Shown: piece after piece, positions 1-64,000 of the stretch | How positions within the stretch are numbered: position 1 is the first letter of the stretch | How the letters are laid out: the number at the start of each line of letters is the position of its first letter | NCBI GenBank assembly: GCA_964424195.1 | Contig: CAYRHT010000001.1 | Location: 70,102 to 134,101 of the forward strand | DNA length: 64,000 nucleotides | From: an uncultured Gammaproteobacteria bacterium | GTDB lineage: Bacteria > Patescibacteriota > Patescibacteriia > UBA1558 > S5-K13 | Direction of reading: 5' to 3' | Position numbers and translations under genes: made by a program | The notes under the pieces: model-generated | Told to the model about the DNA's origin: nothing | The model's input: only the letters and a program-made list of their open reading frames with translations | Databases searched by the model: none

Positions 1-780
1 TTTATCTAATTTATTTTTAGAGCTTTCTTTTTCATTAAGATTATTTTTAATATTCTTAATTTCTTTCTTTATTTTGGAAACTAAAAAACCATAGTAATCA
101 TACTGTAGTCCTTCTAGTTTTTCTTTAACTTCTTTTTGTTTAGCTAACTTATTTACCTGTCTAGTTAAATATTTTAAACGAGGAGATATTTCATGAAGAA
201 TAGCTTTGCTTTGAGTTAAGTTATTTTGAGTTCTAGTATATTTATGTTGAGCTTTATCTTTTTTAATCTGATAGGCTTTAACTCCAGTAGCTTCATCAAA
301 GAAAGATTTTCGAGAAGCAGCTGATTGACTTAAAACTTGATCAATCATACCCTGACCGATAATAGAGTAGTTATGTTGTCCAAAGCTAGCTTTAGCTAAA
401 AGTAATTGAATATCAATTAATCTAACTTTTGATTTATTAATAATGTATTCGCTTTCTCCAGTTCTAAAAACTCTTCTAGTAATTACTACTTCTTTGTAAT
501 CAATTGGTATTTTCCCATCAGAATTGTCTAAGTGAAGGCTAACTTCAGCCATACCCAAACGACTTTTTTTATCTGAACCAGCAAAAATAACTTCTTCGGC
601 TTTTTTAGTCCGAAGAATCTTTTGACTTTGTTCACCTGTAGCCCATCTAATGGCATCTGCTATATTTGATTTTCCAGAACCATTAGGCCCGACAATAGCA
701 GTTAGGTTTCTATTAAATTGTAGTTCAGTTTTATTTGCAAAAGACTTAAAGCCTTGCAATTCAATCTTTTTAAGAAACAT
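1..780 (-). CDS. smc: Chromosome segregation protein SMC, N-terminal part; the gene runs off the window start
   Basis: Reverse-strand translation from the ATG at 780 gives MFLKKIELQGFKSFANKTELQFNRNLTAIVGPNGSGKSNIADAIRWATGEQS (Walker A plus SMC head), then coiled-coil sequence. The ORF is truncated at the window edge, so it is absent from the ORF track. The rnc-smc order is typical. Confidence 0.8.
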   Translation of the reverse strand, partial: MFLKKIELQGFKSFANKTELQFNRNLTAIVGPNGSGKSNIADAIRWATGEQSQKILRTKKAEEVIFAGSDKKSRLGMAEVSLHLDNSDGKIPIDYKEVVITRRVFRTGESEYIINKSKVRLIDIQLLLAKASFGQHNYSIIGQGMIDQVLSQSAASRKSFFDEATGVKAYQIKKDKAQHKYTRTQNNLTQSKAILHEISPRLKYLTRQVNKLAKQKEVKEKLEGLQYDYYGFLVSKIKKEIKNIKNNLNEKESSKNKLDK

Positions 781-793
781 CTATTTTTTTGTT

Positions 794-1489
794 TTACCAA
801 TCTTTTTTTTCTAAACCTAATTTAGCGGCATTTACTTCAGCTTCCTGTTTAGAAGTTCCAGTAGCTTCAGTTATTAATTCTTTTTCTATATATAGTCCTA
901 CTGTAAATATTTTTTTGTGATCAGGTCCTTTTTCTCCGAGTAAGTTGTAGTGAGGAGTGATATTATACATTTCCTGAGACTTTTCTTGAAACTTTGTTTT
1001 TGGATCTAGATATAGTTCTTTTTCAACTATTTCATCAGCTTTGCATAGGAAATATTTTTCAATAAATTCAGTTGCTTTTTCATATCCTTGATCTAGATAG
1101 ATAGCTCCAATAATTGCTTCCATACAATTAGCTAAAATATATCTTCGAGCCTTAGTACTTTTGTCTCTAGATTCTCCATGACTTAAGTAGAGATATTTTT
1201 CAACTTCTAATTGTTCACCAGTATCTGCTAAACTGACAGAGTTTACAATACTAGCTCTAATATTTGTTAAATCACCCTCTGGTCTTTCCGGAAACTTATT
1301 AAAAAGATACTCGGTGGAGATTAATTCTAGAACAGCATCACCTAAAAATTCTAGTCTTTCATTGTGCCCTAGTTTAAAATTATGATTCTCGTTTAAAAAA
1401 GACCGATGCACAAAGGCTTGTCTTAATAGTTCCAGATTATTGAAGGGAAATTTAATTTTTTTAGAAAATTGTTCAATTTTGTCTTTCAT
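794..1489 (-). CDS. rnc: Ribonuclease III
   Basis: RNase III signature ERLEFLGDAVLELISTEYLF with a C-terminal dsRBD; 231 aa. Confidence 0.93.
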   Translation of the reverse strand: MKDKIEQFSKKIKFPFNNLELLRQAFVHRSFLNENHNFKLGHNERLEFLGDAVLELISTEYLFNKFPERPEGDLTNIRASIVNSVSLADTGEQLEVEKYLYLSHGESRDKSTKARRYILANCMEAIIGAIYLDQGYEKATEFIEKYFLCKADEIVEKELYLDPKTKFQEKSQEMYNITPHYNLLGEKGPDHKKIFTVGLYIEKELITEATGTSKQEAEVNAAKLGLEKKDW

Positions 1490-1506
1490 ATACCTATATT
1501 ATATCA

Positions 1507-1974
1507 TTATTTTTTAGTTTCGACATTAGATTTTTTAGTTTCAACTTCAACTTCTAATTCTTCACCAGTTATTTCTTTATAAATAGCTCCGAGAACGCCA
1601 TTAATGAATTTACTACTATTATCACCACCATATTTTTTAGCTAATTCAATAGCTTCATTGATAGCTACTTTAGGAGGGATAGTGTCATTATATTTTAATT
1701 CATAAATACCAATTCGAAGTATATTTCGGTCAACAATACTAATTTGCTTTAAAGGCCATTCTGGAGCATGTTCAGTTATTAGGTTATTTAGCTCTTTCCA
1801 TTTTTCAACTATATTTTTCAATAATTGAGAAGCAAAATCATCTTCATCATTACTAGGAGTGAATTCTTTTTTTGTATATTCTAATATTTTTTCTGGATTG
1901 TCTTGAGTTTTATTAAAATCCCAAGCAAAAAGACTTTGGAGAACTAATACTCTAGACATGTGACGATTTTGCAT
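1507..1974 (-). CDS. nusB: Transcription antitermination factor NusB
   Basis: [15 protein letters not shown]-terminus and NusB-like length (155 aa). Confidence 0.8.
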
Positions 1975-2024
1975 AAATTTTAGTTGTTTTATTATTAATT
2001 TTTGGGTAAAAAAAGAAGCACAGC

Positions 2025-2249
2025 TTATTGCTTTGCCTCTTTTTCTTTTTTGTCTTTTTTCTTATCCAAAGCTGTTTCAACTTTGATAATTTCTTCACCT
2101 TTGTAATAACCACAGTTCTTACAAACTTTATGAGGTAAAATCATTGTTTTACATTTAGAACATTTTACCAAACCTGTTTGTTTAAGTGCATGATGTGATC
2201 TTCTTCTATCTCTAGATGATGAAGTTCTTCGTTTTTTAGGTACGGACAT
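2025..2249 (-). CDS. rpmF: 50S ribosomal protein L32 with a Lys-rich C-terminal extension
   Basis: [23 protein letters not shown] plus a CxxC...CxxC zinc ribbon; 74 aa, longer than canonical L32. Confidence 0.85.
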
Positions 2250-2318
2250 ATAAATTCAATTTTAATTGATTATAAGAAGATTCTATACTATTTTAGAGGA
2301 TTTGTCAAAGATTAGTGC

Positions 2319-2347
2319 TTGACATTTTTGAATATATGTGCTATAAT
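2319..2347 (+). promoter_or_regulatory. Perfect-consensus sigma70-type promoter, TTGACA-17 nt-TATAAT
   Basis: TTGACA at 2319-2324, an exact 17-nt spacer, TATAAT at 2342-2347. A strong SD (AAAGGGAGGAAG) precedes the ATG at 2374. Confidence 0.5.
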
Positions 2348-2373
2348 TATATTAATTAGAAAAGGGAGGAAGT

Positions 2374-2844
2374 ATGAAAAAATTAGTATTAATCATGTTA
2401 TTGGTGTTAAGTATTGTTGGTCTCTTGGCTCGTCCAACTCCAACGAAATTATTGCCTCAAGCAATAATTGTTTATGGAGAAAGACTTCCGGAACATGCAA
2501 CTCTTACAACACTGCTTGACATTCAGATGGATAATGGAATGTATCCGGAAATAACATGGGGAGACACTGTATTAGTACTCTTGAGAAAAGCTCCGGAAAA
2601 GGGTTATAGAGATTTTGTCTTCCAAAAAATCACGACTCCGATTACTATGATGGAATTAGATTTGATGCCAGGACAGCTGACAAAAGAGATTGTTCTTGTT
2701 TGTTCGAAAGAGTATTACATTCTTTTGAAAGAAGAATTTCAAAGAATTGATGTTTGCCCGGATGCAATGGTATTGGGAGAAAGTTTCTATGCTATCTTTT
2801 TGGACGAGGGGGATTTAAAAATTCTCCTTCAGGAACATGGTTAG
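2374..2844 (+). CDS. Small secreted hypothetical protein; the gene has elevated GC
   Basis: N-terminal signal peptide MKKLVLIMLLVLSIVGLLA. Codons such as CCG, CGT, CTG and ACG are atypical for the surrounding AT-rich genes. No recognisable family. Confidence 0.55.
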   Translation: MKKLVLIMLLVLSIVGLLARPTPTKLLPQAIIVYGERLPEHATLTTLLDIQMDNGMYPEITWGDTVLVLLRKAPEKGYRDFVFQKITTPITMMELDLMPGQLTKEIVLVCSKEYYILLKEEFQRIDVCPDAMVLGESFYAIFLDEGDLKILLQEHG

Positions 2845-2867
2845 AAAGAATAAAACTTTAAAACGAA

Positions 2868-2900
2868 AAGCTACCGATGACAATTCATTGGTAGCTTTTT
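2868..2900. terminator. Intrinsic terminator hairpin between convergent genes
   Basis: AAAGCTACC-loop-GGTAGCTTT stem followed by a T-run, downstream of the 2374 gene and of valS. Confidence 0.5.
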
Positions 2901-2915
2901 AAATTGTTTAAAACT

Positions 2916-5900
2916 TTATTTACTCATCTTAGCTAATAATTCTTCAGCTTCGGCTAACTTTTTCTTTTCTTGTTCTACTATTTCAGTAGGAGCATTGTCT
3001 ACGAACTTTTCATTATTTAATTTATTCTCTAGGGACTTGATATATGATCTTAAATTAGCGATTTCTTTCTCATTAGATTTTTTAATATCTACATTTAGAT
3101 ATATTTTAATGTTTGGTAGATGAATTTTAGTATTTAACTTTTCTCCTGTTCTTAGATTTTTAACTCGAGCTAATTTTTCAATAATAGGTGATTGAGTATT
3201 AATTAATTTATCATATTTTTTACTAATAATTAAACATTCGATGAATTTTGCAGGATCAATTTTGTTTTCGTTCTTAAATTTTCTAATCTCAGCAATAATG
3301 TTTTTAATTATTTGAAACTCTTCTTGAGTTTTTTTATCTTCTTTGTATTTTTTAAGTTCTGGCCATCTTTGAATTAACAATAAATCTGTTTTAAAGTTTT
3401 TCCAGATCACTTCAGTGATGTAAGGAGTGAAAGGATGCCAGAGTTTAAGTAAGTTTTGAAGGATGTAGAGTAAAATTTCATCTTTGTCTCCTTCAACTTT
3501 AGCTATTTCTAAATACCAATCAGCTAATTTATTCCAAGTGAAGTCATATAGTTCTTCGCCAGCTGGAGAGAATTGGAATTTATCAATCTTATCAGTAATC
3601 CCAAAAGTAATTTTATCTAACTCATCTAAAATCCATTTATCAGCCAAAGTTTTAACTTTAGGTTTCTTTTCTATTAATTTAACTTCTTCAACGCTAGTTA
3701 ATATATATCTAGATATATTCCAAAGCTTGTTTACGAAGTTTCGATAACCAGCAATTTTTTCATCATAAAGTTTTACATCATTTCCAGGAGTAGAACCAAC
3801 TATCATAGAAAGTCTTAGAGCATCAGCTCCGTAATCTTTAATCATTTCTAGAGGATCAATACCATTACCTAAAGACTTTGACATCTTTCGTCCTTGTTTA
3901 TCTCTTACTAATCCATGTAAATATACGGTATCAAATGGTTTTTCATTTAAAGCATAGGTAGTCATTAAGATCATTCGAGCTACCCAGAAGAAGAGAATAT
4001 CATAACCAGTTTCCATTACAGAATTAGGGTGGAATTCTTTTAAATCTTTAGTTTTGTCTGGTCCACCAAGAGTACTGAAAGTCCATAAACCAGAAGAAAA
4101 CCAAGTATCTAGAGTGTCAGGATCTTGTTTTAATTCTTTGAGTTTATAATGATTGTCAGGAATATCAAAACTTATTGGTTTATCAAAACTAGTTTTATAT
4201 TCTGAAAGTTCAAGAGGACTTTCATTAACCATTAAGCTTCTAATATATCTTATTAAAGTACCATGACAAACTATTAAAATTTTCTTTCCTTTATTATTTT
4301 TAAGAGTTTCTTCTAGAAATATTTCAATTCTCTTTAAAACTTCAGCTGGACTCTCTTCTGAATCACCAGGAATATCATAATTTAATTTGTCTTTTGAATA
4401 ACCAGGATGTTGTTTTTTAAATTTTTCATCTTTTTTAACCCCTTCAAATTCTCCAAATCCTTTTTCAACTAATAGTTTATTTGTTTCTAAAGGTAATTTA
4501 AGGTTTTCGTTTAATATTTCAGCAGTTTGTTTAGCTCTTTTTAGAGGAGAACTTATTATTAAATCATAATTCTCTTTTTTAATTTTTGGTATTAAATCTT
4601 TGATAGCTTGAGTATTCATTTCGTCTAGAGGAGTGTCTTTTTTACCTTGGATTATTTTTTCTTTATTCCAATCAGTTATTCCATGTCTCATGAAAGAAAG
4701 CTTGGTAATATCTTTAGGAACAATTATTTCATCACCTTTATACCAAACTGGAATTCGATGTCCAAACCAAATTTGACGAGAAATACACCAATCTCTAAGA
4801 TTATCCATCCATTGGAAGTAAGTTTTATTAAATCGATCAGGAATAATTTCAATTTCTTTCTTTTTAACTACTTCGGAGGCTAATTGTTTCAGTGTTTTAT
4901 TCTTTCTTTTCTTAATTGGCTTATTTACATTTACAAACCATTGTTCAGAAGGAAGTGGTTCAATTGGAGTTCCACAACGATAGCAAACCGAGAGGTTATG
5001 AACATAATTTTCATCAATCTTTTCAACTAAGCCTTTAGATTTTAATATTTCTACTACTTTTTTACGAGCTTCTTTAACTGGTAAACCAGCTAAATCTCCA
5101 GCAGCTTCAGTCATCTGACCTTCTTTGTTAATAATTTCTTCAATTTTTAAATTATATTTTTGAGCTAATTCATAATCTATCATGGAATGAGCGGGAGTAA
5201 TTGTCATAGCACCAGTTCCCATTTCCATATCTGCAGACATATCAGCAATTACTTGAGTTTTAATTTTTCCGTCTATCCATTCTACTTCAAATTCTTTACC
5301 AACGATATCTTTATATCTCTTATCTTGAGGATGAACAATTATTACTTTATCAGAAAACTTTGTTTCCGGACGAGCTGTTCCAATAACTACTGGACCATAT
5401 TTAAAGTAATAAAAAGGTGATGTTTGTTCTTTGTATTCTACTTCATCGTCAGCTAAGGTTGATTGGCAGTGAGGGCACCAATTTACAACTCTTTTGCCTC
5501 GATAGATAAGAGCATCGTTATACATATCTATAAAAACTTTTTGAACTGCTTTAGTTGATCCTTCATCCATGGTATATCTTTCTCGAGACCAGTCTAAAGA
5601 AGAACCCATCTTTTGAAGTTGTTTTTTAATTACTGTTTTAGATTCGTTTACAAACTTGTCAACTTCTTCTAGAAATTTTTCTCTTCCAATTTGATGACGA
5701 TCAATCCCTTGAGCTTTTAATTTTTTATCCACCACAGTTTGAGTAGCAATCGCAGCATGATCCATTCCTGGTAGCCAAAGAGTCTTATCACCTTTCATTC
5801 GATGATATCGAACCATAAGGTCTTGATAGGCAAGCATAGCAGCGTGTCCAATATGGAGCTGTCCAGTTACATTAGGGGGAGGGAGGACAATAGAGAATGT

Positions 5901-6005
5901 TTCTTTATTTCTATTTGGTAAATTGTCAGGGTTAAAATATCCAGAATTTAACCATTCTGAATAAATGTCATCTTCAAATTTTTTAGCTTCGTATGCCTTT
6001 TTCAT
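2916..6005 (-). CDS. valS: Valyl-tRNA synthetase with an inserted histidine-phosphatase-like domain
   Basis: HIGH motif (PNVTGQLHIGHA), KMSKS motif, editing-domain region, WCISRQIWFGHRIPVWY and DTWFSSGLW blocks. At 1029 aa it is about 150 aa longer than typical ValRS. Confidence 0.93.
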   Translation of the reverse strand: MKKAYEAKKFEDDIYSEWLNSGYFNPDNLPNRNKETFSIVLPPPNVTGQLHIGHAAMLAYQDLMVRYHRMKGDKTLWLPGMDHAAIATQTVVDKKLKAQGIDRHQIGREKFLEEVDKFVNESKTVIKKQLQKMGSSLDWSRERYTMDEGSTKAVQKVFIDMYNDALIYRGKRVVNWCPHCQSTLADDEVEYKEQTSPFYYFKYGPVVIGTARPETKFSDKVIIVHPQDKRYKDIVGKEFEVEWIDGKIKTQVIADMSADMEMGTGAMTITPAHSMIDYELAQKYNLKIEEIINKEGQMTEAAGDLAGLPVKEARKKVVEILKSKGLVEKIDENYVHNLSVCYRCGTPIEPLPSEQWFVNVNKPIKKRKNKTLKQLASEVVKKKEIEIIPDRFNKTYFQWMDNLRDWCISRQIWFGHRIPVWYKGDEIIVPKDITKLSFMRHGITDWNKEKIIQGKKDTPLDEMNTQAIKDLIPKIKKENYDLIISSPLKRAKQTAEILNENLKLPLETNKLLVEKGFGEFEGVKKDEKFKKQHPGYSKDKLNYDIPGDSEESPAEVLKRIEIFLEETLKNNKGKKILIVCHGTLIRYIRSLMVNESPLELSEYKTSFDKPISFDIPDNHYKLKELKQDPDTLDTWFSSGLWTFSTLGGPDKTKDLKEFHPNSVMETGYDILFFWVARMILMTTYALNEKPFDTVYLHGLVRDKQGRKMSKSLGNGIDPLEMIKDYGADALRLSMIVGSTPGNDVKLYDEKIAGYRNFVNKLWNISRYILTSVEEVKLIEKKPKVKTLADKWILDELDKITFGITDKIDKFQFSPAGEELYDFTWNKLADWYLEIAKVEGDKDEILLYILQNLLKLWHPFTPYITEVIWKNFKTDLLLIQRWPELKKYKEDKKTQEEFQIIKNIIAEIRKFKNENKIDPAKFIECLIISKKYDKLINTQSPIIEKLARVKNLRTGEKLNTKIHLPNIKIYLNVDIKKSNEKEIANLRSYIKSLENKLNNEKFVDNAPTEIVEQEKKKLAEAEELLAKMSK
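4161..4712 (-). other. Histidine phosphatase (phosphoglycerate-mutase superfamily)-like domain inserted inside valS, about aa 432-615
   Basis: FMRHGITDWN (the RHG motif) and a downstream ILIVCHGTLIR (second catalytic His), about 180 aa, sit between the ValRS blocks WFGHRIPVWY and DPDTLDTWFSSGLW. Confidence 0.6.
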
Positions 6006-6074
6006 ATTATATATAATGATGAGATTAAAAGGTTACTATTTTAGTATAACAATAAATTTAAACTTAAAAAACTC

Positions 6075-6103
6075 TTGACAAAATAGTAAATATATTATAC
6101 TAT
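6075..6103 (+). promoter_or_regulatory. Candidate promoter for the 6145 gene (TTGACA, 15-17 nt spacer, TATACT/TACTAT)
   Basis: TTGACA at 6075-6080 with TATACT-like hexamers 15-17 nt downstream. An AT-rich background makes such matches common. Confidence 0.3.
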
Positions 6104-6144
6104 TAAGTGTTAGGTTTAATAAAAAAATGTGTTAAGGGGGAAAG

Positions 6145-6579
6145 ATGAAAAAGAGAACATTAAATTTGTTTTGGGGAATGATGATTTTGTTGAATGCTGG
6201 ATTAATACCAATGTTGATAATTAGTTTATTTTTAAAATCAGATTCGTTTGATTATCAATGGATGATGATTGCTTTTATCAATTCAGTTATTACCTTTTTT
6301 GTAAGTATTTTTGTTAAAAGGGTGTTGGTATTTGAATCTTGGGAATTTCTTCATTATTCTTTCAATATTTTGACAGGAATACTTTTGGGATTAGCTTTAG
6401 TGATGTGCAGGTTTTTCCCAGTTGTTAGACGAGCATTTGATGTTCATAGTAGCCAGGTTTTTGATCAAATGCCAATATTGATAATTTTTACCGCGATTGG
6501 AGGTGTAGCATATGTTATTTCGAATATTTTGAATATTATTTTTTATTTGAAATACATAAAATTATCGTTCAATGATTAA
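6145..6579 (+). CDS. Hypothetical polytopic membrane protein
   Basis: 144 aa with about four hydrophobic helices; no recognisable motif. Confidence 0.45.
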   Translation: MKKRTLNLFWGMMILLNAGLIPMLIISLFLKSDSFDYQWMMIAFINSVITFFVSIFVKRVLVFESWEFLHYSFNILTGILLGLALVMCRFFPVVRRAFDVHSSQVFDQMPILIIFTAIGGVAYVISNILNIIFYLKYIKLSFND

Positions 6580-6658
6580 ATTAGTTTTAAAAAATGAAGC
6601 TCACGGCAATCAGTTTGTTGTGAGTTTTTTTATTTTAAGAGCGTAAAATAAAATTTAT

Positions 6659-7081
6659 TTAAGTATCAATTATTCTTTCGTTTTCTTTCTTTCCTAATTT
6701 AAATTTAATGTATTTAGTTCTCTTAGGTAAGCTATCTTTAATTTTATCAGCCCATTCAATTAAAACAAGGCTTTGATCATCATTTAAATAATCTTTTATC
6801 CCAATATCTATTAAAGATTCATAATCTTCAAAGCGATAACAATCAATATGAACTAAATTAGTATATTTCTTATCACCTTTAATCTTATACACTTTCATTA
6901 CTACAAAAGTAGGGCTAGTGATATTTTTAATATTAAAATATTCTCCAACTCCTTTAGTAAAAGCTGTTTTACCAGAACCTAGGTCTCCAATTAAACCAAT
7001 TACATTAGTATCAAAAGAATTAACTAGTTTTTTGCCTAGTTTTAAGGTTTCATTTAATGATTTTGTAGTATATTTATTCAC
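6659..7081 (-). CDS. tsaE: tRNA threonylcarbamoyladenosine biosynthesis ATPase TsaE
   Basis: P-loop GLIGDLGSGKTAFTKG and TsaE/YjeE-like length. Confidence 0.8.
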   Translation of the reverse strand: MNKYTTKSLNETLKLGKKLVNSFDTNVIGLIGDLGSGKTAFTKGVGEYFNIKNITSPTFVVMKVYKIKGDKKYTNLVHIDCYRFEDYESLIDIGIKDYLNDDQSLVLIEWADKIKDSLPKRTKYIKFKLGKKENERIIDT

Positions 7082-7128
7082 TTGGATTTGAAGTATTAAG
7101 TAAGTTTATTTTTTTTCTGTGATTTTGA

Positions 7129-7365
7129 TTATAATCTGTATGTTTTTTCATTTCGTAAACGAATAGCATCAATAATTACTTCTTTTTCTTCTAAATGATA
7201 TATTATTCTAAATTTTCCAGACTTAACTCGATAAAAATTAGTATTTTTTATTTTAACAATGTTAAGATTTTTTTTGTTATTACTAATTAATTTTTGGATA
7301 ACAAAAAGAAGTCTCTGACGATCAGACTGACTGATTTTCATTAATAATTTTTGAATTTTATCCAT
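7129..7365 (-). CDS. RelE/ParE-family type II toxin
   Basis: 78 aa. FYRVKSGKFRIIYHLEEKEVIIDAIRLRNEKTY matches the RelE/ParE C-terminal pattern. It abuts the upstream antitoxin gene. Confidence 0.65.
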   Translation of the reverse strand: MDKIQKLLMKISQSDRQRLLFVIQKLISNNKKNLNIVKIKNTNFYRVKSGKFRIIYHLEEKEVIIDAIRLRNEKTYRL

Positions 7366-7605
7366 TTAAGTACTTTTCTTTAATATCTTAACGAGGTCTT
7401 TAGCTTTAATTCCTTTACCTTTATTATCACGAATAGCATCAAAAACAGTGTATTCTTTTTTTTCTAAGTCATCAAGAAAAAGAGGACGAATTTCTAAACT
7501 CTCTCCCTTGTCTTTAATTAAAAAACGATTAGTTTTAAAATTATTTCTCCAACTAGCTGGAATCGTAATTTGACCTTTGGTAGTTGTTTTAGCGATAGTG
7601 TTCAT
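7366..7605 (-). CDS. AbrB/MazE/SpoVT-type antitoxin
   Basis: 79 aa. TKGQITIPASWR looped-hinge swapped-hairpin motif. Its stop codon sits directly before the toxin start. Confidence 0.6.
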   Translation of the reverse strand: MNTIAKTTTKGQITIPASWRNNFKTNRFLIKDKGESLEIRPLFLDDLEKKEYTVFDAIRDNKGKGIKAKDLVKILKKST

Positions 7606-7675
7606 ATATTTTGTATTAATGTATTACTTTCTTACATTATTACTTTATCAAATAAAGAATAAATAGTCAAGACAT

Positions 7676-8686
7676 CTATAATTCTAAATTAGCATCAGCC
7701 ATTAAACTAAAATTATTCTTTTGGGCTTTGTTTCTGTTAAAATATCCAGTTATAGCAATCATCGCAGCATTATCTCCAGTGTGTTTTAGTTCTGGAAAGT
7801 AAGTTTTGATATTCAATTCACTAGCTTTATCTTTTAAAGTTTCTCTTAATTCCTGATTAGCACTAACTCCTCCACCTAGGAGAATATTCTTCACTTTATA
7901 TTTTTGAGCAGCTTTAATTATCTTAAAACTTAAAACATCTACTACTGCTTCTTGAAATGAAAAACAATATTCATTAATTTTTTCCTCAGTCCATTTATTT
8001 TCTGCTTGAGCTTTGTAGAGAACAGCAGTTTTTAATCCTGAAAAGGACATCTGAAAGTCTTTAGTATTTTTCATTGGTCTCGGAAAGTTTAAATTATCTA
8101 TTCCTTTGTATTTTTTAGCTCTCTGAGAGATAATTGGACCCCCAGGATATCCTAAGTTTAAGATTTTAGCTACTTTGTCATATGCTTCTCCTACAGCATC
8201 ATCTACTGTAGTTCCAATTAATTTGTATTTTCCATAATCTTTCATTAAAAATATCTGAGTATGACCACCAGATACTACTACTGCTAAAGCTGGAAAAGTT
8301 TTTTTAGAAAATAGTTCAGGATGACTAAGCCAATTGGAATAAATATGAGCTTCAATGTGATTTATTGGAATTAGAGGTTTTTGATGAACATAAGAGAGAG
8401 TTTTAGCTAATTCTACACCAGTCATTAAAGAAGTAATTAATCCCGGACCATAAGTTACAGCAATATTATCAATTTTTTTAAAATTAATTTTAGCTTGTTT
8501 TAGAATAGGAAAAAAATTCTCCGCATGATGTCGAGCAGCAATTTCTGGAACTATTCCGCCATATTGTTTGTGAATATTAATTTGTGATGAAATAATACTC
8601 TTTTTAATTCTAACTTTATTATTTTTTATTTCTAATAAAGCAATAGCACTCTCATCACAAGAAGATTCTATTCCGAGAATAAACAT
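7676..8686 (-). CDS. tsaD: tRNA N6-adenosine threonylcarbamoyltransferase TsaD
   Basis: MFILGIESSCDESAIAL N-terminus, HIEAHI metal site, 336 aa. Confidence 0.9.
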   Translation of the reverse strand: MFILGIESSCDESAIALLEIKNNKVRIKKSIISSQINIHKQYGGIVPEIAARHHAENFFPILKQAKINFKKIDNIAVTYGPGLITSLMTGVELAKTLSYVHQKPLIPINHIEAHIYSNWLSHPELFSKKTFPALAVVVSGGHTQIFLMKDYGKYKLIGTTVDDAVGEAYDKVAKILNLGYPGGPIISQRAKKYKGIDNLNFPRPMKNTKDFQMSFSGLKTAVLYKAQAENKWTEEKINEYCFSFQEAVVDVLSFKIIKAAQKYKVKNILLGGGVSANQELRETLKDKASELNIKTYFPELKHTGDNAAMIAITGYFNRNKAQKNNFSLMADANLEL

Positions 8687-8718
8687 ATATTATTTTAATT
8701 TGAGAATTTACTTGGAGT

Positions 8719-10002
8719 TTAAGAAGTACATTTCTTCTTTAAGAAATCCATGACTTTTTTATTGAGTAATCCTAATCTTAAATGTTCTTTATATTGAGGT
8801 GATTCTAAATTTTTAATCATTTCGTTATCATTACCATACATTTGTTTAGCCATAGCTATTTCATCATCAATTTCTTTATCCTTAATCTCCATCTTTTCTT
8901 GATCAATAACAGCTTTCATGATTAAAGAAGATTCTAGTCTTTTCTGAGCTTGTTCTTTAAAATCTTTTTCCATATCTTCTACTTTTTTACCAAGTTGTTG
9001 GATATAGTCTTCAAATTTTAATCCTTGTCTTTCAATATTTTGTTTAAGTTCTTCAATCATCTTTTGAGTTTCAAGTTTAATTAAATCTTCAGAAAATTCT
9101 CCAATTTCAGAATCTTTAAGGATCTTATCAATAATTTCTATTTCAGTTTTTCGGTCTTCTCCTTTAGATTTTTCAGCTTCGTAATTCTTTTTAATTTTTT
9201 CTTTCAAGTCTTTCAAATCTTTAGCTGCTAATATTGTTTTAGCCCAAGTATCATTAACTTTTGGTAGAGTTCTCTTGTAAACAGCTTTAATCTCTATTTT
9301 AAAGTCTGCCTCTTTACTAGCCATTTGTTTGTTATGGTACTTTTCTGGGAATTTTAACTTAAATTCAACCTTTTCTCCTTTTTTCTTACCCATGATATTC
9401 TCTTCAAAGCCAGGAATCATATGCCCTTTACCAATTACTAAAGGATAATTAGCCTCTTTACCTCCTTCAATAGGAACATTCTCAATACTTACTGTAAAAT
9501 CAATATCAGTTTTGTCACCTTCTTCAATTTTCTTGTCTTCTAGAACTTCTTGAGCTTGGTTTTCTCTTAAAGTTTCAATAGCTTTGTTAATTTCATCCTC
9601 ACTAACTTTAACTTCTGCTTTTTTGACTTTAATTTTTTCTAAATCACAAAGTTTAATACTTGGGATTAAATTAACAGTAGCTTTAAAAATTAATGGATTT
9701 CCAATAGCCATTTTTTCAATGTCTACTTTAGGATGAGAAATTGGTTCTAGTTTTTCTTTAGTTACTGCTTCGAAATAGAAGTTAGTTAGGATAGAGTCTA
9801 AAGCTTGTTCAAAGATCTTCATTTCTCCAAATTTCTTTTTAACAATATCATAGGGAGCTTTTCCAGGTCTAAAACCTTGAATTTTAGCATCCTTAGACAT
9901 TTGTTCAGCTGTTTTCTCTAAGAAACTTTGATATTCTTTTTCTTCAACTTCAATACTTAACTCTACTTGATTTTTAGGTAATTCTTTTTTAGTAATTTTC
10001 AT
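8719..10002 (-). CDS. tig: Trigger factor
   Basis: N-terminal ribosome-binding region GFRPGKAP, PPIase middle, 427 aa. Confidence 0.9.
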   Translation of the reverse strand: MKITKKELPKNQVELSIEVEEKEYQSFLEKTAEQMSKDAKIQGFRPGKAPYDIVKKKFGEMKIFEQALDSILTNFYFEAVTKEKLEPISHPKVDIEKMAIGNPLIFKATVNLIPSIKLCDLEKIKVKKAEVKVSEDEINKAIETLRENQAQEVLEDKKIEEGDKTDIDFTVSIENVPIEGGKEANYPLVIGKGHMIPGFEENIMGKKKGEKVEFKLKFPEKYHNKQMASKEADFKIEIKAVYKRTLPKVNDTWAKTILAAKDLKDLKEKIKKNYEAEKSKGEDRKTEIEIIDKILKDSEIGEFSEDLIKLETQKMIEELKQNIERQGLKFEDYIQQLGKKVEDMEKDFKEQAQKRLESSLIMKAVIDQEKMEIKDKEIDDEIAMAKQMYGNDNEMIKNLESPQYKEHLRLGLLNKKVMDFLKKKCTS

Positions 10003-10154
10003 AATTTTTCATAATTTTTATTATTAAGTAGTCTCTAATTTATCATAAATAAAGCATTAAATCAATGGTTTGAAGATATTATTTATTAATACAGAACTTT
10101 AAAACTATTATAATGAAGGGAAAAATAATAAATATCAGACGTTTAGCTTAAATT

Positions 10155-10384
10155 GCGCAATTTGACACTTTTTTATATAAAAAATATAGACTATTATAAT
10201 ATTGCCTATTATAGAGAGTTTTACTAATTTTAATTACTGCGCAATTTGACATTTTATAAGAATACCTATATTATTTAGATAGGCATCTATTCGCGCAATT
10301 TGACACTTTTTTATATAAAAAATATAGACTATTATAATATTGCCTATTATAGAGAGTTTTACTAATTTTAATTACTGCGCAATT
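10155..10384 (+). promoter_or_regulatory. Tandemly duplicated 92-bp promoter/operator module (period 138 bp) upstream of the RelA/SpoT-domain gene
   Basis: Copy A 10155-10246 and copy B 10293-10384 are near-identical. Each contains TTGACA-17 nt-TATAGA followed by TATAAT. The palindromic motif (AATT)GCGCAATT occurs four times (10151, 10239, 10293, 10377), overlapping the -35 hexamers. Confidence 0.6.
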
Positions 10385-10404
10385 GAGTAATAAATTTAAA
10401 AAAT

Positions 10405-11469
10405 ATGAAAACAATAAATCCAAAAGAATTTTCAAAATCTAAGACAAACCTAGCTGGAGATCTTTTACGTAATAGTAAAACTTCAGAAGAAGAAAAATAT
10501 AAAGCTTTAACAGTTTTAAGTAATTGGCGAGCCTCTCATAGCTATCCAATGCATGTCTTTAAAAAAAGATTAAAACGAGTTTCCGAAAAGATAGATAAAA
10601 ATTCATTATCCGCTCAAAGATTAAAACGAGTCCCCTCAATCATTAAAAAGTTGAATAGGAGATATAAAAACAATAAAGCAACAATGAAGCTTACTCAAAT
10701 GCAGGATATAGCTGGTTGTAGAGTTATAATGTCTAATATCAAATTAGCACGTGAACTTTATGAAGAGTCTTATATTAAAGGAGATTTAAAACATAAAAAA
10801 GTAAATGAGAAAGATTATATTTCTAAGCCTAAAAATGACGGTTACAGAAGTATTCACTTAGTTTATAGGTATTTAAGTGATAAAGGAAAAAAAGAATATA
10901 ATGGATTATTAGTTGAAATACAAATTAGATCAAAATTACAACACATTTGGGCTACGGCAGTTGAAACGGTTGGTTTTTTTACAGGACAAGCAATAAAATC
11001 AAATGAAGGGGAAAAGGAATGGAATGATTTTTTTAAATTAGTAAGTTCAGCTTTTGCTAAAATGGAGAAATGTCCAATTATATTAGGAACGCCTGATGAT
11101 GAAAAAGAATTATATTCTCTTATAAAAGAAAAAGAAAGAGAATTAAATGTAATTACTAAAATGGAGAGTTGGACTGAATCCATGAAGTTTATTGATAATC
11201 TAAAAAATAAAAAAAATCATCATTTCTTTTTACTTGAATTAGATACTATTCAAGAAAAATTGACCATTTCTACATATTCAAAAAGGCAAGAAGAAAAAGC
11301 AATAAATGCTTATGCTAAAGCAGAAAAAAAAATTTACGGAAGAAAAGAGTATGATGTTGTTTTAGTTGGTGCAGATACTACATCAGACTTAAAAAAAGCA
11401 TATCCTAATTATTTTATGGATACTAAAGAATTTATTAATTATCTCAATAAGATTTTAAATAAATATTAA
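10405..11469 (+). CDS. RelA/SpoT-domain (alarmone synthetase fold) protein with an unknown C-terminal domain of about 160 aa
   Basis: Synthetase-domain motifs DIAGCRVI, GYRSIHLVY and EIQIRSKLQHIWA in the first ~190 aa. No HD hydrolase and no TGS/ACT domains. 354 aa. Confidence 0.75.
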   Translation: MKTINPKEFSKSKTNLAGDLLRNSKTSEEEKYKALTVLSNWRASHSYPMHVFKKRLKRVSEKIDKNSLSAQRLKRVPSIIKKLNRRYKNNKATMKLTQMQDIAGCRVIMSNIKLARELYEESYIKGDLKHKKVNEKDYISKPKNDGYRSIHLVYRYLSDKGKKEYNGLLVEIQIRSKLQHIWATAVETVGFFTGQAIKSNEGEKEWNDFFKLVSSAFAKMEKCPIILGTPDDEKELYSLIKEKERELNVITKMESWTESMKFIDNLKNKKNHHFFLLELDTIQEKLTISTYSKRQEEKAINAYAKAEKKIYGRKEYDVVLVGADTTSDLKKAYPNYFMDTKEFINYLNKILNKY

Positions 11470-11496
11470 CCAAAAAAACGCTTTGAATAAAGCGTT
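11470..11496 (-). terminator. Intrinsic terminator for the minus-strand repeat-protein gene; it also caps the plus-strand gene
   Basis: AACGCTTT-GAAT-AAAGCGTT perfect hairpin. On the minus strand it is followed by a T7 run. Confidence 0.55.
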
Positions 11497-11572
11497 CTGA
11501 GATGGAGCTCCTTAGTAGAGGACGTTAGAACTATTGTGATTGAAGAGAGGGTTGGTTTTGAGTTTTAGATGT

Positions 11573-13708
11573 CTATTTTTTAGGTAGTTCAATTTCCATT
11601 TCAACAATTTTCCATAAATCATTTTCTTTCTTAAAAAAAAGATTGTTTTTCCCTGCTTGATCTATTGTTACGTCTTCACCATCTAAAAAAACTTGAATTT
11701 CACCAACATAGCGAAAATTTGTATCTAGATAATCATAACCTTTTTCAGCTCCTATTAAAAATAATTCTATATCTCTGCCATCTAAATACTCTTCTAATTC
11801 TTCTCTAACTTTTTCAGGATTTTCTTTTAAGGATGCTTGATTTTTCCAAAATTCTTCTCCAACTGATTGATAGAATAATTCTATGTCTCTGTTATTTAGA
11901 GCATCGCTAATAGCTCGAGTAGCCTCTTCTAGCGTTTGATAAGAATTATTTGGGTAATTTGAATTTAATTTACCAGAACCAAGTGGATTGTAACCATTCT
12001 CTACTTCTTCCCCGTCTATATAACCATCACCATCTGAATCAGGATTATTAATATCTGTCCCATAGACAGCTTCATCAGTATCAGATAAGCCATCATTATC
12101 AGTATCTATTGTTACTGCTTCATTTTCAATTTTACTTAAATTTTCATTAGTAATGCCTAGAGATAAACTAGTGAATAAATCCATTAAATTATCCCAGGTC
12201 ACTTCATGTCGTTTACCATTCATATTTACATACCAGATTCGACCATGATCTTCAACTTGTAAAAATAGTTTTCCTAGGTGTTCTTTGCCAAAGTTGTTTA
12301 TTATATTATCGGTTGATAAAGATATTTTATTCAGATTTTCATTGGTAATACCAACAGCTAATCTTTCGAAAAGATTTAGAGCATTAGCAAAAGTAACTTC
12401 ATATTTCTTAGTATCACTAGGATTAACATACCAAACCCGACCATGATCTTCTACGGCTAACAATAATTTACCTTTTAGATCATTAGATAAAATAGTATCT
12501 ATTTCTCCAATTTCGGGTGTAGGTTCAATTTCTATTATTGGTAAATTTATTAGACTATTTATTGTAGATCCAAAATTTTCATCAATTGAGCCATCTGGGT
12601 TAAATTTTATAATAGGGCTTACTATTGGATAAATACTTTTATCATGAACAATACCTCCTCTTAAGACGGCTATTATTTTATCATTTGAGTGCATTTTTAG
12701 ATTATGAATTGCACCATATACATCAATTAGTTTTTCAGCATTAAAACTCTCATCGAGAGAACCATCAACATTTAATCTCACAATGCCAGCTTGTGGAATA
12801 TCATTATGTAAATCAAAAAACCCACCTATTAGTATTTTTCCATCTGATTGAATAGTTATTGTTTCAATCCATTTATTAGTTAGACTCACATTAAAACTTT
12901 CATCAAGAGAACCATCTGAGTTTAGTCTTATAATTTTACCATCACCCATTGAGCCAGTTCCACCAAGTATTATTTTTCCATCTGATTGAACATGTGGAAG
13001 ATAACTGAAATCTTCTGTTTCTTCATAATTAAAACTTTCATCAAGAGAACCATCTGAGTTTATTCTTATAATATAATTTTTAAAAGAATCTCTATCTATC
13101 CAGCTTACTATTATTTTTCCATCTAATTGAAAATATGGGAAACACGCCATACCATTATTTATTGTGGAGTTAAAATTTGTATCAAAGGAGCCATCTGAGT
13201 TTAATCTTGCAATACAATTTTCATCATTTGGACCAACAAAGAATCCGCCCACGATTATTTTTTCATCTGACTGAATATTTAATTTTGTTATAGCACCAGA
13301 AAATCCTTCTCTAGAATTAAAACTTGTGTCAATTGAACCATTTGAATTGAGTCTCACAATCTTACCATGCATATTTTCAATAGTATTATCTGGGCTATCA
13401 TCGACTGATAATAAAATTTTCCCACCTGGTAAAACTATTAGATCATTTACGGAATTAATATCTATACTTGGATTAAATTCTTTATCAAGTGATCCGTCTG
13501 AATTTAATCTCAAAATACCTTTTCGTGCTATATCATTGTATGAAGTAAAAGAACCTCCAACTATTATTTTTCCGTCTGATTGAATGTCCATGGCTTCAAC
13601 ATAATTATCTGCTCCAATTATATCTGTTTCAGCGAAAGATTTATTTATAAAACAAAAAGAAATGAAGATAAGTAATGTAAAAAGTAAAAATACTTTTATT
13701 TTTTTCAT
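11573..13708 (-). CDS. Secreted multi-repeat protein: delta-60-like beta-propeller repeats, a duplicated ~70-aa domain, DxDxDG calcium-loop repeats
   Basis: Signal peptide. At least seven repeats of ...QSDGKIIVGG...I(V/I)RLNSDGSLDESFN... Two copies of L(L/F)L(A/Q)VEDHGR(V/I)WYVN...GITNENL(N/S)KI. TDNDGLSDTDE/DSDGDGYIDGEE loops. Confidence 0.6.
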   Translation of the reverse strand: MKKIKVFLLFTLLIFISFCFINKSFAETDIIGADNYVEAMDIQSDGKIIVGGSFTSYNDIARKGILRLNSDGSLDKEFNPSIDINSVNDLIVLPGGKILLSVDDSPDNTIENMHGKIVRLNSNGSIDTSFNSREGFSGAITKLNIQSDEKIIVGGFFVGPNDENCIARLNSDGSFDTNFNSTINNGMACFPYFQLDGKIIVSWIDRDSFKNYIIRINSDGSLDESFNYEETEDFSYLPHVQSDGKIILGGTGSMGDGKIIRLNSDGSLDESFNVSLTNKWIETITIQSDGKILIGGFFDLHNDIPQAGIVRLNVDGSLDESFNAEKLIDVYGAIHNLKMHSNDKIIAVLRGGIVHDKSIYPIVSPIIKFNPDGSIDENFGSTINSLINLPIIEIEPTPEIGEIDTILSNDLKGKLLLAVEDHGRVWYVNPSDTKKYEVTFANALNLFERLAVGITNENLNKISLSTDNIINNFGKEHLGKLFLQVEDHGRIWYVNMNGKRHEVTWDNLMDLFTSLSLGITNENLSKIENEAVTIDTDNDGLSDTDEAVYGTDINNPDSDGDGYIDGEEVENGYNPLGSGKLNSNYPNNSYQTLEEATRAISDALNNRDIELFYQSVGEEFWKNQASLKENPEKVREELEEYLDGRDIELFLIGAEKGYDYLDTNFRYVGEIQVFLDGEDVTIDQAGKNNLFFKKENDLWKIVEMEIELPKK

Positions 13709-13783
13709 ATTTTATAATTATTTTTTATAGTTTAATTATAACACCTCATTAAAATTTAGAATAGTTCGATTCCATTTACGGGT

Positions 13784-13812
13784 AAACAAAAAAACGCCTT
13801 GAATAAAGCGTT
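13784..13812 (-). terminator. Intrinsic terminator downstream of tRNA-Trp
   Basis: AACGCCTT-GAAT-AAAGCGTT hairpin with a T-run on the minus strand. Near-identical to the 11470 terminator. Confidence 0.5.
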
Positions 13813-13818
13813 CTGGAG

Positions 13819-13894
13819 TGGAGCGGGTAGGGGGAATCGAACCCCCGTATTCAGCTTGGAAGGCTGACGTAATAAGCCACTATACTATACCCGC
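13819..13894 (-). tRNA. tRNA-Trp (anticodon CCA)
   Basis: Manual cloverleaf: acceptor GCGGGTA/TACCCGC, anticodon stem TCAGC/GCTGA with loop CTTCCAA, T-arm GGGGG-TTCGATT-CCCCC, CCA encoded. Confidence 0.85.
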
Positions 13895-13929
13895 ATCAAT
13901 ATTCATTTAATCATATTTTAAAGGTCGAG

Positions 13930-14418
13930 TCAATATTTCTTACTATACAATGTAGTCAAAGCAATTGCTAAAGCATCACTAGCATCATCTCTCTTAGGTG
14001 CTTTTTTTAAATTAAGAGTTAGCATTACCATTTCTTCAACTTGTTTTTTACTAGCTCTACCATAGGAAGTAATAGTTTGTTTAATTTGGAGAGGAGTAAA
14101 TTCTCGAATAGGAATATTGTTTTGACCCAAGGTCATGATAATAACTCCGCGAGCATGACCAACACTCATAGCTGTTTTAACATTCTTACAAAAGAAGAGT
14201 TGTTCTACTCCACAGATATTTGGTTTGTACTTTTTAATTAATTGAGTTAATTCTTCATTGATAATACCTAACCTTTTATTAAATTCAGTTTTAGCAGCTG
14301 TTTCAATACAACCACAGGCTATGAATTGAGGTTCTTTTTCTAGAGTAATAAAACCATATCCTAGGGTAGCTAAACCAGGATCTATTCCCATGATAATTTT
14401 CTTTTTAGAACTCGGCAT
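13930..14418 (-). CDS. ruvC: Holliday junction resolvase RuvC; the start is probably Met12 of the tracked ORF
   Basis: IIMGIDPGLATLGYGFI catalytic N-terminus. The tracked ORF start (14451) would overlap yebC by 47 nt, so the internal ATG at 14418 is more plausible. Confidence 0.85.
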   Translation of the reverse strand: MPSSKKKIIMGIDPGLATLGYGFITLEKEPQFIACGCIETAAKTEFNKRLGIINEELTQLIKKYKPNICGVEQLFFCKNVKTAMSVGHARGVIIMTLGQNNIPIREFTPLQIKQTITSYGRASKKQVEEMVMLTLNLKKAPKRDDASDALAIALTTLYSKKY

Positions 14419-15103
14419 TAGAGTAGAAGTTATGTATATCATCATTTTCATCTAAAGCTTCAAACAATCTTTCAACTTTAGCTGGATTTTCAGGTTTGAC
14501 TTTGTTTTTAGCTAAATATTCTAATTCAGCATTTTCTATTTCAAAATCTTTATTTAATTTTTCTTGAACTTTCTGTAAATCTTCCATAGCAGTTATAACT
14601 CTAATACTATCTTCCTGTTTTTGAATATCCTCAGCACCAGCATCAATAATTTCTAATTCTTGTTCGTCTGTTAAATTTTCAGACTTTAAATAGATAACCC
14701 CTTTGTGATCAAATTGCCAGATTACAGAACCACCTAAAGAACCACCATGTTTAGTTAAGAGATGTCTAACTTCTGAAGCTGATCTATTCTTATTATCAGT
14801 AACCACTTCAATAATTACAGCTGTTCCTTCTGGTCCATAGCCTTCATAGGTGATTTCTTCTAAAGCTTGTCCTTCACCAGTACCTGAACCCTTGGCAACG
14901 GCTCTTTCAATATTGTCTTTAGGGAGAGAAAGACTCTTAGCTTTATCAATCGCCATTCTTAATTTAAAGTTCATATCAGGATCAGCACCCTCTCGAGCAG
15001 CAATTGTTATTACTTTAGTTAATTTAGTAAAAAGAGATGACCTTTTAGAGTCTTTAATAGCTTTTTTATGTTTAGTTGTGGCCCATTTGGAATGTCCAGA
15101 CAT
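14405..15103 (-). CDS. YebC/PmpR-family transcriptional regulator
   Basis: MSGHSKWATTKHKKAIKDSKRSSLFTKL... canonical YebC N-terminus, 232 aa. The yebC-ruvC order is conserved in many bacteria. Confidence 0.9.
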   Translation of the reverse strand: MSGHSKWATTKHKKAIKDSKRSSLFTKLTKVITIAAREGADPDMNFKLRMAIDKAKSLSLPKDNIERAVAKGSGTGEGQALEEITYEGYGPEGTAVIIEVVTDNKNRSASEVRHLLTKHGGSLGGSVIWQFDHKGVIYLKSENLTDEQELEIIDAGAEDIQKQEDSIRVITAMEDLQKVQEKLNKDFEIENAELEYLAKNKVKPENPAKVERLFEALDENDDIHNFYSNAEF

Positions 15104-15207
15104 ATTTTTTTATTATATTTAATATATTATTAATATCTTAGCAGGAGAAGAGAAAATGAGCAATATATATGTTATAATTAGGTTAATAATTATTAAGGAT
15201 ATGTTTT

Positions 15208-16230
15208 ATGAATAAAAAAGATTTGAAAAAATTTGATAAGGGGCAAGTTTTGAAGACTTATCAAGACATGTCAAAACAATTTGAACAGATTTTTACTGAT
15301 TTTAAAAAAGTAAAATTACCAAATAGTTTTAAGGGAGTTGATAAGATACTAGTTTGTGGTATGGGTGGTTCTGCTTTGGGTCCAGATTTAGTACGAAGTG
15401 TTTTTCAAAAGAATCTATTGGTTCCAATTAGTATTGTTAATGATTACAATTTACCAAAATGGGTTGATCAAAAAACTTTAATAGTAATTTCTAGCTTTTC
15501 AGGGAATACTGAAGAAATAATTAGTTGTTATAAACAAGCTCAACAGAAAAAGCTAAAGATTTTTGTTATTGCTAGTGGTGGTGAATTAGAAAAAGTAAAT
15601 TCACCAAAGTTTATTTATAATGCTCAGTATAATTATGCTCAGAATCCACGTTTTGCAGTTGGTTATTCAATAGCTATCTTCATTTCTCTATTAAAAAGTT
15701 TAAAGTTGTTAGATTCTTGTGGAAAGAATATTAGAAAAGATATTAATTATTTTAATAAAGGACAAAAAGTTGCTGAAACTATTGCTAGCAAGATGAAAAA
15801 GAAGATTCCAGTATTAATAGCTTCCGAGCATCTCTTAGGCAATATGCATGTTTGGCAAAATCAAATTAATGAAACTGGTAAGAATTTTGCTAGTTATTTT
15901 GCTGTTCCAGAAATTTGTCATCATCAGTTTGAAGGTTTAAGTAATCCGATCAATTTAAACAAAAATATTATTTATATCCTAGTTAATTCTAGATTGTATC
16001 ATCCTCGTAATCAGAAGCGTTATCAAATCATGAAAGAAATTTTAAAGAAAAAGAAAATTAATTTTGTAGAAGTAAATTCATTGGGAGATAATGTTTGGAA
16101 GCAAAGTATGTATCTTCTAGGAATTTCTTCATATAGTGCTTTCTATCTAGCTTATTACAACAAAATAGATCCTCAACCAAATCCTTGGGTTGATTTTCTT
16201 AAAGAAAAGATGAAGATTAAAAAATATTGA
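15208..16230 (+). CDS. SIS-domain bifunctional phosphoglucose/phosphomannose isomerase-like protein
   Basis: ILVCGMGGSALGPDLV SIS motif, 340 aa. Confidence 0.65.
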   Translation: MNKKDLKKFDKGQVLKTYQDMSKQFEQIFTDFKKVKLPNSFKGVDKILVCGMGGSALGPDLVRSVFQKNLLVPISIVNDYNLPKWVDQKTLIVISSFSGNTEEIISCYKQAQQKKLKIFVIASGGELEKVNSPKFIYNAQYNYAQNPRFAVGYSIAIFISLLKSLKLLDSCGKNIRKDINYFNKGQKVAETIASKMKKKIPVLIASEHLLGNMHVWQNQINETGKNFASYFAVPEICHHQFEGLSNPINLNKNIIYILVNSRLYHPRNQKRYQIMKEILKKKKINFVEVNSLGDNVWKQSMYLLGISSYSAFYLAYYNKIDPQPNPWVDFLKEKMKIKKY

Positions 16231-16247
16231 ATTAGATTATTAAAATT

Positions 16248-16943
16248 ATGATATATATAGTAATCCCTACATACAATGAAAGAAATAATGTTGTAGCTTT
16301 GATTAGAAAGATATTAAGTCTTCATATTGAAGATTTGAATATTCTAATTGTTGATGATAATTCTCCAGATGGTACTGCGGAAGCAGTGGAAGAAATGAAA
16401 ATAGATTTAGTAGAAGTAATGAAAAGACCAAAGAAACTAGGACTAGGTAGTGCTTATGTTGCTGGTTTTAAACATGCTTTATCTAAGGGAGCTAATTTAA
16501 TTTTAGAAATGGATGCAGACTTTTCTCATCAACCATACAAAATTCCAGAACTTATAGATTGTGTTAAAAGTGGGAATGATATGTGTTTAGGGTCTCGGAG
16601 AATTAAGGGCGGAGGTATTATTGGTTGGAATTTAATTAGGAAAATAATGTCTGCTTCAGCTATGGAATTTTCTCGTTGGCTTTTAAAGCTAAAAACTAAA
16701 GATGTTACTGGCGGTTTTAGATGTTTTCATAAAAGAGTTTTTGAGAAAATTAATTTAGATGATATTAGAAGTAATGGCTATGCTTTTCAAGAAGAAATGG
16801 TTTACTTGTTAGAAAAAAATAATTTTAAAATTAAAGAAATACCAATCACTTTTGTAGATCGACAAAGAGGTAAATCTAAGTTAGGTTTAAAAGAAGTAAT
16901 TGCATTTTTTGTAAGTATTTTAAAATTAAAGTTTAAAATATAA
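16248..16943 (+). CDS. GT2 glycosyltransferase, dolichyl/polyprenyl-phosphate mannose synthase-like
   Basis: IVIPTYNERNN...VDDNSPDGT and the DAD motif (EMDADFSH), 231 aa. Confidence 0.8.
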   Translation: MIYIVIPTYNERNNVVALIRKILSLHIEDLNILIVDDNSPDGTAEAVEEMKIDLVEVMKRPKKLGLGSAYVAGFKHALSKGANLILEMDADFSHQPYKIPELIDCVKSGNDMCLGSRRIKGGGIIGWNLIRKIMSASAMEFSRWLLKLKTKDVTGGFRCFHKRVFEKINLDDIRSNGYAFQEEMVYLLEKNNFKIKEIPITFVDRQRGKSKLGLKEVIAFFVSILKLKFKI

Positions 16944-16963
16944 TTAAATAGTATTTATTCCTT

Positions 16964-16995
16964 AGTCAATACTTTAAAAGCATTGACTTTTTTTG
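16964..16995 (+). terminator. Intrinsic terminator after the GT2 gene
   Basis: AGTCAAT-loop-ATTGACT stem followed by T7. Confidence 0.45.
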
Positions 16996-17057
16996 TTAAT
17001 TATGATATGGTTTAATATTAAAATTAAGTAAGAAAATAATACCAATAGGAGGATATT

Positions 17058-17606
17058 ATGAAAAAAATAGTGGTTTTGATGGTAGTAATAGTGGTTTTGA
17101 TGGGATGTACGGTTACAAAAGTAGTTATTATTCGTGATGGTAAAAAGATTGATTATCATGAAGACAGAAGTGTCCCTCACAATGTTGGTTTCAGTTTTGA
17201 TTATTCTGGTTTTCGAGCTCGGCTTACTAGCGATAACGTTATAGTAGCTGATTCTTGGGGATTGCCAGTAAGACTGGATAGAAGAATCTCTTCTGGATAC
17301 AAGGTTGTTCTAGATAGTCTATATCAAGGTCATTATAGTATTGATGTAGAGTTTTTACCTATCGAACAATATGAAGAGTTATTGAGTTCGGAAAAAGAGA
17401 AATTAAAGGGAAAAATTGATTTTGAAGTAGGACCAGAAGGAGATATTATTTCATTCTACGGTCAAAAAGTACAAAAAGTACTTAAGATTGAAGATGCAAT
17501 ACTTCTTAAGAGTGTTAAACCTAATCGAATAATATCTTTAGAAGAGTTGAGTAATGATCATGAAATCTGGATGAGAAGAATGCGTAAAAAAGCAGGTTTT
17601 CCTTAA
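17058..17606 (+). CDS. Hypothetical lipoprotein
   Basis: Lipobox-like MKKIVVLMVVIVVLMGC, 182 aa, no known domain. Confidence 0.5.
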   Translation: MKKIVVLMVVIVVLMGCTVTKVVIIRDGKKIDYHEDRSVPHNVGFSFDYSGFRARLTSDNVIVADSWGLPVRLDRRISSGYKVVLDSLYQGHYSIDVEFLPIEQYEELLSSEKEKLKGKIDFEVGPEGDIISFYGQKVQKVLKIEDAILLKSVKPNRIISLEELSNDHEIWMRRMRKKAGFP

Positions 17607-17617
17607 TTTTCATTAAA

Positions 17618-17660
17618 ACAAAAAAGCTCTGGTGTGTTAAACATGTCAGAGCTTTTTAAA
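17618..17660. terminator. Bidirectional terminator hairpin between convergent genes
   Basis: AAAAGCTCTG-loop-CAGAGCTTTT with A/T runs on both sides. Confidence 0.5.
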
Positions 17661-17689
17661 TTAAATAATTTAATTAAGATATTTGTCTT

Positions 17690-18136
17690 CTATATCGTAG
17701 GTTCCCATAAATTTCCATCGACTATTGGTTCACCTTGAATAAGTAACATAAGAGTATTACTAATAATCCAGGCTCCTAAGACGATGGCTAATCCAATAAT
17801 TGCACCAATTAATCTTTTTTTGGCCTTGGAAATTAATTCTTCATTACCACCAGAAGTCATCCATTGAAAGCCAGAAATAATAATCATGACTAGAAATAAT
17901 AAACCGACTAGAGTTAGAGCAATATTAATGATACCAATAATTCGATTAGGTAACGACTGTCCGTTATATAGGCCTGCTTGTTCAGCAAAATCTATTTGTT
18001 TTAAAGCTGCTTGTTCAGCAGCGGTCCATTCAATATCTTCACCTTCTTGAGCTAATAAATTATATCTCGGAACAACCAAAAAACTTAGAATTACGAAGGA
18101 TAAAATTAAAATTTGAAAGTTCTTTTTAGTTTTCAT
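17690..18136 (-). CDS. VirB2/TrbC-like pilin-like small secreted membrane protein, paralog 1 of 8
   Basis: Signal peptide, variable region, then helix-loop-helix ...LFLVMIIISGFQWMTSGGNEELISKAKKRLIGAIIGLAIVLGAW... Confidence 0.6.
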   Translation of the reverse strand: MKTKKNFQILILSFVILSFLVVPRYNLLAQEGEDIEWTAAEQAALKQIDFAEQAGLYNGQSLPNRIIGIINIALTLVGLLFLVMIIISGFQWMTSGGNEELISKAKKRLIGAIIGLAIVLGAWIISNTLMLLIQGEPIVDGNLWEPTI

Positions 18137-18153
18137 TTAATTTATTTATTTAA

Positions 18154-18636
18154 TTAAACTACCATCAATATATAGGTAACAAAACTAGCTAGTGAGTAAG
18201 ACAAAATTACAATTGCTAAACCAATGATAGCATTAGTTATATTCTTTTTAGCTTTACCAATAGTTTCTTCATTACCACCAGCAGTCATCCATTGAAAGCC
18301 AGAAATAATAATCATGATTAAGAACAAAATTCCTAGAAGACTAAGAATGGTTTTAACTATTCTAGCAATAATATCAATAATACCAGATTCTTCAGTTACA
18401 GGAGCATAACCAGCATACATAGTAGCAGTTGCATCAAGTTTTGCTTCAATAAGTTCTTTTGTTGATACTCCTTCTGGCGTTGTGTCTGGAACTGGAAGTG
18501 GTTCTATGCACTCTCCACCGATACATACTCCGCTACTGCTACAATCATTGTTAGATTCACATGCTTGAGCATTAGTAATACCAATGGCGGATAGACTGAG
18601 AAGTATAATTAAAGATATGAAGATTATTTTTTTCAT
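18154..18636 (-). CDS. Pilin-like paralog 2 (Cys-containing variable region)
   Basis: ...ILFLIMIIISGFQWMTAGGNEETIGKAKKNITNAIIGLAIV... A CxxxxCxxxxxCxxxxC cluster follows the signal peptide. Confidence 0.6.
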   Translation of the reverse strand: MKKIIFISLIILLSLSAIGITNAQACESNNDCSSSGVCIGGECIEPLPVPDTTPEGVSTKELIEAKLDATATMYAGYAPVTEESGIIDIIARIVKTILSLLGILFLIMIIISGFQWMTAGGNEETIGKAKKNITNAIIGLAIVILSYSLASFVTYILMVV

Positions 18637-18651
18637 TTTATAATGATTTAT

Positions 18652-19086
18652 TTATAAAGTTTGTCCTATTAAAATATCAACTACAAAGTAAGAAATAGCA
18701 TAGGCGGCAAGTACAATTACTAAACCAATAGTAGCATTTTTAATCCTATTTTTAGCTTTAGTAATGCTTTCTTCATTTCCTCCAGCAGTCATCCATTGAT
18801 AACCACCTATAATGATTAAAATTAAGAAGAATATACCAATTAAAGAAAGAGCAGTTTGAATAATACTACCAATAACAATTTCAACACTAGAGTTAGTATC
18901 ATAGCCAATACCACTGGCAGCATAATTAATTAACATTTCAGAATGTTTTAAATTAGGTAGAATTTCACTACTAGCTGGTTGAGAATTCTCAGTAGGTGTC
19001 ATTTGAGCTAAAACAGGACTGAATATTAAACTTAGTAAGAAAATTAACAGAAAAGAGAATACAATTCTTTTATTTTTTTTAAACAT
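18652..19086 (-). CDS. Pilin-like paralog 3
   Basis: ...FFLILIIIGGYQWMTAGGNEESITKAKNRIKNATIGLVIVLAAY... Confidence 0.6.
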   Translation of the reverse strand: MFKKNKRIVFSFLLIFLLSLIFSPVLAQMTPTENSQPASSEILPNLKHSEMLINYAASGIGYDTNSSVEIVIGSIIQTALSLIGIFFLILIIIGGYQWMTAGGNEESITKAKNRIKNATIGLVIVLAAYAISYFVVDILIGQTL

Positions 19087-19100
19087 ATTAATTTATTTTA

Positions 19101-19505
19101 TTAAACAGTAGATTTAAATAACATTTCTAATATGAAATAGGCTAGAATATAGGCTCCTAAAACAATAATTAATCCGTTAACAGCCATTCTAATTCTTTGT
19201 TTTGCTTTAGTTACTCGTTCTTCATTACCTCCGGAAAACATCCATTCATAACCACCCATAACAATTAAGATTAGAAATACAATTCCAGCAAAACCTAGAA
19301 TTGTACCAACAATTTTATTTCTAGTATCTTGAAGCATCCAAAAAGTTTGCTCTATGCTTTCAGTTGTAGCATATCCTAAATTATTAGCAGTTTCATTATA
19401 ATCTTTTCTAATAGTTTCAATAGCTTCTATAGCTTTAACAGGAACTACAAAGATATTAGATAGAATAATAGTTAATATAAATATTAGAAATATTTTTTTA
19501 AACAT
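19101..19505 (-). CDS. Pilin-like paralog 4
   Basis: ...VFLILIVMGGYEWMFSGGNEERVTKAKQRIRMAVNGLIIVLGAY... Confidence 0.6.
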   Translation of the reverse strand: MFKKIFLIFILTIILSNIFVVPVKAIEAIETIRKDYNETANNLGYATTESIEQTFWMLQDTRNKIVGTILGFAGIVFLILIVMGGYEWMFSGGNEERVTKAKQRIRMAVNGLIIVLGAYILAYFILEMLFKSTV

Positions 19506-19508
19506 AAT

Positions 19509-19964
19509 TTAACTTGTTACAGGAGGAGTTATTAATTCATTTAAAGTTATAAATATTAAATCAACTAAAATATAAGCAGCAACAATAATTATTAATCCAA
19601 TTATGGAACTTTTTATTTTATCTTTAGCTTTTTTAATAGCTTCTTCGTTTCCACCAGAATTCATCCAACCATAACCAGCAAATATTATATTCATTAATAA
19701 TATTATTCCAATAAAGGCTAGAATATAACCAATTAATCTAGCGATAATATCCTGAGGTTCCGCTGCTATTGTTCCTGTTTCATCTGTTAAGCTTGCTTCA
19801 CTAGCACTTTTTATTAAACCATCACGAGCTTCTTTTAAAGCTGAATTAGTCTCTTCTTGAGCATGAATACTGAGAATTGGTGTTAAAACAAAAGAAATAA
19901 TGATAAAACAAAATAGTATCTTTTTTATATTTAGATTCATTTTTTTATAGGTTATATAATTCAC
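19509..19964 (-). CDS. Pilin-like paralog 5
   Basis: ...ILLMNIIFAGYGWMNSGGNEEAIKKAKDKIKSSIIGLIIIVAAY... Confidence 0.6.
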   Translation of the reverse strand: MNYITYKKMNLNIKKILFCFIIISFVLTPILSIHAQEETNSALKEARDGLIKSASEASLTDETGTIAAEPQDIIARLIGYILAFIGIILLMNIIFAGYGWMNSGGNEEAIKKAKDKIKSSIIGLIIIVAAYILVDLIFITLNELITPPVTS

Positions 19965-20013
19965 ATCTCCTCGCTCTATATAATATAAAGCGAGAAATCT
20001 AAACTATATTTTT

Positions 20014-20409
20014 TTAAACACTATCACCTAAAGATCCGCCAATTGTACCAACAACATAGGTAGCAATTGCGTAAGCAGCTAGGATGATAATTAGACCAAC
20101 TACACCGGCTCCTAATAATTTTTTAGCTTCTCCAACTTTTTCTTCATTTCCACCAGAAGTCATCCATTTAAAACCACCAATTAGAATCATAACTAGAGCT
20201 ATCAAGCCTAATAATCCTAAAAGAGTGTTAATTAGATTAACAGCAGTACCTTCTAGGTCTCCTTCTGCTAGATTGGGAACCGTTGGGACCGTAATTCCAT
20301 CTCCAGAATCTGGTGGGGTATTACCGGTTTGAGCAAATACTCCTACAGCAGATACAGCGAAAACGAAAATTAAGACGAAACTAATAATGTTTTTAGTTAG
20401 TTTTGACAT
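20014..20409 (-). CDS. Pilin-like paralog 6
   Basis: ...IALVMILIGGFKWMTSGGNEEKVGEAKKLLGAGVVGLIIILAAY... Confidence 0.6.
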   Translation of the reverse strand: MSKLTKNIISFVLIFVFAVSAVGVFAQTGNTPPDSGDGITVPTVPNLAEGDLEGTAVNLINTLLGLLGLIALVMILIGGFKWMTSGGNEEKVGEAKKLLGAGVVGLIIILAAYAIATYVVGTIGGSLGDSV

Positions 20410-20523
20410 TTTGTTTTTCTTCCTTTCTTTTTCTCATTTAACTTAACGTTAAATGAGCTTAATGTCTCGTTATTTATACGAGCTTTTATTATTTATATAA
20501 ATTATATACAACTTAATATATCT

Positions 20524-20552
20524 ATTATACTATTTTTTATGAAAATTGTATA
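20524..20552 (-). promoter_or_regulatory. Candidate internal promoter (minus strand) in the 155-nt gap before paralog 6
   Basis: Minus-strand TATACA-17 nt-TATAAT. Weak -35 in an AT-rich background. Confidence 0.25.
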
Positions 20553-20564
20553 ATGTTTTAATTT

Positions 20565-20915
20565 CTATTGTTCACCACCCAGTATCTTAAATACTAGATT
20601 TAAGACAGAATAACTAGTAAAGATAGTTACTATTCCTAAAACTGCCCAAATTAAAATTCCCTTTCCCTTTTTAATCTTTTCTTCATTTCCACCAGAGGTC
20701 ATCCAAGTTAAGCCACCGAAAATAAACATTAATAGAGCTAGAGAACCAACTACACCTAGAGCACCTTTAATAATTCTACCAATTAAGTCTGGAATACTTG
20801 TAGTCCCTAGAGGATTTGTTAGTTCATTGTCAGCTGTCGTTGCATAGCATACTCCAATTGAAGAAACAAGTACTAGTGAGATTAGTAAAAAACTAATTAT
20901 TTTTTTGTTTTTCAT
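20565..20915 (-). CDS. Pilin-like paralog 7
   Basis: ...LALLMFIFGGLTWMTSGGNEEKIKKGKGILIWAVLGIVTIFTSY... Confidence 0.6.
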   Translation of the reverse strand: MKNKKIISFLLISLVLVSSIGVCYATTADNELTNPLGTTSIPDLIGRIIKGALGVVGSLALLMFIFGGLTWMTSGGNEEKIKKGKGILIWAVLGIVTIFTSYSVLNLVFKILGGEQ

Positions 20916-20928
20916 TTTAAATATTTTA

Positions 20929-21513
20929 TTATTTAAATTCTGTTGATTCTAATTTGAAGTTTTTATCTTCTTCAGCTTTTTCTATTAAAGTATCTTGAAC
21001 AAAACTTATTATCATATAAGCACCTAAGAAAATAACTAGTCCAATAATAGTTTGAACCATCATGGTTCGAGCACTTTTAATCTTTTCTTCACTGCCTCCA
21101 GAAAATATCATTTGAATACCAGCAATAATAAAGAATAGGAGAGCTACACTACCAACGATTCCTAATAATTGTTTAGAAATACTAATAGCTTTATATACTA
21201 GATCTTTCACATCATATTCACCATATTCTCTAAGGCATTCTTCTATGTTAATTTGTTTATAACATTGAGCACCTTTACACTTTCCATCTTCAAATAGTTC
21301 TTGGTCTTTACAATTTTCTTCTTTAGTTGTCTCCCAATATATTCCATCTTGATTCTTGTCTTTACCTTCTGCATCTCGACATTTAAGGTCTTTAGTGTCA
21401 AATGCTTTACATTCAAAGACATCCTTAGCATAAACAATCGGAATATTAACAACATTTAGAAGGATAGTTATTAAAAAGACTGTTAATATACTAAGTTTTA
21501 TTTTTCTAGACAT
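20929..21513 (-). CDS. Pilin-like paralog 8 (divergent; Cys-rich 90-aa exposed region)
   Basis: ...ALLFFIIAGIQMIFSGGSEEKIKSARTMMVQTIIGLVIFLGAY... The motif is degenerate (SGGSEE). Six Cys in the variable part. The start abuts the stop of the upstream SBP gene. Confidence 0.55.
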   Translation of the reverse strand: MSRKIKLSILTVFLITILLNVVNIPIVYAKDVFECKAFDTKDLKCRDAEGKDKNQDGIYWETTKEENCKDQELFEDGKCKGAQCYKQINIEECLREYGEYDVKDLVYKAISISKQLLGIVGSVALLFFIIAGIQMIFSGGSEEKIKSARTMMVQTIIGLVIFLGAYMIISFVQDTLIEKAEEDKNFKLESTEFK

Positions 21514-22896
21514 TTATTTAATGGTTTGATTTATTCTGGTAGCTGTATTTTTTAATAAGTTTCTAATTGCTTTATCTACTAAATTATCATTTTTTATCTT
21601 ATCAACTAATTCTATAATAGCTTTCTCAGCTTCAGCTAGTGATTCTCCTCGATACCATGATTGAGCAGTTAAGATTTGATCAACGAATGGTTTAATTTCT
21701 AGATTCTGAGCTTGGACATCTTTAAGAGATTTTAGAGCAGTTGGTTTATTAGTTTCTTCTAGATATATTTTAACATTTTCTTTCCTAGTAGCAAAATCAA
21801 TAAATCCCCAAGCAGCATCTCTATGTTTAGTTTTATGAGAAACTGTCATTAACCAATAATTAGCAAAGTTTGTTGGTCGAAGAGTATTAGAGATTTGAGG
21901 TACTGGAGCAGTTTTTAAATTAAACTTATCAGTAGTTCTGGATTTAATTTGTTTAAGATGGTAAGGATAGCCAAAAAAGAAAGCTACTTGTCCATTAATA
22001 AAGGCATCTAAAGCATTATCCTGATCTTTATTCCAAGAGTAAACTTCTTTAATTGGATTAGAATAATCATTGTAAAAGTTAATAGCTTCCATAACTAAAT
22101 CTTGATTTTCTGGATTTTCAAAATTAATTCTATTATTAGGAGTTAATAAGTCAACTCCATTTTGGAGCATTAAAAGTACTAAAATATCAACAGCATTAGT
22201 AATATTATTTGTTGTTCCCAGAGCAGTTCCAGATTGTTCAAAGCTATTATTCTCATTCAGGAGACTAATATTTTTAACCATGCTATTAAATTCAGTCCAA
22301 GTTTTTGGTGGATAGGAAATATTAGCATATCTTAACAAATCTTCGTTATAGAATAATCCCAGAGTATCTAAACTTAAGGGTAGTCCATAGATTTCATTTT
22401 CTTTGACCACATCTTCATAAACTACATTGGCATAATTTTGAACCAAGTCATTTAATGATGTTGTCCGAACCTCTTTAACGCTATCAATAATATCTGTCTT
22501 TTGAAAACCACCAATACCACTTGATTTTACTTCACGATAAGGGAGTATAATTTTAGCTGGGAGAGGAGTAATTTTACTCTTATACTCTGCTAACCAATCA
22601 TTCGGTAAGAAATAGATATCTGGACCACGATCTTCTGCCCAAGCTTCTAATAATTGTTGTTCGTATTCATCAATACCAAATTTTTTGTAATTAATAGAGA
22701 TAGTTGGGTGCAGTTTTTTGTAGCCATCAAATAATGGTTTCAAACTAGTACTATCTTCATAAACTGACCAGACATTTAGAGTTAGAGGTTTAAGTTGAAC
22801 AGCTTTTCTTTTAAAAGGATTATTAGTACATCCAAATCCAGAAGTAATTAAGATTACAAAAACAAAACCGAGGATAATTAGTTTATTTTTAGACAT
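21514..22896 (-). CDS. Extracellular solute-binding lipoprotein (ABC-type family 1, MalE-like), orphan
   Basis: Lipoprotein signal ...ITSGFGCTNN, 460 aa periplasmic-binding-protein-like sequence. No permease or ATPase genes nearby. Confidence 0.6.
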   Translation of the reverse strand: MSKNKLIILGFVFVILITSGFGCTNNPFKRKAVQLKPLTLNVWSVYEDSTSLKPLFDGYKKLHPTISINYKKFGIDEYEQQLLEAWAEDRGPDIYFLPNDWLAEYKSKITPLPAKIILPYREVKSSGIGGFQKTDIIDSVKEVRTTSLNDLVQNYANVVYEDVVKENEIYGLPLSLDTLGLFYNEDLLRYANISYPPKTWTEFNSMVKNISLLNENNSFEQSGTALGTTNNITNAVDILVLLMLQNGVDLLTPNNRINFENPENQDLVMEAINFYNDYSNPIKEVYSWNKDQDNALDAFINGQVAFFFGYPYHLKQIKSRTTDKFNLKTAPVPQISNTLRPTNFANYWLMTVSHKTKHRDAAWGFIDFATRKENVKIYLEETNKPTALKSLKDVQAQNLEIKPFVDQILTAQSWYRGESLAEAEKAIIELVDKIKNDNLVDKAIRNLLKNTATRINQTIK

Positions 22897-22915
22897 ATTT
22901 TAGATATTTAAATTA

Positions 22916-23791
22916 TTAAAAAGTCTTTTTTAAGTATTTTTTTAACTCTTTACCAATTTCTTTATGCTCTAAAGCAAAATCAATAGTAGCTTTAATAAAT
23001 TCTAACTTATTACCACAATCATAATATTTTCCATTTTCTATTTCACAAGCATAAAGAGGAACACCTTGTTTTTTTAGAGCATTAATAGCGTCTACTAACC
23101 AGACTTCTCCGCCTTTACCTCTTTTGGTTTTTTCTAAAACTTTAAATATTTCGGGAGGTAAAATATATGCTCCTAATAGAGCTAGGTTTGAAGGAGCGTT
23201 CTTAGGATTTGGTTTCTCTACTATATTCTTTATCTCGTAGACATTATCTTCTATTTTTTTAACATCAGCTACACCATATCTAGCTAAATCTTTCTTGTTT
23301 TTTATTCTTAATCCAGAAATAACCATCCCACCATATTTTTCATAAACTTTAATCATTTGTTTTAGTCTTGGTGGCTGAGAATGAATAAACTCATCGCCCC
23401 AAACAACAGCAAAAGCTTCGTCACCAACTACATCCTTAGCGTTTAAAACTGGAGTACCATTACCGTAAGGACCTTTTTGTCTAATATAAATAAAGTTAGC
23501 TAAATCAGCTATCTTTTTAATTTCTTGTCTTTGTTTATTCTTACCTTGTTTTTTAAGCCAGTTTTGTAATTCATAATTGTAATCAAAATGATCTTCAATG
23601 GCTCTTTTGCTACTGCCAGTAACTATAACCACATCTTTAATACCAGATGCTACCACTTCTTCAACAACATATTGAATGATAGGCTTATCTACTACGGGTA
23701 ACATTTCTTTAGGTTGGGCTTTAGTAGCAGGTAGAAATCTAGTTCCTAATCCAGCTGCCGGGATAACTACTTTTCTAATCTTATTTTTCAT
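22916..23791 (-). CDS. galU: UTP-glucose-1-phosphate uridylyltransferase
   Basis: KVVIPAAGLGTRFLPATKAQPKEMLPVVDKPIIQYVVEE, 291 aa. Confidence 0.85.
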   Translation of the reverse strand: MKNKIRKVVIPAAGLGTRFLPATKAQPKEMLPVVDKPIIQYVVEEVVASGIKDVVIVTGSSKRAIEDHFDYNYELQNWLKKQGKNKQRQEIKKIADLANFIYIRQKGPYGNGTPVLNAKDVVGDEAFAVVWGDEFIHSQPPRLKQMIKVYEKYGGMVISGLRIKNKKDLARYGVADVKKIEDNVYEIKNIVEKPNPKNAPSNLALLGAYILPPEIFKVLEKTKRGKGGEVWLVDAINALKKQGVPLYACEIENGKYYDCGNKLEFIKATIDFALEHKEIGKELKKYLKKTF

Positions 23792-23915
23792 ATAATTAAA
23801 AACTCAAATTTATTATTTAATTCGATATGTTTATTATACTAATAATTCCTAGTTTAGGTCAATCTAATTTTTTAATTTAATTTGTAGTTTTCCCTATTTA
23901 TTGTATTATTAACTT

Positions 23916-24833
23916 ATGAAAAAATTTATATGTCAGGAAAATAAAATTAGGTTAGATAAATTTTTAGTTGAAAGACTAAAGAGTTTGTCGCGTTCTAAAA
24001 TTCAACACCTAATTGAAGATGGGCAAGTAAAAGTTAATTCAGAAATTGTTAATAAAAAACACCATTGGTTGGATGAGAAGGATAAAGTTGAGATATTACT
24101 TGCACCTTCGGGTCCCGTTGCTAAGAAAAAAGCCTCTTGTTTTAAAAAAGATATTAAAGTCGTCAAGAAAGCTAAAGATTATGTAGTTATAGAAAAGCCT
24201 TCTGGTTTGATTGTTCATGGAACTAAAGAAATTCACGAATATTCTCTAGCTGATTGGTTGATTAAAAAATATCCTCAGATTAAAAAAGTAGGAGATGATA
24301 TTGAATTCAGACCAGGCATAGTTCATCGTTTGGATAAGAAAGTTTCTGGTCTAATGGTTGTAGCTTTAAATCAAGAATCTTTTGAAAACTTAAAAGAACA
24401 GTTTAAAGACCGGAGTGTAACTAAAAAATATTTAGCTTTAGTTCATGATCAGATGGAAGAGTATGATGGAAAAGTAGATTTTCCAATTGAGCGTTCTAAG
24501 AGAAGTGGTAAAATGGTAGCTAAGCCAAAGCATTTTGATGAAAAAGAAGCTTTAACTCTTTGGGAGACTAAAGAAAAATTTGCTCATCATACTTTATTAG
24601 ATGTTCAAATTAAAACTGGAAGAAATCATCAGATTAGAGCCCATATGCAAGCTATTAATCATCCAGTTGTTGGTGATGATTTGTATAATATTAAAGGGAA
24701 TAAGGATAAATTTAATTTAAAAAGAGTTTTTTTACACGCTTATCGTTTAGAGTTTAGAGATTTGAATGGTGAATTACAAAAATTTGAAATAGATTTGCCA
24801 GAAGATTTAAAAAATGTAATTGAAGAACTATGA
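23916..24833 (+). CDS. RluA-family 23S rRNA pseudouridine synthase (RluD-like)
   Basis: N-terminal S4 domain (IRLDKFLVERL) and catalytic HRLDKKVSGLMVVA, 305 aa. Confidence 0.85.
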   Translation: MKKFICQENKIRLDKFLVERLKSLSRSKIQHLIEDGQVKVNSEIVNKKHHWLDEKDKVEILLAPSGPVAKKKASCFKKDIKVVKKAKDYVVIEKPSGLIVHGTKEIHEYSLADWLIKKYPQIKKVGDDIEFRPGIVHRLDKKVSGLMVVALNQESFENLKEQFKDRSVTKKYLALVHDQMEEYDGKVDFPIERSKRSGKMVAKPKHFDEKEALTLWETKEKFAHHTLLDVQIKTGRNHQIRAHMQAINHPVVGDDLYNIKGNKDKFNLKRVFLHAYRLEFRDLNGELQKFEIDLPEDLKNVIEEL

Positions 24834-25336
24834 AAAAAGAAATAAATAATTTAGTATTCATAGATGGTCAAAATTTATATATGGGAACTAATTCAGAAAA
24901 ACCAAAATGGGAAGTTGATCTTTTTAAATTTAGAGAGTATTTATTAAAGAAATATAAAGTTAAGGATGCTTATTATTTTTTAGGTTTTGTAAATGAGGAA
25001 AATAATGATTTATATGAAATGATCCAGAAAGCTGGTTTTGTTTTAAAGTTTAGAGAACATAATTCTGTTATGATTGGAAAGAAGAAGGGAAATGTAGATT
25101 CAGATATAATTTTTGATATAATGAAGAGGATTTACAAAAAAGAGGAGTTTGATAAGATTATTTTAGTTTCTGGTGATGGAGATTATAAAATGTTAGTAGA
25201 TTTTTTAATCGAAGAGGAAAAATTTGAAAAGATACTTTTTCCGAATAAACAATTCGCTTCTTCCCTTTATAAAGGACTTAAACCAGAATATTTTGATTAT
25301 TTGGTAAATATTAAAAGTAAGATTGAACGGAAATAA
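24830..25336 (+). CDS. NYN-domain (LabA-like) protein
   Basis: VFIDGQNLY...ILVSGDGDY acidic-residue pattern of the NYN/PIN-like fold. 4-nt ATGA overlap with the upstream gene. Confidence 0.7.
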   Translation: MKKEINNLVFIDGQNLYMGTNSEKPKWEVDLFKFREYLLKKYKVKDAYYFLGFVNEENNDLYEMIQKAGFVLKFREHNSVMIGKKKGNVDSDIIFDIMKRIYKKEEFDKIILVSGDGDYKMLVDFLIEEEKFEKILFPNKQFASSLYKGLKPEYFDYLVNIKSKIERK

Positions 25337-25437
25337 AAAAGGGTCTCCTTAGGTAGTTAACCGTTCGGATTCCCTTCGTCTTAATATTTATATTATATAG
25401 ATTATATAGATAATGTCAAGTAAAAAAATAGAAAATT

Positions 25438-26004
25438 ATGAAGAATAAAATTTTTGCTATTGCTGGACCTTCGGGGGCTGGAAAAACAACAATTATTAAT
25501 TTAATTTTAGAGAGAAATAATAATTTACAAAAAGTTTTAACTTCCACTACTAGAATAATTCGAGAGGGAGAAAAAAATGGAGTAAATTATAATTTTTATA
25601 GCATAGAAGAATTTCAGGATAAACTTGCTAAGCAGGAATTTTTGGAAAATGAAAAAGTTCATTCAAATTATTATGGAGTTGAAAAGAGAGAAGTAGAAAA
25701 AATTATTGAGGATAGTAAGGTTCCCTTGTTTGAAGTTGATGTTCGAGGAGTAATGACAATTAAAAAAATAATACCAAATTTAAGAACTATTTTTATTCTA
25801 CCAGAGTCATCAGAACAAATAGAAAATCGTTTAAGAGAGCGTCCTAATATTACTGAAGAAGAAATTAAAACTAGATTAAAAACAGCTAAGGATGAATTAG
25901 AGATAGCTGATAGGTTTGATTATAGAGTTGTAAACGAAGAAGGAAAAATTGATAAAACCGTTCAAAAAATTGAAGATATTTTAAGAAAAGAAGAGTATAT
26001 TTAA
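25438..26004 (+). CDS. gmk: Guanylate kinase
   Basis: IFAIAGPSGAGKTTI P-loop, TTR...GE...G..Y.F, YYGV. Confidence 0.8.
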   Translation: MKNKIFAIAGPSGAGKTTIINLILERNNNLQKVLTSTTRIIREGEKNGVNYNFYSIEEFQDKLAKQEFLENEKVHSNYYGVEKREVEKIIEDSKVPLFEVDVRGVMTIKKIIPNLRTIFILPESSEQIENRLRERPNITEEEIKTRLKTAKDELEIADRFDYRVVNEEGKIDKTVQKIEDILRKEEYI

Positions 26005-26058
26005 TTAGATTGACAATAGACTATATTAATAGTAGAATTAGATGACAATTTATATTAT

Positions 26059-26135
26059 GCATCCGTAGCTCAACTGGATAGAGTGTCTGGCTTCGGACCA
26101 GAAGGTTGCAGGTTCGAATCCTGCCGGGTGTACCA
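26059..26135 (+). tRNA. tRNA-Arg (anticodon TCG)
   Basis: Manual cloverleaf: acceptor GCATCCG/CGGGTGT (two G-U pairs), anticodon loop CTTCGGA, T-loop TTCGAAT, CCA encoded. Confidence 0.85.
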
Positions 26136-26160
26136 TTTTGGTATTAAATTGTAATATTAT

Positions 26161-26236
26161 GCGCCGTTAGCTCAGTTGGTAGAGCAGTTGCCTCTTAAGC
26201 AAATGGTCGCAGGTTCAAATCCTGCACGGCGTACCA
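26161..26236 (+). tRNA. tRNA-Lys (anticodon CTT)
   Basis: Manual cloverleaf: acceptor GCGCCGT/ACGGCGT, anticodon loop CTCTTAA, T-loop TTCAAAT, CCA encoded. Confidence 0.85.
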
Positions 26237-26261
26237 AAACTTTGTTTTAAACAGAGTTTTT

Positions 26262-27431
26262 TTATTTTATATAACTTAAAGGGTTTTGTTTGTATCCATT
26301 AACTCTAACTTCAAAATGCAAATGTGATCCAGTTGACCAACCAGTTGATCCCATAGCCATAATAGTTTGTCCTCGTGATACTTTTTCTCCTTTTTTAACA
26401 TACAACTTAGAAGCATGAGCATAAAGAGTTTGCATCCCATTTCCATGATCAACAATTAGATAGTAACCATAACCACCTCTACTCCAACCAGCAGTAGTAA
26501 CTGTTCCAGATTCAGCAGCATAAATAGGGGTGCCTAAAGGAGCTCCAATATCAATAGCTGCATGTCTCCACCAATAGTATTGAGTAATTCTTCGAGCACT
26601 ACTTGGCCATAATAGTCTAGTATTAGTATTTACATTTTTAGGAGTATTAAATATTGAACTAGGTTTAGTATAGGTAGTAACAACTGCTGCTGGTTTAACA
26701 CCATCAGGAATTATTAAATTATTTCCAATAGCTACTTGATCAACAGAACTTAATTTATTAGCCTCCAATATCTTATCAACTTCAGATTTGTATTTTTTAG
26801 CGATAGTAGATAATGATTCTCCTTTTTTAACTTTATGCAAAAGCCCAGTAGTTGGAAGTATTTTTATACTTTTACCAGGTCTAATTACAGAATAGTAAGT
26901 TAAATTATTACTCCATAGTATAGTAGCAACACTAATATCAAATTTTTGAGCAATACCACTAATAGTATCTCCCTCTTCAACAACATAATCAATTACTTTG
27001 TTCCGTGGTCCTTGTTTAGCTGCTTCTTCAGATATAGTAGTAGCTACTAAAGCAGTTTCTTCATTAGCAGTCATAGCGGGAGTTGGAGTATTATCAGAAA
27101 TATTTACTACAGCTTGAGGTAGAGGAGCTTCAATGGTAGCCTGTTCTGCTTCAACATTTTTCTTAGCAATAACTGCTGGACCTTCCTCTTCAATAATTTC
27201 ATCGTTATTAAAAAATTCATCAGTTTCTCGAATAACTATTTTAGACATAATAGTATTTTTACCAAATTCTTCTGGTTCAGGTAATTTAGCAAATAGATTA
27301 TTAGCAATTGTTAAAAAACCAATTCCAATTAAAAGTACATAAGTTAAAGTTTTTTTAAATTTTAATTGATAGTATTGAATATGCTTGTTATTTTCAATAT
27401 CTTTTTTATTATTTTTTTCTTTTACTTTCAA
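26262..27431 (-). CDS. Membrane-anchored LysM-LysM-M23 peptidoglycan endopeptidase
   Basis: N-terminal TM, two LysM motifs (DTISGIAQKF..., ESLSTIAKKY...), M23 catalytic HAAIDIG...D...HLHFEV. Confidence 0.8.
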   Translation of the reverse strand: MKVKEKNNKKDIENNKHIQYYQLKFKKTLTYVLLIGIGFLTIANNLFAKLPEPEEFGKNTIMSKIVIRETDEFFNNDEIIEEEGPAVIAKKNVEAEQATIEAPLPQAVVNISDNTPTPAMTANEETALVATTISEEAAKQGPRNKVIDYVVEEGDTISGIAQKFDISVATILWSNNLTYYSVIRPGKSIKILPTTGLLHKVKKGESLSTIAKKYKSEVDKILEANKLSSVDQVAIGNNLIIPDGVKPAAVVTTYTKPSSIFNTPKNVNTNTRLLWPSSARRITQYYWWRHAAIDIGAPLGTPIYAAESGTVTTAGWSRGGYGYYLIVDHGNGMQTLYAHASKLYVKKGEKVSRGQTIMAMGSTGWSTGSHLHFEVRVNGYKQNPLSYIK

Positions 27432-27772
27432 TGATAATCTATATGTTTTAAAGATAATTGGTTTTAGTATCTTCTGAGGTAACCAAAAAATAATCTTGAA
27501 TAAGATTGTTAAAAATTTAGATAAATAAACAAAAACAAACTTAATTGTTTTGATTAAATAAAGTAAAGAAAGTAGGAAATATCTGGTAATTTTGGTTGAA
27601 ATAATCTTAGGATTATTAATTAGGTAACAGTTATTATAGTAGAATAGAATGCTTTGAAAAGCAAGAGTAGAGTGTATTTTTCTTGCTTAAGATTGATAAA
27701 ATGATAGAATAAAGATGTAAGACTTGGAGTATGAGTTTTATATTTTTGATTTATAAAATTAAGAGTTGAAAT

Positions 27773-30700
27773 ATGGATTTAGCATATAATCATCAAGATA
27801 TAGAGCCGAAATGGCAAAAAAAATGGGAAGATTCTCATGTTTTTAGAGCTAATGATAAATCTAAAAAAGAAAAAAAATATGTTTTAGATATGTTTCCTTA
27901 TCCTTCTGGAGCTGGATTACATGTTGGTCATCCCGAAGGCTATACAGCTACTGATATTTATTCTCGTTATTTAAGAATGAAGGGCTATGAAGTAATTCAT
28001 CCTTTAGGATGGGATGCTTTTGGTTTGCCTGCTGAAAACTATGCAATTAAGATTGGAGTTCATCCTCAAAAGAGCACTCAAGAAAATATTGCTAATTTTA
28101 CTAAACAAATAAAGAGTTTAGGTTTTTCCTATGATTGGGAAAGAGAAATAAATACTTCTGATCCAAGTTACTACAAGTGGTCTCAATGGTTTTTCTTACT
28201 CTTATACAAAAATAACTTAGCCTATCAGAAAAAAGCCCCAGTTAATTGGTGTGAATCTTGTCAGACTGTTTTAGCCAATGAACAAGTAGTCGATGGAAAA
28301 TGTGAGCGTTGTCAGAGTGAAGTTATTCAAAAAGATTTAAAACAATGGTTTTTTAAGGTAACTGAATATGCTGATGAGTTAATTAATGGTTTAGATAAAT
28401 TAGAATGGTCTCATGCTTTGAAAACTATGCAAAAAAATTGGATTGGAAAGTCAGAAGGAGCTGAAATTGATTTTCAAATTAAATCTACAAAATTAAAAGT
28501 CACAGAGTTTAAGAAAATATATTTTGCAACAGGGAATAAATCTAAATTAAAAAGATTACAAAAATTATTTAAAAAAATTAACCCCAAAATTAAAATTGAA
28601 CAAGTTCCTGATTATGTGGATGTAGTAGAAGATGGAAAAGATGCTTGGGAAAATTCATTAAAGAAAGCAAAGCCTTATCAAGGAAAATATGATCTACCAG
28701 TTTTGTCTATGGACACTGCTGTTTTCTTTAGTAATGAAGATAAGGTTGATCCTTTAGCTCCTAAAAGGTCTTGTTTAGGGGGAGTTGATGAAAAAGATTT
28801 AAGCCAAGAAGAAATTGCAGAAAAAGCCTTAGAATTTTACAAAAGCATTGCTCAGAAAAATGGTGGAGAAAAAGAATTCTATTATGAAGATTTCTGGACA
28901 ATTTTGTATCCTAATGGAGAATATCAACAAAGTAAAAATAGGAGAGAATATATTTTAACTGATCAGGAAGCTGGTGATTTAGATATCTATTTCCCAATGA
29001 AAAATTTATATTATTCAAAAGTTAGCGGAAAGAGATTTTTTGAAAATACTAATGAAGATTATTTTAAAGAATTTGCATCTCAGATTAATGCTTTGAAAGA
29101 ATTGGTTTTAGCAAAGACTATTAAAGTTTTTACAACTCGACCAGATACTTTGTATGGAGCAACGTATATGGTTTTAGCTCCGGAACATAAATTAGTTCAA
29201 GATTTAAAGAGTCAAATTGAGAATTTTGATGAAGTAGAAAAATATATTGAAACTACTAAGAAAAAAAGTGACTTAGAAAGAACAGATTTGAATAAAAATA
29301 AGAGTGGAGTGGAATTAAAAGGTTTAAAAGCTATTAATCCAGTTAATAATCAAGAATTACCAGTATATATTTCTGATTATGTTTTAGCTAGCTATGGAAC
29401 GGGAGCAATTATGTGTGTGCCAGCTCATGATCAGCGAGATTTTGAATTTGCTCAGAAATTTAAGCTACCAATTATTGATGTAGTTAAATCTGAACGAAAA
29501 ACTAAAGTTTTAATTGTTCATGGATTTATGGCAAATAGTAAGAGTGATTGGTTTCCGTGGCTTAAAAAAGAATTAGAGCAAAAGAATTACGAAGTTGTAA
29601 CTCCTGATATGCCAAATACAGAGCATCCAATTCGAAAAGATTGGCTAAAGAGTTTGGAGACTATAATTAATGATTTTACAGAAAATGATATTGTTATTGG
29701 TCATAGTATGGGAGCTTTTGCAGCTCAATATTTAGCTCAAAAAACTAAAATTAATAAATTATTTTTGATTGCTCCGGTTTCTGAATTCATGGTTAATGAT
29801 GAAACTAGAGTAGAGAGTATTAAAAATACTTTTACAGAAGAACAGATAGAAATATTAAGAAAGTTTACAGATTATAAATTAGATTATCAGAGTATTAATG
29901 CCAATGTAGAGAAAATTTATGCTTATTTCTCAGACGATGATCCATATACCTCTACTAAACAGCAAGAACAATTAACAAAAAAATTACCAGGTAAATATAT
30001 GGTTTTGAATAAAAAAGGTCATATTAATGTTAGTGATAGTAGAACCAGTGTTTCAGAATTACCAGAAATTATTCCAGACATCGAAGAAAAGATTAGAGCT
30101 ACAGAAGCTAATGGTTTAATGGAGAATTCCGAAGAATTCAGTGGTATGGACTCTGAAAAAGCCAAGAAAAAAATTACTAAAAAAGCTGACGGTGAATTAA
30201 CTACTCAATACAAGATTAGAGACTGGTTAGTTTCTCGACAAAGATATTGGGGAGCTCCAATTCCAATTATTCATTGTTCTAAATGTGGTTCAATTCCGGT
30301 TCCAGAAAAAGACTTACCAGTTCTTTTACCTAATGATGTAAAAGATTTTAGACCAACTGGACAACCACCACTAGCTTCATCCAAAGAATTTAATAAAAAT
30401 GTAAAATGCCCTAAATGTGGAGCTAATGCTACTCGAGAACATGATACTATGGATGGTTTTGTGGATAATTCTTGGTACTATTATCGTTATTTAGATCCTA
30501 AAAATGAAAAGGAATTTTGTTCTAAGAAATTAATTAAAGAATGGATGCCTGTAGAAACCTATGTAGGTGGAACTGAACATGCTGTTGGTCATTTAATCTA
30601 TTCTAGATTTTTTACTAAAGTTTTAAGGGATAATGGTTACTTAAAATTTGATGAACCATTTTTAAAATTAATTAATCAAGGATTAATTTTAGGAACTGAT

Positions 30701-31378
30701 GGACAAAAGATGAGTAAGAGTTTAGGAAATGTGGTAAATCCTGATGAAGTAGTTAAAGAATATGGAGCTGATAGTTTTAGAATGTATGAAATGTTTATGG
30801 GTCCTTTAGAAGATTCTAAACCTTGGAATACGGATGGCATTAAAGGTTTAAGAAGGTTTTTAGACAAGAATTGGAATTATTTTTCAAATATTAGTTATGG
30901 AGAAGACTCTAATAATCAAGTAAATTCAAGTTTGCATAAAACTATTAAAAAAGTTAGTGAAGATATTCAAAACTTTAGATTTAATACAGCTATTAGTTCT
31001 CTAATGGTTTGTTTTAAAGAGGTTAATTCTTTAACCAATCCTCGGCCGGAGTTAATAAATCCATATTTAATTATGCTTTCTACTCTAGCTCCTCATATTG
31101 GAGAGGAGATTTGGAGTAAGTTAGGAAATAAAGGGTTTATTTGTCAGCAAGAATGGCCTCAGTATGACGAGAAGTTAATTGTTGAAGATAAAATAAATTT
31201 ACCAATTCAAATCAATGGAAAATTACGAGCTACTCTAGAAATAGAAGTAGATATTTCTGAAGATGCTTTGAAAAAACAGATTTTAGAATTAGAAAATTTA
31301 AATAAATATATTGAAGGTAAGGAAATTATTAAATTTATTTATATTAAGAATAAAATTGTTAATATTGTTATAAAATAA
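27773..31378 (+). CDS. leuS: Leucyl-tRNA synthetase with two inserted enzyme-like domains
   Basis: HVGH (HIGH) motif, TTRPDT, HDQRDFEFA, RDWLVSRQRYWGAPIP, KMSKS (QKMSKSLGN). At 1201 aa it is about 350 aa longer than bacterial LeuRS. Confidence 0.93.
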   Translation: MDLAYNHQDIEPKWQKKWEDSHVFRANDKSKKEKKYVLDMFPYPSGAGLHVGHPEGYTATDIYSRYLRMKGYEVIHPLGWDAFGLPAENYAIKIGVHPQKSTQENIANFTKQIKSLGFSYDWEREINTSDPSYYKWSQWFFLLLYKNNLAYQKKAPVNWCESCQTVLANEQVVDGKCERCQSEVIQKDLKQWFFKVTEYADELINGLDKLEWSHALKTMQKNWIGKSEGAEIDFQIKSTKLKVTEFKKIYFATGNKSKLKRLQKLFKKINPKIKIEQVPDYVDVVEDGKDAWENSLKKAKPYQGKYDLPVLSMDTAVFFSNEDKVDPLAPKRSCLGGVDEKDLSQEEIAEKALEFYKSIAQKNGGEKEFYYEDFWTILYPNGEYQQSKNRREYILTDQEAGDLDIYFPMKNLYYSKVSGKRFFENTNEDYFKEFASQINALKELVLAKTIKVFTTRPDTLYGATYMVLAPEHKLVQDLKSQIENFDEVEKYIETTKKKSDLERTDLNKNKSGVELKGLKAINPVNNQELPVYISDYVLASYGTGAIMCVPAHDQRDFEFAQKFKLPIIDVVKSERKTKVLIVHGFMANSKSDWFPWLKKELEQKNYEVVTPDMPNTEHPIRKDWLKSLETIINDFTENDIVIGHSMGAFAAQYLAQKTKINKLFLIAPVSEFMVNDETRVESIKNTFTEEQIEILRKFTDYKLDYQSINANVEKIYAYFSDDDPYTSTKQQEQLTKKLPGKYMVLNKKGHINVSDSRTSVSELPEIIPDIEEKIRATEANGLMENSEEFSGMDSEKAKKKITKKADGELTTQYKIRDWLVSRQRYWGAPIPIIHCSKCGSIPVPEKDLPVLLPNDVKDFRPTGQPPLASSKEFNKNVKCPKCGANATREHDTMDGFVDNSWYYYRYLDPKNEKEFCSKKLIKEWMPVETYVGGTEHAVGHLIYSRFFTKVLRDNGYLKFDEPFLKLINQGLILGTDGQKMSKSLGNVVNPDEVVKEYGADSFRMYEMFMGPLEDSKPWNTDGIKGLRRFLDKNWNYFSNISYGEDSNNQVNSSLHKTIKKVSEDIQNFRFNTAISSLMVCFKEVNSLTNPRPELINPYLIMLSTLAPHIGEEIWSKLGNKGFICQQEWPQYDEKLIVEDKINLPIQINGKLRATLEIEVDISEDALKKQILELENLNKYIEGKEIIKFIYIKNKIVNIVIK
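28478..29119 (+). other. LeuRS insertion 1 (about aa 236-449) with a Ham1/RdgB-like ATGNxxK motif
   Basis: KKIYFATGNKSKLKRLQKLF...DLPVLSMDTAVFF lies between the LeuRS blocks SEGAEIDF and KVFTTRPDT. It resembles the N-terminus of non-canonical NTP pyrophosphatases. This assignment is tentative. Confidence 0.4.
29495..30067 (+). other. LeuRS insertion 2 (about aa 575-765): YdeN/RBBP9-type alpha/beta serine hydrolase domain
   Basis: KVLIVHGFMANSKSDWFPWLKKELE...IVIGHSMGA (GxSxG nucleophile elbow) lies between HDQRDFEFAQKFKLPIIDVV and YKIRDWLVSRQRYWG. Confidence 0.6.
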
Positions 31379-31389
31379 AAATAAAAAAT

Positions 31390-32616
31390 ATGCCAGAACA
31401 ACCAAAGCCAATTGAAACTAAGAAGAGGTTTCCTAAATTACCAAAGTTTATTAGAACCTTTTTACCTCATAAAATGAAAAGACAAGTAAAAGAATTATTT
31501 GTAGCAAGTATTATTGTTAATTTTGCTTTAGCAATGGTTCAAATCTTTGAACCAATCTATTTATATCAAATGGGCTATTCTTTAACTAAGATTGCTCTTT
31601 TTTATTTAGTAGTTTATGCTCTATATTTTTTCTTAATTCCTTTTGGAGCTAAATTTGCTAATCGTTATGGTTATGAAAATGGAATGCTTCTAGGTTCTGC
31701 CTTATACGTAGTTTTCTACATCTCTTTATTCTTAATTCCTCAATTCCCATTTTTGTTTTTTGTTTCTGCTGTAATTTACACTCTCCAAAAGATATTTTAT
31801 TGGCCAGCTTTTCATGCTGATTTTGCTCACAATTCAGAAGATAGTGAAGAAGCACGAGAAATTAGTTCCATTAGCGTTTCCAATGCTATTATGTTTATTT
31901 TAGGACCAATAATTGGTGGTTTAATTATTACTTACTTTGGTTTTGCAGCTTTGTTTTTAATAGTATCTGTTTTATGTTTAGTTTCTAATATCCCAATGCT
32001 CTTAACTAAAGAAGATTTTGATATTCGAACTTATGCCTATATCCGTGTTTTTGATATCTTTAGAAAGGGCAATATTAGAAGCCTTTTTGCTTGTATTGGT
32101 TATGCCGAGGAATTAATTGTGATGGTAATTTGGCCGATATTTATGTCAGTAGTGATTATTAGTTATTCAAGAATTGGTGCTCTAGTTGGTTTAGCTACTG
32201 GTATTACTTTGCTTGTTACTTTGTATGTTGGAAGAATGTGTGATCGAAGAGACAAAACAAAGATTTTGAAATTTGGTTCTATTATCTATGCTTTAAGTTG
32301 GTTAATTAGGATTTTTACTAAAGCTCTAACACCAATATTTTTGATTGATACTACTTCGAAGATTTCTAAAACTACTATTGATGTTCCAATCCGAGCTTTA
32401 TTTTACGAAAAAGCTAAAGCTGGTAGAAAGAAAAACAATAATGGTATTATGGAGAATGTTGTTAATTATGAAGCTGGTTTAGTTATTGGTAAAGTACTAG
32501 CTTGTCTATTTATAATTGGAACAATTGCAATCTTCTCTTTAGAAGATGCTGGAGGATTTACAGCTAGTTTTATTTTCGCTGCTCTAGCTTCCTTACTTTA
32601 TATGTTATACAAATAG
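31390..32616 (+). CDS. MFS-type polytopic membrane transporter (putative)
   Basis: 408 aa, about 12 hydrophobic helices. Loose MFS-like layout, no strong motif. Confidence 0.5.
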   Translation: MPEQPKPIETKKRFPKLPKFIRTFLPHKMKRQVKELFVASIIVNFALAMVQIFEPIYLYQMGYSLTKIALFYLVVYALYFFLIPFGAKFANRYGYENGMLLGSALYVVFYISLFLIPQFPFLFFVSAVIYTLQKIFYWPAFHADFAHNSEDSEEAREISSISVSNAIMFILGPIIGGLIITYFGFAALFLIVSVLCLVSNIPMLLTKEDFDIRTYAYIRVFDIFRKGNIRSLFACIGYAEELIVMVIWPIFMSVVIISYSRIGALVGLATGITLLVTLYVGRMCDRRDKTKILKFGSIIYALSWLIRIFTKALTPIFLIDTTSKISKTTIDVPIRALFYEKAKAGRKKNNNGIMENVVNYEAGLVIGKVLACLFIIGTIAIFSLEDAGGFTASFIFAALASLLYMLYK

Positions 32617-33432
32617 ATGTCTCTTTTAGAAGAAACAAAATTTTTCTTAAAACAGAATAATATTTTGCCTAGTAAATCAAGAGGGCAGAATTTTTTAATT
32701 TCTGAAGATGTTTTAGAAAATATTATATCTTCAGCAAATTTAAAGTCCGGAGAAAATGTTTTAGAGATTGGTCCCGGAATTGGAACATTGACCAGAGCTT
32801 TGATAAGAGAAAATGTAAATTTAAAAGTTATTGAATTGGATAAAGAATTAGTTAAAGTTTTGGAACCTCTAGCAAAATTAAATAATTTTGAAATAATTTT
32901 TAATGATGTTTTAAAGATTAATCTAGAAAAGATTTTAGCAATTGATTTTTTAAAAAATTACAAAATTGTTTCAAATTTACCATATAATATTACTTCTCGT
33001 TTTTTAAGAATTTTTTTAGAACATCAATATCCACCGCAAGAAATGGTGTTAATGTTACAAAAAGAAGTGGCGGAGAGGATAATAAACAAAGATGGTAAAT
33101 GGTCTAAATTATCAGTGATGTGTAATTTCTATGCTACTCCTGAATACCTATTTACAGTCTCTAAAAGTAGTTTTTTACCAGAACCTAAAGTAGAATCAGC
33201 AGTGATTAAATTTAAAATTAAAACTCCTCCTCAGATTGATCAGCAGAAATTCTGGCAATTGGTTAAGGTAGGTTTTTCTTCTAAACGAAGGACTTTAATT
33301 AATAATTTAGCTAGTGGTTTAAAAATTGAAAAAGAGAAAGCTAAAGAGATTTTAGAAAACGTTGGTCTAGATCAGAAAATTAGAGCGGAAAAGTTAGAAA
33401 TAGAGGATTGGATTAATTTGTCATCTGGATAA
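32617..33432 (+). CDS. rsmA: 16S rRNA (adenine1518/1519-N6)-dimethyltransferase KsgA/RsmA
   Basis: RGQNFLISEDVL...LEIGPGIGTLT SAM motif and NLPYNIT. Confidence 0.85.
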   Translation: MSLLEETKFFLKQNNILPSKSRGQNFLISEDVLENIISSANLKSGENVLEIGPGIGTLTRALIRENVNLKVIELDKELVKVLEPLAKLNNFEIIFNDVLKINLEKILAIDFLKNYKIVSNLPYNITSRFLRIFLEHQYPPQEMVLMLQKEVAERIINKDGKWSKLSVMCNFYATPEYLFTVSKSSFLPEPKVESAVIKFKIKTPPQIDQQKFWQLVKVGFSSKRRTLINNLASGLKIEKEKAKEILENVGLDQKIRAEKLEIEDWINLSSG

Positions 33433-33507
33433 AAAGTTAGTATAATTAATATACAATATTATTAAGTCTAACTTGGTTTGGAGTTATTTATTTAGTTAAA
33501 TTAATAT

Positions 33508-34314
33508 ATGAGTGATTCATTTTTTAAAAACGATTTAGAGTCAGAAGAAGCTTCTTTAGAAGAGAGTGTTGAGGGCCAGGATAAGAAATTATTTTCTAAA
33601 ATAAATAATCGTTTTTCTGATGATAAAAAGAATGCAAAAATAATAATTTTTGTTGGTGTTTTAGCTTTAGTTTTAGGTGCTTGGCATTTATTATCAGAAG
33701 TTAAAAATGCCTTTGTATTTTCACCACTTGTTTTAGAGGATAAGACAGATGTTATTGATGGTTTGAATAGAATTAAGGACACAGATGGTGATGGCATATC
33801 AGATTATGATGAAAAATATATTTATAGTACTAGTCCTTATTTAGCAGACACTGATAGTGATGGCATCTCAGACTATGATGAAATTATGGCTGGACAAGCT
33901 CCATTATGTGTAGGAAATACTTGTGCAGATAACTTAGAAGAGAACTTTAATTCAGAATCTTCTGAAGTTGAAAATGGAAAATTGATGAATTTAGAAGAAT
34001 TGAAAGATTATTTAGTTGAAGCTGGTTATCCAGAATCAGAAGTTAATAAATTAAGTGAAGAAGATTTAAAATTGATTTATGCAGAAGTAGAAAAATCAGT
34101 GGGTAATGAAGAATATACTTATTCTGATATAGAGACAGATCAATCTGCTAGTGGAGAATCTCCTTCAGCAGAACAATTAGAACAATTGCAGAATTTACCA
34201 ATTGAGCAAATTAAAGAACTTTTAGTTCAAGGTGGAGCAACAATGGAACAATTGAATTCTATCTCCGAAGGAGAATTAAGAGGATTATATTTAGAAGCTT
34301 TAAAAAGCTTATAG
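33508..34314 (+). CDS. Membrane-anchored acidic protein with DxDxDG calcium-loop repeats
   Basis: Single TM (IIIFVGVLALVLGAW), DTDGDGISDYDE and DTDSDGISDYDE loops, acidic C-terminus, 268 aa. Confidence 0.5.
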   Translation: MSDSFFKNDLESEEASLEESVEGQDKKLFSKINNRFSDDKKNAKIIIFVGVLALVLGAWHLLSEVKNAFVFSPLVLEDKTDVIDGLNRIKDTDGDGISDYDEKYIYSTSPYLADTDSDGISDYDEIMAGQAPLCVGNTCADNLEENFNSESSEVENGKLMNLEELKDYLVEAGYPESEVNKLSEEDLKLIYAEVEKSVGNEEYTYSDIETDQSASGESPSAEQLEQLQNLPIEQIKELLVQGGATMEQLNSISEGELRGLYLEALKSL

Positions 34315-34345
34315 TAAAGTTAGTCTTTAAAAATAAAAATTTAGT

Positions 34346-37300
34346 ATGACTCTAGCTAAAAACAAAAAGATATTTATTATTACATTTTTAATAGTTTTTT
34401 TATTTACAGCTAGTATTGGGGGTCTTACTTCTAAAAATGTTAAAGCTCAATTATTGCCAATGCCAGTTATAGATTGGACACCAGCAAAAGTAATAGTGGC
34501 AGATATTCCAGCAGAAACTCATTGGTGGGCAGATGTTGTTAGTTGGATCAAAGAAAAGAGTTTTACTAAAATTATAGCAAATGCTTTTAGTAGGACTTTT
34601 CAAAGGTATATGGAAACTTTGGCATATAATAGTGCTAGTTTTTTAGCAGGAGGTATTGAGGGTGGAAAAAGTGCTTGGAGTACTGATAATTGGAATTCAT
34701 ATATGGTGGATGCTAGGGATGCTGCTACAGCTGAATTTTTGGATTCTTTAGCTAGTGGTTATGATTTTGATATTTGTAAACCACCTGGTGGAATTAATAT
34801 CCAAAATAAAGTTAATTTGATTATATCAACTAATGAGGATAAAAGAGAACCAAGATGTTCTTTGAATGATATAAAAAAGAAATGGGGAGATTTAGGAGAG
34901 AAGCTTCAAAATGATCCTTTGACTTTAATGAAAATAAATAATCAATCTTTGAAAGAATTGGGTTTTGATAAGTTTACTTCTGGTTCAATGCCAACTCTTG
35001 ATGATTTTAATGAAGTTAGAGCTAAACTTTTACAAAGCAGTATTAATATCAAAGAATCAGATTTAGGATATATTCAAGAGGTTGAAAATGAACTTGCCCG
35101 ACAACAACAATTAAAAGAAGAAATGGCGGAAAAGGAAAGAATTAATCCAGACGGTTCAAAACCGAAGAGAAATCCAATAACCGGAGATGTAATTGTTCCA
35201 GCAGAGGTTGCTAAAGGTGACTTAGGAACAGTATGGAATACTTCTAAAGAATCAGCAGCGACTTTAAGTGATGATCCTGTAGTTAATATAGCAAATATAT
35301 TTTTAAATACCTTAGTAAGTAAAAGTTTAAGAGGCTTAATAAATAGATTATTTATTCCAAAGCCTCCTCAATATGATGAAGTTACTGAAGACAGAGGTTT
35401 AATATCTAATTTTAATAGAGAAGTTAATATTGTTGAAAAGACCTTTGCTCAAATTAAAAAGATTTCTTATAACATCAACTTGACTGATATAGATGTGATT
35501 GCTGAAATGGAAATGGATTTAGGTAATGATCTTCCTGGAATAATGAATAATAAGACTATTAGTTCTGATTTTGCTGAAGCTTTAAGAAAAGCTCAAGCTG
35601 GAGAAGTTCTTACTTTAAAAGAAGCTATTGAAGAAAATCTAGTAGATCAGAATAAATGGTTTGGATATATTGATGTAGCTAGTCAAAATCCTAAGCAACC
35701 TAGTGTAGTTGAAGGATTTTCGGCTGATAATATTAAAAAATTAGTTAAGAATAGGGTTGTTTCTGTGGGTTGGCTTTTTGCAGCTGAAAAAATAAAAGAA
35801 CTTAAGGGACAAATAATTAGAGGTTGTAGTTCCCAAGGATGTACCTTAGAAAATGTTTTAGAAGAATATGATAAATCTGGAACTTATAATGTTCTTGAGA
35901 ATGAAGGAGAAGACCCTCAAATTTATAAAAATGAATATTGTGGTTGGCGATCAATTAATGCTGAACCATATTTTATAGATATTAATAATGCTAATGATTG
36001 TGAATTAAATGAAGCTGGTCAGTTTAATGGAATTAGTGGTATAGAATTGAAATGGTCAGGGGCTAGTGATTCTATTTCTGGTAAATGTTACAGATATGAA
36101 GATCTTAATGGCGATAGTATTATTGATGAGATTAGTTTAGAGGCTGAAAATCGAGAAACTTGTGAAACTCTTGAGCCATCATTTGAACCAGAAGTTAATG
36201 GTTTAGGTGGATATTATTATTACGAATGGGAACCAGGTGGATGTCTAATTAAAGAATTAGACGAATCACCTTTATGTCATTTAGTTGATCCAAATACTGT
36301 TTTGAAAGCTCCGGCTCAACAATGTGGAGCAGAAGGTTATTATAGTATCCTAGAAACTAGAAATACTGGTAGTCGTCAGGAAGATTGTGCTGATGTTAAA
36401 CATTGTATTGAAGAAGATGATGATGGAAGATGTGTTGGTGGTTATGATTATTGTGTTAAAGAAGAAAACATTTGGCGTTTTAATGGCGATTCTTGTAGCA
36501 AGCAATTTAATTCTTGTACTACTTTAATTGATGATCAAGGACAACGAGAATCTTACTTAATAGATACTTTAAGAGATTGTCCTCAAGAAGAAGTGGGCTG
36601 TCGGGACTATATTTTTGAAAAAGAACTTATAGATGATCAATATGTTTGGGATAATGATGCTCCAAAAGCTTATTTCAATTCTTCAGTAGAAGAATGTAAT
36701 GACAATGCTTTAGGATGTAATGAATTTATCCAGATTAAACCGGGAGTTAATTTAATAGCTAACGGCAGTTTTGAAATTAATGAGGGACCAGAAGATGAGA
36801 AACCAGATTTTTGGAATTTAAATAATGGGAGGTTTAGTTTAGAAAGAGATGCTTATTTAGGAAACTATTCTTTAAAACATATTGGCGGAAATGAAGATTT
36901 ATTATCAAAAGAAAATCTTTTAATTCCTGATAAAGGTTTATACACTTTAAGTTATTATGTTCGAGCTGAAGATTCAGATGTTCAAGTAAAACCTAAGCTT
37001 TTAGTTGCTAACCAAAATGGTGTAACTATCCCATTGTCTAATGAAGATGCTATATTTAATCCTGGAGAAGTAATTAATAATTGGCAAAGAGTTTCTGGAC
37101 ATTTTTCAATTCCAGAAAATCAAAATGTTATTAGTGTTGATTTAATATTTCAAATTAAAGGTGATGTTTATTTAGACGGTGTTCAATTAGAATTGAATGA
37201 GCTGGTAGATAGTGATCTTAATGAAGGAGAAGGAGATACAACTACTTATCAAGAATATGGACAAGTATCTCAAGCTTATTTTAAAAAAGCTCCAGATTAT

Positions 37301-40300
37301 TTAAATTGTGAAGACTATAGTTTAGATTCATATAATTGTGATCAAGAATATCATCCTTGTTGTGACTATGTAAAATATTGTCCAGTTGAAGATTTATCTT
37401 GTTCAGCCTTTTATCCAATAAATGGAGATCCTTTTGTACCGGCTGTGATTAATAATGAGGATCAGTGTGTAGCAGAGTGTAATAATTATCAAACCTTTAG
37501 TGCTTTACCAAGTTATTTTGATAATCTAGAAGCCTTAGAAGAAAGTGGAGAGGAAGCTATTCCTAATGATAGTAATTTTATTGCTGAAAGTGCTGAAGAT
37601 TGTTCAGAACCATCTTGTGAATTATTTACAAATATTGATAAGTTAGAATTAGGTGCAGAGGCTAAAGAATATTACAGTGCTGTTCGTCAGTGTGTTAAAC
37701 CAGATGATTCAGGAGTAAGTAAAGAATTATACTATACTTGGGAAGGATCTGATACTTCTGCTTTCCAATTAAAAACTTGGGAATTATTAGCTAGTGATGA
37801 TGAAGATCATTTAAATGGTGAGGGTGGAAAGGCTCCTTGTACTAATGTATTAATTGGTAATACAAGTTGTTTAGATGATGTTAATAATGTAGAAGAATGT
37901 AATCCAGAAACTAATTTAGACTGTCGAACTTTCTATGATGAAGATGCTCTTCCCCATAACCGTTTACTTTCTAAAACTATTCCAATTACTGAAGAATGTA
38001 TAAATGTTCGAAGAGAAATTTCTAATCAAGTTTACAAAATAATTCCTTCAATGAGTAATGCTTGTGATGTATCTAATTTAGGATGTACTACTTATCAAGG
38101 AAATGATAGTAATAATGTTCGGAATATATTTAGAGAAGATTTTGAAAGTGGTTCTACTGCTGGTTGGATGGCTGATATAGATGGTGGAGGTAGTAGTATT
38201 AATTTAGTACATTCTTCAGAAGCTATTCATTATAATGGTAGTTCAATGAAAGTTTGGGTAGGAGATGATTCAGAAGCAATTTGGATTTCATATAATTTAA
38301 CTGAAGCTGGGGAAGTAGTTTTTCCAGGTAAACAATATTCTTTAAGTTTTTGGGCTAAATCTTTTGGAGATAATACTTCTGGTTTTTATCCAGCTCAAAA
38401 TTATGATGGTCTTGAGAATACTGGAGGCGTACTTTCTTTAAATTCTTTGTTATATAACAAAGCTCAAGCTAGTGATGACGATGCTTCATTAATTTTTGAT
38501 AATAATCTTTCAGTAATTAATCGAGAGTGGTTATTATACAACTATAATGTAACTGATTTTAAAACTGACCAAAATGGTGATGTTGTTTTGAGTTTTAAGA
38601 TTAATATTGATAATAGTATTTATGAATATGATGGTATTTATATCGACAACATTATCCTTAAAGCTTTGACTAGTAGTTTTGATAAGATTAAAGATTCTTG
38701 GCAAACTCCAAGAGTTTGTTTAGATAATGATTATTTAGGATGTCAGGCTTATCAAGATCCAAGTAATAATATCTCTTATCTATATCAATTTACTGATTTA
38801 TGTCCAGAAGAAAATATTGGTTGTCAGGCGATGATTGATACTCAAAATTCAAGTATGCCGGGACAACAAACCTTTAATGCCTATTGTTCAGAAGGTAGTT
38901 CAGAAGAAGAATGTAATTTAGGAAATTATTATTACCAGAATGATTCTAATGTTCCTGATGATAATATATTTGATAGTACAGTTATTGTTCCTAGTGATGA
39001 TTTAGTTTACATTGTGGCTGATAATGATCATAGTTGTTTATCTGGTAATAAAGGTTGTCAGGAGATGTCAATTATTGATAATGAGGGTGTTAATCAAGCT
39101 ATTAATATAGTAAGTAATCCAGATCATTATGTAGCTCATGATATGTATGGTGAAAATAATAATATTTTATGTTTAGATGAATATCAAAATTGTGTTTCCT
39201 TTAGTAACTTAGAGGGTTCTAAATTACATAAAATACATCCTCGAAATTTAACTTGTGAATATCAAGAGGAAGATACAGAGAGAAATATTCCAGCTGGTTT
39301 TTACAATCAAGATGGAGAAAATTGTGCTGGTTTAATTTATAGTAAAGCTTATGATGATTTTACCTTTAATATTGTAGAACAATGGAAACCTTATGATGAT
39401 TATCAAAATCAATATGCTGGAGTTTGTCCAACAGAAGAAAATTCTTGTTCAGGATTTATAGACCCTCTAGATAATTTAGATTTTAGTGATTATGTTTATT
39501 CTCATTTAGGAATTAATTTAAATTATAATCATCCTAGTGAATGGCGTCAGGCTTCTTGGTCTAAGGACAACGCTGTGATTGATAATTTTGGTCCCGAAGG
39601 AATTAGTTATCATCCGGCAAGTAATGAAGATGATTATGAGGGTCTTAATATAATTCTTAGCGGGGATCAAAACCTATTAATCTATCGAGGGCCAGATTAT
39701 ACAGATAATATTTTTAATTTTAATGTAGCAGCAGACACTACTTATCGTTTAAGTGCCCGAGTTAAACTAGAAGATGCTGATTCAGTAATGACTTTCTTAA
39801 GTTGTAAACCTAATTCTAGTAGTTCTCAGGATTCCTTTGAGGGTTATTTTGTAAATGAGGATTGGTATGAGGGTGAAAATAATATTCCTTATGCTTTCCC
39901 AGCTATTAAATCAAATTATTCAACTACAAATAATGATCAATGGCAATATATCTATGGTTTATATGAGATTTTACCGGGAGCTCAGTATTGTAATATGGCT
40001 TTCTATATCAATGGAGAATCTGGATCTAAGTTTACCATTGCTGATATGAATTTGGAGAAAGTAAGTGGAGATTATTATTACTTAGATAATGATTATCTTG
40101 ATTATGATTCTTGTAATTCAGCTAACTTAAAAGAGGGCTGTGTATTATTCCATGATATATCAGAAACAGAATTAAAATGGAATCATCAAGTAAGTTATGA
40201 AGAAAATAGATTAGCCCCAGGAGATTCTAGAAATCCTAGCGATGTTAATGCTTTATTAAAAGTAACTCGAGATAAGCAGTGTGCTGAATGGTTGACTTGT

Positions 40301-43300
40301 GGAGCTAGTTTAAAAACTATTGACCAAGCTAGTGGTCAAACTAAAGAGGCTTGTGTTTCTTTGATTGCTTGTGATGAATTATCAGAGGATAAGGCAGGAG
40401 TTTGTACTCATCCTTTCTTTAATGGAGCAACAGCTCAACCATTAACTTTAGATTACTATCATCAAATGAGAGGAAAGTCTGAATGGTCAGATTTAGATTA
40501 TAGTGGTTATTCAATTCCAGGACTATATCCTCTTGATTCTTTAACTCCTTTAGAAGTTGTTAATGATACTGGCACTAGTACAGTATTAGGACATTTAGTT
40601 CTTAAACAAAATAGTTTAGGACAGCCATTTGTATATAAATTAGGGGTAGGAGTAGACAATTATTTAACAAATATTTATACAGAAGATGTTTCTGGTTCAG
40701 AAGAAATAGGTATTAATTTGGGATCTAATTTAATAGATGGAGAAGGTTTTGCAGATAAAGCTTGTCGTTTGTATCCAGAAGTAAATTCTCCTTTCCCTCA
40801 AATACAATTTAGTAAGATTGCTCGAGGAGAATTCTCAGATAGTGATAGTATGTCTTCTGAAGCTCCTTATCTAGATATTCGAGATAAAGCGGCTAATTTT
40901 GCTAATGCTAATATTTGTCAGACTGGTAGTGGTTCTGCTTTAGAAGACGAAGAATATCCTTTTGCTCAAGGTACAGACTGTGAATGTCATTATACTAAGG
41001 CTACTTATGGTTCTGAAACTTTATACTTCCCTTATGACTATGATAATCATATTCCAGATTCAATAGAAATAGATTATGGTAGCGGGGGTAGTACTTTATC
41101 AATTAAAAATAAGACTAAATATTTAGGATGGAAAGGATTTTGTTTAGACAAAGAACAATCTTTGTTTATAAATAACACTGAATCTTTGACAGAAGATATG
41201 AAAGATTACCGATGTTTAACTTGGTATCCCATTGATTTATTAAGTGGAGAAATTGATGCTTATGGTGCTAGTGAAGAGGCAGAAGTTTCTTATAATAAAG
41301 TTGGTGATAATGATAAATTATGTGTAGTAGGGGAAGATTATGTAACTACTGAGGATCGAGTCTATTGTGGAAGAGTTGAACTAGGTTATTGTAATGTTTT
41401 ATTATATATCCCAGAAGGATCTAAAGTTAATCCAGATAAAGTTGCTCAATATACTAGCGAGGTGCTTAATTATGATAATGAAGGTAATCAAGTGGGAATG
41501 TTAGATACAGGGTGGTTACCAGCTAATAAATTTGAATATCATGATGGTACAGTTCCTTATTGCGAAGGATCTTCTTGTGTTGGTAATCCTGTAATATTTT
41601 CATCAATAGCTGCCAATAGATTAGAAGCAACTCCTGGAGTTCCTAATAATGGAAAATTTCCAGCAGCAGATTTTGGAATATTAATGTCTGATTGTAGTTT
41701 TATTGGTGGAACATGTACTAGTATAGATGGTACTTCTAGTGATGTATTTGCTGGACAATATGTATTTAATGAGTTATTTGATCCTCCTGTTGATTCAGAA
41801 ATAAAATATTTTTTCCTTGATGAAGGAGTAAATAAAGATGGTGATAAAAATATTAATACTCATACAAGCGGTTCTAGTAAATATCAAACTGGAAGTAAAA
41901 TAGTTCTCGAGGGTTATTCACGACCTTCTGATAGAGACTGTGAAGATGGTTTAGCTGCTACTGAAAGTTTGGCCCAGAAATATGCCGCAGGCAGTACTAC
42001 TTGGTGCAGAAGTCAAGGAAAACATCTTGTTGATTGGAAATGTCACAGTGAAGGATGGTGTAGTTGGGCAAATAGATGGGATGCTTGTAAGGTTTGGTGT
42101 AATCCTTTGGAATTTAATTATTATGTTTATGCTGATCCAGTAGCAAATGATATTTGTACTAATACAGATTGTTCAGGGAATGATAAGGGATTACAGTGTT
42201 TAGAAACTAAAAATGATATTTATGTTAATTTAGCTAGTTATGTTGATGAAGATTTAGATTTTGATATTACGGAATGTAAGATACAAGAAGTTAACGATTT
42301 TGACTGTGATTTTGTACAATGTGTTCAAAGCCAAAATAATTCTCCATATTATTGTGAACAATATAATGATTGTTTGATTTATAATTATAATGCAGGTGAA
42401 GACTTTACAGATGAAAATGAGAATGGAATGTGGGATGAAGGTGATGGAACATTTATGGATCCAAGTGAACCTTTGGTAGACACTGGTTATGATACGGTTG
42501 ATGGTGAGGGTAATCCAATAACAGTAGGTGCTGACAATGAAATATGGGATGGACCAATTATTATATCGAATGATTTGTATTATGAAGCTTATGGTGAAGC
42601 TAATGATGATGGTGACATAGTTCAAGAGTCATGTCTTAATTCTGAAATAGAGGTTAATTGTACTTCAGATAATGGTTATGATACAGGTAGTGAAGGTACT
42701 GACTGTGGAGATGATTGTATTAAGACATGTAAAACTTATGTAGATTTAGATAATGTTGTGTATAATTCAAATAATTTTTATTTGAATCGGTTAGATTTAG
42801 ATAAACTTGGTGATGATGTTTGTATTGTTAATGGAGAATCTATTTGTGCTAAAACCTTATCTGGTAATGTTAATGAATATAACGAGCAAAGAGCAATTAG
42901 ATTTGATGAAATTTATGAACTTTCTGGAATAGATGGAGCAGAATGGTCAACAGTTAATTCTCCTTTTTCAGCTAATTCTGTAGAAGATTTTCAGCCGTTG
43001 GATTTAAGAAATTTAATTAATGTTGTAGATAGATCATTTACTAGTAATGATATTTTTAATGATTATTATTCTGATTTAAATGCTTCCCCAGCAGAAGATT
43101 TAGGAGATGCTAAGTATAGATTAGAAAATGTAGTTATTGAAATACCAAATAATAATTTTCAACAATATGATGCCAATGTAAAAAATTGGTCGCGCCCAGA
43201 GGATTGGTCTGGTAATTATTGGAAGATAGCTAAGAGTTCTGAGTCAGAAATTAGACAAACTAATTATGATGAAAATAATGGATTCTCTGAAGGAGATTCA

Positions 43301-43915
43301 GGAATAAGTGTTAATAGTACTCATAATCAACATATTATTAAAGAAGATGGTAATTTATATGCTTATTTAATGTTCTATGCTTACACTTCTCCAGGTGCTA
43401 CTCCTATTCAAGAAATTAGTATTGATTGGACTGGAGTAAATGTTGATAAATTGGTATTAAGAGGTCCTTTTAAGAATCATAAACAAGATTGTGTTCGAAA
43501 ATGTGGAGTGGTTTATGGTGAAGATTATGATGCTATTGAGAATTATGAAGCTATTAATTGGGATTCAGAAGACAATAATTGTGTTGTTAATTCAGATTGT
43601 AGTCCCTATGATGATGAGAATGAGAGATATTGTTTCTCTAAGACCTGGGGAGATCATCCAGATGCTTGTATTGAAGATAATCAGGATCAATCTCAAGATG
43701 GTTATTTCTCTTACAGCTTTATATACGCTTGTGATGCTTTGAATGATTATTGGAAAGAAGATTGTACTGGTTATGATGCTAATATTCAAGGTGGTTGCTG
43801 TGTTTATACTCCAACAGTTACTATTACTGATAATTGGGGAAAGCAAAAGACAGAAAATCTAGGTGATTGTAATAATGGTGATAATATTTGTTCAGTAATT
43901 GTAATTCCTAAATAA
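34346..43915 (+). CDS. Giant (3189 aa) secreted cysteine-rich multidomain protein; candidate adhesin or surface apparatus
   Basis: Signal peptide. Very high Cys content with CxxC/CxC spacings. Three CenC/CBM4_9-like jelly-roll modules (NGSFEINEG... around 36761-37200; REDFESGSTAGW... around 38131-38650; a third around 39590-40060). No internal stop across 9.5 kb. Confidence 0.6.
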   Translation: MTLAKNKKIFIITFLIVFLFTASIGGLTSKNVKAQLLPMPVIDWTPAKVIVADIPAETHWWADVVSWIKEKSFTKIIANAFSRTFQRYMETLAYNSASFLAGGIEGGKSAWSTDNWNSYMVDARDAATAEFLDSLASGYDFDICKPPGGINIQNKVNLIISTNEDKREPRCSLNDIKKKWGDLGEKLQNDPLTLMKINNQSLKELGFDKFTSGSMPTLDDFNEVRAKLLQSSINIKESDLGYIQEVENELARQQQLKEEMAEKERINPDGSKPKRNPITGDVIVPAEVAKGDLGTVWNTSKESAATLSDDPVVNIANIFLNTLVSKSLRGLINRLFIPKPPQYDEVTEDRGLISNFNREVNIVEKTFAQIKKISYNINLTDIDVIAEMEMDLGNDLPGIMNNKTISSDFAEALRKAQAGEVLTLKEAIEENLVDQNKWFGYIDVASQNPKQPSVVEGFSADNIKKLVKNRVVSVGWLFAAEKIKELKGQIIRGCSSQGCTLENVLEEYDKSGTYNVLENEGEDPQIYKNEYCGWRSINAEPYFIDINNANDCELNEAGQFNGISGIELKWSGASDSISGKCYRYEDLNGDSIIDEISLEAENRETCETLEPSFEPEVNGLGGYYYYEWEPGGCLIKELDESPLCHLVDPNTVLKAPAQQCGAEGYYSILETRNTGSRQEDCADVKHCIEEDDDGRCVGGYDYCVKEENIWRFNGDSCSKQFNSCTTLIDDQGQRESYLIDTLRDCPQEEVGCRDYIFEKELIDDQYVWDNDAPKAYFNSSVEECNDNALGCNEFIQIKPGVNLIANGSFEINEGPEDEKPDFWNLNNGRFSLERDAYLGNYSLKHIGGNEDLLSKENLLIPDKGLYTLSYYVRAEDSDVQVKPKLLVANQNGVTIPLSNEDAIFNPGEVINNWQRVSGHFSIPENQNVISVDLIFQIKGDVYLDGVQLELNELVDSDLNEGEGDTTTYQEYGQVSQAYFKKAPDYLNCEDYSLDSYNCDQEYHPCCDYVKYCPVEDLSCSAFYPINGDPFVPAVINNEDQCVAECNNYQTFSALPSYFDNLEALEESGEEAIPNDSNFIAESAEDCSEPSCELFTNIDKLELGAEAKEYYSAVRQCVKPDDSGVSKELYYTWEGSDTSAFQLKTWELLASDDEDHLNGEGGKAPCTNVLIGNTSCLDDVNNVEECNPETNLDCRTFYDEDALPHNRLLSKTIPITEECINVRREISNQVYKIIPSMSNACDVSNLGCTTYQGNDSNNVRNIFREDFESGSTAGWMADIDGGGSSINLVHSSEAIHYNGSSMKVWVGDDSEAIWISYNLTEAGEVVFPGKQYSLSFWAKSFGDNTSGFYPAQNYDGLENTGGVLSLNSLLYNKAQASDDDASLIFDNNLSVINREWLLYNYNVTDFKTDQNGDVVLSFKINIDNSIYEYDGIYIDNIILKALTSSFDKIKDSWQTPRVCLDNDYLGCQAYQDPSNNISYLYQFTDLCPEENIGCQAMIDTQNSSMPGQQTFNAYCSEGSSEEECNLGNYYYQNDSNVPDDNIFDSTVIVPSDDLVYIVADNDHSCLSGNKGCQEMSIIDNEGVNQAINIVSNPDHYVAHDMYGENNNILCLDEYQNCVSFSNLEGSKLHKIHPRNLTCEYQEEDTERNIPAGFYNQDGENCAGLIYSKAYDDFTFNIVEQWKPYDDYQNQYAGVCPTEENSCSGFIDPLDNLDFSDYVYSHLGINLNYNHPSEWRQASWSKDNAVIDNFGPEGISYHPASNEDDYEGLNIILSGDQNLLIYRGPDYTDNIFNFNVAADTTYRLSARVKLEDADSVMTFLSCKPNSSSSQDSFEGYFVNEDWYEGENNIPYAFPAIKSNYSTTNNDQWQYIYGLYEILPGAQYCNMAFYINGESGSKFTIADMNLEKVSGDYYYLDNDYLDYDSCNSANLKEGCVLFHDISETELKWNHQVSYEENRLAPGDSRNPSDVNALLKVTRDKQCAEWLTCGASLKTIDQASGQTKEACVSLIACDELSEDKAGVCTHPFFNGATAQPLTLDYYHQMRGKSEWSDLDYSGYSIPGLYPLDSLTPLEVVNDTGTSTVLGHLVLKQNSLGQPFVYKLGVGVDNYLTNIYTEDVSGSEEIGINLGSNLIDGEGFADKACRLYPEVNSPFPQIQFSKIARGEFSDSDSMSSEAPYLDIRDKAANFANANICQTGSGSALEDEEYPFAQGTDCECHYTKATYGSETLYFPYDYDNHIPDSIEIDYGSGGSTLSIKNKTKYLGWKGFCLDKEQSLFINNTESLTEDMKDYRCLTWYPIDLLSGEIDAYGASEEAEVSYNKVGDNDKLCVVGEDYVTTEDRVYCGRVELGYCNVLLYIPEGSKVNPDKVAQYTSEVLNYDNEGNQVGMLDTGWLPANKFEYHDGTVPYCEGSSCVGNPVIFSSIAANRLEATPGVPNNGKFPAADFGILMSDCSFIGGTCTSIDGTSSDVFAGQYVFNELFDPPVDSEIKYFFLDEGVNKDGDKNINTHTSGSSKYQTGSKIVLEGYSRPSDRDCEDGLAATESLAQKYAAGSTTWCRSQGKHLVDWKCHSEGWCSWANRWDACKVWCNPLEFNYYVYADPVANDICTNTDCSGNDKGLQCLETKNDIYVNLASYVDEDLDFDITECKIQEVNDFDCDFVQCVQSQNNSPYYCEQYNDCLIYNYNAGEDFTDENENGMWDEGDGTFMDPSEPLVDTGYDTVDGEGNPITVGADNEIWDGPIIISNDLYYEAYGEANDDGDIVQESCLNSEIEVNCTSDNGYDTGSEGTDCGDDCIKTCKTYVDLDNVVYNSNNFYLNRLDLDKLGDDVCIVNGESICAKTLSGNVNEYNEQRAIRFDEIYELSGIDGAEWSTVNSPFSANSVEDFQPLDLRNLINVVDRSFTSNDIFNDYYSDLNASPAEDLGDAKYRLENVVIEIPNNNFQQYDANVKNWSRPEDWSGNYWKIAKSSESEIRQTNYDENNGFSEGDSGISVNSTHNQHIIKEDGNLYAYLMFYAYTSPGATPIQEISIDWTGVNVDKLVLRGPFKNHKQDCVRKCGVVYGEDYDAIENYEAINWDSEDNNCVVNSDCSPYDDENERYCFSKTWGDHPDACIEDNQDQSQDGYFSYSFIYACDALNDYWKEDCTGYDANIQGGCCVYTPTVTITDNWGKQKTENLGDCNNGDNICSVIVIPK

Positions 43916-43921
43916 TTTAAT

Positions 43922-46831
43922 ATGTTTAGTAGATTATATAAAAAATTAGTTCAGAAATGGTTAAATCTTTCTCGAAAAAGAAGGGCATTTTATACTACTC
44001 TTTTTTCTGTAGTGTTATTAATCATAATAATACCGTTTTCAGCGAAAGCAACTGTTGGGGCATCTATAGCTAGTTTTTTAGCTTCAATTATTGGTATAAT
44101 CCTTGGTTGGTTAGCTCCAGTTATAACTCTAGAAATTAATATGTTTGTTAAATTTGCGCAGTTTAATAATTTCTTAGATGTCACTGCTGTTAAAGAAGGT
44201 TGGAAATTAGTCCGAGATGTTTGTAATATGTTTTTTATTATTATCCTTTTAATAATTTCTTTTGCTACTATTCTAAGAATAGAGTCCTATGCTTACAAGA
44301 AGTGGTTAGGTAAATTAGTAATCGCTGCTATTTTAATAAATTTTTCTAAGACTATTACTGGACTTTTAATTGGATTTTCTCAGATTATAATGTTAACCTT
44401 TGTATCTGCTTTTAGAAGCGCAGTAGCTGGTAATTTAGGTGCTGGTTTACATTTAAATGAAATGTTAGCCGCTAGTAAGTCAGGAGAATTAGGAAAATTT
44501 TCAGATAACAAGGATGATAAATTAGATGCTTTTGCTGTCTTTGGAGCTTTGTTGTTAGCTCTAGCTTTGTTAACAGTTTTTGTAGTAGTAATGATAGTGA
44601 TGATAGTCGTTTTAGTAGGTAGGATAGTAACCCTCTGGGTTCTAGTTATTCTATCACCAGTAGCTTATCTATTACAGGCTTCTCCTTTTGGAGAGAAATA
44701 TGCTAAACAATGGTGGCAAGAATTAGGTAAAAACTTAATTGCTGGTCCTGTTTTAGCATTCTTTTTATGGCTAGCTTTTTTAACAGTTCAAAGAAGTGGG
44801 GGAAAAGTTGTTGAACATATGGAGAATCCAATTGATGTTTCTGGTAGTTCAGGAGTGGGAGTTGCAGCTAGTGCTCCAGTGTTTATTTCAGGGATTAGTG
44901 AAACTTCGGCTTTAATGGATTATATTATTACCATTGCTTTATTAATAGCTGCTTTAAAGATTACTCAAGATTTAGGAGTAATTGGTTCTAGTTTTGCTGG
45001 TAAAATGCAACAGAATTTAGGTAAGATGGGTAAGAAAGCAGCTAAGGCAGGTACTTGGGGTTTAGCTAAGTATACCGATAGAAAAATTGGTTCTGCTAAA
45101 GGGAATAAATTTGGAATTAGCGCTCATAATATTGTTGATAAGGCTAAAGGAATTAAGGAATCATGGGCAAAATCAGCAGATAAAGAAAGATCTAAAATTA
45201 GAAGAAGAGGTGCTGATAATGCAAGTCATAGTTCTGGTCTCGTAAGAGCTGTTCTTGGTTCAGGTAAAGATTGGGCTGATCGATATGGTCCAGTTGGAAC
45301 CCTTGGAGTTAAGGGTGCTAAAAATATAATTAGAGATACCTTTAGTAAGGGTTTAAACACTCATGCTAAAACATCTGAAAAGGCCGAAGAAGAGAAGAAA
45401 AAATATGATGAAGAAATGGCAAGAAGAGAGACTATTGAATTAGAAATCATTGCTAAACCAAATGCTGCCCAAGAAAATTTTGATAAAGCAAAAGCAGATC
45501 AAGAAACACATAAACTTGAATTAACAGAACTTACTGAGGAAATGGAAAAAGCAGAAAAAGATGGAGATTTAGACGAGGAGACAAAAAAAGAATTCAAAAA
45601 GAGATTAAAGAAGAAGAAAAAACAAATAGAGGATGACAAAACTAAAGTAGTCGCAGCTGGAACAGTAAAAGAAGAATGGGATAATTTACCACAAGAAGAA
45701 AAAGACAAAGTTGAAGCTGATAAGGAATATGTAAAATCTATAAGGAGGGATAGAGAAGATATAAAAGGACTTGAATATGAAATGGGACTACACAAGAAAG
45801 GTTCAAAAGAATATGAAGATTTGAAAGATCAAAAAGAAACTGCGGAAATGTCTTTAATAGATAAGGAACATAAACATGGTTTAGATATTTATGGTTCAGA
45901 AGGAGAATTTAAAAATCAATCTTCAATAGAATTGAATACTAATTTAAAGAAACAAACAGGAATAAAACAAAAAGCAGATAAAAAATTATCTAAACTTTCT
46001 ATGGGAAGATCACTGGCTGCTAGAGTAGAAGAAAGATCTCAAATAGAAGAAAGTAAAAAGAAATATAAGCATCTTAAGGGTCATCCAGAATTAATCCAAT
46101 ATTTAGATTCAGCTCTTCAAAAGGGTGAAGAATTTGATGCTATAGGTCTTATGGAAAAATTAGCTGAAGATGGTAATGAAAACGAATTTTTAAAACATTA
46201 TGGATATGAAAGTGGTCCAATAGGCCTACATAAATTTGTTCAAGAAAAATTAATAAAAGAGCAAGGTATAGATGAGCAGTTGGCATTGGGACTTCAGAAT
46301 GATATTGGTGAAATAGCTAAAGAAACAGGGCATTGGGAACTTGCCGAAACAACGGATATTAGTAAAACTGGAAAACTTAGAAGTATTATTACTGAACAGA
46401 AAGATGAAAATGGAAATATTGAATATGACCTTAAAGAGCATACTATCCGCGCCCATGTTGAATTTTCTAAAAGAGATAATAGAAGAATGATGCAGAATAC
46501 AAATAGATTAGGTATTGGATCAGAAAATGGTGAAACTGGAGAATTTGAAATAAGTGACCTTGGTCGTTTAATTCTTTTAAATCTTAGTAAAAATCATGAA
46601 TTTATAACTAAAAGAATCAATGAGTTAAATCCAAATCTTTTATCTACTATTACTAGACCAAAAGTGAGAAAACAAGTTGAGAAAATTATCGGTAAAAATT
46701 CTGTCTTATATCAAAAACTTGATGACATGGTTGGTGAGAGAGGAGCTATTAAAGATACAGGTGCTGCTACAGAAAGTCTTATTGGATATGATGAGATCCA
46801 AGAAGCTAAGAAGAAAAAGATTGGAAAATGA
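43922..46831 (+). CDS. Polytopic membrane protein (7-8 TM) with a ~600-aa Lys/Glu-rich coiled-coil tail; VirB6/TrbL-like candidate
   Basis: Hydrophobic helices in the first ~340 aa, then a charged low-complexity tail (EEKKKYDEEMARRE...KKKKKQIEDDK...). Starts 7 nt after the giant gene. Confidence 0.45.
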   Translation: MFSRLYKKLVQKWLNLSRKRRAFYTTLFSVVLLIIIIPFSAKATVGASIASFLASIIGIILGWLAPVITLEINMFVKFAQFNNFLDVTAVKEGWKLVRDVCNMFFIIILLIISFATILRIESYAYKKWLGKLVIAAILINFSKTITGLLIGFSQIIMLTFVSAFRSAVAGNLGAGLHLNEMLAASKSGELGKFSDNKDDKLDAFAVFGALLLALALLTVFVVVMIVMIVVLVGRIVTLWVLVILSPVAYLLQASPFGEKYAKQWWQELGKNLIAGPVLAFFLWLAFLTVQRSGGKVVEHMENPIDVSGSSGVGVAASAPVFISGISETSALMDYIITIALLIAALKITQDLGVIGSSFAGKMQQNLGKMGKKAAKAGTWGLAKYTDRKIGSAKGNKFGISAHNIVDKAKGIKESWAKSADKERSKIRRRGADNASHSSGLVRAVLGSGKDWADRYGPVGTLGVKGAKNIIRDTFSKGLNTHAKTSEKAEEEKKKYDEEMARRETIELEIIAKPNAAQENFDKAKADQETHKLELTELTEEMEKAEKDGDLDEETKKEFKKRLKKKKKQIEDDKTKVVAAGTVKEEWDNLPQEEKDKVEADKEYVKSIRRDREDIKGLEYEMGLHKKGSKEYEDLKDQKETAEMSLIDKEHKHGLDIYGSEGEFKNQSSIELNTNLKKQTGIKQKADKKLSKLSMGRSLAARVEERSQIEESKKKYKHLKGHPELIQYLDSALQKGEEFDAIGLMEKLAEDGNENEFLKHYGYESGPIGLHKFVQEKLIKEQGIDEQLALGLQNDIGEIAKETGHWELAETTDISKTGKLRSIITEQKDENGNIEYDLKEHTIRAHVEFSKRDNRRMMQNTNRLGIGSENGETGEFEISDLGRLILLNLSKNHEFITKRINELNPNLLSTITRPKVRKQVEKIIGKNSVLYQKLDDMVGERGAIKDTGAATESLIGYDEIQEAKKKKIGK

Positions 46832-46863
46832 AAATATTTTGTTTAAATTTATAATTAGTATAT

Positions 46864-48249
46864 ATGATATATAATCCCGATACTAAAAAAACAATAGAAA
46901 TATTGAAGAATGATTTGAAAAGAATAACATTGTCAGACAACCACCATGAAGCTTTTTTGTTTTTTACTAAATTAGAAAAATTAATGAATACAGACTATTC
47001 TGCTACTTTAGATAAATCTGATCTTTCATTGCATGAAGATATGGTTATAAAGGCTAAATTTATAGCTTTATATAGATTAGGGGAAGATGAGGTTATTGAA
47101 CTAATAAATACAAAATTCAATTATATTAATAAAATCGAAGGATATAATATTTTAGATAAAATAGATTTCTTTTTAAAAACAAATTTTTATTTTTTTAATG
47201 ATCGAAACGATTTTAAAGAAAAGCTTAGAAATGTCTTATCTGAAAGCAAAATAAAAATAGGTTCAGAAAACATATCTATCAATAATGAAAAAGTAGATTC
47301 TAATATAGCTAACTGGTTAAGAGATTTTAGAAATAGTAATTTAGAAGAAGGTTTCTTAGATGCTTTAAAAGTTAGTGAATATATTGCAAGAGTTCAAAAT
47401 ATTAAATCTTTATCAAAAAAAGAAAAAAAAAGAATAGAAGTTTTAATTAAGTTGTATGCCCATTTAAAGTTAGATTCTAATAACGAGGGAATGGAAGAAT
47501 CATTTCTTTTTGAAAATGAAAATAGAGAATTAATGAGGTTAGAAAGAGGTGTTTTTAGTAAGATTGAAGATAGTGTTTTAAAGGATACATATGATTTATA
47601 TAATGAAGTTCAGAAAAAAACAGGAGGGGAATTATATAATTCTGATAAAAAGATAGATAAAGAGCCTGTTAAAAAAGTTTTTGAAACTCCAACAAAAGAA
47701 CAAGCTCAAGTTGAAAAAGTAGAAGAAAAGAAGTCTGTAGAAAAGCTATTAGAATCATACAAAGCTTTTGAAATAGATTTAAAGAGTATGGATGTTATTA
47801 TTAAGGAGCTAGAAAGATATAAGAATAATCCTAATGGTCTTTTTGAAAAATTTAATCAAGATTTAGAAAAAGAAAATAGAGACAGTCTTCTAGCTACTTT
47901 AGTCTTTATTTGTCAGAATAAGTTATTAGATAAATTCTTAAAAGAAAATGAAAATTTACTAATTGAATTTAAGAAATATTTGAGTTTTAAATTATCTGAT
48001 GATGTTGTTAAAAGTATAATTAACAAATCTACTAGTTTGGAAACAGTTAGTTTGTATTTACAATTTTTACTATTTAAGAAGATTAAACTCTCTGCAAAGA
48101 ATGCTGGTCTGTTTGGTATGCATTTAGCTAATATTTTAAAGCAGAATGGTCAAGAAAAATATTTTCCTATGGTTTATGGAGATGTTAATTTAGAACAATT
48201 TGTTTGGCGAGAAGTAATTGAGGAAAATGGTTTAGTAAAATTTAAATAA
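46864..48249 (+). CDS. Hypothetical soluble protein (461 aa)
   Basis: Long ORF with a Lys/Glu-rich middle and no recognisable motif. Probably co-transcribed with the two upstream genes. Confidence 0.4.
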   Translation: MIYNPDTKKTIEILKNDLKRITLSDNHHEAFLFFTKLEKLMNTDYSATLDKSDLSLHEDMVIKAKFIALYRLGEDEVIELINTKFNYINKIEGYNILDKIDFFLKTNFYFFNDRNDFKEKLRNVLSESKIKIGSENISINNEKVDSNIANWLRDFRNSNLEEGFLDALKVSEYIARVQNIKSLSKKEKKRIEVLIKLYAHLKLDSNNEGMEESFLFENENRELMRLERGVFSKIEDSVLKDTYDLYNEVQKKTGGELYNSDKKIDKEPVKKVFETPTKEQAQVEKVEEKKSVEKLLESYKAFEIDLKSMDVIIKELERYKNNPNGLFEKFNQDLEKENRDSLLATLVFICQNKLLDKFLKENENLLIEFKKYLSFKLSDDVVKSIINKSTSLETVSLYLQFLLFKKIKLSAKNAGLFGMHLANILKQNGQEKYFPMVYGDVNLEQFVWREVIEENGLVKFK

Positions 48250-48344
48250 TTAGATTTTAGCGGAGTTGAATTAGACTCTTTTTTAGTTGATTTTATTTTA
48301 TTAAACTGATATAATCTGATATAGTTAATATATCAGATAAATAT

Positions 48345-49409
48345 ATGTTAAAAAATATCAATTTTGATCAGAGATTGCAAAATATTCCTGATAAAATTTG
48401 GTCTATTATAGTGCAAATCGATCAATTACAAGGACAGTGGATTGCAGGGGCAAAATTGAGCTCCCAAGTTTTAGGTCGTCTCAAACGATCTGTTTTAATT
48501 ACTTCTACTGGTGCCTCTACTCGTATTGAGGGGTCGAGACTTTCAGATGAAGATATTGAAAAAATGATGAAAGGTATTGATATTCAAAAATTTATAGACA
48601 GAGATAAACAAGAGGTTCAGGGTTATTACGAATTACTAGAGAATGTTTTTAATTCTTGGAGAACACTTCGTTTTAATGAAAGTATTATTAAGCACTTTCA
48701 TAATGAATTGCTTAAATATGTGGATAAAGATCAGGAACATAAAGGTAAATACAAGAAACAGGAGAATAAAGTTCATATGATTAATGAGGCTGGTGAATCA
48801 GTGGGTATATTATTTGATACTACTCCTGCTTATCTTACTCCTAAAGAAATGATGGAATTAATCGAGTGGACTGATAAAACTTTAGAAGAAAGAAAATATC
48901 ATCCACTTTTAATTGTTGCTAATTTTATTGTTGAATTTTTGAAAATTCATCCATTCCAAGATGGTAATGGTCGTGTTTCTCGTGTCTTAACGAATCTTTT
49001 ATTACTTAAAGAGGGCTATGAATATATGCCCTATGTGTCTCATGAAAAATTAGTAGAAGATAATAAGCCAGATTATTATATTGCATTACGTAAGAGTCAA
49101 AAAACAATCGGCTCTAAAAAAGAAGATATTATTTTATGGCTTGAGTTTTTTTTCACTGTTTTTTTAAAGCAATCTCAGATGGCGGTCGATTTGCTTTCAA
49201 AAGAAAATGTGGAAAAGCTTCTAACTCCTAAGCAAATGGCAGTTTGGCAGTATTTGCAGGAAAGTGATAAAATAACTACTCCTATGGAAATTGCTCAAAA
49301 AACTAAAGTTGCTCAGCCAACTGTTAGACAGGCTTTGGATAAATTGATGCGACTTAAAAAAATTGAACGAATTGGTCAAGGACGTAGTACTGGTTACAGA
49401 ACATTTTAA
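48345..49409 (+). CDS. Fic-family protein (AMPylator-type) with C-terminal wHTH
   Basis: Canonical Fic motif HPFQDGNGRVSR. A C-terminal winged-helix-like segment. Confidence 0.85.
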   Translation: MLKNINFDQRLQNIPDKIWSIIVQIDQLQGQWIAGAKLSSQVLGRLKRSVLITSTGASTRIEGSRLSDEDIEKMMKGIDIQKFIDRDKQEVQGYYELLENVFNSWRTLRFNESIIKHFHNELLKYVDKDQEHKGKYKKQENKVHMINEAGESVGILFDTTPAYLTPKEMMELIEWTDKTLEERKYHPLLIVANFIVEFLKIHPFQDGNGRVSRVLTNLLLLKEGYEYMPYVSHEKLVEDNKPDYYIALRKSQKTIGSKKEDIILWLEFFFTVFLKQSQMAVDLLSKENVEKLLTPKQMAVWQYLQESDKITTPMEIAQKTKVAQPTVRQALDKLMRLKKIERIGQGRSTGYRTF

Positions 49410-49524
49410 ACTAAAAGATAAAAATATATAGCTGGAATCTATTTTTTTATTATTTATCTTGTTAATTGGAATTAGGTATGTTATAATGTTTCTGTAAGTA
49501 CTAAATTAATTAGTAACTATAGAA

Positions 49525-50148
49525 ATGATAGAAAATATTAAAAATTTGCCATATTTGTCTAAAACAGCTTTAGTTAATTTTTTGGATAAAAATTCTAATA
49601 CTTTAAGAAACTTAATAAGTTATTGGGTAAAAAATAAATCTTTGATCCGTTTAAAGAGGGGTTTTTTTGTATTTAAAAAATTTTTAGAAAAAAAAGATAA
49701 TTCTTTATATTATTCTCGATTTTTAGCAACCAAAATGATTGAACCCAGCTATTTAAGTAAAGAATTTATATTACAAGATTATCAAATGTTAACAGATGTA
49801 GTTTATAATTATTCAATAGTAACTACTAAAAAGACAAATTCTATTAGTAATGAGTTTGGTGTATTTAATTATCAATCAATCAAAAAAAATCTTTTCACTG
49901 GATTTTCCATGAAATCCTATGGTTCTATGGAATGGAATGTTGCTAGTAAGGCTAAAGCGTTATTTGATTATATTTATTTTAATCAGAATAAATTCAGTAA
50001 AATTAGCCAGAATGAATTATTAGGTTTGAGATTGGATTTAGATGTTATGAATAAACAAGATTGGAAGAAATATGAAAGATATTTATCAGTAGCACCATTT
50101 AAAATGATGGATATTTATAAAATAATGAAAAATTATGTTACCAAATAG
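49525..50148 (+). CDS. AbiEi-like antitoxin/transcriptional regulator (type IV TA) candidate
   Basis: 207 aa. N-terminal LSKTALVNFL...LIRLKRGFFVF resembles the AbiEi wHTH pattern. 14-nt overlap with the AbiEii gene. Confidence 0.5.
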   Translation: MIENIKNLPYLSKTALVNFLDKNSNTLRNLISYWVKNKSLIRLKRGFFVFKKFLEKKDNSLYYSRFLATKMIEPSYLSKEFILQDYQMLTDVVYNYSIVTTKKTNSISNEFGVFNYQSIKKNLFTGFSMKSYGSMEWNVASKAKALFDYIYFNQNKFSKISQNELLGLRLDLDVMNKQDWKKYERYLSVAPFKMMDIYKIMKNYVTK

Positions 50149-50980
50149 TTTAAAAAATATAGTTCAATCAGGTAGAGATAGGAATGCTTCTGTTGAATAT
50201 ATAAAAATAGAGTTAAAAGAGGTGTTAATTTATTATACTCTTAATTTTATTTATAATTCCCCTAAGTGGAATGGGTTAATTTTTGGTGGCGGGACAGCTT
50301 TGAAAATAATTGGTGAGACGTCGCGCTTGTCTGAGGATCTAGATATGGATTATATTGAGGGAAAATTTGATTCAGATTCATTCTTACGCGAGTTAATTGA
50401 GTATTTTAAACAACTAGGATTTGATAATATCAATTATACTTCTAGACAAAAGGGTAAGATTATTACTCTAAAATTTCCAATATTACAGGAATTGGGTTTA
50501 GTGAATAATATAAAATCAGAAAGTAATTTATTGTATTTAAAAATAGAAATAGAAAAAAATAAATATTCTGTTTATGGGATAAAAGCTACACCTATTATGA
50601 AAAGTAATTTGTTTTTTGTAGTAAAAAATTATGATTTAGAAACATTATTTGCGAATAAAATAGGTGCAATATTAGGAAGGAAAGAAAAAGTTTTTCAAGA
50701 TAAATTTGATTTTAAAGGACGGGATTTTTATGATTTAATTTGGTTTTTAGAGAAAGGTATTAAGCCGAATTTAAAAAGAGTACAGCAAATTGTTAAGGCT
50801 GAACAAGGTGAGGTAATAAAAGATTATGATGGTATTTGGAAACTAATAGAAAAGAGAATAAATAAAATTAATTCCAAAGGGATTTATACAGATATGAAGA
50901 ATTTAGTAGAGTCGCCAGAAGGAATAAAGCAGTTAGCGGATAATTTTCTAGATATTTATAGAGACTTGATAAAAAAATAA
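50135..50980 (+). CDS. AbiEii-family nucleotidyltransferase toxin (DUF1814-like)
   Basis: LIFGGGTALKIIGETSRLSEDLDMDY matches the GGTAL...R.SEDLD nucleotidyltransferase motif of AbiEii. Confidence 0.7.
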   Translation: MLPNSLKNIVQSGRDRNASVEYIKIELKEVLIYYTLNFIYNSPKWNGLIFGGGTALKIIGETSRLSEDLDMDYIEGKFDSDSFLRELIEYFKQLGFDNINYTSRQKGKIITLKFPILQELGLVNNIKSESNLLYLKIEIEKNKYSVYGIKATPIMKSNLFFVVKNYDLETLFANKIGAILGRKEKVFQDKFDFKGRDFYDLIWFLEKGIKPNLKRVQQIVKAEQGEVIKDYDGIWKLIEKRINKINSKGIYTDMKNLVESPEGIKQLADNFLDIYRDLIKK

Positions 50981-51037
50981 GGAATGTTGTATTTTAAATA
51001 CAGTACTCCTTATTATTATAAGAATATAAATAAATAT

Positions 51038-51595
51038 TTAAACTCTTTCTACGTATTCTCCAGTTTCAGTATTGATTCTAATAGTATCACCATCTTTAAC
51101 AAAGAGGGGGCATTTTACTTGAGCATCAGTTTCAATAGTAACTTGTTTAGAAGCAGTACCAGCAGTATCTCCTTTAATCCCAGGAGGGGCAGAAGTTACT
51201 TTAAAATCCATTTTAGTAGGTAGACTAATTGAAACAGCATCACCATTAAATTTTAATACATCTACTATAGTTCCTTCAATTAAATAGATAGATTGTTCAC
51301 CAACTATTTTTTCTGATAGAGAAAATTGTTCAAAACTTTCTTGATCCATGAAATAGAAATTATCTGAATCATTGTAGAGAAAACTAGCTTTAGTTCTTTC
51401 TAAATCAGCTTCTTCAGCTTTATCACTACCATTAAATGTTTTTTCTAGAACGTCACCAGTGATTAAATTCTTTAGTTTAGTTCTTAAAACAGCACTACTC
51501 CGAGCTTGCTTAGAGTGTTGAGCAGCTACAATCTTATATGGTTGATTATTAAGAGAAATAATCTTATTTAATTTTAAGTCACTAAATTCTAACAT
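51038..51595 (-). CDS. efp: Elongation factor P
   Basis: 185 aa. The KOW-like N-terminus and OB domains align to EF-P. Confidence 0.9.
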   Translation of the reverse strand: MLEFSDLKLNKIISLNNQPYKIVAAQHSKQARSSAVLRTKLKNLITGDVLEKTFNGSDKAEEADLERTKASFLYNDSDNFYFMDQESFEQFSLSEKIVGEQSIYLIEGTIVDVLKFNGDAVSISLPTKMDFKVTSAPPGIKGDTAGTASKQVTIETDAQVKCPLFVKDGDTIRINTETGEYVERV

Positions 51596-51600
51596 ACTTT

Positions 51601-51855
51601 TTATTTAGTATATGGTAAAAGACCCATAAATCTTGCTCTTTTGATAGCTTTAGAAAGTTTTCTTTGGTGTTTAGAACAAATTCCACTTCTTTTCTTAGGT
51701 ACTATCTTAGAGTAAGAACTAATGAATCTTTGTAAGATTTGAGTATCTTTGAAATCAATATAATCTGCTTTTTTAAAGCAAAAATAACAATACTTCTTTT
51801 TAGCTAAAGGATTCTTATTATTTCTATTATTGATTTTTCTGGTTTTCTTCTTCAT
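51601..51855 (-). CDS. rpsR: 30S ribosomal protein S18
   Basis: YCYFCFKKADYIDFKD...SGICSKHQRKLSKAIKRARFMGLLPYT. Confidence 0.9.
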   Translation of the reverse strand: MKKKTRKINNRNNKNPLAKKKYCYFCFKKADYIDFKDTQILQRFISSYSKIVPKKRSGICSKHQRKLSKAIKRARFMGLLPYTK

Positions 51856-51919
51856 AGGTTTAATTTTATTCTCACTGGCGGGTTTTTAAACCCCTGGGTT
51901 TGCCAATAAGGTTAATAAT

Positions 51920-52366
51920 TTAAAATGGGATATCTTCAATATTAATTTCTTCTTCAGAGTCTTCACTTGGTTTTTGTGGTGTAGAGTCTTCGCTAGGAGC
52001 AGCAGGAGCGCTATTAGAAGTATTACTTGACTTACTATCCAACATAATCATATTATCAGCTACAATCTCTGTTCGGTACTTTTTAACTCCGTTTTGATCC
52101 TCCCAAGATCTAGTTTGTAATCTACCTTCTAAATAGATTCGACTACCTTTTTTTAGATATTGAGTGATAATTTCAGCTAATTTTCTCCAAGCTACTATAT
52201 TATGAAATTCTGTTTTTTCTTGTTTTTCACCATTTCCATCTTTCCATACTAGATTAGTAGCTAATGAAAATGAAACAACAGTTTGTCCAGTAGGAGTAGT
52301 TCTTGATTCTGGATCAGCTGTTAATCTTCCAATAATTGTTGCTTTGTTTAAATCCATATATTTCAA
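51920..52366 (-). CDS. ssb: Single-stranded DNA-binding protein
   Basis: OB fold (MDLNKATIIGRLTADPE...), acidic tail ending DIPF. In the rpsF-ssb-rpsR arrangement. Confidence 0.9.
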   Translation of the reverse strand: MKYMDLNKATIIGRLTADPESRTTPTGQTVVSFSLATNLVWKDGNGEKQEKTEFHNIVAWRKLAEIITQYLKKGSRIYLEGRLQTRSWEDQNGVKKYRTEIVADNMIMLDSKSSNTSNSAPAAPSEDSTPQKPSEDSEEEINIEDIPF

Positions 52367-52378
52367 ATTAAAGATTAT

Positions 52379-52885
52379 TTAATTAATTATATCATCATTT
52401 AATATCTCATCTAACTTTTTATCTAAATCCTTAAGATCTTTTTTACCAGCATCTTTATCTTCTTTCTTTTCTTCTTCAGGAGCTTCTTCTTTAATTTCTT
52501 TTTCTTTCTTTTCTTCAACTTTGTCTTTAGCGGGAGTAGAATCTTTAGATTTAGCTTTTTTAACCTCTTCCATGTCGATTACTTTTACATTCTCAGGTTT
52601 TTTAACAACTAGATATCTAATTATAGTTTTATCTAATTTTAATTCCTTTTCAATAGCTTTTAAGGTTTTAGGTTCTAGATTAAATTCTAGACAAATAAAA
52701 ACACCCTTTAATAGTTTTTCAATAGGGTAGCTTAGTTTTTTTCTTCCTAAATTTTCTTCAGAAGTAATTTCACCTTTATTATCAGTTATTAATCCTTTGA
52801 CCTTCTCAATAATTTCAGAAAGTTCATTATCAGGAATATTGGGATTGATAATAGTGGTTAATTCATAATGTGTAATATTGCTCAT
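52379..52885 (-). CDS. rpsF: 30S ribosomal protein S6 with a Lys/Glu-rich C-terminal extension
   Basis: MSNITHYELTTIINPNIPDNEL... N-terminus. First gene of rpsF-ssb-rpsR. Confidence 0.85.
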   Translation of the reverse strand: MSNITHYELTTIINPNIPDNELSEIIEKVKGLITDNKGEITSEENLGRKKLSYPIEKLLKGVFICLEFNLEPKTLKAIEKELKLDKTIIRYLVVKKPENVKVIDMEEVKKAKSKDSTPAKDKVEEKKEKEIKEEAPEEEKKEDKDAGKKDLKDLDKKLDEILNDDIIN

Positions 52886-53027
52886 GTTTTTTGTAATTTA
52901 ATATAAAAACATATATAAATATGTTGTAATAGAAAGTTATCATTTATTTTAAATTAAGTCAAGAACATTTCTGCTCCTGAAGCGTAAATATGTTATAATT
53001 AAGGCATCATAATTAATATATAAAAAT

Positions 53028-53291
53028 ATGGGAGATGATATTCAACAAAAATCTGTAGAAGCATATTTTATAGAATTAGAAGTGCCAGAAGATAAGAAGG
53101 AAAAGGTTTTAATGTCCATTACTAATATGGTTTACAGTAGAAATCAAAGAATTATTGAATTAGAAAAAGAAACAGACACTGATCAAAGAACTGATTTATT
53201 AAAAATCATAGAAGAGAAAGAACTTTTGATTAAAGAAAAAATTAATAAAGTTTTAGCGGGTGAAGAGGAAAAAATAACTTATGACTACTAA
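53028..53291 (+). CDS. Hypothetical acidic protein (87 aa)
   Basis: ORF only. 11-nt overlap with the gpmI start. Confidence 0.3.
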   Translation: MGDDIQQKSVEAYFIELEVPEDKKEKVLMSITNMVYSRNQRIIELEKETDTDQRTDLLKIIEEKELLIKEKINKVLAGEEEKITYDY

Positions 53292-54861
53292 TCCAGTTGC
53301 TTTAATCATTCTAGATGGTTGGGGAGTGTGTTCGTCATCTATTGGTAATGCTATCTCTTTAGCCAAACTTGAATATTGGGACTATTTACTTAAAAATTAT
53401 CCTAGTTTTCTATTACAAGCTTCTGGAGAAGCAGTAGGCTTACCCTATGGTGAAGTAGGTAATTCAGAAGTTGGACATTTAACTATTGGTTCAGGACAAA
53501 TAGTTCTTCAAAGTTTAAATAGAATTAATAAAGCTATCTTAGATGGTAGTTTTTTTAAGAACCAAGAATTAATTAATTCTATTCAACATGCTCAAAAGAA
53601 TGATTCAGCTCTACACTTAGTAGGTCTTCTAGGAACAGGAGGAATTCATGCTTACCAGGCTCATTTAGAAGCTCTAGTTAAAATGGCAGCAGAGTATAAA
53701 TTGAAAAAAGTATATTTGCATTTATTTTTGGATGGACGAGATACTGGAAAAGATAAAGGGAGTGAATTTTTACAAAATTTACAAAAAACTTTAGAAGAAT
53801 TTCAATGTGGAAAAATTGCTAGTTTAAGTGGTCGTTTTTATGGTATGGATCGGAATAATAATTGGGATAGAATTAAACTCAGTTATGATAGTATTGTTAA
53901 TGGAAAAGCAGAAGAAGCTTTTGAAGACCCTCTATTAGCAATTAGAGATTCCTATGCACATAATATTTTTGATGAGGCAATGAAACCAATAGTAATTGAA
54001 AAAGATGGGAAAGCTGTCGGAGAAATAAATGATAATGATGCTGTAATATTTTTTAATTTTAGAGCTGATCGAGCTCGTCAATTAACTAAGGCTTTAGTTG
54101 GAGATGATTTTACAGAATTTGATCGTCCGAAGAAGTTTAATAATCTTTTAATGACTACTTTTACTGAGTATGAGCATGATTTACCAGTTAAAATAGCTTT
54201 TGGTCGACCAGAGATACATGAAACATTAGCTAGCGTTATTAGTAAGGCTAATCTAAATCAATTACATTTAGCAGAAACTGAAAAATATGCTCATGTTACT
54301 TTCTTTTTTAATGGTTTAAAAGAAGATAAATTTACAAATGAAGAAAGAATTTTAGTTCCATCTCCAAATGTAGAAACTTATGATTTACAACCAGAAATGT
54401 CAGCCCCTTTAATTACCGAACAATTAATTGGAGCAGTGAATAGTAAAAAACATGATTTCTATGTTATTAATTATGCTAATCCAGACATGGTTGGCCATAC
54501 TGGTAATTTACCGGCTTCAATTCAAGCTGTAAAAGCAATAGACAGTTATTTATCTCAAGTTATTCCTGCAATTTTACAACAGAATGGAACAGTTCTAATT
54601 ACAGCTGACCATGGTAATGCTGAAGAAATTGTTAATTTAAAGACTGGTGAAATTGACAAGGAACATAGTAATTTTCCAGTTCCTTTAGTTGTTGTTAATA
54701 ATGCTTTAAAGAACAAAACTCAAGCCATTAACAATGATATTTTACATCAACAACAAATATCTGGAGTTTTATCTGATATTGCTCCTACAGTCTTAGCATT
54801 TTTAAAATTACAACCTAGTGAGCATATGAAGGGGATTAATTTGGCTAGGAAGTTTTTTTGA
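53281..54861 (+). CDS. gpmI: 2,3-bisphosphoglycerate-independent phosphoglycerate mutase
   Basis: ALIILDGWG N-terminus, metal-binding DGRD and ADHGN motifs, 526 aa. Confidence 0.9.
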   Translation: MTTNPVALIILDGWGVCSSSIGNAISLAKLEYWDYLLKNYPSFLLQASGEAVGLPYGEVGNSEVGHLTIGSGQIVLQSLNRINKAILDGSFFKNQELINSIQHAQKNDSALHLVGLLGTGGIHAYQAHLEALVKMAAEYKLKKVYLHLFLDGRDTGKDKGSEFLQNLQKTLEEFQCGKIASLSGRFYGMDRNNNWDRIKLSYDSIVNGKAEEAFEDPLLAIRDSYAHNIFDEAMKPIVIEKDGKAVGEINDNDAVIFFNFRADRARQLTKALVGDDFTEFDRPKKFNNLLMTTFTEYEHDLPVKIAFGRPEIHETLASVISKANLNQLHLAETEKYAHVTFFFNGLKEDKFTNEERILVPSPNVETYDLQPEMSAPLITEQLIGAVNSKKHDFYVINYANPDMVGHTGNLPASIQAVKAIDSYLSQVIPAILQQNGTVLITADHGNAEEIVNLKTGEIDKEHSNFPVPLVVVNNALKNKTQAINNDILHQQQISGVLSDIAPTVLAFLKLQPSEHMKGINLARKFF

Positions 54862-54878
54862 AAAGAGTAAACACATTT

Positions 54879-54907
54879 AAGAAAGGATTTTTAATTCTTT
54901 CTTTTTT
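54879..54907 (+). terminator. Intrinsic terminator after gpmI
   Basis: AAGAAAG-loop-CTTTCTT stem followed by a T-run. Confidence 0.4.
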
Positions 54908-54912
54908 AGTCC

Positions 54913-54941
54913 TTGACAAAATATAGTTATGGGTATATACT
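54913..54941 (+). promoter_or_regulatory. Candidate promoter TTGACA-17 nt-TATACT upstream of the DUF5320-like gene
   Basis: TTGACA at 54913-54918, 17-nt spacer, TATACT at 54936-54941. Confidence 0.35.
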
Positions 54942-55009
54942 TATAATGTAAGTAATAATTTTTATTAGAGATTAATTTATTTCTAGTAAAAAAAGAAAGG
55001 AATAAATAT

Positions 55010-55222
55010 ATGCCAAATTTTGATAGAAAAGGGCCCAGAGGAGAAGGCTCAGGAACTGGTAGAGGAATGGGTCGTTGTGGTGCTAAAAGAGATCGGAGTC
55101 AAGGTTTTAGATTTCAAAGATTTTCTTCTCAAAAAGAAGAGATTAAAGATCTAAAATCTTATCAAGAAGATTTAAATAATGAATTGAAGGCCGTAAAGGA
55201 AAAGCTTAAAAATGATAAATAA
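55010..55222 (+). CDS. DUF5320-like small Gly/Arg-rich protein
   Basis: MPNFDRKGPRGEGSGTGRGMGRCGAKRD N-terminus resembles DUF5320 proteins, which commonly neighbour DUF134 genes. Confidence 0.45.
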   Translation: MPNFDRKGPRGEGSGTGRGMGRCGAKRDRSQGFRFQRFSSQKEEIKDLKSYQEDLNNELKAVKEKLKNDK

Positions 55223-55330
55223 TTTATTTTAAAGAAGGGAGTTGAAGTTAATCATCTCTTTTCTTTTTTTCTGTTTTCGATTATTATAAGTATATACCTT
55301 AAATCATTTTTTAATTATTAATTATGATAT

Positions 55331-55606
55331 ATGCCTAGGCCAAAGTTATTTAGAAAAATTTGTTTAAAAATAAAGTCAGATTATTTTAAACCTCGAGGAA
55401 TTCCAATGAAAAAATTGGATGTTATTTTTCTTTCTAAAGAAGAATTAGAGGCTTTACGTTTAAAAAATGTTAAAGATTTAGACCAAAATGAAGCTGCCCA
55501 GAAAATGAATACTTCTCAAAGTACTTTTCAAAGAATTTTGAGCTCGGCTTATAAGAAAGTAAGTGAAGCTTTAGTTAAAGGCAAAGCAATTAAAATTGAT
55601 AAATGA
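55331..55606 (+). CDS. DUF134 (UPF0251) predicted DNA-binding protein
   Basis: MPRPKLFRKICLKIKSDYFKPRGIP... matches the DUF134 N-terminal signature. A sigma-70 region-4-like HTH follows (EAAQKMNTSQSTFQRIL). Confidence 0.7.
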   Translation: MPRPKLFRKICLKIKSDYFKPRGIPMKKLDVIFLSKEELEALRLKNVKDLDQNEAAQKMNTSQSTFQRILSSAYKKVSEALVKGKAIKIDK

Positions 55607-55619
55607 TAATAATTAATAT

Positions 55620-56357
55620 ATGAGTACATTTTGGATTGTGATCTTGAGTTCGGTGGTTATGAGTTTATTAGCTCTAGTAGGTTTATTTACTTTGATATTA
55701 AAGGAAAAAACTTTGAAGAAAATTATTTTACCTTTGGTTGCTTTTTCAGCTGGCGCTTTGTTAGGGGGAGCTTTTTTACATATGATTCCAGAGAGTATTG
55801 GAAAATTTAAGACTAATCAAGAAGTTTTTATTTTAGTATTAATTGGTTTTGCAATATTTTTTTTATTAGAGCAATTTATTCATTGGCATCATTGTCATCG
55901 TCTTCCTTCGGAACATAAACAACCAGTAACTTATTTAATATTAATAGCAGATGCTATTCATAATTTTATTGGTGGCTTAGCTATTGCTAGTGCTTTTATT
56001 ATTGATTTGAGAATAGGAGTTGTTACCTGGATTGCTGCTGCTGCTCATGAGATTCCTCAAGAATTGGGGGATTTTGGGATTTTGATTCACGGTGGTTGGA
56101 GCAAAAAGAAAGCTTTGATTTTTAATTTTATTTCAGCATCGACAATCATTCTCGGAGCTTTATTAGCTTATTTTTTATCTAATCATATTAATATTGCTTT
56201 TTTAATTCCTTTAGCAGCTGGTAATTTTATTTATATTGCTTGTTCAGATTTAATTCCGGAAATAAAACATGGGTGTAGTGTTAAAAACAATATTATTCAT
56301 TTTATATTTTTTATATTAGGAATTTTATTAATATATTTAGTAAGTTTTATTCATTAA
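55620..56357 (+). CDS. ZIP-family divalent metal transporter (ZupT-like)
   Basis: HEIPQELGDFGIL and HNFIGGLAIA ZIP signature helices, 245 aa. Confidence 0.8.
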   Translation: MSTFWIVILSSVVMSLLALVGLFTLILKEKTLKKIILPLVAFSAGALLGGAFLHMIPESIGKFKTNQEVFILVLIGFAIFFLLEQFIHWHHCHRLPSEHKQPVTYLILIADAIHNFIGGLAIASAFIIDLRIGVVTWIAAAAHEIPQELGDFGILIHGGWSKKKALIFNFISASTIILGALLAYFLSNHINIAFLIPLAAGNFIYIACSDLIPEIKHGCSVKNNIIHFIFFILGILLIYLVSFIH

Positions 56358-56438
56358 TATTTTTTGTTTTTAGGTAGAAATTTGTCAATAATATTTGGAT
56401 TGAGTTTTATATAATTTTAAAAATAAGTTTTAAGTACT

Positions 56439-57137
56439 ATGGTAAAGAAGAAAAAAAATACAAAGAATGGACCATCACTAAAATCATTAATTTTAGTTGT
56501 TGCTTCAGTTTTAGTTATTGTAATATTAGGTATATCAATTATCTATAATATCTATCAACAAGGAATAGTAGGGGAAAAAGAAGAAAAAATTAGCAATCTC
56601 CAAGAAAAGATAGGTGATTTAAATAATCAAGTTGAAGAAATAGAAATAAGTCTTCAAGAGGAAAAAGAAAAAGAGTTAGTGATTGAGAAAATAGAGTATT
56701 CTAATGAAGAATATAATTTTAATTTATCCTTACCGGATAGTTGGTCTAATTATGAAATTGAAAAAAGAACTTTGAAATTTGGAGGGAATGGTAGTGCAGA
56801 TTCTATAGATTTCTATTTTGAAGAAGATAAATTAATATTTAATCTTGGTTTTATTGAAAAAGATAAATGGGATATTGTTAAAGATTTGTCATATTATCAG
56901 GCAAGTAAGATTGGTGAGAATGAGAAGTATGTTTTTGGATATATCGTTCCCAAAAAAGCAGATATTGATTTGGTAGAATCTTTAGAAAGTGAAATTGATA
57001 GTATCAAAGAGAGTTTTCAAGTTACTACTCTTTTAGAAATAGATGATATGGGTGATGATTCTAGTGATGATACTTTTTCTGATGAAGAAGATTTAAATAA
57101 TAATGATTCTTTGGAAGAAGATTCTAGTTTAGAATAA
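56439..57137 (+). CDS. N-terminally anchored acidic hypothetical protein
   Basis: Single TM, coiled-coil segment, Asp/Glu/Ser-rich C-terminal tail. Confidence 0.4.
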   Translation: MVKKKKNTKNGPSLKSLILVVASVLVIVILGISIIYNIYQQGIVGEKEEKISNLQEKIGDLNNQVEEIEISLQEEKEKELVIEKIEYSNEEYNFNLSLPDSWSNYEIEKRTLKFGGNGSADSIDFYFEEDKLIFNLGFIEKDKWDIVKDLSYYQASKIGENEKYVFGYIVPKKADIDLVESLESEIDSIKESFQVTTLLEIDDMGDDSSDDTFSDEEDLNNNDSLEEDSSLE

Positions 57138-57138
57138 T

Positions 57139-58446
57139 ATGAAAGAAAAAAAATACATTGTTAGTTATCAGACAGGAATTAAAATATTTATAGCTCTAGT
57201 TATTGTAGCTATGATGGTATTCAGTACTTTTTATTTAATTCAAAATAAAAAAGATAAAGAATTTCAAAATAGTCGTTTGAGTATTGAAGGCTTTACTAAT
57301 AATCAAGAAGAAAAAGTAGAAATTAATTATTTCTATAAAGTTGGTTGTCATTTTTGTGCTCAAGAGAAGCTATTCTTAGATGAAATGGAAGAGAAGTATC
57401 CAAATTTAGTGATTAATAGGTTTGATGTTTTAAAGGAAAATAAATTATTGAAAGAATATTACCTTAGGTACAATGTTCCCAATAAATATTGGGGAGCAAC
57501 TCCAATTACATTTACAGATGAAGAGTACTTCTTAGGTTTTAATAAGGAAACTACTGGAATTAAAATAGAAAATTGTATTGTTAATTGTTTAGAGAATGTA
57601 AAAACAGACTCAGAAGAAGTTTGTTTAGATTGTATTTCCGAAATAGAGGATTCAGGAATAGGAGAGCGAGATTTAAAAAATGATTTTAAAATACCTTTTA
57701 TTGGTCAAGTAGATATCACTAATTACTCACCATTATTATTAAGTATAGTTGTTGGTGGTTTAGATGGTTTTAATGCTTGTGCTATGGTAGCTCTAGGCTT
57801 TTTATTAGCAGTATTAGTTGCTACTAAGCTTAGGAAAAGAGTATTTTTAATTGGGGGAACATTTATTTTAGTATCTGGTATTGTCTATTTCATATTCATT
57901 TCTACTTGGTTAAATATCTTTATGTTTTTAGGATATTTGAAGATAATTTCCTTAATAGTGTCGGTTATTATTATCTTTTTTGCCCTCTTTTTGTTAAGAG
58001 ATTATTATATGGGAGTAGTATGTAAAGTTTGTGAAGTAGATCCTAATAAGACTAGTATTTTTACTAAGATGCAAAAAAAGTTATTTGTAAAGATGTCTAA
58101 TTTATCTACTGCAGAAATGTCTTTATGGGCAACTCTGGTAGGAGTTTCAGTAGTAGCAGCTGGAATTAATATGGTGGAGTTGGTTTGTTCTTTAGGATTT
58201 CCTTTAGCCTATACTAAGGTTTTAACTTCTTATAATTTACCAACTTGGCAGTATTATTCTTATCTCCTAGTATATGTAATATTCTATATGATTGATGATT
58301 TTATAATCTTTACTATTGCTGTAGTTACTATGAGAATTACTAAAGTCTCGGATAAATATTTGAAGGCAGTTAAATTAATTAGTGGAATTATACTTTTAGC
58401 CCTAGGTTTATTAATGTTATTTAAACCAGAATTATTATCTTTTTAA
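57139..58446 (+). CDS. Thioredoxin-like CxxC domain fused to a polytopic membrane domain; putative membrane thiol-disulfide oxidoreductase
   Basis: N-terminal TM, then YFYKVGCHFCAQEK (thioredoxin/glutaredoxin-like CxxC) and about six C-terminal helices containing the Cys pairs CKVCE and CAM. Confidence 0.4.
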   Translation: MKEKKYIVSYQTGIKIFIALVIVAMMVFSTFYLIQNKKDKEFQNSRLSIEGFTNNQEEKVEINYFYKVGCHFCAQEKLFLDEMEEKYPNLVINRFDVLKENKLLKEYYLRYNVPNKYWGATPITFTDEEYFLGFNKETTGIKIENCIVNCLENVKTDSEEVCLDCISEIEDSGIGERDLKNDFKIPFIGQVDITNYSPLLLSIVVGGLDGFNACAMVALGFLLAVLVATKLRKRVFLIGGTFILVSGIVYFIFISTWLNIFMFLGYLKIISLIVSVIIIFFALFLLRDYYMGVVCKVCEVDPNKTSIFTKMQKKLFVKMSNLSTAEMSLWATLVGVSVVAAGINMVELVCSLGFPLAYTKVLTSYNLPTWQYYSYLLVYVIFYMIDDFIIFTIAVVTMRITKVSDKYLKAVKLISGIILLALGLLMLFKPELLSF

Positions 58447-58452
58447 AGATCT

Positions 58453-59601
58453 ATGAATTGGAATAAAAAAATATTATTTATATTATTAGGAATCATTTTA
58501 ATGCTTCCTAATTTAGTTTTAGCACAAGAAATAAATCTTTATCAAAATGTAACTCCTAATTCAGAAGATCTTATCTTGGAAGATGATAATTATCAGAATA
58601 ATTCTGAGGTTTTTAGAGCTCAAGTGATTGAGATTTTAGAAGAGATAGAATTTAATGGTCAAAAACAACAGAATCTAAAACTAAGGGGATTATCAGGAAG
58701 TTTTAAAAAACAAGAATTTGAATTTCAAGGAATAGATGATTTTCAAGTTGATTTGACTCAAGAATATAAAACAGGAGATAAGGTAATAATTTCAGTTGAT
58801 AAAAGTTTATTGGGCGAGAATGTTTTTTACATCATTGATTCTGTAAGAAACGGTGCTATTTATCTTTTAATAGTTATTTTTTGTTTATTAATATTATTAA
58901 TTGCTAAGTGGAAAGGTTTGAGGGCTTTAATTAGTTTATTGCTTACTTTTCTAATCATTATCAAGTTCATCTTACCGGGAATTTTGAATGGTTATAATCC
59001 AATATTGATAAGTATTGGTGGTGGATTTTTAATATTGTTATTTATTATCTATATTACTGAAGGAATAAATAAGAAAAGTCATTTAGCAGTTTTAAGTATT
59101 TTTATTAGCTTATCTATTACCGGAGTATTAGCAATAATATTTTCAGATTTAATGAGTTTAAGTGGAATGTCTGAAGATAGTACTTATTTAATAACTCTTC
59201 TAGGTCAGGAAATAAATTTTAAAGGAATTTTACTAGCTAGTGTAATTATTGGTACCTTGGGAGTTTTAGATGATATGGTGATTAGTCAGATTTCAACGGT
59301 TTGGGAAATTAAAAAAGCCAGTCTTAATTTAGATCATCAAGATATTCTTCGGAAAGCATATCGAGTTGGAGTTTCCCATATTAGTTCTATGACTAATACT
59401 TTATTCTTAGCTTATGCTGGTTCTTCTATCACTATTTTGCTACTATTCTCAGTAGGAGGTATGAATTTTAGTGATATCCTAAATAACCATTTAATTGCTA
59501 CTGAAATCTTTAGAAGCTTTATTGGTGCGATTGGAATTGTTTTAGCTATGCCTATTAGTACATTTTTAGCAGTAAAATATTTAAAAAATAAAATAAAATA
59601 A
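58453..59601 (+). CDS. YibE/F-like polytopic membrane protein (tentative)
   Basis: Signal/TM, ~120-aa exposed domain, then 7-8 helices. The architecture resembles YibE/F; no strong motif. Confidence 0.4.
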   Translation: MNWNKKILFILLGIILMLPNLVLAQEINLYQNVTPNSEDLILEDDNYQNNSEVFRAQVIEILEEIEFNGQKQQNLKLRGLSGSFKKQEFEFQGIDDFQVDLTQEYKTGDKVIISVDKSLLGENVFYIIDSVRNGAIYLLIVIFCLLILLIAKWKGLRALISLLLTFLIIIKFILPGILNGYNPILISIGGGFLILLFIIYITEGINKKSHLAVLSIFISLSITGVLAIIFSDLMSLSGMSEDSTYLITLLGQEINFKGILLASVIIGTLGVLDDMVISQISTVWEIKKASLNLDHQDILRKAYRVGVSHISSMTNTLFLAYAGSSITILLLFSVGGMNFSDILNNHLIATEIFRSFIGAIGIVLAMPISTFLAVKYLKNKIK

Positions 59602-59605
59602 AATT

Positions 59606-60220
59606 ATGCATAAACACAAAGATCAAAGAGTTGGAGTTTTCGTAGATGTTCAGAATATGTATTATTCTGCTAAGAATCTTTACAATTCCTATGTAAATTT
59701 TGGAAAAGTTTTGGAAGAGGCAGTAGCAGGTCGGAAATTAATTAGAGCTAATGCTTATGTTGTGGAAGCTGGTTTGCCAGATGAGGAAAAGTTTTTTAAA
59801 GCTCTCCAAGAACAAGGTTTTAGAACTGAATCTAAAGAATTACAAATATTTGCTGGTGGCCATAAAAAGGCAGATTGGGATGTTGGTATTTCAGTAGATG
59901 CTATTAAAATGTCTAAGCAATTAGATGTAGTTATTTTAGTAACTGGTGACGGAGATTTCATACCATTAGTTGAATATTTACAATATCATGGAGTATTAGT
60001 AGAAGTAATTGCTTTTGGAAAAACTAGTTCTTCTAAATTGATAGAAAAAGTAGATGATTTTATTGATCTTTCTTCTAATATGAAGAAATTCTTAATTAAA
60101 GCTAGAGAACCAAGAAGAACTCCGGTCAGAAGAACACAAACTAGAAGAACTCCGGTAAGTAGACCAATATCAAGTCGGAGAGTCACTCCAGGAAGAGCTC
60201 CAGCAAGAAGGACAAGATAA
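59606..60220 (+). CDS. NYN-domain (LabA-like) protein with an Arg-rich tandem-repeat tail
   Basis: VGVFVDVQNMYY...ILVTGDGDFIPLV NYN pattern. C-terminal RRTPVRRTQTRRTPVSRP... repeats. Confidence 0.7.
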   Translation: MHKHKDQRVGVFVDVQNMYYSAKNLYNSYVNFGKVLEEAVAGRKLIRANAYVVEAGLPDEEKFFKALQEQGFRTESKELQIFAGGHKKADWDVGISVDAIKMSKQLDVVILVTGDGDFIPLVEYLQYHGVLVEVIAFGKTSSSKLIEKVDDFIDLSSNMKKFLIKAREPRRTPVRRTQTRRTPVSRPISSRRVTPGRAPARRTR

Positions 60221-60491
60221 TTTGATATAAAAACTCTTCAGCTATTTTTTATGAAACTAGTATTAATGATTGTTTAAAAAATATTGCTAAGGTTATTAAA
60301 AAAATTGGCAAACATCATAGTAGTGATGTTAAGAAACCTATTGCCGTTAAAATGGTTCAAGATATGTTGGAAGAATTTGAAAAATATCCGGAGTTATTTA
60401 ACATAATTAATGCTATTCTTCCAGAGTAAGATTTAAGTATGAAACAAACAGTTCATCGTTTAATGAGCTGTTTTTCTTTTAAAGCATTAGT

Positions 60492-61580
60492 TTATAAAAA
60501 GTCTCCACGATAGTTGGGGGCTTTTTTAATTGATTGTAGGTTGTGAGGATGACTTTCTTGTAATCCAGCATTAGAGATTTTAATAAATTCAGCTTTTTTG
60601 TATAATTCTTTGATATCTTTAGCACCACAATAACCTAGTCCTTGTTTTAATCCACCAATTAGTTGGTAGATTATTTTATTTACTGCACCTTTGTAATTAA
60701 CATAAGAAACTACTCCTTCAGCAATCATTTCATTATCAGATTTTTTATCAGATTGTAAATATCTATCTTTAGAACCCATTTTCATAGCATCAATGGATCC
60801 CATACCTCGATAGATCTTCATTTTTTGTTTATCTATAGTGACAATTTTTCCAGGAGACTCATCTGTACCAGCAAAAAGTCCACCCATCATTACTGCTGAA
60901 GCACCAACTGCCAAAGCCTTAACAACATCTCCAGAGTATCTAATTCCACCATCAGCAATAATTGGAGTTTTAGTTTTAGCGGCAGCTTGAACAGCATCCA
61001 TCACAGCAGTTAACTGAGGAACACCAATACCAGCTATAATTCTAGTTGTACAAATTGATCCAGGACCAACTCCTACTTTAACCACATCAGCACCAGCTTT
61101 AATTAAATCTAAAGTTGCTTGGGCAGTAGCGACATTACCACCTACTAAAACTACTTTTTTACCAATTTCTTTCTTTAATATTTTAATTGTTTCAGCTACT
61201 TTATAGTAATGACCATGAGCTACATCAATTACAATTAAATCAACACCAGCTTTAGCTAAGGACTTAGCCCTAGTTATAGCTTTTTCTCCCACGGAAGTAG
61301 AAGCTCCACAGAGTAAGTTTAATTTTTTAACTTTTTTAACTTCAGCTACTTGTTGCTCAATAGTCATATTCTTATGAATAATCCCTAATCCGCCTAATTT
61401 GGCCATAGCAATAGCCATTTTAGATTCAGTAACTGTGTCCATAGCTGCTGAAATTAAAGGAATTTCCAGTTTAATTCTTTTGGTAAGTTCAATTTTAGTA
61501 TTTACTTTTTCTGGTGGATTAAAAGATTTTTGAGGTATTAATAGAACATCATCAAATGTTAAAGATTCTTTTATTTTCAT
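60492..61580 (-). CDS. IMP dehydrogenase-family protein lacking the CBS subdomain (IMPDH or GMP reductase)
   Basis: [14 protein letters not shown]-terminus and catalytic-loop [11 protein letters not shown]. At 362 aa there is no room for a CBS pair. Confidence 0.75.
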
Positions 61581-61631
61581 AAAGTTATTAGTTTAAAATT
61601 TAAAAGATATGATAATTATAATCTGTAGTTG

Positions 61632-62162
61632 TTATTTTAGCAAATATCCATTTTCTTTCAGCCATTTTCGATGTATTTTGTAATCTGGCATTATCTTAGC
61701 CACTTCATTCCAGAAATTAGAAGAATGATTCTTTTCTTTAATATGACAGAGTTCATGAATTACTACATAATCAATTACTTGGTTTGGAGCTAGAGCTAGT
61801 CTCTGAGGAAAATTTAAATTATTTCTAGCACTACAAGAGCCCCAACGTTTTTGAGCAGAAGTAATTCTAATATTCTGATATTTAAATCCAGAAAGAGAGG
61901 AGTAATATTTAACCCGTTTAGTAATTTTTTCTAAAGCTTGTTCTTTGGTAATTTTGAAAGTTGGAATTTGAGATTTTTTTTGATTTCTAATCTTAATCAA
62001 CTCTTGTTTCTTAGTGATCCAGTTTTGTTTTTGTTTGATAAAGTTTTTAATTAAGAAAAGAGGCATTAATCTTGGTGCTCTGATAATTAAAGAAGCATCA
62101 GAAGATATTTCTAATGCTAGAGTTTTTCTTTTACTTCTTATTATTTTCATGTATTTATTCAA
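61632..62162 (-). CDS. YgjP/DUF45-type (M48-like) zinc metallohydrolase
   Basis: HELCHIKEKNHSSNFW HExxH motif in the DUF45 context, 176 aa. Confidence 0.7.
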   Translation of the reverse strand: MNKYMKIIRSKRKTLALEISSDASLIIRAPRLMPLFLIKNFIKQKQNWITKKQELIKIRNQKKSQIPTFKITKEQALEKITKRVKYYSSLSGFKYQNIRITSAQKRWGSCSARNNLNFPQRLALAPNQVIDYVVIHELCHIKEKNHSSNFWNEVAKIMPDYKIHRKWLKENGYLLK

Positions 62163-63333
62163 TCACTACTTTAGTACCAATATCTGTAAACCAATAGAGT
62201 GATTCCATATTATCATAATGAACATTAACACAACCATGGCTCATTTTGTTTCCAAAATTATTATGCCAGTAAGCACCATGGATATAGTAACGATATTGAC
62301 CAGTGTAAAAATGAAGATTCCATCTAGTGTCTGGATAATCAAAATCATATCCAGGACCACCATACCTTTTTGGGTCTTCTTTTCCTAAAATACTAAACTC
62401 ACCCAGAGGAGTATCCATTCCTTTAACACCACTAGAAATTAAGAAACTATCAATTAATTTATTATCAAAATAATATTCTAATCTTTGATTCGCTATATTT
62501 ACTTTAATTAACTTCTCTACTTTGTTCTCTGGATCTGAATTTAAAGGATTGTAACTAGCAGCTACTTCAGTTCCATCTAAGTAAAGATCTCCATCAGAAT
62601 CAGTATTCATCAGATCTGTACCAATTTTTAATTCAAAAAAATCACTTAAATAATCTTGATCAGTATCAACCTCCATTAAACTTTTGTTTGAAAGAGGAGA
62701 TTGTTGGTTGTTTATTTCTTCTCCATCATTCACACCATCCTGGTCAGTATCAGCATTATTTACCTCTGTATGATAGAAGTATTTTTCATCATAATCATTT
62801 AAACCATCAGCATCATAATCATTATTCTTAGTAAAAGGTTCTAGAAATTTAGAATTAGCTAGGATATTTTCTTCAACATTACTAATAGTTGGACCCCAAG
62901 GGTAATTAGAAATGTCAGTAGTTAGAGCTTGATCAGCTGTCAGACCATTAGCTTCTAAGACAACCATATTAGTAAAAACTCTTTTTTGTCCGTTTTCGAT
63001 ATAGAAGATTCCGAGACTATCTTTTTCTTTAACTAAAGCACCGTCAATTAAAATATATTCTAAATTTTCATAATTTTGTGGTCGGTATTTAATGTCTCCT
63101 TGATATTCATATTTCTCTAATTCAGAAGATTCTATATTTTGAACATGATCAAAATTATCAAACCAAGAAAAATATATTTTTTCATGAGAAAAAGAATAGC
63201 TTTGTCGATCAGCAGAGATATAGTAAACAGCGGAAGAATCTTCCGGAGAAACTAATTGTCCTTTAAAACCTTCTTCAGCAGAAGTAAAAAGAGGAATTAG
63301 TAAGATTGTAAATATTAAAAGTGTGTATTTCAT
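62155..63333 (-). CDS. Secreted L,D-transpeptidase (YkuD domain) with DxDxDG calcium-loop repeats
   Basis: Signal peptide, DADGLNDYDE/DTDQDGVNDGEE/DSDGDLYLDGTE loops, and a C-terminal catalytic HG...SHGCVNV motif. Confidence 0.8.
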   Translation of the reverse strand: MKYTLLIFTILLIPLFTSAEEGFKGQLVSPEDSSAVYYISADRQSYSFSHEKIYFSWFDNFDHVQNIESSELEKYEYQGDIKYRPQNYENLEYILIDGALVKEKDSLGIFYIENGQKRVFTNMVVLEANGLTADQALTTDISNYPWGPTISNVEENILANSKFLEPFTKNNDYDADGLNDYDEKYFYHTEVNNADTDQDGVNDGEEINNQQSPLSNKSLMEVDTDQDYLSDFFELKIGTDLMNTDSDGDLYLDGTEVAASYNPLNSDPENKVEKLIKVNIANQRLEYYFDNKLIDSFLISSGVKGMDTPLGEFSILGKEDPKRYGGPGYDFDYPDTRWNLHFYTGQYRYYIHGAYWHNNFGNKMSHGCVNVHYDNMESLYWFTDIGTKVVIE

Positions 63334-63522
63334 ATATATATTGTATCATATATTTTAAATAAAAAAGTTCCAATAGAGATTAGGACTGAATTTCAATCAT
63401 TTATTATTGAAAACTTAGAATGAACGGTAAATGTTAGATTAAAATTTGTAAATTCTAATCACTGTGTTATAATTTACACGTTTTACAACTTGTGAACATA
63501 TCTGAATAATAATTTTAGAGCA

Positions 63523-64000
63523 ATGATAGTAGATGGTAAAAAAATTGCAGAAAAGATATTTACCAGACTTCAAGGTGAAGTTAGTGTTTTAAAGCAGCAA
63601 GGTATTAACCCCAAATTAGGGGTTTTTTTAATTGGAAATGATCAACCTTCTCATACTTATGTTGGAAAAAAAGGTAAAGCTTGTGAACGAATTGGAGTTG
63701 AATTTTTGTTAAAAAAGTATGAAGAAAGTATTACTGAAGAAGAATTGATAAAAGCTATTGAAGATACTCAGAGGAATGAAAATTTAACAGGTTTGATTGT
63801 TCAACTACCTTTACCGAAACATATTGATGCTAGCCGAGTTATTAAACATATCAAGCCAGAAATAGATGTAGATTGTTTAACTAGTGCTAATCTAGGTAAA
63901 TTAATAACCGGTGACTATTGTATTGAACCACCAACTCCTGGAGCAATTTTAGAGATTTTAAAGAATCACGATATTGAATTAAAAGGTAAGAATGTAGTTT
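63523..64000 (+). CDS. folD: Bifunctional methylene-THF dehydrogenase/cyclohydrolase FolD, N-terminal part; continues beyond the window
   Basis: MIVDGKKIAEKI...SHTYVGKKGKACERIG...LTGLIVQLPLP canonical FolD blocks. Confidence 0.85.
   Translation, partial: MIVDGKKIAEKIFTRLQGEVSVLKQQGINPKLGVFLIGNDQPSHTYVGKKGKACERIGVEFLLKKYEESITEEELIKAIEDTQRNENLTGLIVQLPLPKHIDASRVIKHIKPEIDVDCLTSANLGKLITGDYCIEPPTPGAILEILKNHDIELKGKNVV

What the first reader, a model, noticed from the sequence alone, without database searches (positions are those of the whole stretch)
2916..6005. Valyl-tRNA synthetase with an embedded histidine-phosphatase (RHG...HG) domain
Between the ValRS blocks WCISRQIWFGHRIPVWY and DPDTLDTWFSSGLW, where ValRS normally has a short connective segment, sits a ~180-aa domain. 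It begins FMRHGITDWN, the RHG phosphohistidine catalytic motif of the phosphoglycerate-mutase/histidine-phosphatase superfamily, and ends with ILIVCHGTLIR, the second conserved His. With the LeuRS inserts, both class I synthetases in this window carry whole accessory enzyme domains. This points to a lineage-specific trend of stuffing aaRS genes with extra catalytic modules, which would be economical in a reduced genome.
Basis: partly seen in the sequence, partly recalled or inferred. Interest (0 to 1): 0.7.

Follow-up and report, generated by a model that had tools for sequence, protein, structure and literature searches.

The report
Valyl-tRNA synthetase carrying a phosphatase domain
This gene encodes an otherwise normal valyl-tRNA synthetase with an intact, selectively maintained histidine-phosphatase enzyme grafted into a surface loop beside its tRNA-end pocket. 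It is one example of an apparently undescribed habit of Patescibacteria of attaching such phosphatases to enzymes that handle the 3' end of tRNA.

Summary

The insert is not an artefact. The identical protein occurs on at least 23 contigs, and dN/dS of the insert is 0.12.

It belongs to a family. 51 of the 120 nearest Patescibacteria ValRS carry 1-3 such domains, patchily; relatives 92% identical lack it. Related domains sit at the homologous site of IleRS (1-2 copies) and inside CCA-adding enzymes (14 clusters).

Best reading: an accessory, catalytically active phosphomonoesterase tethered to tRNA-3'-end enzymes. The likeliest job is removing a blocking phosphate from the tRNA 3' end, but the substrate is inferred, not shown. 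I found no prior description. The "gene economy" interpretation is only partly supported.

The parts
2916..6005 (-). valS ORF, 1029 aa (stop codon included): bifunctional ValRS with an embedded histidine phosphatase
4791..6005 (-). aa 1-405: first half of the Rossmann fold, CP1 editing domain, CP2
5841..5858 (-). HIGH signature (LHIGHA, aa 50-55)
   Evidence: H51, G53 and H54 are invariant in 91 aligned ValRS.
5184..5219 (-). editing-site motif GTGAMTITPAHS (aa 263-274)
   Evidence: T270, P271, H273 and D277 are invariant in 91 ValRS.
4740..4790 (-). CP2-CP3 linker WCISRQIWFGHRIPVWY (aa 406-422), homologous to the IleRS linker that lines the tRNA 3'-CCA pocket
   Evidence: coordinates; in PMC7955072 the yeast IleRS linker ARDWNVSRNRYWG forms part of the reveromycin A / tRNA CCA-end site.
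4701..4739 (-). N-side remnant of the CP3 hairpin (KGDEIIVPKDITK, aa 423-435)
   Evidence: aligns with KGNEMKVQVDSPG of insert-less relatives
4152..4700 (-). inserted His_Phos_1 domain (aa ~436-618)
4680..4688 (-). RHG motif: R440, nucleophile H441, G442
   Evidence: His 54/54, Arg 44/54 in embedded domains
4536..4538 (-). R490 (SPLKR), second phosphate-binding Arg
   Evidence: 54/54
4464..4466 (-). E514, proton donor (LLVEKGFGEFEG)
   Evidence: 54/54
4263..4265 (-). H581 (VCHG), second catalytic His
   Evidence: 53/54
4125..4151 (-). C-side remnant of the CP3 hairpin (HYKLKELKQ, aa 619-627)
   Evidence: aligns with KDWIQ of insert-less relatives
4083..4124 (-). DPDTLDTWFSSGLW (aa 628-641), start of the second half of the Rossmann fold
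   Evidence: invariant D628...S637
3873..3887 (-). KMSKS signature (aa 707-711)
   Evidence: K707, S709, K710 and S711 invariant
3246..3641 (-). anticodon-binding domain (aa 789-920)
   Evidence: PF08264, E=7.4e-33
2928..3071 (-). C-terminal tRNA-binding coiled coil (aa 979-1026)
   Evidence: PF10458, E=6e-10; long helices 975-1028

Best explanation
SHOWN. The gene is the orthologous, intact valS of a Komeilibacteria-like member of the Patescibacteria. A complete, catalytically equipped branch-1 histidine phosphatase is inserted in frame at the tip of the CP3 hairpin of the Rossmann fold. This site lies directly after the WCISRQ linker that lines the tRNA CCA-end pocket. The phosphatase is the small PhoE/PspA/CobC-like type, not a mutase. 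The insert is under purifying selection.

SHOWN. The insert belongs to a recurrent Patescibacteria family of such insertions. The family occurs in ValRS (1-4 copies, at least 3 sub-sites), in IleRS at the homologous site, and in CCA-adding enzymes. Gain, loss or allelic replacement between close relatives is frequent.

INFERRED. The protein works as a normal ValRS (synthetic site plus CP1 editing site) with an extra, dispensable active site. That site hydrolyses a phosphomonoester through a phospho-His441 intermediate (R440/R490/H581 bind the phosphate, E514 is the acid).

INFERRED, the committed mechanism. The substrate is a phosphate blocking the tRNA 3' end, that is a 3'(2')-phosphate or a toxin-added pyrophosphate. 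The tethered phosphatase would restore a chargeable 3'-OH on the tRNA already bound by the enzyme. This is analogous to the HD phosphohydrolase of bacterial CCA-adding enzymes.

Confidence by layer: anatomy and family about 0.95; active phosphatase about 0.8; functional coupling to tRNA handling about 0.55; tRNA 3'-end phosphate as substrate about 0.4.
For: Identity and integrity.
- valS equivalog score is above cutoff, with HIGH, KMSKS and editing residues intact.
- The core superposes on 1GAX at 2.0 A over 763 residues.
- The gene is syntenic with the insert-less valS of a relative (tig-tsaD-tsaE-valS...rpmF-nusB-rnc-smc).

The domain.
- PF00300 at E=2.9e-37.
- Catalytic residues align to solved enzymes.
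- In 54 ValRS-embedded domains they are conserved 54/54, 54/54, 54/54 and 53/54.
- dN/dS of the insert is 0.12 and 0.27, against 0.07 and 0.17 for the core.
- Type-A inserts share their own conserved lid signature.

Not an artefact: the identical protein is on at least 23 contigs, one of 952 kb, and the difference from the insert-less allele is a clean 561-nt in-frame segment.

Site: CP3 is a known hypervariable subdomain that follows the linker of the CCA pocket.

Host specificity.
- 51 of the 120 nearest ValRS carry the domain.
- Among the best 150 representatives of 1.84e9 proteins, all 15 hosts of at least 579 aa are tRNA-related. These are 8 verified IleRS plus 1 probable, 4 ValRS-like, 1 CCA-adding enzyme and 1 QueC-like protein.
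- The CCA-enzyme fusion forms a clade of 14 clusters with intact HD and His_Phos motifs.
- The domain tree indicates at least 3-4 separate recruitments.
- ASCH-like (PUA-like, predicted RNA-binding) modules share the same loop.

Precedent.
- 3'-phosphorylated tRNA ends arise in cells, and the E. coli CCA enzyme's HD domain removes them (PMC6961547).
- toxSAS pyrophosphorylate the tRNA CCA end, which blocks charging, and hydrolases can reverse it (10.1101/2021.04.30.441581).
- Two of four free-standing homologs lie next to pth or aspS.
Against: - No biochemical data exist, and the substrate is not determined by any test run here.
- The tools gave no coordinates, so I could not measure whether the phosphatase active site can reach the tRNA 3' end.
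- The domain enters through its N- and C-terminal strands, so its active site may point away from the ValRS body.
- The lid signatures differ between the ValRS, IleRS and CCA groups, so nothing shows a common substrate.
- Embedded domains are only slightly more basic than free ones (median pI 7.1 vs 5.8, p=0.013).
- Type-B ValRS inserts lack the first Arg of RHG.
- The insert is dispensable, because relatives 92% identical lack it.
- All host enzymes also share NTP-dependent chemistry that releases PPi, and the QueC-like host acts on a free base. 'tRNA 3' end' is therefore not the only common denominator.
- Other unrelated hydrolases (Ser_hydrolase, Ham1-like) are inserted in LeuRS of the same genome. 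This is compatible with aaRS loops simply being permissive.
- The neighbouring RelA/SpoT (PDC-S33) gene does not co-occur with the insert elsewhere.
Confidence: 0.45

Rival explanations
1. Passenger enzyme. The phosphatase is an ordinary metabolic or house-cleaning phosphatase whose substrate has nothing to do with tRNA. The CP3 loop of an essential, constitutively expressed gene is merely a permissive place to carry it.
For: - CP3 is structurally hypervariable and tolerant.
- The insertion site hosts loops, zinc knuckles and other modules.
- LeuRS of the same genome carries unrelated hydrolase domains.
- The insert is dispensable for close relatives.
- The nearest solved structures are small-metabolite phosphatases: the riboflavin-pathway HFP 9mmh, PspA, PhoE, GpgP and CobC.
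- Lid motifs differ between host classes.
Against: - Host range is strikingly narrow. All 15 large hosts of the nearest relatives are tRNA-related, with several separate recruitments.
- Up to 3-4 copies per protein is the opposite of economy.
- No compensating free-standing copy lies near insert-less valS. Whole genomes could not be checked.
- ASCH-like RNA-binding-type modules are co-inserted.
Confidence: 0.25
2. Product- or nucleotide-directed phosphatase. The domain acts on a small phosphorylated molecule common to the host reactions (PPi, AMP/NMP, or aberrant or inhibitory nucleotides such as aminoacyl-adenylate-like antibiotics). It would either pull NTP-dependent reactions forward or detoxify the active-site neighbourhood.
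For: - All hosts (ValRS, IleRS, CCA-adding enzyme, QueC-like PP-loop protein) use NTPs and release PPi (established enzymology; hosts).
- The best NCBIfam hit is the nucleotide-like alpha-ribazole-5'-phosphate phosphatase, though below cutoff.
- A free-standing homolog pair sits next to an ITP/XTPase gene and aspS.
- LeuRS of the window has a Ham1/XTP-dITPase-like segment.
- Presence/absence variation among strains is typical of resistance or immunity functions.
Against: - Branch-1 histidine phosphatases are phosphomonoesterases or mutases. PPi or adenylate hydrolysis is not a documented activity of this branch (my knowledge, not tested).
- No evidence on the ligand was obtained.
- Tethering gives little kinetic advantage for freely diffusing small molecules.
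Confidence: 0.15
3. Non-catalytic module. The domain serves as an extra tRNA-binding or regulatory (phospho-ligand-sensing) surface, with catalysis irrelevant.
For: Type-B ValRS inserts have lost the first Arg of RHG, and one domain of P0205 lacks the second His. CP3 and other appended aaRS domains often serve in tRNA binding (general knowledge).
Against: In type A, which includes the window, every catalytic residue is conserved as strictly as in free-standing enzymes. dN/dS is 0.12. The domains are only mildly basic.
Confidence: 0.05
4. Artefact or selfish element: assembly chimera, pseudogene, intein or mobile insertion.
For: Patchy presence among near-identical relatives.
Against: - The identical ORF is on at least 23 contigs from many samples.
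- The ORF is uninterrupted.
- The junction is clean, in frame and without repeats.
- There is no endonuclease or splicing motif, and Pfam finds only His_Phos_1 in the insert.
- The insert is under purifying selection.
- It is modelled confidently as an integral domain.
Confidence: 0.01

Closest known systems
Canonical bacterial ValRS (Thermus thermophilus, PDB 1GAX)
   Different: Where Thermus has a roughly 45-aa zinc-knuckle CP3, and close relatives have an 18-aa hairpin, this protein has a roughly 183-aa enzyme domain.
Small branch-1 histidine phosphatases: PhoE (1H2E), PspA phosphoserine phosphatase (4IJ5), riboflavin-pathway HFP (9MMH), CobC alpha-ribazole phosphatase (6E4B)
   Different: Only 20-27% identical. 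It reaches none of the NCBIfam equivalog cutoffs: CobC 102.7 against 162.9, PspA 68 against 350, dPGM_arch 52 against 225. It is embedded in another enzyme rather than free-standing, and it has its own conserved lid signature.
HD phosphohydrolase domain of bacterial CCA-adding enzymes (E. coli Cca; Yakunin et al. 2004, as cited in PMC6961547)
   Same: A phosphatase or phosphodiesterase physically fused to an enzyme that acts on the tRNA 3' end, used to repair 3'-phosphorylated ends. Patescibacterial CCA enzymes carry a His_Phos domain directly after this HD domain.
   Different: The fold and chemistry are unrelated (metal-dependent HD versus phospho-histidine). For the ValRS insert the tRNA substrate is only inferred.
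IleRS with an N-acetyltransferase domain (NCBIfam NF040702 ileS_w_GNAT) and other aaRS with accessory domains
   Same: A class Ia synthetase that has acquired an additional catalytic domain, recognised by curators as a distinct architecture (the model is listed).
   Different: The added domain is different (GNAT versus histidine phosphatase). The window protein scores far below that model (184.7 against 1999).
Bifunctional RNase H / acid phosphatase (NCBIfam NF005567; M. tuberculosis Rv2228c type)
   Same: A CobC-like His_Phos domain fused to a nucleic-acid enzyme. The insert matches the phosphatase half of that model (76.8 bits).
   Different: That is an end-to-end fusion with RNase H, not an insertion into an aaRS, and the score is below the cutoff (326).
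Small alarmone hydrolases that reverse tRNA 3'-CCA pyrophosphorylation by toxSAS (Kurata et al., 10.1101/2021.04.30.441581)
   Same: Enzymatic removal of a phosphate group that blocks aminoacylation at the tRNA 3' end. This is the activity proposed here.
   Different: The enzyme family is different (RSH HD hydrolases), they are free-standing, and no link to the ValRS insert has been demonstrated.

Membership tests
Valine--tRNA ligase (NCBIfam NF004349 / TIGR00422) | Whole-protein score above the curated equivalog cutoff | tested here: met
   971.8 bits against 704, and 908.3 against 612.1, each in two stretches around the insert
Valine--tRNA ligase (NCBIfam NF004349 / TIGR00422) | Class I signature motifs HIGH and KMSKS | tested here: met
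   LHIGHA at aa 50-55 and KMSKS at aa 707-711, invariant across 91 ValRS
Valine--tRNA ligase (NCBIfam NF004349 / TIGR00422) | CP1 editing domain with conserved Thr/His/Asp residues | tested here: met
Valine--tRNA ligase (NCBIfam NF004349 / TIGR00422) | Overall ValRS fold, including the anticodon-binding domain and C-terminal coiled coil | tested here: met
Valine--tRNA ligase (NCBIfam NF004349 / TIGR00422) | Valine-specific aminoacylation of tRNA(Val) | not testable with these tools
   Inferred from orthology and synteny with insert-less valS
Histidine phosphatase superfamily, branch 1 (Pfam PF00300) | Profile match above the gathering score over most of the domain | tested here: met
   128.7 bits against 21.7, profile positions 3-167 of 194
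Histidine phosphatase superfamily, branch 1 (Pfam PF00300) | Catalytic core: RHG nucleophile His, two Arg, second His, Glu proton donor | tested here: met
   R440, H441, R490, E514 and H581 align with dPGM/PhoE residues and are conserved in embedded homologs
Histidine phosphatase superfamily, branch 1 (Pfam PF00300) | Three-dimensional alpha/beta fold of the family | tested here: met
Histidine phosphatase superfamily, branch 1 (Pfam PF00300) | Phosphatase turnover through a phospho-histidine intermediate | not testable with these tools
   Inferred from residue conservation and dN/dS of 0.12
Cofactor-dependent phosphoglycerate mutase (dPGM) | Score above the NCBIfam cutoffs, and the mutase-type length with C-terminal tail | tested here: not met
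   pgm_1 51.4 against 81.7, dPGM_arch 51.9 against 225, GpmB 56 against 261. The domain is about 183 aa and is followed directly by ValRS sequence.
Alpha-ribazole phosphatase CobC (TIGR03162) | Equivalog cutoff | tested here: not met
   102.7 bits against 162.9
Intein / mobile insertion | Splicing junction residues, a homing endonuclease, or flanking repeats | tested here: not met
   No such Pfam hits. The junction is a clean in-frame 561-nt difference without direct repeats. The insert is under purifying selection as a domain.
tRNA 3'-end healing phosphatases (functional class, not a homology family) | Hydrolysis of 2'/3'-phosphate or pyrophosphate on the tRNA 3' end | not testable with these tools
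   Only guilt by association: the hosts are ValRS, IleRS and CCA-adding enzymes

The most novel reading that the evidence does not exclude
Patescibacteria equip the enzymes that touch the tRNA 3' end (ValRS, IleRS, CCA-adding enzyme) with a further active site that checks and repairs the chemical state of the 3' terminus. This would be a strain-variable, in-cis 'de-blocking' immunity against toxins, phage or host factors that phosphorylate or pyrophosphorylate the CCA end, or against 3'-phosphate ends left by RNases. ValRS would then have three tRNA-end-directed catalytic sites: synthesis, editing and dephosphorylation.
Probability: 0.15. Interest if true: 0.9.

Novelty: new variant of a known kind. 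Interest (0 to 1): 0.7.

Why it matters
Aminoacyl-tRNA synthetases with additional catalytic domains are well known in eukaryotes but rare in bacteria, and I found no description of a phosphatase inside a synthetase.

Here the domain is intact and under selection. It has been recruited repeatedly, in 1-4 copies, by ValRS, IleRS and CCA-adding enzymes, and it is variable between near-identical strains. That combination suggests an undescribed accessory activity at the tRNA 3' end (repair or counter-defence) in a huge, poorly understood bacterial radiation.

The idea is directly testable with one recombinant protein plus two controls: a point mutant (H441A) and the natural insert-less allele.

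The finding also matters for annotation. Public databases currently label these proteins 'class I tRNA ligase family protein', 'hypothetical protein', or, for fragments, 'alpha-ribazole phosphatase'.

Tried and rejected
1. The first homolog search, with junction plus insert, suggested the fusion was rare and the window protein absent. The full-length search showed this was an artefact of the candidate limit.
2. The exhaustive search of 50%-identity representatives is not a census, because clustering hides the window's own cluster. It was useful only for host diversity.
3. Link to the neighbouring RelA/SpoT gene at 10405-11469 (PADLOC PDC-S33). The gene is replaced by a Fic gene in the insert-less relative. 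But no homolog lies near three other insert-bearing valS genes, so I rejected the link as coincidence.
4. Intein or mobile-element reading: rejected.
5. Test for a free-standing His_Phos gene near insert-less valS, or elsewhere in the window: none found.
6. Charge/pI comparison as a proxy for RNA binding: weak.
7. Search for a lid motif shared by the ValRS, IleRS and CCA inserts: none.
8. Test whether the HD motif is degenerate in CCA fusions, which would indicate replacement: it is intact.
9. Identity of the second inserted module. A profile against PDB sequences gave nothing. Pfam ASCH matched only weakly, 3 of 5 members, best E=9e-6.
10. The GTDB scan did not retrieve the window's own genome; L004 is a different organism.
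11. Geometry of the phosphatase site relative to the tRNA could not be obtained, because the tools return no coordinates.
12. Seven literature searches found no prior description. One further search failed on syntax.
Full report
**1.
- Window 2916-6005 (minus strand) is an uninterrupted 1029-aa ORF.
- NCBIfam valS equivalogs score 971.8 and 908.3 bits (cutoffs 704 and 612). Each is split into two stretches, the first ending near residue 430.
- Pfam adds His_Phos_1 at residues 438-601 (E=2.9e-37, 128.7 bits against 21.7), plus the anticodon-binding and C-terminal ValRS domains.

**2. Both enzymes look intact.**
- HIGH (aa 50-55), KMSKS (707-711) and the editing-site residues T270/P271/H273/D277 are invariant in an alignment of 91 ValRS.
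- An AlphaFold2 model built on that alignment is confident throughout: mean pLDDT 92.1, pTM 0.84, insert 89-97.
- Sequence alignment to solved enzymes places R440-H441-G442, N447, R490, E514 and H581 on the catalytic positions.
- The domain reaches no equivalog cutoff: CobC 102.7 against 162.9, PspA 68 against 350, dPGM models far below. At about 183 aa it lacks the mutase-type extensions. It is therefore a generic small phosphatase, not a phosphoglycerate mutase.

**3. Where it sits.**
- Insert-less close relatives have an 18-aa hairpin-like loop (K.GEIKVQVDNPGKDWIQ). In the window protein the domain lies between KGDEIIVPKDITK and HYKLKELKQ, that is at the tip of that loop.
- At the DNA level the difference from the nearest insert-less allele is a clean in-frame 561 nt. 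There are no flanking repeats, and both sides are 82-91% identical.
- In IleRS structures this region is the CP3 subdomain. Its topology differs between Thermus (zinc-binding), S. aureus and yeast (PMC7191050).
- CP3 follows the 'linker CP2-3' ARDWNVSRNRYWG, homologous to LRDWCISRQIWFG here. That linker forms part of the pocket occupied by the tRNA 3'-CCA end and by reveromycin A (PMC7955072).

**4. Not an artefact, and under selection.**
- The identical protein is encoded on at least 23 contigs (36 index blocks), including a 952-kb contig.
- The gene occupies the same syntenic position as the insert-less valS of a relative (tig-tsaD-tsaE-valS...rpmF-nusB-rnc-smc). It is therefore the ortholog of the housekeeping valS. 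I infer it is the only copy, because whole genomes could not be read.
- Nei-Gojobori dN/dS of the insert is 0.12 against P0122 and 0.27 against P0128. The core values are 0.07 and 0.17.
- The nearest named relatives are Candidatus Komeilibacteria, in the Patescibacteria/Parcubacteria group.

**5. It is one member of a family in ValRS.**
- Of the 120 best ValRS hits, 51 carry 1-3 His_Phos domains.
- In 54 embedded domains the nucleophile His, the second Arg and the Glu are invariant, and the second His is present in 53. The first Arg is replaced in a 'type B' subgroup.
- The CP3 site is an insertion hot spot. It holds short loops, CxxC...CxxC zinc knuckles, His_Phos domains of several sequence types, and a roughly 110-aa module with weak ASCH similarity. 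The His_Phos domains sit at distinct sub-sites: before the hairpin, at its tip, or inside a zinc knuckle.
- It also holds stacks of modules. P0205 (1750 aa) has three His_Phos domains plus a Ser_hydrolase.
- A second site about 25 residues downstream is used in P0003 and P0205.
- The distribution on a tree of the ValRS core is patchy, with at least 19 state changes among 120 tips (shuffled tips give 38.8 +/- 2.7).
- The window gene is closer to insert-less P0123 (core dS 0.69, about 92% aa identity) than to insert-bearing P0122 (dS 1.21, about 87%). Yet its insert is 77%, 65% and 47% identical to those of P0122, P0128 and P0130, at the same position.
- The insert-less hairpin is conserved and cannot be regenerated by deletion, and valS is visibly mosaic. 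I therefore infer allelic replacement by homologous recombination rather than repeated precise deletion. This is an inference.

**6. The same domain family is attached to other tRNA enzymes.**
- I searched the insert alone against 1.84 billion representatives (20,546 hits at E<=1e-3) and looked at every host of at least 579 aa among the best 150.
- Eight are IleRS (ileS equivalog 761-857 bits for the complete ones, cutoff 621), with one or two His_Phos domains. One more is a probable IleRS fragment.
  - Most of these domains lie between W.ISR.RYWG.P.P and DCWFESG, the homologous CP3 site.
  - Others lie between DCWFESG and KMSKS, or after KMSKS.
  - One of the IleRS is KKU27225.1 of Ca. Magasanikbacteria.
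- Four are ValRS-like. One of these has four tandem domains.
- One is a CCA-adding enzyme (PolyA_pol head, RNA-binding, HD, tRNA_NucTran2_2) with His_Phos at 368-543. One is a QueC-like protein with a C-terminal His_Phos.
- The CCA fusion is itself a clade of 14 clusters, 49-61% identical, among insert-less Ca. Dojkabacteria relatives. Both the HD motif and the His_Phos catalytic residues are intact.
- An NJ tree of 299 domains, which has low resolution, separates three groups. These are a CCA clade nested among free proteins, the main ValRS clade, and a mixed IleRS/ValRS/tandem clade. This implies at least 3-4 recruitments.
- The only other architecture seen was one His_Phos+TPR protein of 373 aa. 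The remaining multi-domain hits are free tandem di-His_Phos proteins.

**7. Mechanism.**
- Shown: an intact ValRS, plus an intact and selected phosphatase domain tethered next to the CCA-pocket linker. The association with enzymes that act on the tRNA 3' end is recurrent and host-specific.
- Inferred: the domain is an accessory phosphomonoesterase acting through phospho-H441. Its most likely substrate is a phosphate blocking the tRNA 3' end.
- Precedent:
  - 3'-phosphorylated tRNA ends arise in cells, and the HD domain of the E. coli CCA enzyme removes them (PMC6961547, citing Yakunin 2004).
  - toxSAS toxins pyrophosphorylate the CCA end, which blocks aminoacylation, and hydrolases reverse this (10.1101/2021.04.30.441581).
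- Strain-level presence/absence fits an accessory, possibly conflict-related role.
- Weak or neutral tests:
  - Two of four free-standing homologs lie beside pth/RNase E-G/MiaB-like genes, or beside aspS/ITP-XTPase genes.
  - Embedded domains are slightly more basic than free ones.
  - Type-A inserts have a private conserved lid signature (P534, Y536, K540, I545, Y553).
  - The lids differ between host classes.
  - The adjacent RelA/SpoT PDC-S33 gene does not travel with the insert.
- I could not measure whether the phosphatase site can reach A76.

**8. Rivals.**
- A passenger metabolic phosphatase in a permissive loop (0.25).
- A phosphatase directed at PPi, nucleotides or inhibitors, since all hosts release PPi (0.15).
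- A non-catalytic binding module (0.05).
- An artefact or mobile element (0.01).
- The passenger reading is weakened mainly by the narrow host range and the multi-copy arrays. The product-directed reading is weakened by the known chemistry of this branch.

**9. Comparison and novelty.**
- Membership in ValRS and in His_Phos branch 1 is met on every testable criterion. Membership in dPGM and in CobC is not met.
- The nearest architectural analogues are:
  - IleRS with a GNAT domain (NF040702);
  - the RNase H/CobC fusion (NF005567);
  - the HD domain of CCA enzymes, which is the functional analogue.
- The proteins have been in public databases since 2015 under generic names. Seven full-text searches found no paper describing an aaRS-histidine phosphatase fusion. 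Subscription-only literature was not searchable.
- I rate it a new variant of a known kind: an accessory catalytic domain on a tRNA enzyme.

The observation and the domain call are right, and the lineage trend is real. LeuRS at 27773-31378 scores leuS_bact 1005 bits and contains Ser_hydrolase (E=7e-20) and a Ham1/XTP-dITPase-like segment. The 'economy' rationale is not what the distribution suggests.

Noticed in passing
window 27773-31378 (+): LeuRS of 1201 aa (leuS_bact 1005 bits). It carries an inserted Ser_hydrolase alpha/beta-hydrolase domain (PF06821, aa 579-755, E=7e-20) next to the editing domain, and a partial Ham1 / XTP-dITP diphosphatase-like segment (aa 247-319). The same Ser_hydrolase family is inserted in ValRS P0205.
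   Followed up: partly
window 10405-11469 (+): 354-aa RelA_SpoT-domain protein that matches PADLOC candidate defence gene PDC-S33 over its full length (E=2e-119). It is replaced by a Fic-domain gene at the same position in the insert-less relative L003, and it is not found near other insert-bearing valS genes.
   Followed up: yes
P0248, P0244, P0354/P0392 (KKU27225.1, Ca. Magasanikbacteria), P0361 and others: IleRS proteins with one or two His_Phos_1 domains in the homologous CP3 loop. In P0354 the domain is inside a zinc knuckle. Further copies lie between DCWFESG and KMSKS, or after KMSKS.
   Followed up: partly
P0331, P0402-P0412, P0414, P0417 (relatives named Ca. Dojkabacteria): CCA-adding enzymes with a His_Phos_1 domain inserted directly after an intact HD domain: 14 clusters, nested among insert-less relatives.
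   Followed up: partly
P0205 (1750 aa), P0206 (1414 aa), P0242 (1161 aa, truncated): ValRS proteins with stacked inserts. P0205 has three His_Phos domains, an ASCH-like module and a Ser_hydrolase. P0242 has four His_Phos domains.
   Followed up: partly
P0175, P0189, P0213, P0180, P0227 (CP3 loop of ValRS): A module of about 110 aa (MGFHE..GKTKTYRL...) with weak ASCH (PUA-like, predicted RNA-binding) similarity: PF04266 in 3 of 5 members, best E=9e-6. It occurs alone or together with His_Phos.
   Followed up: partly
P0004 (Ca. Kuenenbacteria GW2011_GWA2_42_15): It is annotated 'Alpha-ribazole phosphatase' but ends in ...EQDPDTLDTWFSSGLWT, so it is a mis-called fragment of a ValRS-His_Phos fusion. 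Full-length fusions are named 'class I tRNA ligase family protein' by NCBI.
   Followed up: no
window 2916-6005, compared with P0122-P0137: valS is mosaic among close relatives. For example, residues 201-300 are 84-95% identical to some relatives and 44-50% to others, and residues 761-860 show a different split. This suggests frequent intragenic recombination.
   Followed up: partly
window ~23800 (between 22916-23791 - and 23916-24833 +): The cumulative GC-skew minimum and a switch of gene orientation fall at a divergent gene pair: NTP_transferase on one side; RluA-type pseudouridine synthase, NYN-domain protein, guanylate kinase, tRNA-Arg and tRNA-Lys on the other. There is no dnaA nearby.
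   Followed up: partly
window 34346-43915 (+), 43922-46831 (+), 11573-13708 (-): Very large ORFs: 3189 aa (only a CBM_4_9 hit), 969 aa (no Pfam hit), and a 711-aa DUF5122 beta-propeller/TSP3-repeat protein. They are probably surface proteins.
   Followed up: no
window 13819-13894 (-), 26059-26135 (+), 26161-26236 (+): tRNA-Gly(TCC), tRNA-Arg(TCG) and tRNA-Lys(CTT) genes all encode their 3' CCA. In this organism CCA addition would therefore serve repair rather than maturation.
   Followed up: partly
L073 (context of free-standing homolog P0008) and L069 (P0018): Free-standing His_Phos genes in the neighbourhoods aspS - NTPase_I-T (ITP/XTPase) - His_Phos - His_Phos, and His_Phos - pth - RNase E/G - MiaB-like - class Ib aaRS.
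   Followed up: no

What the first reader, a model, noticed from the sequence alone, without database searches (positions are those of the whole stretch)
10100..11469. RelA/SpoT-domain protein with a novel C-terminal domain, under a tandemly duplicated promoter/palindromic-operator module: toxSAS-like defence or toxin candidate
The 354-aa protein has only the alarmone-synthetase (nucleotidyltransferase) domain, with motifs DIAGCRVI, GYRSIHLVY and EIQIRSKLQHIWA. It has no HD hydrolase and no regulatory TGS/ACT domains, and adds an unrelated ~160-aa C-terminal domain. That is the architecture of toxic small alarmone synthetases (toxSAS), including fused toxin-antitoxin phage-defence proteins of the CapRel type. 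Its 400-nt upstream region holds two near-identical 92-bp modules. Each carries TTGACA-17-TATAGA/TATAAT and is flanked by copies of the palindrome (AATT)GCGCAATT, four sites in total, placed over the -35 elements. This looks like tight repressor control of a dangerous gene. No separate antitoxin ORF is evident next to it, which is consistent with a fused design.
Basis: partly seen in the sequence, partly recalled or inferred. Interest (0 to 1): 0.65.

Follow-up and report, generated by a model that had tools for sequence, protein, structure and literature searches.

The report
CapRel-type fused toxin–antitoxin with phased operator boxes
The gene encodes a known kind of single-protein toxin–antitoxin (CapRel, a tRNA-blocking anti-virus enzyme), but it belongs to an undescribed, highly conserved branch shared by ultra-small archaea and bacteria that always carries its own array of regularly spaced DNA control boxes.

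Summary
A 354-aa ORF (10405-11469, +) has only a RelA/SpoT synthetase domain. Upstream lie two 100%-identical 92-bp modules and four GCGCAATT sites.

The C-terminal half is not novel. The whole protein aligns with CapRel-SJ46 (PDB 7ZTB, E 1.5e-45) and PADLOC PDC-S33 (2e-119). The G-loop Tyr, both ATP-binding Arg residues and the autoinhibitory YXXY motif are conserved.

Three things are new:
- The protein belongs to a tight clade (58-88% identity) found almost only in DPANN archaea and a few CPR bacteria. Ordinary bacterial and viral CapRels are at most about 43% identical.
- In this clade the sensor domain (pseudo-ZFD) is as conserved as the catalytic domain (dN/dS about 0.1).
- The GCGCAATT site is an asymmetric direct-repeat box, (A)CCGCGCAA..ACA, not basically a palindrome. 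It occurs 2-4 times upstream of nearly every clade member, in both host domains, at spacings matching whole helical turns. No conserved regulator gene lies nearby.

The boxes carry TTGACA in bacterial hosts and sit next to the TATA box in archaeal hosts. I infer cooperative binding by an unidentified factor, probably a repressor.

The parts
10405..11469 (+). CapRel-type fused toxSAS toxin-antitoxin gene (354 aa)
   Evidence: ORF. Matches PADLOC PDC-S33 at 2e-119 over residues 6-352, PHROG 4773 at 1.8e-101, and PDB 7ztb_A/9erv_A (CapRel-SJ46) at E 1.5e-45 with query 8-350 against chain 14-369. The AF2 model has pLDDT 88.6 and pTM 0.88. The top Foldseek PDB hits are 7ztb and 9erv, full length, TM 0.66-0.68.
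10597..10989 (+). toxSYNTH (RelA/SpoT nucleotidyltransferase) domain, residues ~65-195, with R72, R106, G-loop Y147 and E171-x-Q173-x-R175
   Evidence: Pfam RelA_SpoT covers residues 71-184. In the alignment R72, R106 and Y147 align with CapRel-SJ46 R79, R116 and Y155; their roles are described in PMC9712102. These residues are invariant in the clade and in 29-30 of 30 distant homologues.
10990..11214 (+). Linker and anchor helices, residues ~196-270; the least conserved part within the clade
   Evidence: AF2 helices at 203-220, 233-247 and 249-259. Mean pairwise identity in the clade is 0.64 here, against 0.78 for the N-terminal part.
11215..11379 (+). Pseudo-zinc-finger domain (antitoxin/sensor), residues ~271-325: three strands plus one helix, no Cys ligands
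   Evidence: AF2 elements E274-280, E285-291, H293-310 and E316-322. The region aligns with CapRel-SJ46. Pairwise identity is 0.76 in the clade against 0.31 in ordinary CapRels.
11401..11412 (+). YXXY autoinhibition motif (Y333-P-N-Y336)
   Evidence: Aligns with CapRel-SJ46 Y352-P-N-Y355; its role is described in PMC9712102. Invariant in the clade. In the distant set, position 333 is Y in 26 of 30 and F in the other 4; position 336 is Y in 30 of 30.
10155..10167 (+). Box 1, GCGCAATTTGACA. Only here is the site embedded in a 14-bp palindrome (10150-10163).
   Evidence: Box consensus from 132 sites in related loci.
10239..10251 (+). Box 2, GCGCAATTTGACA, 84 nt after box 1
10293..10305 (+). Box 3, GCGCAATTTGACA, 54 nt after box 2
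10377..10389 (+). Box 4, GCGCAATTGAGTA, 84 nt after box 3 and 28 nt before the ATG. It is followed by AAATTTAAAAAAT, which resembles the proximal box plus TATA of the archaeal copies.
10155..10246 (+). 92-bp module, copy 1 (box 1 to box 2), containing TTGACA(10162-10167)-17-TATAGA(10185-10190) and TTTATA-17-TATAAT(10172-10200)
10293..10384 (+). 92-bp module, copy 2 (box 3 to box 4), 100% identical to copy 1, with the same promoter-like elements shifted by 138 nt
   Evidence: The relative L003 has the same four-box layout (spacings 96/55/84) but non-identical modules. The layout is therefore ancestral and the exact identity here is recent.
10246..10274 (+). Third promoter-like element, TTGACA-17-TATTAT (11/12 matches), starting in box 2
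11475..11498 (-). Hairpin between the convergent genes. It is terminator-like for the minus-strand DUF5122 gene; on the plus strand the stem is not followed by a T run.

Best explanation
Protein. The gene encodes a CapRel-family fused toxin-antitoxin. [quoted passage not shown] It is held inactive in cis by the C-terminal anchor and pseudo-ZFD region, whose YPNY (YXXY) motif plugs the ATP site. Binding of a trigger protein to the pseudo-ZFD releases the toxin.

Clade. This copy belongs to a distinct, strongly conserved clade that lives in DPANN archaea and has reached CPR bacteria, including this genome, by horizontal transfer. It travels as a one-gene cassette together with about 250 nt of upstream DNA.

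Upstream region. The upstream DNA carries four same-orientation boxes, (A)C(C/T)GCGCAA(T/A)(T/A).GACA, spaced 84, 54 and 84 bp apart (8, 5 and 8 helical turns). All four therefore lie on one face of the helix. I infer that a sequence-specific DNA-binding factor binds them cooperatively and controls transcription. Repression is the most likely mode, because in bacterial hosts the box contains the -35-like TTGACA, and in archaeal hosts boxes lie just upstream and downstream of the TATA box.

Shown versus inferred. Family membership, conserved residues, the clade, purifying selection and the existence, specificity and phasing of the boxes are shown. The enzymatic activity, the autoinhibition, the trigger, the antiviral role and the identity and sign of the regulator are inferred.
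For: Family membership:
- Full-length sequence homology to CapRel-SJ46 (E 1.5e-45).
- Both this protein and CapRel-SJ46 hit the same PADLOC model, PDC-S33 (2e-119; 6.3e-86).
- A confident AF2 model has CapRel structures 7ztb and 9erv as its best, full-length matches.
- The functional residues defined in PMC9712102 are all present: A70, R72, R106, Y147, V319, L320, A332, Y333, Y336.
- It is a single ORF with no partner gene.

Clade:
- 53 species-representative loci encode proteins 58-84% identical, nearly all labelled DPANN. After that, identity drops to 43% or less, apart from one 51% hit.
- Host domain was checked through neighbouring genes. An A-type ATPase and aIF5A mark archaeal hosts; tig, TsaE, RuvC, DnaN, a PBP and DnaX mark bacterial hosts.
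- In an NJ tree the bacterial-host copies nest inside archaeal ones.
- dN/dS is about 0.1 in both halves of the protein, with dS 0.8-1.7.

Boxes:
- Forward GCGCA occurs at 13.9 per kb in the 200 nt upstream, against 0.285 per kb per strand elsewhere in 407 kb of the loci.
- 46 of 51 loci have 2-4 boxes, and two of the remaining five carry a GCCCA variant.
- Spacing classes are 32, 54, 74, 84, 96, 108, 117 and 128 bp, about 3, 5, 7, 8, 9, 10, 11 and 12 turns. Rayleigh R is 0.81-0.84 at a period of 10.6-10.8 bp.
- In archaeal copies the TATA box sits at -29/-30 with a box at about -44, and often another at about -12.
- The boxes are identical between the window and L003, while the spacers have diverged and dS is about 0.9.
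- The boxes also appear in four further loci fetched independently.
- No comparable box pairs occur elsewhere in the flanks or in the window.
- No neighbouring gene is conserved; the best candidate is shared by 4 of 52 loci.
Against: - No biochemical or genetic data exist for any member of this clade.
- The pseudo-ZFD is as conserved as the catalytic domain here. That is unlike phage-sensing CapRels, whose C-terminal region is their least conserved part (PMC9712102), and it weakens the antiviral-sensor reading.
- The window neighbourhood is housekeeping genes (tig, tsaD, tsaE, ruvC), not a defence island.
- No close clade member was found on viral contigs.
- Sigma-70-like matches are not enriched over shuffles.
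- The binding factor is unknown.
- The sequences in the phasing statistics are phylogenetically related and so not independent. The nine distinct spacing classes do still fit integer numbers of turns.
Confidence: 0.72

Rival explanations
1. Autoregulated cassette. The CapRel-like protein itself binds the boxes and represses its own promoter, as type II antitoxins do. This would explain why both the boxes and the pseudo-ZFD are unusually conserved in this clade.
For: - The boxes travel with the gene across two domains of life with no linked regulator gene.
- The boxes are found only at this gene in all the DNA sampled.
- Conserved boxes and a conserved pseudo-ZFD occur together in this clade, and both are absent from ordinary CapRels.
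- The pseudo-ZFD is topologically like a zinc-finger transcription factor (PMC9712102).
- Transcriptional autoregulation is common among type II toxin-antitoxin systems (PMC11782079).
Against: - DNA binding has not been reported for CapRel or for toxSAS antitoxins.
- The pseudo-ZFD carries no net positive charge (about -1.5 in the clade).
- The clade has no extra domain compared with CapRel-SJ46.
- CapRel is described as a monomer, whereas phased arrays suggest an oligomeric binder.
Confidence: 0.13
2. Not an antiviral sensor. The protein has the CapRel fold and chemistry, but in these episymbionts it acts as a conserved growth or dormancy switch. The conserved pseudo-ZFD would then sense a conserved cellular or host-derived ligand rather than a fast-evolving virus protein.
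For: - Both halves are under strong purifying selection (dN/dS about 0.1).
- The pseudo-ZFD to N-terminal identity ratio is 0.97 in the clade against 0.67 in ordinary CapRels.
- Contexts are housekeeping and variable, not defence islands.
- The clade is absent from viral contigs.
- One CapRel is already known to sense a phage protein in complex with host FtsZ (abstract of PMC13423816).
Against: - Every characterised fused CapRel is a phage-defence protein.
- Capsid proteins can themselves be highly conserved, so a conserved sensor does not exclude a viral trigger.
- Some related loci lie beside defence-associated ATPases of the AAA_14/DUF4143 type, seen in 4 loci.
Confidence: 0.2
3. Housekeeping small alarmone synthetase (RelQ/RelP type) that makes (p)ppGpp, with the C-terminal part serving as an oligomerisation domain.
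For: - The RelA_SpoT domain is present.
- RelQ/RelP structures match residues 68-191 at about E 1e-11.
Against: - The NCBIfam YjbM model scores 60.8 bits against a cut-off of 320.
- The CapRel match is full length and about 34 orders of magnitude better in E-value.
- The C-terminal half aligns with the CapRel antitoxin, including YXXY.
Confidence: 0.02
4. The upstream repeats act as RNA, as a type III-like repeat antitoxin, a decoy or a leader, or else they are a functionless recent duplication.
For: - Repeats upstream of a toxin gene recall ToxI-type arrays (general knowledge).
- The 92-bp copies are 100% identical, so the duplication or homogenisation is recent.
Against: - Spacing in whole helical turns points to recognition of double-stranded DNA.
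- The boxes flank the TATA box in archaeal copies, so some are not transcribed.
- There is no Rfam match and no stable fold in the leader (z = 0.31).
- The four-box layout is conserved in L003 and across the clade, so it is not an accident.
Confidence: 0.04

Closest known systems
CapRel-SJ46 (Salmonella phage SJ46; PDB 7ZTB, 9ERV) and the fused CapRels CapRel-Ebc and CapRel-Kp
   Same: - One polypeptide with the same order of toxSYNTH, anchor helices, pseudo-ZFD and C-terminal helix.
- Full-length alignment (E 1.5e-45, about 32% identity).
- Conserved R79/R116/Y155 equivalents, interface residues and the YXXY motif.
- The same PADLOC model, PDC-S33.
   Different: - Hosts are DPANN archaea and CPR bacteria. 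The literature read here describes CapRel only in bacteria and phages.
- The pseudo-ZFD is as conserved as the catalytic domain rather than being the most variable part.
- A clade-specific array of helically phased upstream boxes is present, and is absent from 21 more distant homologues.
- The gene is chromosomal in housekeeping contexts, not on a prophage.
Unfused CapRel/ATcapRel, PhRel/ATphRel (mycobacteriophage Phrann gp29/gp30) and FaRel2/ATfaRel2
   Same: - toxSAS toxin chemistry.
- Antitoxins homologous or structurally similar to the pseudo-ZFD, with YXXY-based neutralisation (PMC9712102, PMC11782079).
   Different: - Those are two-gene operons. Here toxin and antitoxin are fused, and no neighbouring small ORF exists.
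RelQ/RelP (SAS1/SAS2) housekeeping small alarmone synthetases
   Same: - The catalytic RelA/SpoT fold.
   Different: - Only residues 68-191 match.
- The score is far below the NCBIfam YjbM cut-off.
- Those enzymes have no CapRel-type C-terminal half.
GRel/Pag1B of PANGU systems (toxSAS plus a nucleoid-associated protein partner)
   Same: - A toxSYNTH domain followed by a C-terminal regulatory domain (bioRxiv 10.64898/2026.04.06.716658).
   Different: - PANGU is bicistronic with a NAP gene and makes (pp)pGpp.
- Here there is no partner gene, and the C-terminal half is CapRel-like.
Operator arrays of type II toxin-antitoxin promoters, and phased multi-site arrays of oligomeric regulators such as Lrp/FFRP (the Lrp comparison is from general knowledge, not tested)
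   Same: - Several sites overlapping the core promoter.
- Spacing of about 3 helical turns (32 bp) and multiples, which places all sites on one DNA face.
   Different: - The box sequence, (A)CCGCGCAA..ACA, matches no operator known to me.
- The sites are direct repeats, not palindromes.
- The same array works in front of an archaeal TATA box and a bacterial -35/-10 context.
- The binder is unknown.

Membership tests
Fused CapRel (toxSAS toxin-antitoxin) | RelA/SpoT-type toxSYNTH domain with no HD hydrolase, TGS or ACT domains | tested here: met
   Pfam finds only RelA_SpoT, at residues 71-184 (4e-20).
Fused CapRel (toxSAS toxin-antitoxin) | G-loop tyrosine (Y155 in SJ46) and adenine-coordinating arginines (R79, R116) | tested here: met
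   Y147, R72 and R106 align with them. They are invariant in the clade and in 29-30 of 30 distant homologues.
Fused CapRel (toxSAS toxin-antitoxin) | C-terminal anchor plus pseudo-ZFD region homologous to the CapRel/PhRel antitoxin, in the same polypeptide | tested here: met
   phmmer aligns query 8-350 with 7ztb_A residues 14-369. Foldseek gives a full-length match to 7ztb and 9erv. PADLOC PDC-S33 and PHROG 4773 match over the full length.
Fused CapRel (toxSAS toxin-antitoxin) | YXXY neutralisation motif and docking-interface residues (A77, V338, L339, A341, A351) | tested here: met
   The motif is Y333-P-N-Y336. A70, V319, L320 and A332 are conserved. The A341 equivalent is G322, a small residue.
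Fused CapRel (toxSAS toxin-antitoxin) | No separate antitoxin gene | tested here: met
   No conserved neighbouring gene in 52 loci. Only repeat-generated ORFs of 21-54 aa lie upstream.
Fused CapRel (toxSAS toxin-antitoxin) | Toxic N-terminal domain, tRNA CCA pyrophosphorylation, and activation by a phage protein that binds the pseudo-ZFD | not testable with these tools
   Inferred from homology only. The mechanism is described for CapRel-SJ46 in PMC9712102.
Fused CapRel (toxSAS toxin-antitoxin) | Variable C-terminal sensor region (typical of the family, not strictly defining) | tested here: not met
   In the clade, pseudo-ZFD identity is 0.76 against 0.78 for the N-terminal part. In ordinary CapRels the figures are 0.31 and 0.46. 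dN/dS for the C-terminal half is about 0.08-0.15 among the closer relatives.
PADLOC candidate system PDC-S33 | Match to profile PDLC04999 | tested here: met
   2e-119 and 397 bits over profile positions 5-343 of 349. CapRel-SJ46 hits the same model at 6.3e-86.
RelQ/RelP housekeeping SAS | Score above the NCBIfam equivalog cut-off; roughly 210-aa single-domain architecture | tested here: not met
   NF053588 scores 60.8 bits against a cut-off of 320. The protein is 354 aa and has a CapRel-type C-terminal half.
PANGU type I (GRel toxSAS + NAP) | Adjacent gene for a nucleoid-associated protein | tested here: not met
   The neighbours are tig and a DUF5122 protein. No partner gene is conserved in the clade.
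Type III toxin-antitoxin (RNA repeat antitoxin) | Head-to-tail tandem RNA repeats followed by a terminator, upstream of the toxin gene | tested here: not met
   The boxes are dispersed at spacings of 32-128 bp that match whole helical turns and flank the TATA box. There is no structured RNA and no Rfam hit.

The most novel reading that the evidence does not exclude
The DPANN/CPR CapRel clade is a self-contained, one-gene cassette that moves between domains of life and carries its own portable regulated promoter. The phased GCGCAA..ACA boxes would be bound by the CapRel-like protein itself, or by a very widely shared factor. That would give a fused toxin-antitoxin transcriptional autoregulation in both archaeal (TATA-flanking) and bacterial (-35-embedded) settings. 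The unusually conserved pseudo-ZFD would then be constrained by this second, DNA-related or self-sensing role rather than by a viral arms race.
Probability: 0.15. Interest if true: 0.78.

Novelty: new variant of a known kind. Interest (0 to 1): 0.5.

Why it matters
CapRel is the textbook case of a bacterial immune protein that directly senses a viral capsid. In the papers read here it is described only in bacteria and their phages.

A large, tightly conserved CapRel branch in DPANN archaea and CPR bacteria would matter for three reasons:
- It would extend tRNA-pyrophosphorylating toxSAS immunity, or growth control, to archaea.
- It would give a rare example of one gene, with its regulatory DNA, functioning in both domains of life.
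- It would offer a simple test system for how a cis-regulatory array can work with both archaeal and bacterial transcription machinery: four boxes and one gene.

The conserved sensor domain also suggests a conserved trigger, which could be found by co-folding or co-expression screens.

Tried and rejected
- Regulon search in metagenomes. I scanned metagenome contigs for CCGCGCAA-N23-25-CCGCGCAA to find other genes carrying the boxes, such as an autoregulated regulator.
- Regulon search in viral contigs. The same idea with CGCGCAAAA-N18-26-CCGCGCAAAA gave 13 hits, all unrelated coding repeats or GC-rich DNA.
- Close clade members on viral contigs. None were found; the only full-length relatives were at most 42% identical.
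- Conserved neighbouring gene (regulator or antitoxin). None was found; the best candidate is shared by 4 of 52 loci.
- Additional box pairs elsewhere. None turned up in the roughly 470 kb of flanks or in the 64-kb window.
- RNA explanations. Rfam gave nothing above chance, the leader fold has z = 0.31, and there are no meaningful small ORFs.
- Charge test for DNA binding by the pseudo-ZFD. Its net charge is about -1.5, so the test gives no support.
- Composition anomaly marking an island. None was seen. A tRNA-Gly lies 2.3 kb away, but no integrase was seen among the called genes.
- Literature. No paper combines DPANN or Patescibacteria with toxSAS or CapRel, and none mentions PDC-S33. Operator binding by toxSAS antitoxins is not reported.
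- Model conformation. The roughly 10 Å rmsd to the open crystal form is merely consistent with a different domain arrangement.
Full report
**1. The observation**

The ORF at 10405..11469 (+) encodes 354 aa, and its ATG is the first start codon after a stop. The quoted motifs are present: DIAGCRVI at residues 101-108, GYRSIHLVY at 146-154 and EIQIRSKLQHIWA at 171-183. Pfam finds a single domain, RelA_SpoT, at residues 71-184 (4e-20). There is no HD, TGS or ACT domain.

The 402-nt gap to the divergently transcribed trigger-factor gene holds two 92-bp direct repeats, 10155-10246 and 10293-10384. They are 100% identical and start 138 nt apart. GCGCAATT occurs five times in the 64-kb window, all between 10151 and 10384. 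That is four sites, the first being read on both strands. Shuffles give 0.45 expected, and none of 100 reached five.

Some details need correcting:
- Only site 1 is a true palindrome (AAATTGCGCAATTT).
- TTGACA overlaps the last T of the site at sites 1-3. Site 4 is followed by GAGTAA.
- A third, better promoter-like element, TTGACA-17-TATTAT (11/12), sits in the 46-nt spacer.
- Sigma-70-like matches as a class are not enriched here: 13 found against 10.9 +/- 3.4 expected.

**2. What the protein is**

The C-terminal half is not novel. Three lines of evidence place the whole protein in the CapRel family.
- Sequence. phmmer against all PDB chains gives CapRel-SJ46 (7ztb_A, 9erv_A) at E 1.5e-45, aligning query residues 8-350 with chain residues 14-369. 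Housekeeping RelQ/RelP enzymes match only residues 68-191, at about 1e-11.
- Profiles. The protein matches PADLOC PDC-S33 over its full length (2e-119) and PHROG 4773 (1.8e-101). CapRel-SJ46, rebuilt from the alignment, hits the same PADLOC model (6.3e-86). PDC-S33 is therefore the CapRel family.
- Structure. An AlphaFold2 model (pLDDT 88.6, pTM 0.88) finds 7ztb and 9erv as its best PDB matches over about 365 columns (TM 0.66-0.68). RelQ/RelP match only the N-terminal half.

The NCBIfam RelQ (YjbM) model scores 60.8 bits against a cut-off of 320.

The functional residues defined experimentally for CapRel-SJ46 (PMC9712102) map as follows in the alignment:

| CapRel-SJ46 | This protein |
|---|---|
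| A77 | A70 |
| R79 | R72 |
| R116 | R106 |
| Y155 (G-loop) | Y147 |
| V338 | V319 |
| L339 | L320 |
| A341 | G322 |
| A351 | A332 |
| Y352-P-N-Y355 | Y333-P-N-Y336 |

R72, R106, Y147, V319, L320, Y333 and Y336 are invariant in 39 clade sequences, and A70 and A332 are conserved there. All are near-invariant in 30 distant homologues. No antitoxin-sized ORF lies nearby.

**3. The clade**

The 120 best database hits are 66-88% identical. Those that carry names come from Patescibacteria and from Aenigm-, Nano-, Woese- and Nanohalo-archaea.

Among one genome per species, 53 loci encode proteins 58-84% identical, almost all labelled DPANN. The next best are ordinary bacterial CapRel-like proteins at 30-43%, with one at 51%.

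I checked the host domain through neighbouring genes:
- Archaeal hosts: an A/V-type ATPase A subunit (L005) and aIF5A (L034).
- Bacterial hosts: trigger factor, TsaD, TsaE, RuvC and NusB in this window, DnaN in L009, and a PBP plus DnaX in L246.

The window itself lies on a 952-kb contig, consistent with a CPR bacterium. In an NJ tree the clade is monophyletic on a long stem, and the bacterial-host copies nest inside archaeal ones. The tree has no support values, so this only suggests transfer from archaea to CPR bacteria. Close clade members were not found on viral contigs.

The conservation is not a recent sweep. dS is 0.8-1.7 and dN/dS is about 0.1 in both halves of the protein.

The pseudo-ZFD behaves differently from ordinary CapRels:

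| Set | Pseudo-ZFD pairwise identity | Catalytic region pairwise identity |
|---|---|---|
| DPANN/CPR clade | 0.76 | 0.78 |
| 30 ordinary bacterial/viral CapRel-like proteins | 0.31 | 0.46 |

The published statement is that the C-terminal region is the least conserved part (PMC9712102). None of the CapRel or toxSAS papers I read mentions archaea, DPANN or CPR.

**4. The upstream boxes**

I aligned the upstream regions of the related loci. The window's GCGCAATT is one variant of a family-wide, asymmetric box, roughly (A)AC(C/T)GCGCAA(A/T)(A/T)n(G/A)AcA. It always has the same orientation as the gene (position counts).

- Enrichment. Forward GCGCA occurs at 13.9 per kb in the 200 nt upstream, against 0.285 per kb per strand in the other 407 kb of the same loci.
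- Prevalence. 46 of 51 loci have 2-4 copies. Two of the other five carry a coordinated GCCCA variant.
- Replication. Four further loci fetched independently also have the boxes.
- Spacing. Centre-to-centre spacings fall into classes of 31.9, 53.6, 73.7, 84.4, 96.3, 108.4, 117 and 128 bp. At 10.6 bp per turn these are 3.0, 5.1, 7.0, 8.0, 9.1, 10.2, 11.0 and 12.1 turns. Rayleigh R is 0.81-0.84 at a period of 10.6-10.8 bp, and 0.72-0.74 when each distinct spacing is counted once.
- The window. Its spacings of 84, 54 and 84 bp fit 8, 5 and 8 turns.
- Archaeal copies. A TATA box (TTTAAATA) lies at -29/-30 from the ATG, which suggests leaderless mRNA. One box lies at about -44 and often another at about -12.
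- Bacterial-host copies. The box variant contains TTGACA or TTGATA. The same variant also occurs in archaeal relatives L005, L007, L008, L010 and L017. TTGACA is therefore part of the box, and possibly co-opted as a -35 element.
- Age of the layout. L003 (84% protein identity, dS about 0.9) has the same four-box layout (spacings 96, 55, 84). Its boxes are perfectly conserved but its spacers have diverged and its modules are not identical. The four-box layout is therefore ancestral and under selection, and the exact 92-bp identity in the window is a recent homogenisation.
- Cassette limits. Homology between loci ends at the stop codon and just upstream of the first box. The mobile unit is the gene plus about 250 nt of upstream DNA.
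- Specificity. No neighbouring gene is conserved; the best candidate is shared by 4 of 52 loci. The boxes occur nowhere else in the flanks or the window. Twenty-one more distant homologues lack them.

**5. How it most likely works**

By homology, which is inference, the protein sits in an autoinhibited state with the YPNY motif blocking the ATP site. Binding of a trigger protein to the pseudo-ZFD opens it. The toxSYNTH domain then pyrophosphorylates tRNA 3' ends and halts translation, as shown for CapRel-SJ46 (PMC9712102).

Transcription is controlled through the box array. Three things together indicate cooperative binding of a sequence-specific protein to double-stranded DNA: strict sequence conservation, a single orientation, and spacing in whole helical turns. 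The boxes overlap the -35-like hexamers here and flank the TATA box in archaea, which points to repression. Both steps are inference.

The binder was not identified. Because the boxes travel with the gene across domains without a linked regulator, autoregulation by the protein itself is an attractive idea. It has no positive support, however. DNA binding by toxSAS antitoxins is not reported, and the pseudo-ZFD is not basic.

RNA-level explanations are unlikely. There is no Rfam match, no stable fold in the leader (z = 0.31), and some boxes lie upstream of the TATA box.

**6. Verdict**

The finding is real and the toxSAS/CapRel reading is correct, but the protein is a member of a known family and its C-terminal domain is known.

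Three things go beyond the known. First, there is a large archaeal/CPR clade. Second, its sensor domain is under strong purifying selection. Third, a clade-specific, helically phased box array is carried with the gene into both archaeal and bacterial promoter contexts.

I rate it a new variant of a known kind, of moderate interest. The main open questions are the identity of the box-binding factor and of the trigger.

Noticed in passing
window 2916-6005 (-): A 1029-aa valyl-tRNA synthetase carries a histidine-phosphatase domain (His_Phos_1, 2.9e-37, residues 438-601) inserted inside the class I catalytic domain (also in the precomputed hits).
   Followed up: partly
window 7129-7605 (-): Two small adjacent genes lie between tsaD and tsaE. 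The 78-aa product has a weak ParE_toxin hit (22.1 bits against a cut-off of 23). The 79-aa upstream partner has no Pfam hit. Together they look like a type II toxin-antitoxin pair.
   Followed up: partly
window ~17690-21470 (-), = L001 17286-21065: An array of at least eight tandem paralogous genes of 116-194 aa, all hitting PF18895 (T4SS_pilin); the last runs off the fetched locus.
   Followed up: no
window 11573-13708 (-): The convergent neighbour is a 711-aa protein with an N-terminal hydrophobic stretch (a possible signal peptide, judged by eye), six DUF5122 beta-propeller repeats and a bacterial TSP3 repeat. It shares the hairpin at 11475-11498 with the CapRel gene. A tRNA-Gly gene lies just beyond it at 13819-13894.
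   Followed up: no
L027-L051 and other archaeal loci, upstream of the gene: The archaeal copies have TTTAAATA at -29/-30 from the ATG, which implies leaderless transcripts. The distal boxes are often followed by a second TATA-like element (TTTATAC), so two tandem promoter modules may be a general feature of the clade.
   Followed up: partly
L041 and L053, upstream of the gene: In these two loci all boxes read CCGCCCAA instead of CCGCGCAA. This is a coordinated change of every box in a locus, as expected if the boxes co-evolve with one binding factor.
   Followed up: no
L007, L012, L042, L043 (near the gene); L005 7502-9475; L011 3490-4044: Four loci have an AAA_14/DUF4143 ATPase near the gene. 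L005 has a 657-aa neighbour that looks by eye like an Hsp90/MORC-type ATPase. L011 has a 184-aa neighbour about 1 kb upstream that looks by eye like an Lrp/AsnC-type regulator (sequences). Neither of these two was scanned.
   Followed up: no
L231 and L234 (viral contigs), around the pattern match: The direct repeat AACCGCGCAAAAGTGTGTGA occurs twice, 33 nt apart, in 48%-GC viral contigs. It resembles the box and its 3-turn spacing, but the context is unrelated.
   Followed up: no
L241 (1.53-Mb contig) and L243 (1.93-Mb contig): Close clade members (76% and 70% identity) with intact box arrays sit on contigs of 1.5-1.9 Mb. That is larger than expected for DPANN or CPR genomes. The host range may therefore be wider than these two groups.
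   Followed up: no

What the first reader, a model, noticed from the sequence alone, without database searches (positions are those of the whole stretch)
17690..21513. Eight-gene tandem array of VirB2/TrbC-topology pilin-like paralogs with an invariant WMTSGGNEE loop
Eight consecutive same-strand genes encode 116-194-aa proteins with identical architecture: a cleavable signal peptide, a variable exposed segment, then a highly conserved unit. The unit is hydrophobic helix 1 (L.L.G..FL.MII..G), a loop G(F/Y)xWMTSGGNEE...KAK, and hydrophobic helix 2 (IGL.IVL.AY). This is the topology of conjugative type IV secretion system (T4SS) pilins (VirB2/TrbC). It may correspond to the little-characterised putative T4SS-pilin family reported for Gram-positives and CPR bacteria, but I cannot confirm the family without an HMM. 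Conservation sits entirely in the helix-loop-helix unit. The exposed N-terminal segments are unrelated in sequence and length, two of them Cys-rich, which suggests diversified surface tips on a common polymerising core. Intergenic gaps are 0-49 nt except one 155-nt gap containing a perfect 10-bp hairpin (20436-20460) just upstream of the RBS of paralog 6, so there are probably two transcription units. No VirB4, VirD4 or VirB11 ATPase is in the window, so the assembly machinery is elsewhere or unconventional.
Basis: partly seen in the sequence, partly recalled or inferred. Interest (0 to 1): 0.8.

Follow-up and report, generated by a model that had tools for sequence, protein, structure and literature searches.

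The report
Eight tandem VirB2-like pilin genes
This is a row of eight diverged copies of a small membrane "pilin" gene (Pfam T4SS_pilin, distantly related to the VirB2 conjugative pilin) on the chromosome of an ultra-small Patescibacteria bacterium; such arrays were already catalogued in 2025, so it is a typical new example, and its only apparently unreported features are a tight, conserved linkage to a sugar-binding lipoprotein gene and distance from any secretion ATPase gene.

Summary
Eight consecutive minus-strand genes (17690-21513) encode 116-194-aa proteins. Each has a signal peptide, a variable segment, and a two-helix hydrophobic hairpin around a GG(N/S)EE…K/R-rich loop.

All eight pass the gathering cutoff of Pfam PF18895 (T4SS_pilin). 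One also passes TrbC/VirB2. A profile of the family aligns to Agrobacterium VirB2 (hhalign 77%, E 2e-5).

The kind is known. A pilin series is essential in Southlakia epibionticum (Wang 2023). In addition, 441 arrays of 2-11 VirB2-like genes were reported in 383 Patescibacteria assemblies (Quiñonero-Coronel 2025).

- 58 of 79 related Komeilibacteria-, Falkowbacteria- and Magasanikbacteria-type loci carry arrays of at least 5 genes, up to 14.
- The eight paralogs have positional orthologs in relatives.
- A sugar-type SBP lipoprotein gene sits directly upstream of the first pilin in 51 of 79 loci, and in 4 of 4 reverse tests.
- The third gene has its own conserved promoter-like element and is bracketed by stem-loops, so it is probably the major subunit.
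- No VirB4 lies within about 84 kb here, or within ±10 kb in 83 related loci.

Pilus formation itself is inferred, not shown.

Corrections: the motif is not invariant, and the hairpin is at 20433-20457.

The parts
23833..23862 (-). Promoter-like site (TTGACC, 18 nt, TATAAT; 11 of 12 matches) upstream of galU. Candidate start of transcription unit 1 (galU-SBP-g1-g2).
   Evidence: This is a consensus match only.
22916..23791 (-). galU-like nucleotidyltransferase (UTP-glucose-1-phosphate uridylyltransferase type). It is conserved upstream of the SBP gene in 26 of 79 related loci.
   Evidence: Pfam NTP_transferase, 5e-30. Synteny.
21514..22896 (-). SBP_bac_1 sugar-type solute-binding lipoprotein (conserved SGFGC lipobox). 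Its stop codon directly abuts the ATG of g1. It is the conserved operon partner of the array.
   Evidence: Pfam 1.6e-32. Nearest solved structures are sugar and oligosaccharide SBPs. A homologue lies directly upstream of pilin 1 in 51 of 79 loci, with a gap under 100 nt in 43. The reverse test succeeded 4 of 4 times. A Cys follows the hydrophobic region in 113 of 120 homologues.
20929..21513 (-). g1: PF18895 pilin-like protein, 194 aa, with an 85-aa charged ectodomain containing 6 Cys. Its positional orthologue (p1) carries the largest ectodomain in most of the related arrays examined (185-402 aa total in the closer relatives).
20565..20915 (-). g2: PF18895 pilin-like protein, 116 aa, with the shortest variable segment. 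It is the best-conserved orthologue (76% local BLASTP identity to L002; 72% over full length).
20524..20552 (-). Internal promoter-like element (-10 TATAAT at 20524-20529, preceded by AAAAAATAG). Candidate start of transcription unit 2.
   Evidence: The same AAAAAT(A/T)GTATAAT element occurs in the equivalent gap of L002, L019, L041, L028 and L078.
20433..20457 (-). Perfect 10-bp stem-loop in the g3 5'UTR, about 5 nt upstream of the RBS (GAAAGGAAG at 20419-20427). It is not a terminator, because no U-run follows.
   Evidence: dG -11.8 kcal/mol, z -5.7. A hairpin at the same position but with a different sequence occurs in five relatives, including a compensatory T:A to A:T change in L002.
20014..20409 (-). 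g3: PF18895 pilin-like protein, 131 aa, and the only paralogue that also passes PF04956 TrbC/VirB2. It is the candidate major subunit: it has its own promoter, stem-loops on both sides and the highest GC content of the eight.
19968..19996 (-). 13-bp stem-loop directly after the g3 stop codon. Its 3' arm overlaps the GAGGAG sequence in front of g4. It may stabilise the g3 transcript or attenuate read-through.
   Evidence: dG -15.4 kcal/mol, z -4.3. A stem-loop occurs at the same position after the g3 orthologue in L002, L019, L041, L028, L078 and L003.
19509..19964 (-). g4: PF18895 pilin-like protein, 151 aa.
19101..19505 (-). g5: PF18895 pilin-like protein, 134 aa.
18652..19086 (-). g6: PF18895 pilin-like protein, 144 aa.
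18154..18636 (-). g7: PF18895 pilin-like protein, 160 aa, with a 4-Cys segment (CESNNDCSSSGVCIGGEC) that is absent from its orthologues in L002, L019 and L041.
17690..18136 (-). g8: PF18895 pilin-like protein, 148 aa, the last gene of the array.
17621..17657 (.). Stem-loop flanked by an A-run and a U-run between the convergent genes g8 and ORF 17058-17606. Probable bidirectional intrinsic terminator that ends the array transcript.
   Evidence: dG -13.5 kcal/mol, z -4.8. Sequence.

Best explanation
The region is a chromosomal array of eight anciently diverged VirB2-like pilin genes (Pfam PF18895). The host is a Patescibacteria (CPR) bacterium of the Komeilibacteria neighbourhood.

Shown here:
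- Each product has a Sec-type signal peptide with a (-3,-1) V/I/L/T/C-x-A site, five times followed by Gln as in Agrobacterium VirB2.
- This is followed by a net-acidic variable segment, helix 1, a short loop GG(N/S)EE then K/R-rich, helix 2 and a short tail.

Inferred from the positive-inside rule and VirB2 precedent: after cleavage, the N-terminal segment and the C-terminus lie outside the cell and the conserved loop lies in the cytoplasm.

Inferred by homology with VirB2/TrbC and with the essential pilin series of Southlakia epibionticum: the mature proteins form a membrane pool. A VirB4-type T4SS encoded elsewhere in the genome extracts and polymerises them into a pilus-like fibre or conduit toward a host cell. 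The conserved hairpin would form the packing core, the GGNEE/K-rich loop would line the lumen, and the variable segments would decorate the surface.

The eight genes appear to be a fixed set of distinct subunits rather than interchangeable cassettes, because each has a positional orthologue in related genomes.

Expression probably runs in two units. Unit 1 is galU-SBP-g1-g2. Unit 2 is g3-g8, from a conserved internal promoter. g3 is bracketed by 5' and 3' stem-loops and is probably the abundant major subunit, with the others minor or specialised. The sugar-type SBP lipoprotein, whose stop codon abuts the g1 start codon (consistent with translational coupling), is a conserved partner of unknown role.
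For: Family:
- All 8 proteins exceed the PF18895 gathering score, and g3 exceeds the PF04956 score.
- The 120 best of 537 homologues of g3 (E <= 0.001) all carry PF18895 (many also PF04956), and the sources that name an organism mostly call them Patescibacteria.
- hhalign against verified Agrobacterium VirB2 gives probability 76.8%, E 2.1e-5. The GGNEEKVG stretch aligns as an 8-aa loop insertion.

Topology:
- Three hydrophobic segments, acidic variable parts and a K/R-rich loop.
- A helical hairpin with pLDDT of about 95.

Host:
- The 952-kb source contig carries housekeeping genes.
- The closest relatives are Komeilibacteria MAGs.

Known kind:
- An essential pilin series lies inside the T4SS cluster of S. 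epibionticum (PMC10633639).
- 441 arrays of 2-11 genes were reported in 383 assemblies, with mean identity 25% (PMC12102498). Here the mean is 31%, range 20-40%.

Fixed subunit set:
- In L002, six of the eight genes are reciprocal best hits of the same-position gene. In L019 and L041 it is six and six (seven, counting one-way best hits).
- g1-g3 still match p1-p3 in the more distant L028 and L078 (g3 one-way), and g1 and g2 match p1 and p2 in L015.
- Orthologue cores are 43-86% identical against 32-58% between paralogues.

Expression design:
- (the long gap most often follows pilin 2: 32 of 71 cases).

SBP partner:
-.
Against: - No pilus has been seen in any Patescibacteria.
- No VirB4, VirB6 or VirD4 lies in the 64-kb window or in the 10 kb beyond each end.
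- None was found in the flanks inspected in the 83 related loci, in contrast to the Saccharimonadia situation.
- Whether this genome has a VirB4 at all could not be tested.
- Seven of eight paralogues are below the PF04956 cutoff, and the hhalign probability is moderate.
- The profile finds no solved pilin by sequence.
- Relatives in which the same domain is fused to 900-2000-aa extracellular regions are hard to fit into a tightly packed filament as a major subunit.
Confidence: 0.6

Rival explanations
1. T4SS-independent surface module. The PF18895 hairpin would be a membrane anchor or small oligomerising unit that displays variable ectodomains. With the co-transcribed sugar-binding lipoprotein and galU, it would form a cell-surface system for glycan capture or host attachment and would not need VirB4.
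For: - The array is not linked to any T4SS gene over about 84 kb here, nor in any flank inspected in the 83 related loci.
- Linkage to the SBP is tight and holds in both directions. It persists when the rest of the array is split off by inserted genes (the '1+6' loci).
- The same domain is fused to large Ig-like or giant extracellular regions in L017, L025 and L042.
- Neighbouring genes concern sugar activation and glycosyl transfer: galU, a GT2 glycosyltransferase and PGI.
Against: - There is detectable homology to VirB2/TrbC.
- In Saccharimonadia the homologous series sits inside the T4SS cluster and is essential (PMC10633639).
- 1,948 Patescibacteria assemblies contain both a VirB2-like gene and VirB4, and in about 40% of them the two are not adjacent (PMC12102498). 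Distance from virB4 is therefore common and not diagnostic.
Confidence: 0.25
2. Interchangeable variant cassettes. The eight paralogues would be alternative versions of one major pilin, kept for antigenic or host-range variation as proposed for Bartonella and Anaplasma virB2 paralogues, and would turn over rapidly.
For: - Variable ectodomains diverge fast even between orthologues (17-50% identity, against 77-90% for the neighbouring SBP and GalU in L002).
- Array size varies from 2 to 14 among relatives.
- g7 gained a Cys-rich insert that its orthologues lack.
- PMC12102498 proposes this reading.
Against: - Position-by-position orthology is retained across several genomes.
- Paralogues are old (20-40% identity) with no sign of recent duplication or gene conversion. 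The longest DNA repeat family is only 60-75% identical.
- Only g3 has the conserved promoter and stem-loop design. This argues for distinct roles rather than equivalence.
Confidence: 0.08
3. Secreted effector or toxin subunits exported through Sec and then through a T4SS, like the pertussis toxin S1-S5 array.
For: Each protein has an N-terminal signal peptide, and the genes are small and arrayed (PMC7427843).
Against: - Each mature protein retains two strongly hydrophobic helices of about 25 residues, and so would stay in the membrane.
- The Pfam and hhalign links are to pilins, not toxins.
- The same proteins were later re-annotated as pilins (PMC10633639, PMC12102498).
Confidence: 0.03
4. 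Holins or another unrelated family of small membrane proteins.
For: The only support is small size and two transmembrane helices.
Against: - No holin family appears in the Pfam or NCBIfam hits.
- There is no phage context.
- No relative occurs in 2.9 million viral contigs.
- The cleavable signal peptide and extracellular variable domain are atypical of holins.
Confidence: 0.01

Closest known systems
VirB2-like pilin series of 'Ca. Southlakia epibionticum' ML1 (T4SS cluster SEML1_0006-0019; Wang et al. 2023, PMC10633639) and the six-gene 'Sec-secreted array' of Nanosynbacter lyticus TM7x (McLean et al. 2020, PMC7427843)
   Same: - Several tandem, sequence-divergent but structurally similar small proteins.
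- A signal peptide plus a two-helix hairpin.
- A Patescibacteria chromosome.
- The same HMM families were used to detect them (PMC12102498).
   Different: - Those arrays sit inside the T4SS gene cluster next to VirB4 and VirB6. Here no T4SS gene lies within about 84 kb.
- Here the conserved neighbour is an SBP lipoprotein gene plus galU.
- There are eight genes here rather than six.
- Essentiality is known only for ML1.
Patescibacterial VirB2 arrays surveyed by Quiñonero-Coronel et al. 2025 (PMC12102498): 441 arrays of 2-11 genes in 383 assemblies
   Same: - The definition is met: tandem PF18895/PF04956 genes.
- Low within-array identity (25% mean and 54% maximum there; 31% mean and 40% maximum here).
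   Different: - That survey highlights Microgenomatia and Saccharimonadia. Relatives of this window are Komeilibacteria-, Falkowbacteria-, Magasanikbacteria-, Uhrbacteria- and Buchananbacteria-type MAGs, which I recall as GTDB class ABY1.
- Arrays here reach 14 genes by my HMM count.
- The paper's main text does not mention the SBP linkage (no occurrence of 'solute', 'substrate-binding' or 'ABC transporter'). I also did not find positional orthology or the internal-promoter design in the passages read; its supplements were not read.
VirB2 (Agrobacterium T-pilin) and TrbC (RP4), Pfam PF04956
   Same: - The order of parts: leader peptide, helix 1, W-M motif, short loop, helix 2.
- A(-1)/Q(+1) at the predicted cleavage site in five of eight proteins.
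- hhalign probability 77%.
   Different: - The host is a monoderm.
- The loop is 8 residues longer (the GGNEE insertion).
- The N-terminal ectodomains are long and variable, of roughly 15-85 aa.
- No adjacent virB operon.
- Cyclisation and lipid co-assembly are unknown.
virB2 paralogue clusters of Bartonella and Anaplasma phagocytophilum (as cited in PMC12102498)
   Same: Tandem amplification and diversification of the T4SS pilin gene.
   Different: - Those are diderm pathogens of animals, and the paralogues are thought to serve antigenic variation.
- Here the paralogues are old and positionally conserved.
Mbov_0395 / MMCAP2_0565 pilin-like conjugal transfer protein of Mycoplasma ICEs (NCBIfam NF045849)
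   Same: Best NCBIfam match for all eight proteins over the two-helix core (20-39 bits). It is also from a monoderm.
   Different: - All scores are below the 40-bit cutoff.
- Those are conjugal-transfer genes of mobile ICEs. Here the genes form a chromosomal array in a housekeeping context.

Membership tests
Pfam PF18895 T4SS_pilin | Whole-protein HMM score at or above the curated gathering score (26.6 bits). | tested here: met
   The eight scores are 31.2, 47.7, 43.6, 37.2, 36.5, 44.5, 44.3 and 41.9 bits for g1-g8. The precomputed Pfam hits on the public gene calls agree.
Pfam PF18895 T4SS_pilin | Architecture: a signal peptide followed by two hydrophobic helices joined by a short loop. | tested here: met
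   Hydropathy segments. AlphaFold helices at 3-23, 52-83 and 89-129. Cleavage itself was not tested, because no SignalP tool was available.
VirB2/TrbC conjugative pilins (PF04956) | HMM score at or above the gathering score (27.9 bits). | tested here: inconclusive
   g3 scores 28.7 bits and passes. g1, g5, g6, g7 and g8 score 17-21 bits, below the cutoff. g2 and g4 have no hit.
VirB2/TrbC conjugative pilins (PF04956) | Profile-level homology to a bona fide VirB2. | tested here: met
   hhalign of 74 family members against Agrobacterium VirB2 gives probability 76.8%, E 2.1e-5, with 55 columns spanning both helices. The query was verified as 99.2% identical to annotated virB2. The strength is moderate.
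VirB2/TrbC conjugative pilins (PF04956) | Fold similarity to solved pilin structures. | tested here: inconclusive
VirB2/TrbC conjugative pilins (PF04956) | Encoded with T4SS machinery (VirB4 and others). | tested here: not met
   No T4SS family was found in the window ORFs scanned, within 10 kb beyond each end, or in the flanks inspected in 83 related loci. The rest of the 952-kb contig could not be read.
VirB2/TrbC conjugative pilins (PF04956) | Polymerises into an extracellular filament, with phospholipid, in a VirB4-dependent way. | not testable with these tools
   This needs cryo-EM or cryo-ET, or genetics.
Patescibacterial VirB2-like pilin arrays (PMC12102498, PMC10633639) | At least two tandem VirB2-like genes with low mutual identity on a Patescibacteria chromosome. 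| tested here: met
   Eight genes at 20-40% pairwise identity. CPR-type housekeeping context and relatives.
Patescibacterial VirB2-like pilin arrays (PMC12102498, PMC10633639) | Embedded in the T4SS cluster and essential for growth on the host (the S. epibionticum case). | tested here: not met
   The array is not in a T4SS cluster (calls above). Essentiality is not testable here.
Type IV pilus (T4P) pilins | Class III signal peptide (G/FTLIE-type N-terminus cut by prepilin peptidase PilD). | tested here: not met
   The N-termini are ordinary Sec-type (a K-rich n-region, a hydrophobic h-region, then x-A/Q). No G-F/M-T-L-I-E motif is present.
Holins | Match to a holin family and a phage lysis-cassette context. 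| tested here: not met
   No holin hits. No relatives in viral contigs. The context is housekeeping genes.

The most novel reading that the evidence does not exclude
In Komeilibacteria-, Falkowbacteria- and Magasanikbacteria-type Patescibacteria, the VirB2-like array may not be an accessory of a conjugation-type machine. It may be the fibre or conduit part of a nutrient-acquisition apparatus whose dedicated receptor is the co-transcribed sugar-binding lipoprotein. The first pilin (large ectodomain, start codon abutting the SBP stop codon) would dock the SBP. The g3-type major subunit would build the fibre. Host-derived glycans or sugars would be captured at or through it. This would be a pilus-coupled substrate-binding system with no described counterpart. 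It would give a concrete handle on how CPR epibionts extract nutrients.
Probability: 0.12. Interest if true: 0.8.

Novelty: new member of a known kind. Interest (0 to 1): 0.35.

Why it matters
Patescibacteria make up a large share of bacterial diversity. They appear to live on other microbes, but how they attach to and draw nutrients from hosts is largely unknown. The T4SS and its pilin series are among the few systems shown to be essential, in one Saccharibacterium, and their function is still described as "completely unknown" (PMC11665869).

This window adds no new kind of element. It does show that, in a different and uncultured branch, the pilin array is a stable, ordered set of eight distinct subunits. 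The array has one probable major pilin, lies away from virB4, and is consistently tied to a sugar-binding lipoprotein gene.

These points can be tested. They sharpen two questions: is the fibre heteromeric, and is it connected to substrate capture?

Tried and rejected
- **Sequence search of solved structures.** A profile search against all PDB chains found nothing. The only hit was a spurious 'GGNEE' stretch in superoxide dismutase at E 8.4.
- **Hunt for VirB4 near pilins in relatives.** Every large or Walker-A ORF inspected was something else: PPDK, a histidine kinase, DUF2079, a ComM-like Mg-chelatase, H+-PPase, NusA, a Laminin_G protein, an AddA-like helicase and FtsK.
- **VirB4 on the source contig.** I could not obtain a CPR VirB4 query sequence. 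The rest of the 952-kb contig therefore remains unsearched.
- **Viral contigs.** No relative of the family was found.
- **Replication origin at about 24 kb.** GC skew changes sign there, which suggested an origin. DnaA boxes are not enriched (20 observed against 19 expected) and do not cluster there. The skew follows gene orientation.
- **Discarded call.** (DNA alignment) used wrongly guessed coordinates and is not used. The intergenic comparison rests.
- **NCBIfam NF045849.** The Mycoplasma ICE pilin-like family is the best NCBIfam match for all eight proteins but is always below its cutoff. Membership is not claimed.

Full report
**1. What is there**

ORF listing shows eight consecutive minus-strand ORFs between 17690 and 21513. 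I number them in transcription order:

| Gene | Coordinates | Length (aa) |
|---|---|---|
| g1 | 20929-21513 | 194 |
| g2 | 20565-20915 | 116 |
| g3 | 20014-20409 | 131 |
| g4 | 19509-19964 | 151 |
| g5 | 19101-19505 | 134 |
| g6 | 18652-19086 | 144 |
| g7 | 18154-18636 | 160 |
| g8 | 17690-18136 | 148 |

- The public gene calls on the source contig are the same.
- Every protein has an N-terminal hydrophobic signal-like segment, a variable segment and two further hydrophobic segments around a short loop.
- The DNA of the conserved part forms an 8-copy repeat family of 95 nt at 60-73% identity. The relatedness is therefore not chance.
- Full-length pairwise identity is 20-40% (mean 31%). The 72-aa core is 32-58% identical (mean 43%). 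The mature N-terminal segments are about 14% identical, which is noise.

- 'WMTSGGNEE' is exact in only three of the eight. The truly invariant positions are the scattered L, G, L and G of helix 1, GG.EE, and one G in helix 2.
- The perfect 10-bp hairpin lies at 20433-20457, not 20436-20460.

**2. Family**

- All eight proteins exceed the gathering score of Pfam PF18895, 'T4SS_pilin' (31-48 bits against 26.6).
- PF04956 (TrbC/VirB2) is the next family for six of them, and g3 passes its cutoff (28.7 against 27.9).
- NCBIfam's best match for all eight is the Mycoplasma ICE 'Mbov_0395 pilin-like conjugal transfer protein', always below its cutoff.
- A 74-sequence alignment of the family aligns to Agrobacterium VirB2 with hhalign probability 76.8% and E 2.1e-5 over both helices. 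The stretch 'GGNEEKVG' appears as an 8-residue insertion in the inter-helix loop.
I then verified it as 99.2% identical to annotated 'pilin major subunit VirB2'.
- The predicted cleavage sites obey the (-3,-1) rule (V/C/V/I/V/V/T/L-x-A). Five are followed by Gln, as at the VirB2 processing site. The VirB2 site is from my own knowledge of the T-pilin literature.
- AlphaFold models g3 as a disordered variable segment plus a confident helical hairpin (pLDDT about 95).
- Fold searches were uninformative because the fold is a plain hairpin. No solved structure is found by sequence.
- No holin or other family competes, and the family is absent from viral contigs.

**3. Host and context**

- The window is part of a 952,420-bp metagenomic contig.
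- It has about 29% GC. It carries tRNAs and housekeeping genes: ValRS, LeuRS, RuvC, YebC, TsaD/E, trigger factor, EF-P, SSB and S6.
- The closest genomes are Komeilibacteria MAGs (Patescibacteria, Parcubacteria group in NCBI taxonomy). Next come Falkowbacteria, Magasanikbacteria, Uhrbacteria, Buchananbacteria and Jacksonbacteria. From memory, these are GTDB class ABY1.
- No VirB4, VirD4, VirB6 or VirB11 family occurs in the 42 window ORFs of at least 100 aa that were scanned, which reach 60220. None occurs in the 10 kb beyond either end of the window on the source contig.

**4. What is already known**

- McLean 2020 described such arrays in TM7x as a 'novel secreted protein array' (PMC7427843).
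- Wang 2023 re-annotated them by structure as pilins inside the essential T4SS cluster of S. epibionticum (PMC10633639).
- Quiñonero-Coronel 2025 surveyed them using exactly PF18895 and PF04956. They found 441 arrays of 2-11 genes in 383 assemblies, with mean identity 25% and maximum 54% (PMC12102498).
- A 2025 review highlights them as the only VirB2-like pilins in monoderms (PMC12857230).

The finding is therefore a new member of a known kind.

**5. What the comparison adds**

*(a) Arrays are the rule in this branch.* I collected 79 related loci from species-representative genomes and scored them with an HMM of the window's core. Of these, 58 have arrays of at least 5 genes, and the largest has 14.

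*(b) The eight genes are an ordered, old set.*
- In L002, six of the eight are reciprocal best hits of the gene at the same position (p1-p5 and p8). In L019 and L041 the same-position matches number seven (six reciprocal).
- g1-g3 still match p1-p3 in the more distant L028 and L078, and g1 and g2 match p1 and p2 in L015.
- Orthologue cores are 43-86% identical and the variable segments only 17-50%, while the neighbouring SBP and GalU are 77% and 90% identical in L002.
- The ectodomains therefore evolve fast on a conserved scaffold, but the genes are not shuffled cassettes.

*(c) A sugar-binding lipoprotein gene is a conserved partner.*
- The gene directly upstream (21514-22896) belongs to SBP_bac_1. 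Its nearest solved structures are sugar and oligosaccharide binding proteins.
- Its stop codon abuts the ATG of g1.
- A homologue lies on the same strand directly upstream of the first pilin in 51 of 79 loci. The gap is under 100 nt in 43 of them, and several overlap by 4 nt.
- In the reverse direction, I picked four SBP homologues purely by SBP similarity (42-49% identity). All four are followed by pilin genes: directly in two, after one unannotated gene in a third, and in the fourth by an unannotated gene in the pilin-1 position before the contig ends.
- The link persists in the '1+6' loci, where SBP and pilin 1 are separated from the other six pilins by four to seven unrelated genes.
- 113 of 120 homologues have a Cys after the hydrophobic region, mostly as SGF(G/S)C. 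The protein is therefore probably a lipoprotein.
- The 2025 survey's main text does not mention this link. No paper in the searchable library combines Patescibacteria, VirB2 and solute-binding.

*(d) Expression design.*
- The 155-nt g2-g3 gap holds a -10-like element (AAAAAATAGTATAAT), then the 10-bp hairpin, then the RBS GAAAGGAAG.
- The same order is found in L002, L019, L041, L028 and L078, with a conserved -10 and RBS but different hairpin sequences. L002 includes a compensatory change.
- Long intra-array gaps fall most often after pilin 2 (32 of 71 cases).
- A second stem-loop (19968-19996, dG -15.4 kcal/mol) follows the g3 stop codon and overlaps the GAGGAG in front of g4. It recurs at the same position in six relatives.
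- A stem-loop with flanking A- and U-runs (17621-17657) ends the array.
- I infer two transcription units: galU-SBP-g1-g2, from a promoter-like site at 23833-23862, and g3-g8.
- I also infer that g3 is the abundant major subunit. It is the most VirB2-like paralogue.

*(e) No VirB4 near these arrays.* No VirB4 was found in the flanks inspected around these arrays in any related locus.

**6. Mechanism**

*Shown:*
- Family membership.
- The hydrophobic segment pattern, with the membrane orientation inferred from the charge distribution.
- The conserved operon structure.

*Inferred:*
- Sec insertion and type I signal peptidase cleavage.
- N-terminus out, loop in, C-terminus out.
- A membrane pool of subunits.
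- Extraction and polymerisation by a VirB4-type T4SS encoded elsewhere.
- The conserved hairpin as the packing core, the GGNEE/K-rich loop facing the lumen, and the variable acidic or Cys-rich ectodomains on the surface.
- g3 as the major subunit and the others as minor or specialised subunits.
- The role of the SBP is unknown. It could be a docked receptor.

I put about 0.6 on this model. The main rival (about 0.25) is a T4SS-independent surface module working with the SBP. That rival is favoured by the absence of any T4SS linkage and by relatives in which the same domain carries 900-2000-aa extracellular regions. The cassette-variation, secreted-toxin and holin readings are weak, for the reasons given under the rival explanations.

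**7. Verdict**

- The element is a typical example of an already-described Patescibacteria feature.
- Interest is moderate to low for the array itself. The SBP linkage, positional orthology and major-subunit design add some value, because they appear unreported and can be tested.

Noticed in passing
window 27773-31378 (+) and 2916-6005 (-): Two class I aminoacyl-tRNA synthetases carry extra enzyme domains inserted in the polypeptide. LeuRS (1201 aa) has a Ham1-like segment (residues 249-319) and a serine-hydrolase / alpha-beta-hydrolase domain (579-755). ValRS (1029 aa) has a histidine-phosphatase domain (438-601).
   Followed up: no
window 34346-48249 (+): A 3189-aa ORF (its only Pfam hit is CBM_4_9) is followed by 969-aa and 461-aa ORFs with no Pfam or NCBIfam hit. 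They are presumably giant surface proteins. None matches the pilin-core HMM.
   Followed up: partly
window 48345-50980 (+): A Fic/DOC protein is followed by an AbiEi-like antitoxin and an AbiEii nucleotidyltransferase toxin.
   Followed up: no
L017 10004-18899; L025 7178-15787; L042 7125-15733: In some related genomes the PF18895 pilin domain sits at the N-terminus of very large proteins. One is about 900 aa with a Big_5 Ig-like domain, followed by a protein of about 2000 aa. The pilin hairpin can therefore carry huge C-terminal extracellular extensions.
   Followed up: partly
L023 3156-12050; L081 9001-15481; about 24 of the 79 loci: A recurrent '1+6' layout: SBP and pilin 1, then an HTH_25/Glucodextran_B protein, a methyltransferase, an unknown gene and a UPF0102 protein (plus two opposite-strand genes in L023), then six pilins. 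The SBP-pilin 1 pair stays together while the rest of the array is displaced.
   Followed up: partly
L015 5433-5442; L020 8071-8080; L033 9336-9345: A perfect DnaA-box-like decamer, GTTATCCACA, lies in the pilin 2-pilin 3 intergenic gap of several more distant relatives. It is possibly a regulator site. It is absent from the window's own gap.
   Followed up: partly
window about 23800-24000: GC skew changes sign and gene orientation flips here (galU on the minus strand, rluD on the plus strand, divergent). DnaA boxes are not enriched or clustered, so this probably reflects coding-strand bias rather than an origin.
   Followed up: yes
L086 1-9811 (same contig, beyond the window's 3' end): A de novo purine biosynthesis cluster (PurB, PurE, a PurC/PurQ-like fusion, PurM, PurL, PurA, FolD, IMPDH) sits next to the window. 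This is unusual for Patescibacteria, which are generally described as lacking nucleotide synthesis.
   Followed up: no
L085 17542-20696 (same contig, beyond the window's 5' end): An OLD-family (AAA_15 + TOPRIM) protein and a T2SSE/PilB-type ATPase. The ATPase belongs to type IV pilus or T2SS machinery, not T4SS.
   Followed up: no
record titles of L008, L009, L011-L013 and many others: Many contigs with CPR-type pilin arrays and housekeeping synteny are deposited as 'uncultured Gammaproteobacteria bacterium' MAGs. This is evidently a placeholder or a mislabel.
   Followed up: no
window 17058-17606 (+): The convergent downstream neighbour is a 182-aa protein with a lipoprotein-like N-terminus (…LMGC) and no family hit. 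No homologue of it turned up in any of the 79 related loci.
   Followed up: partly
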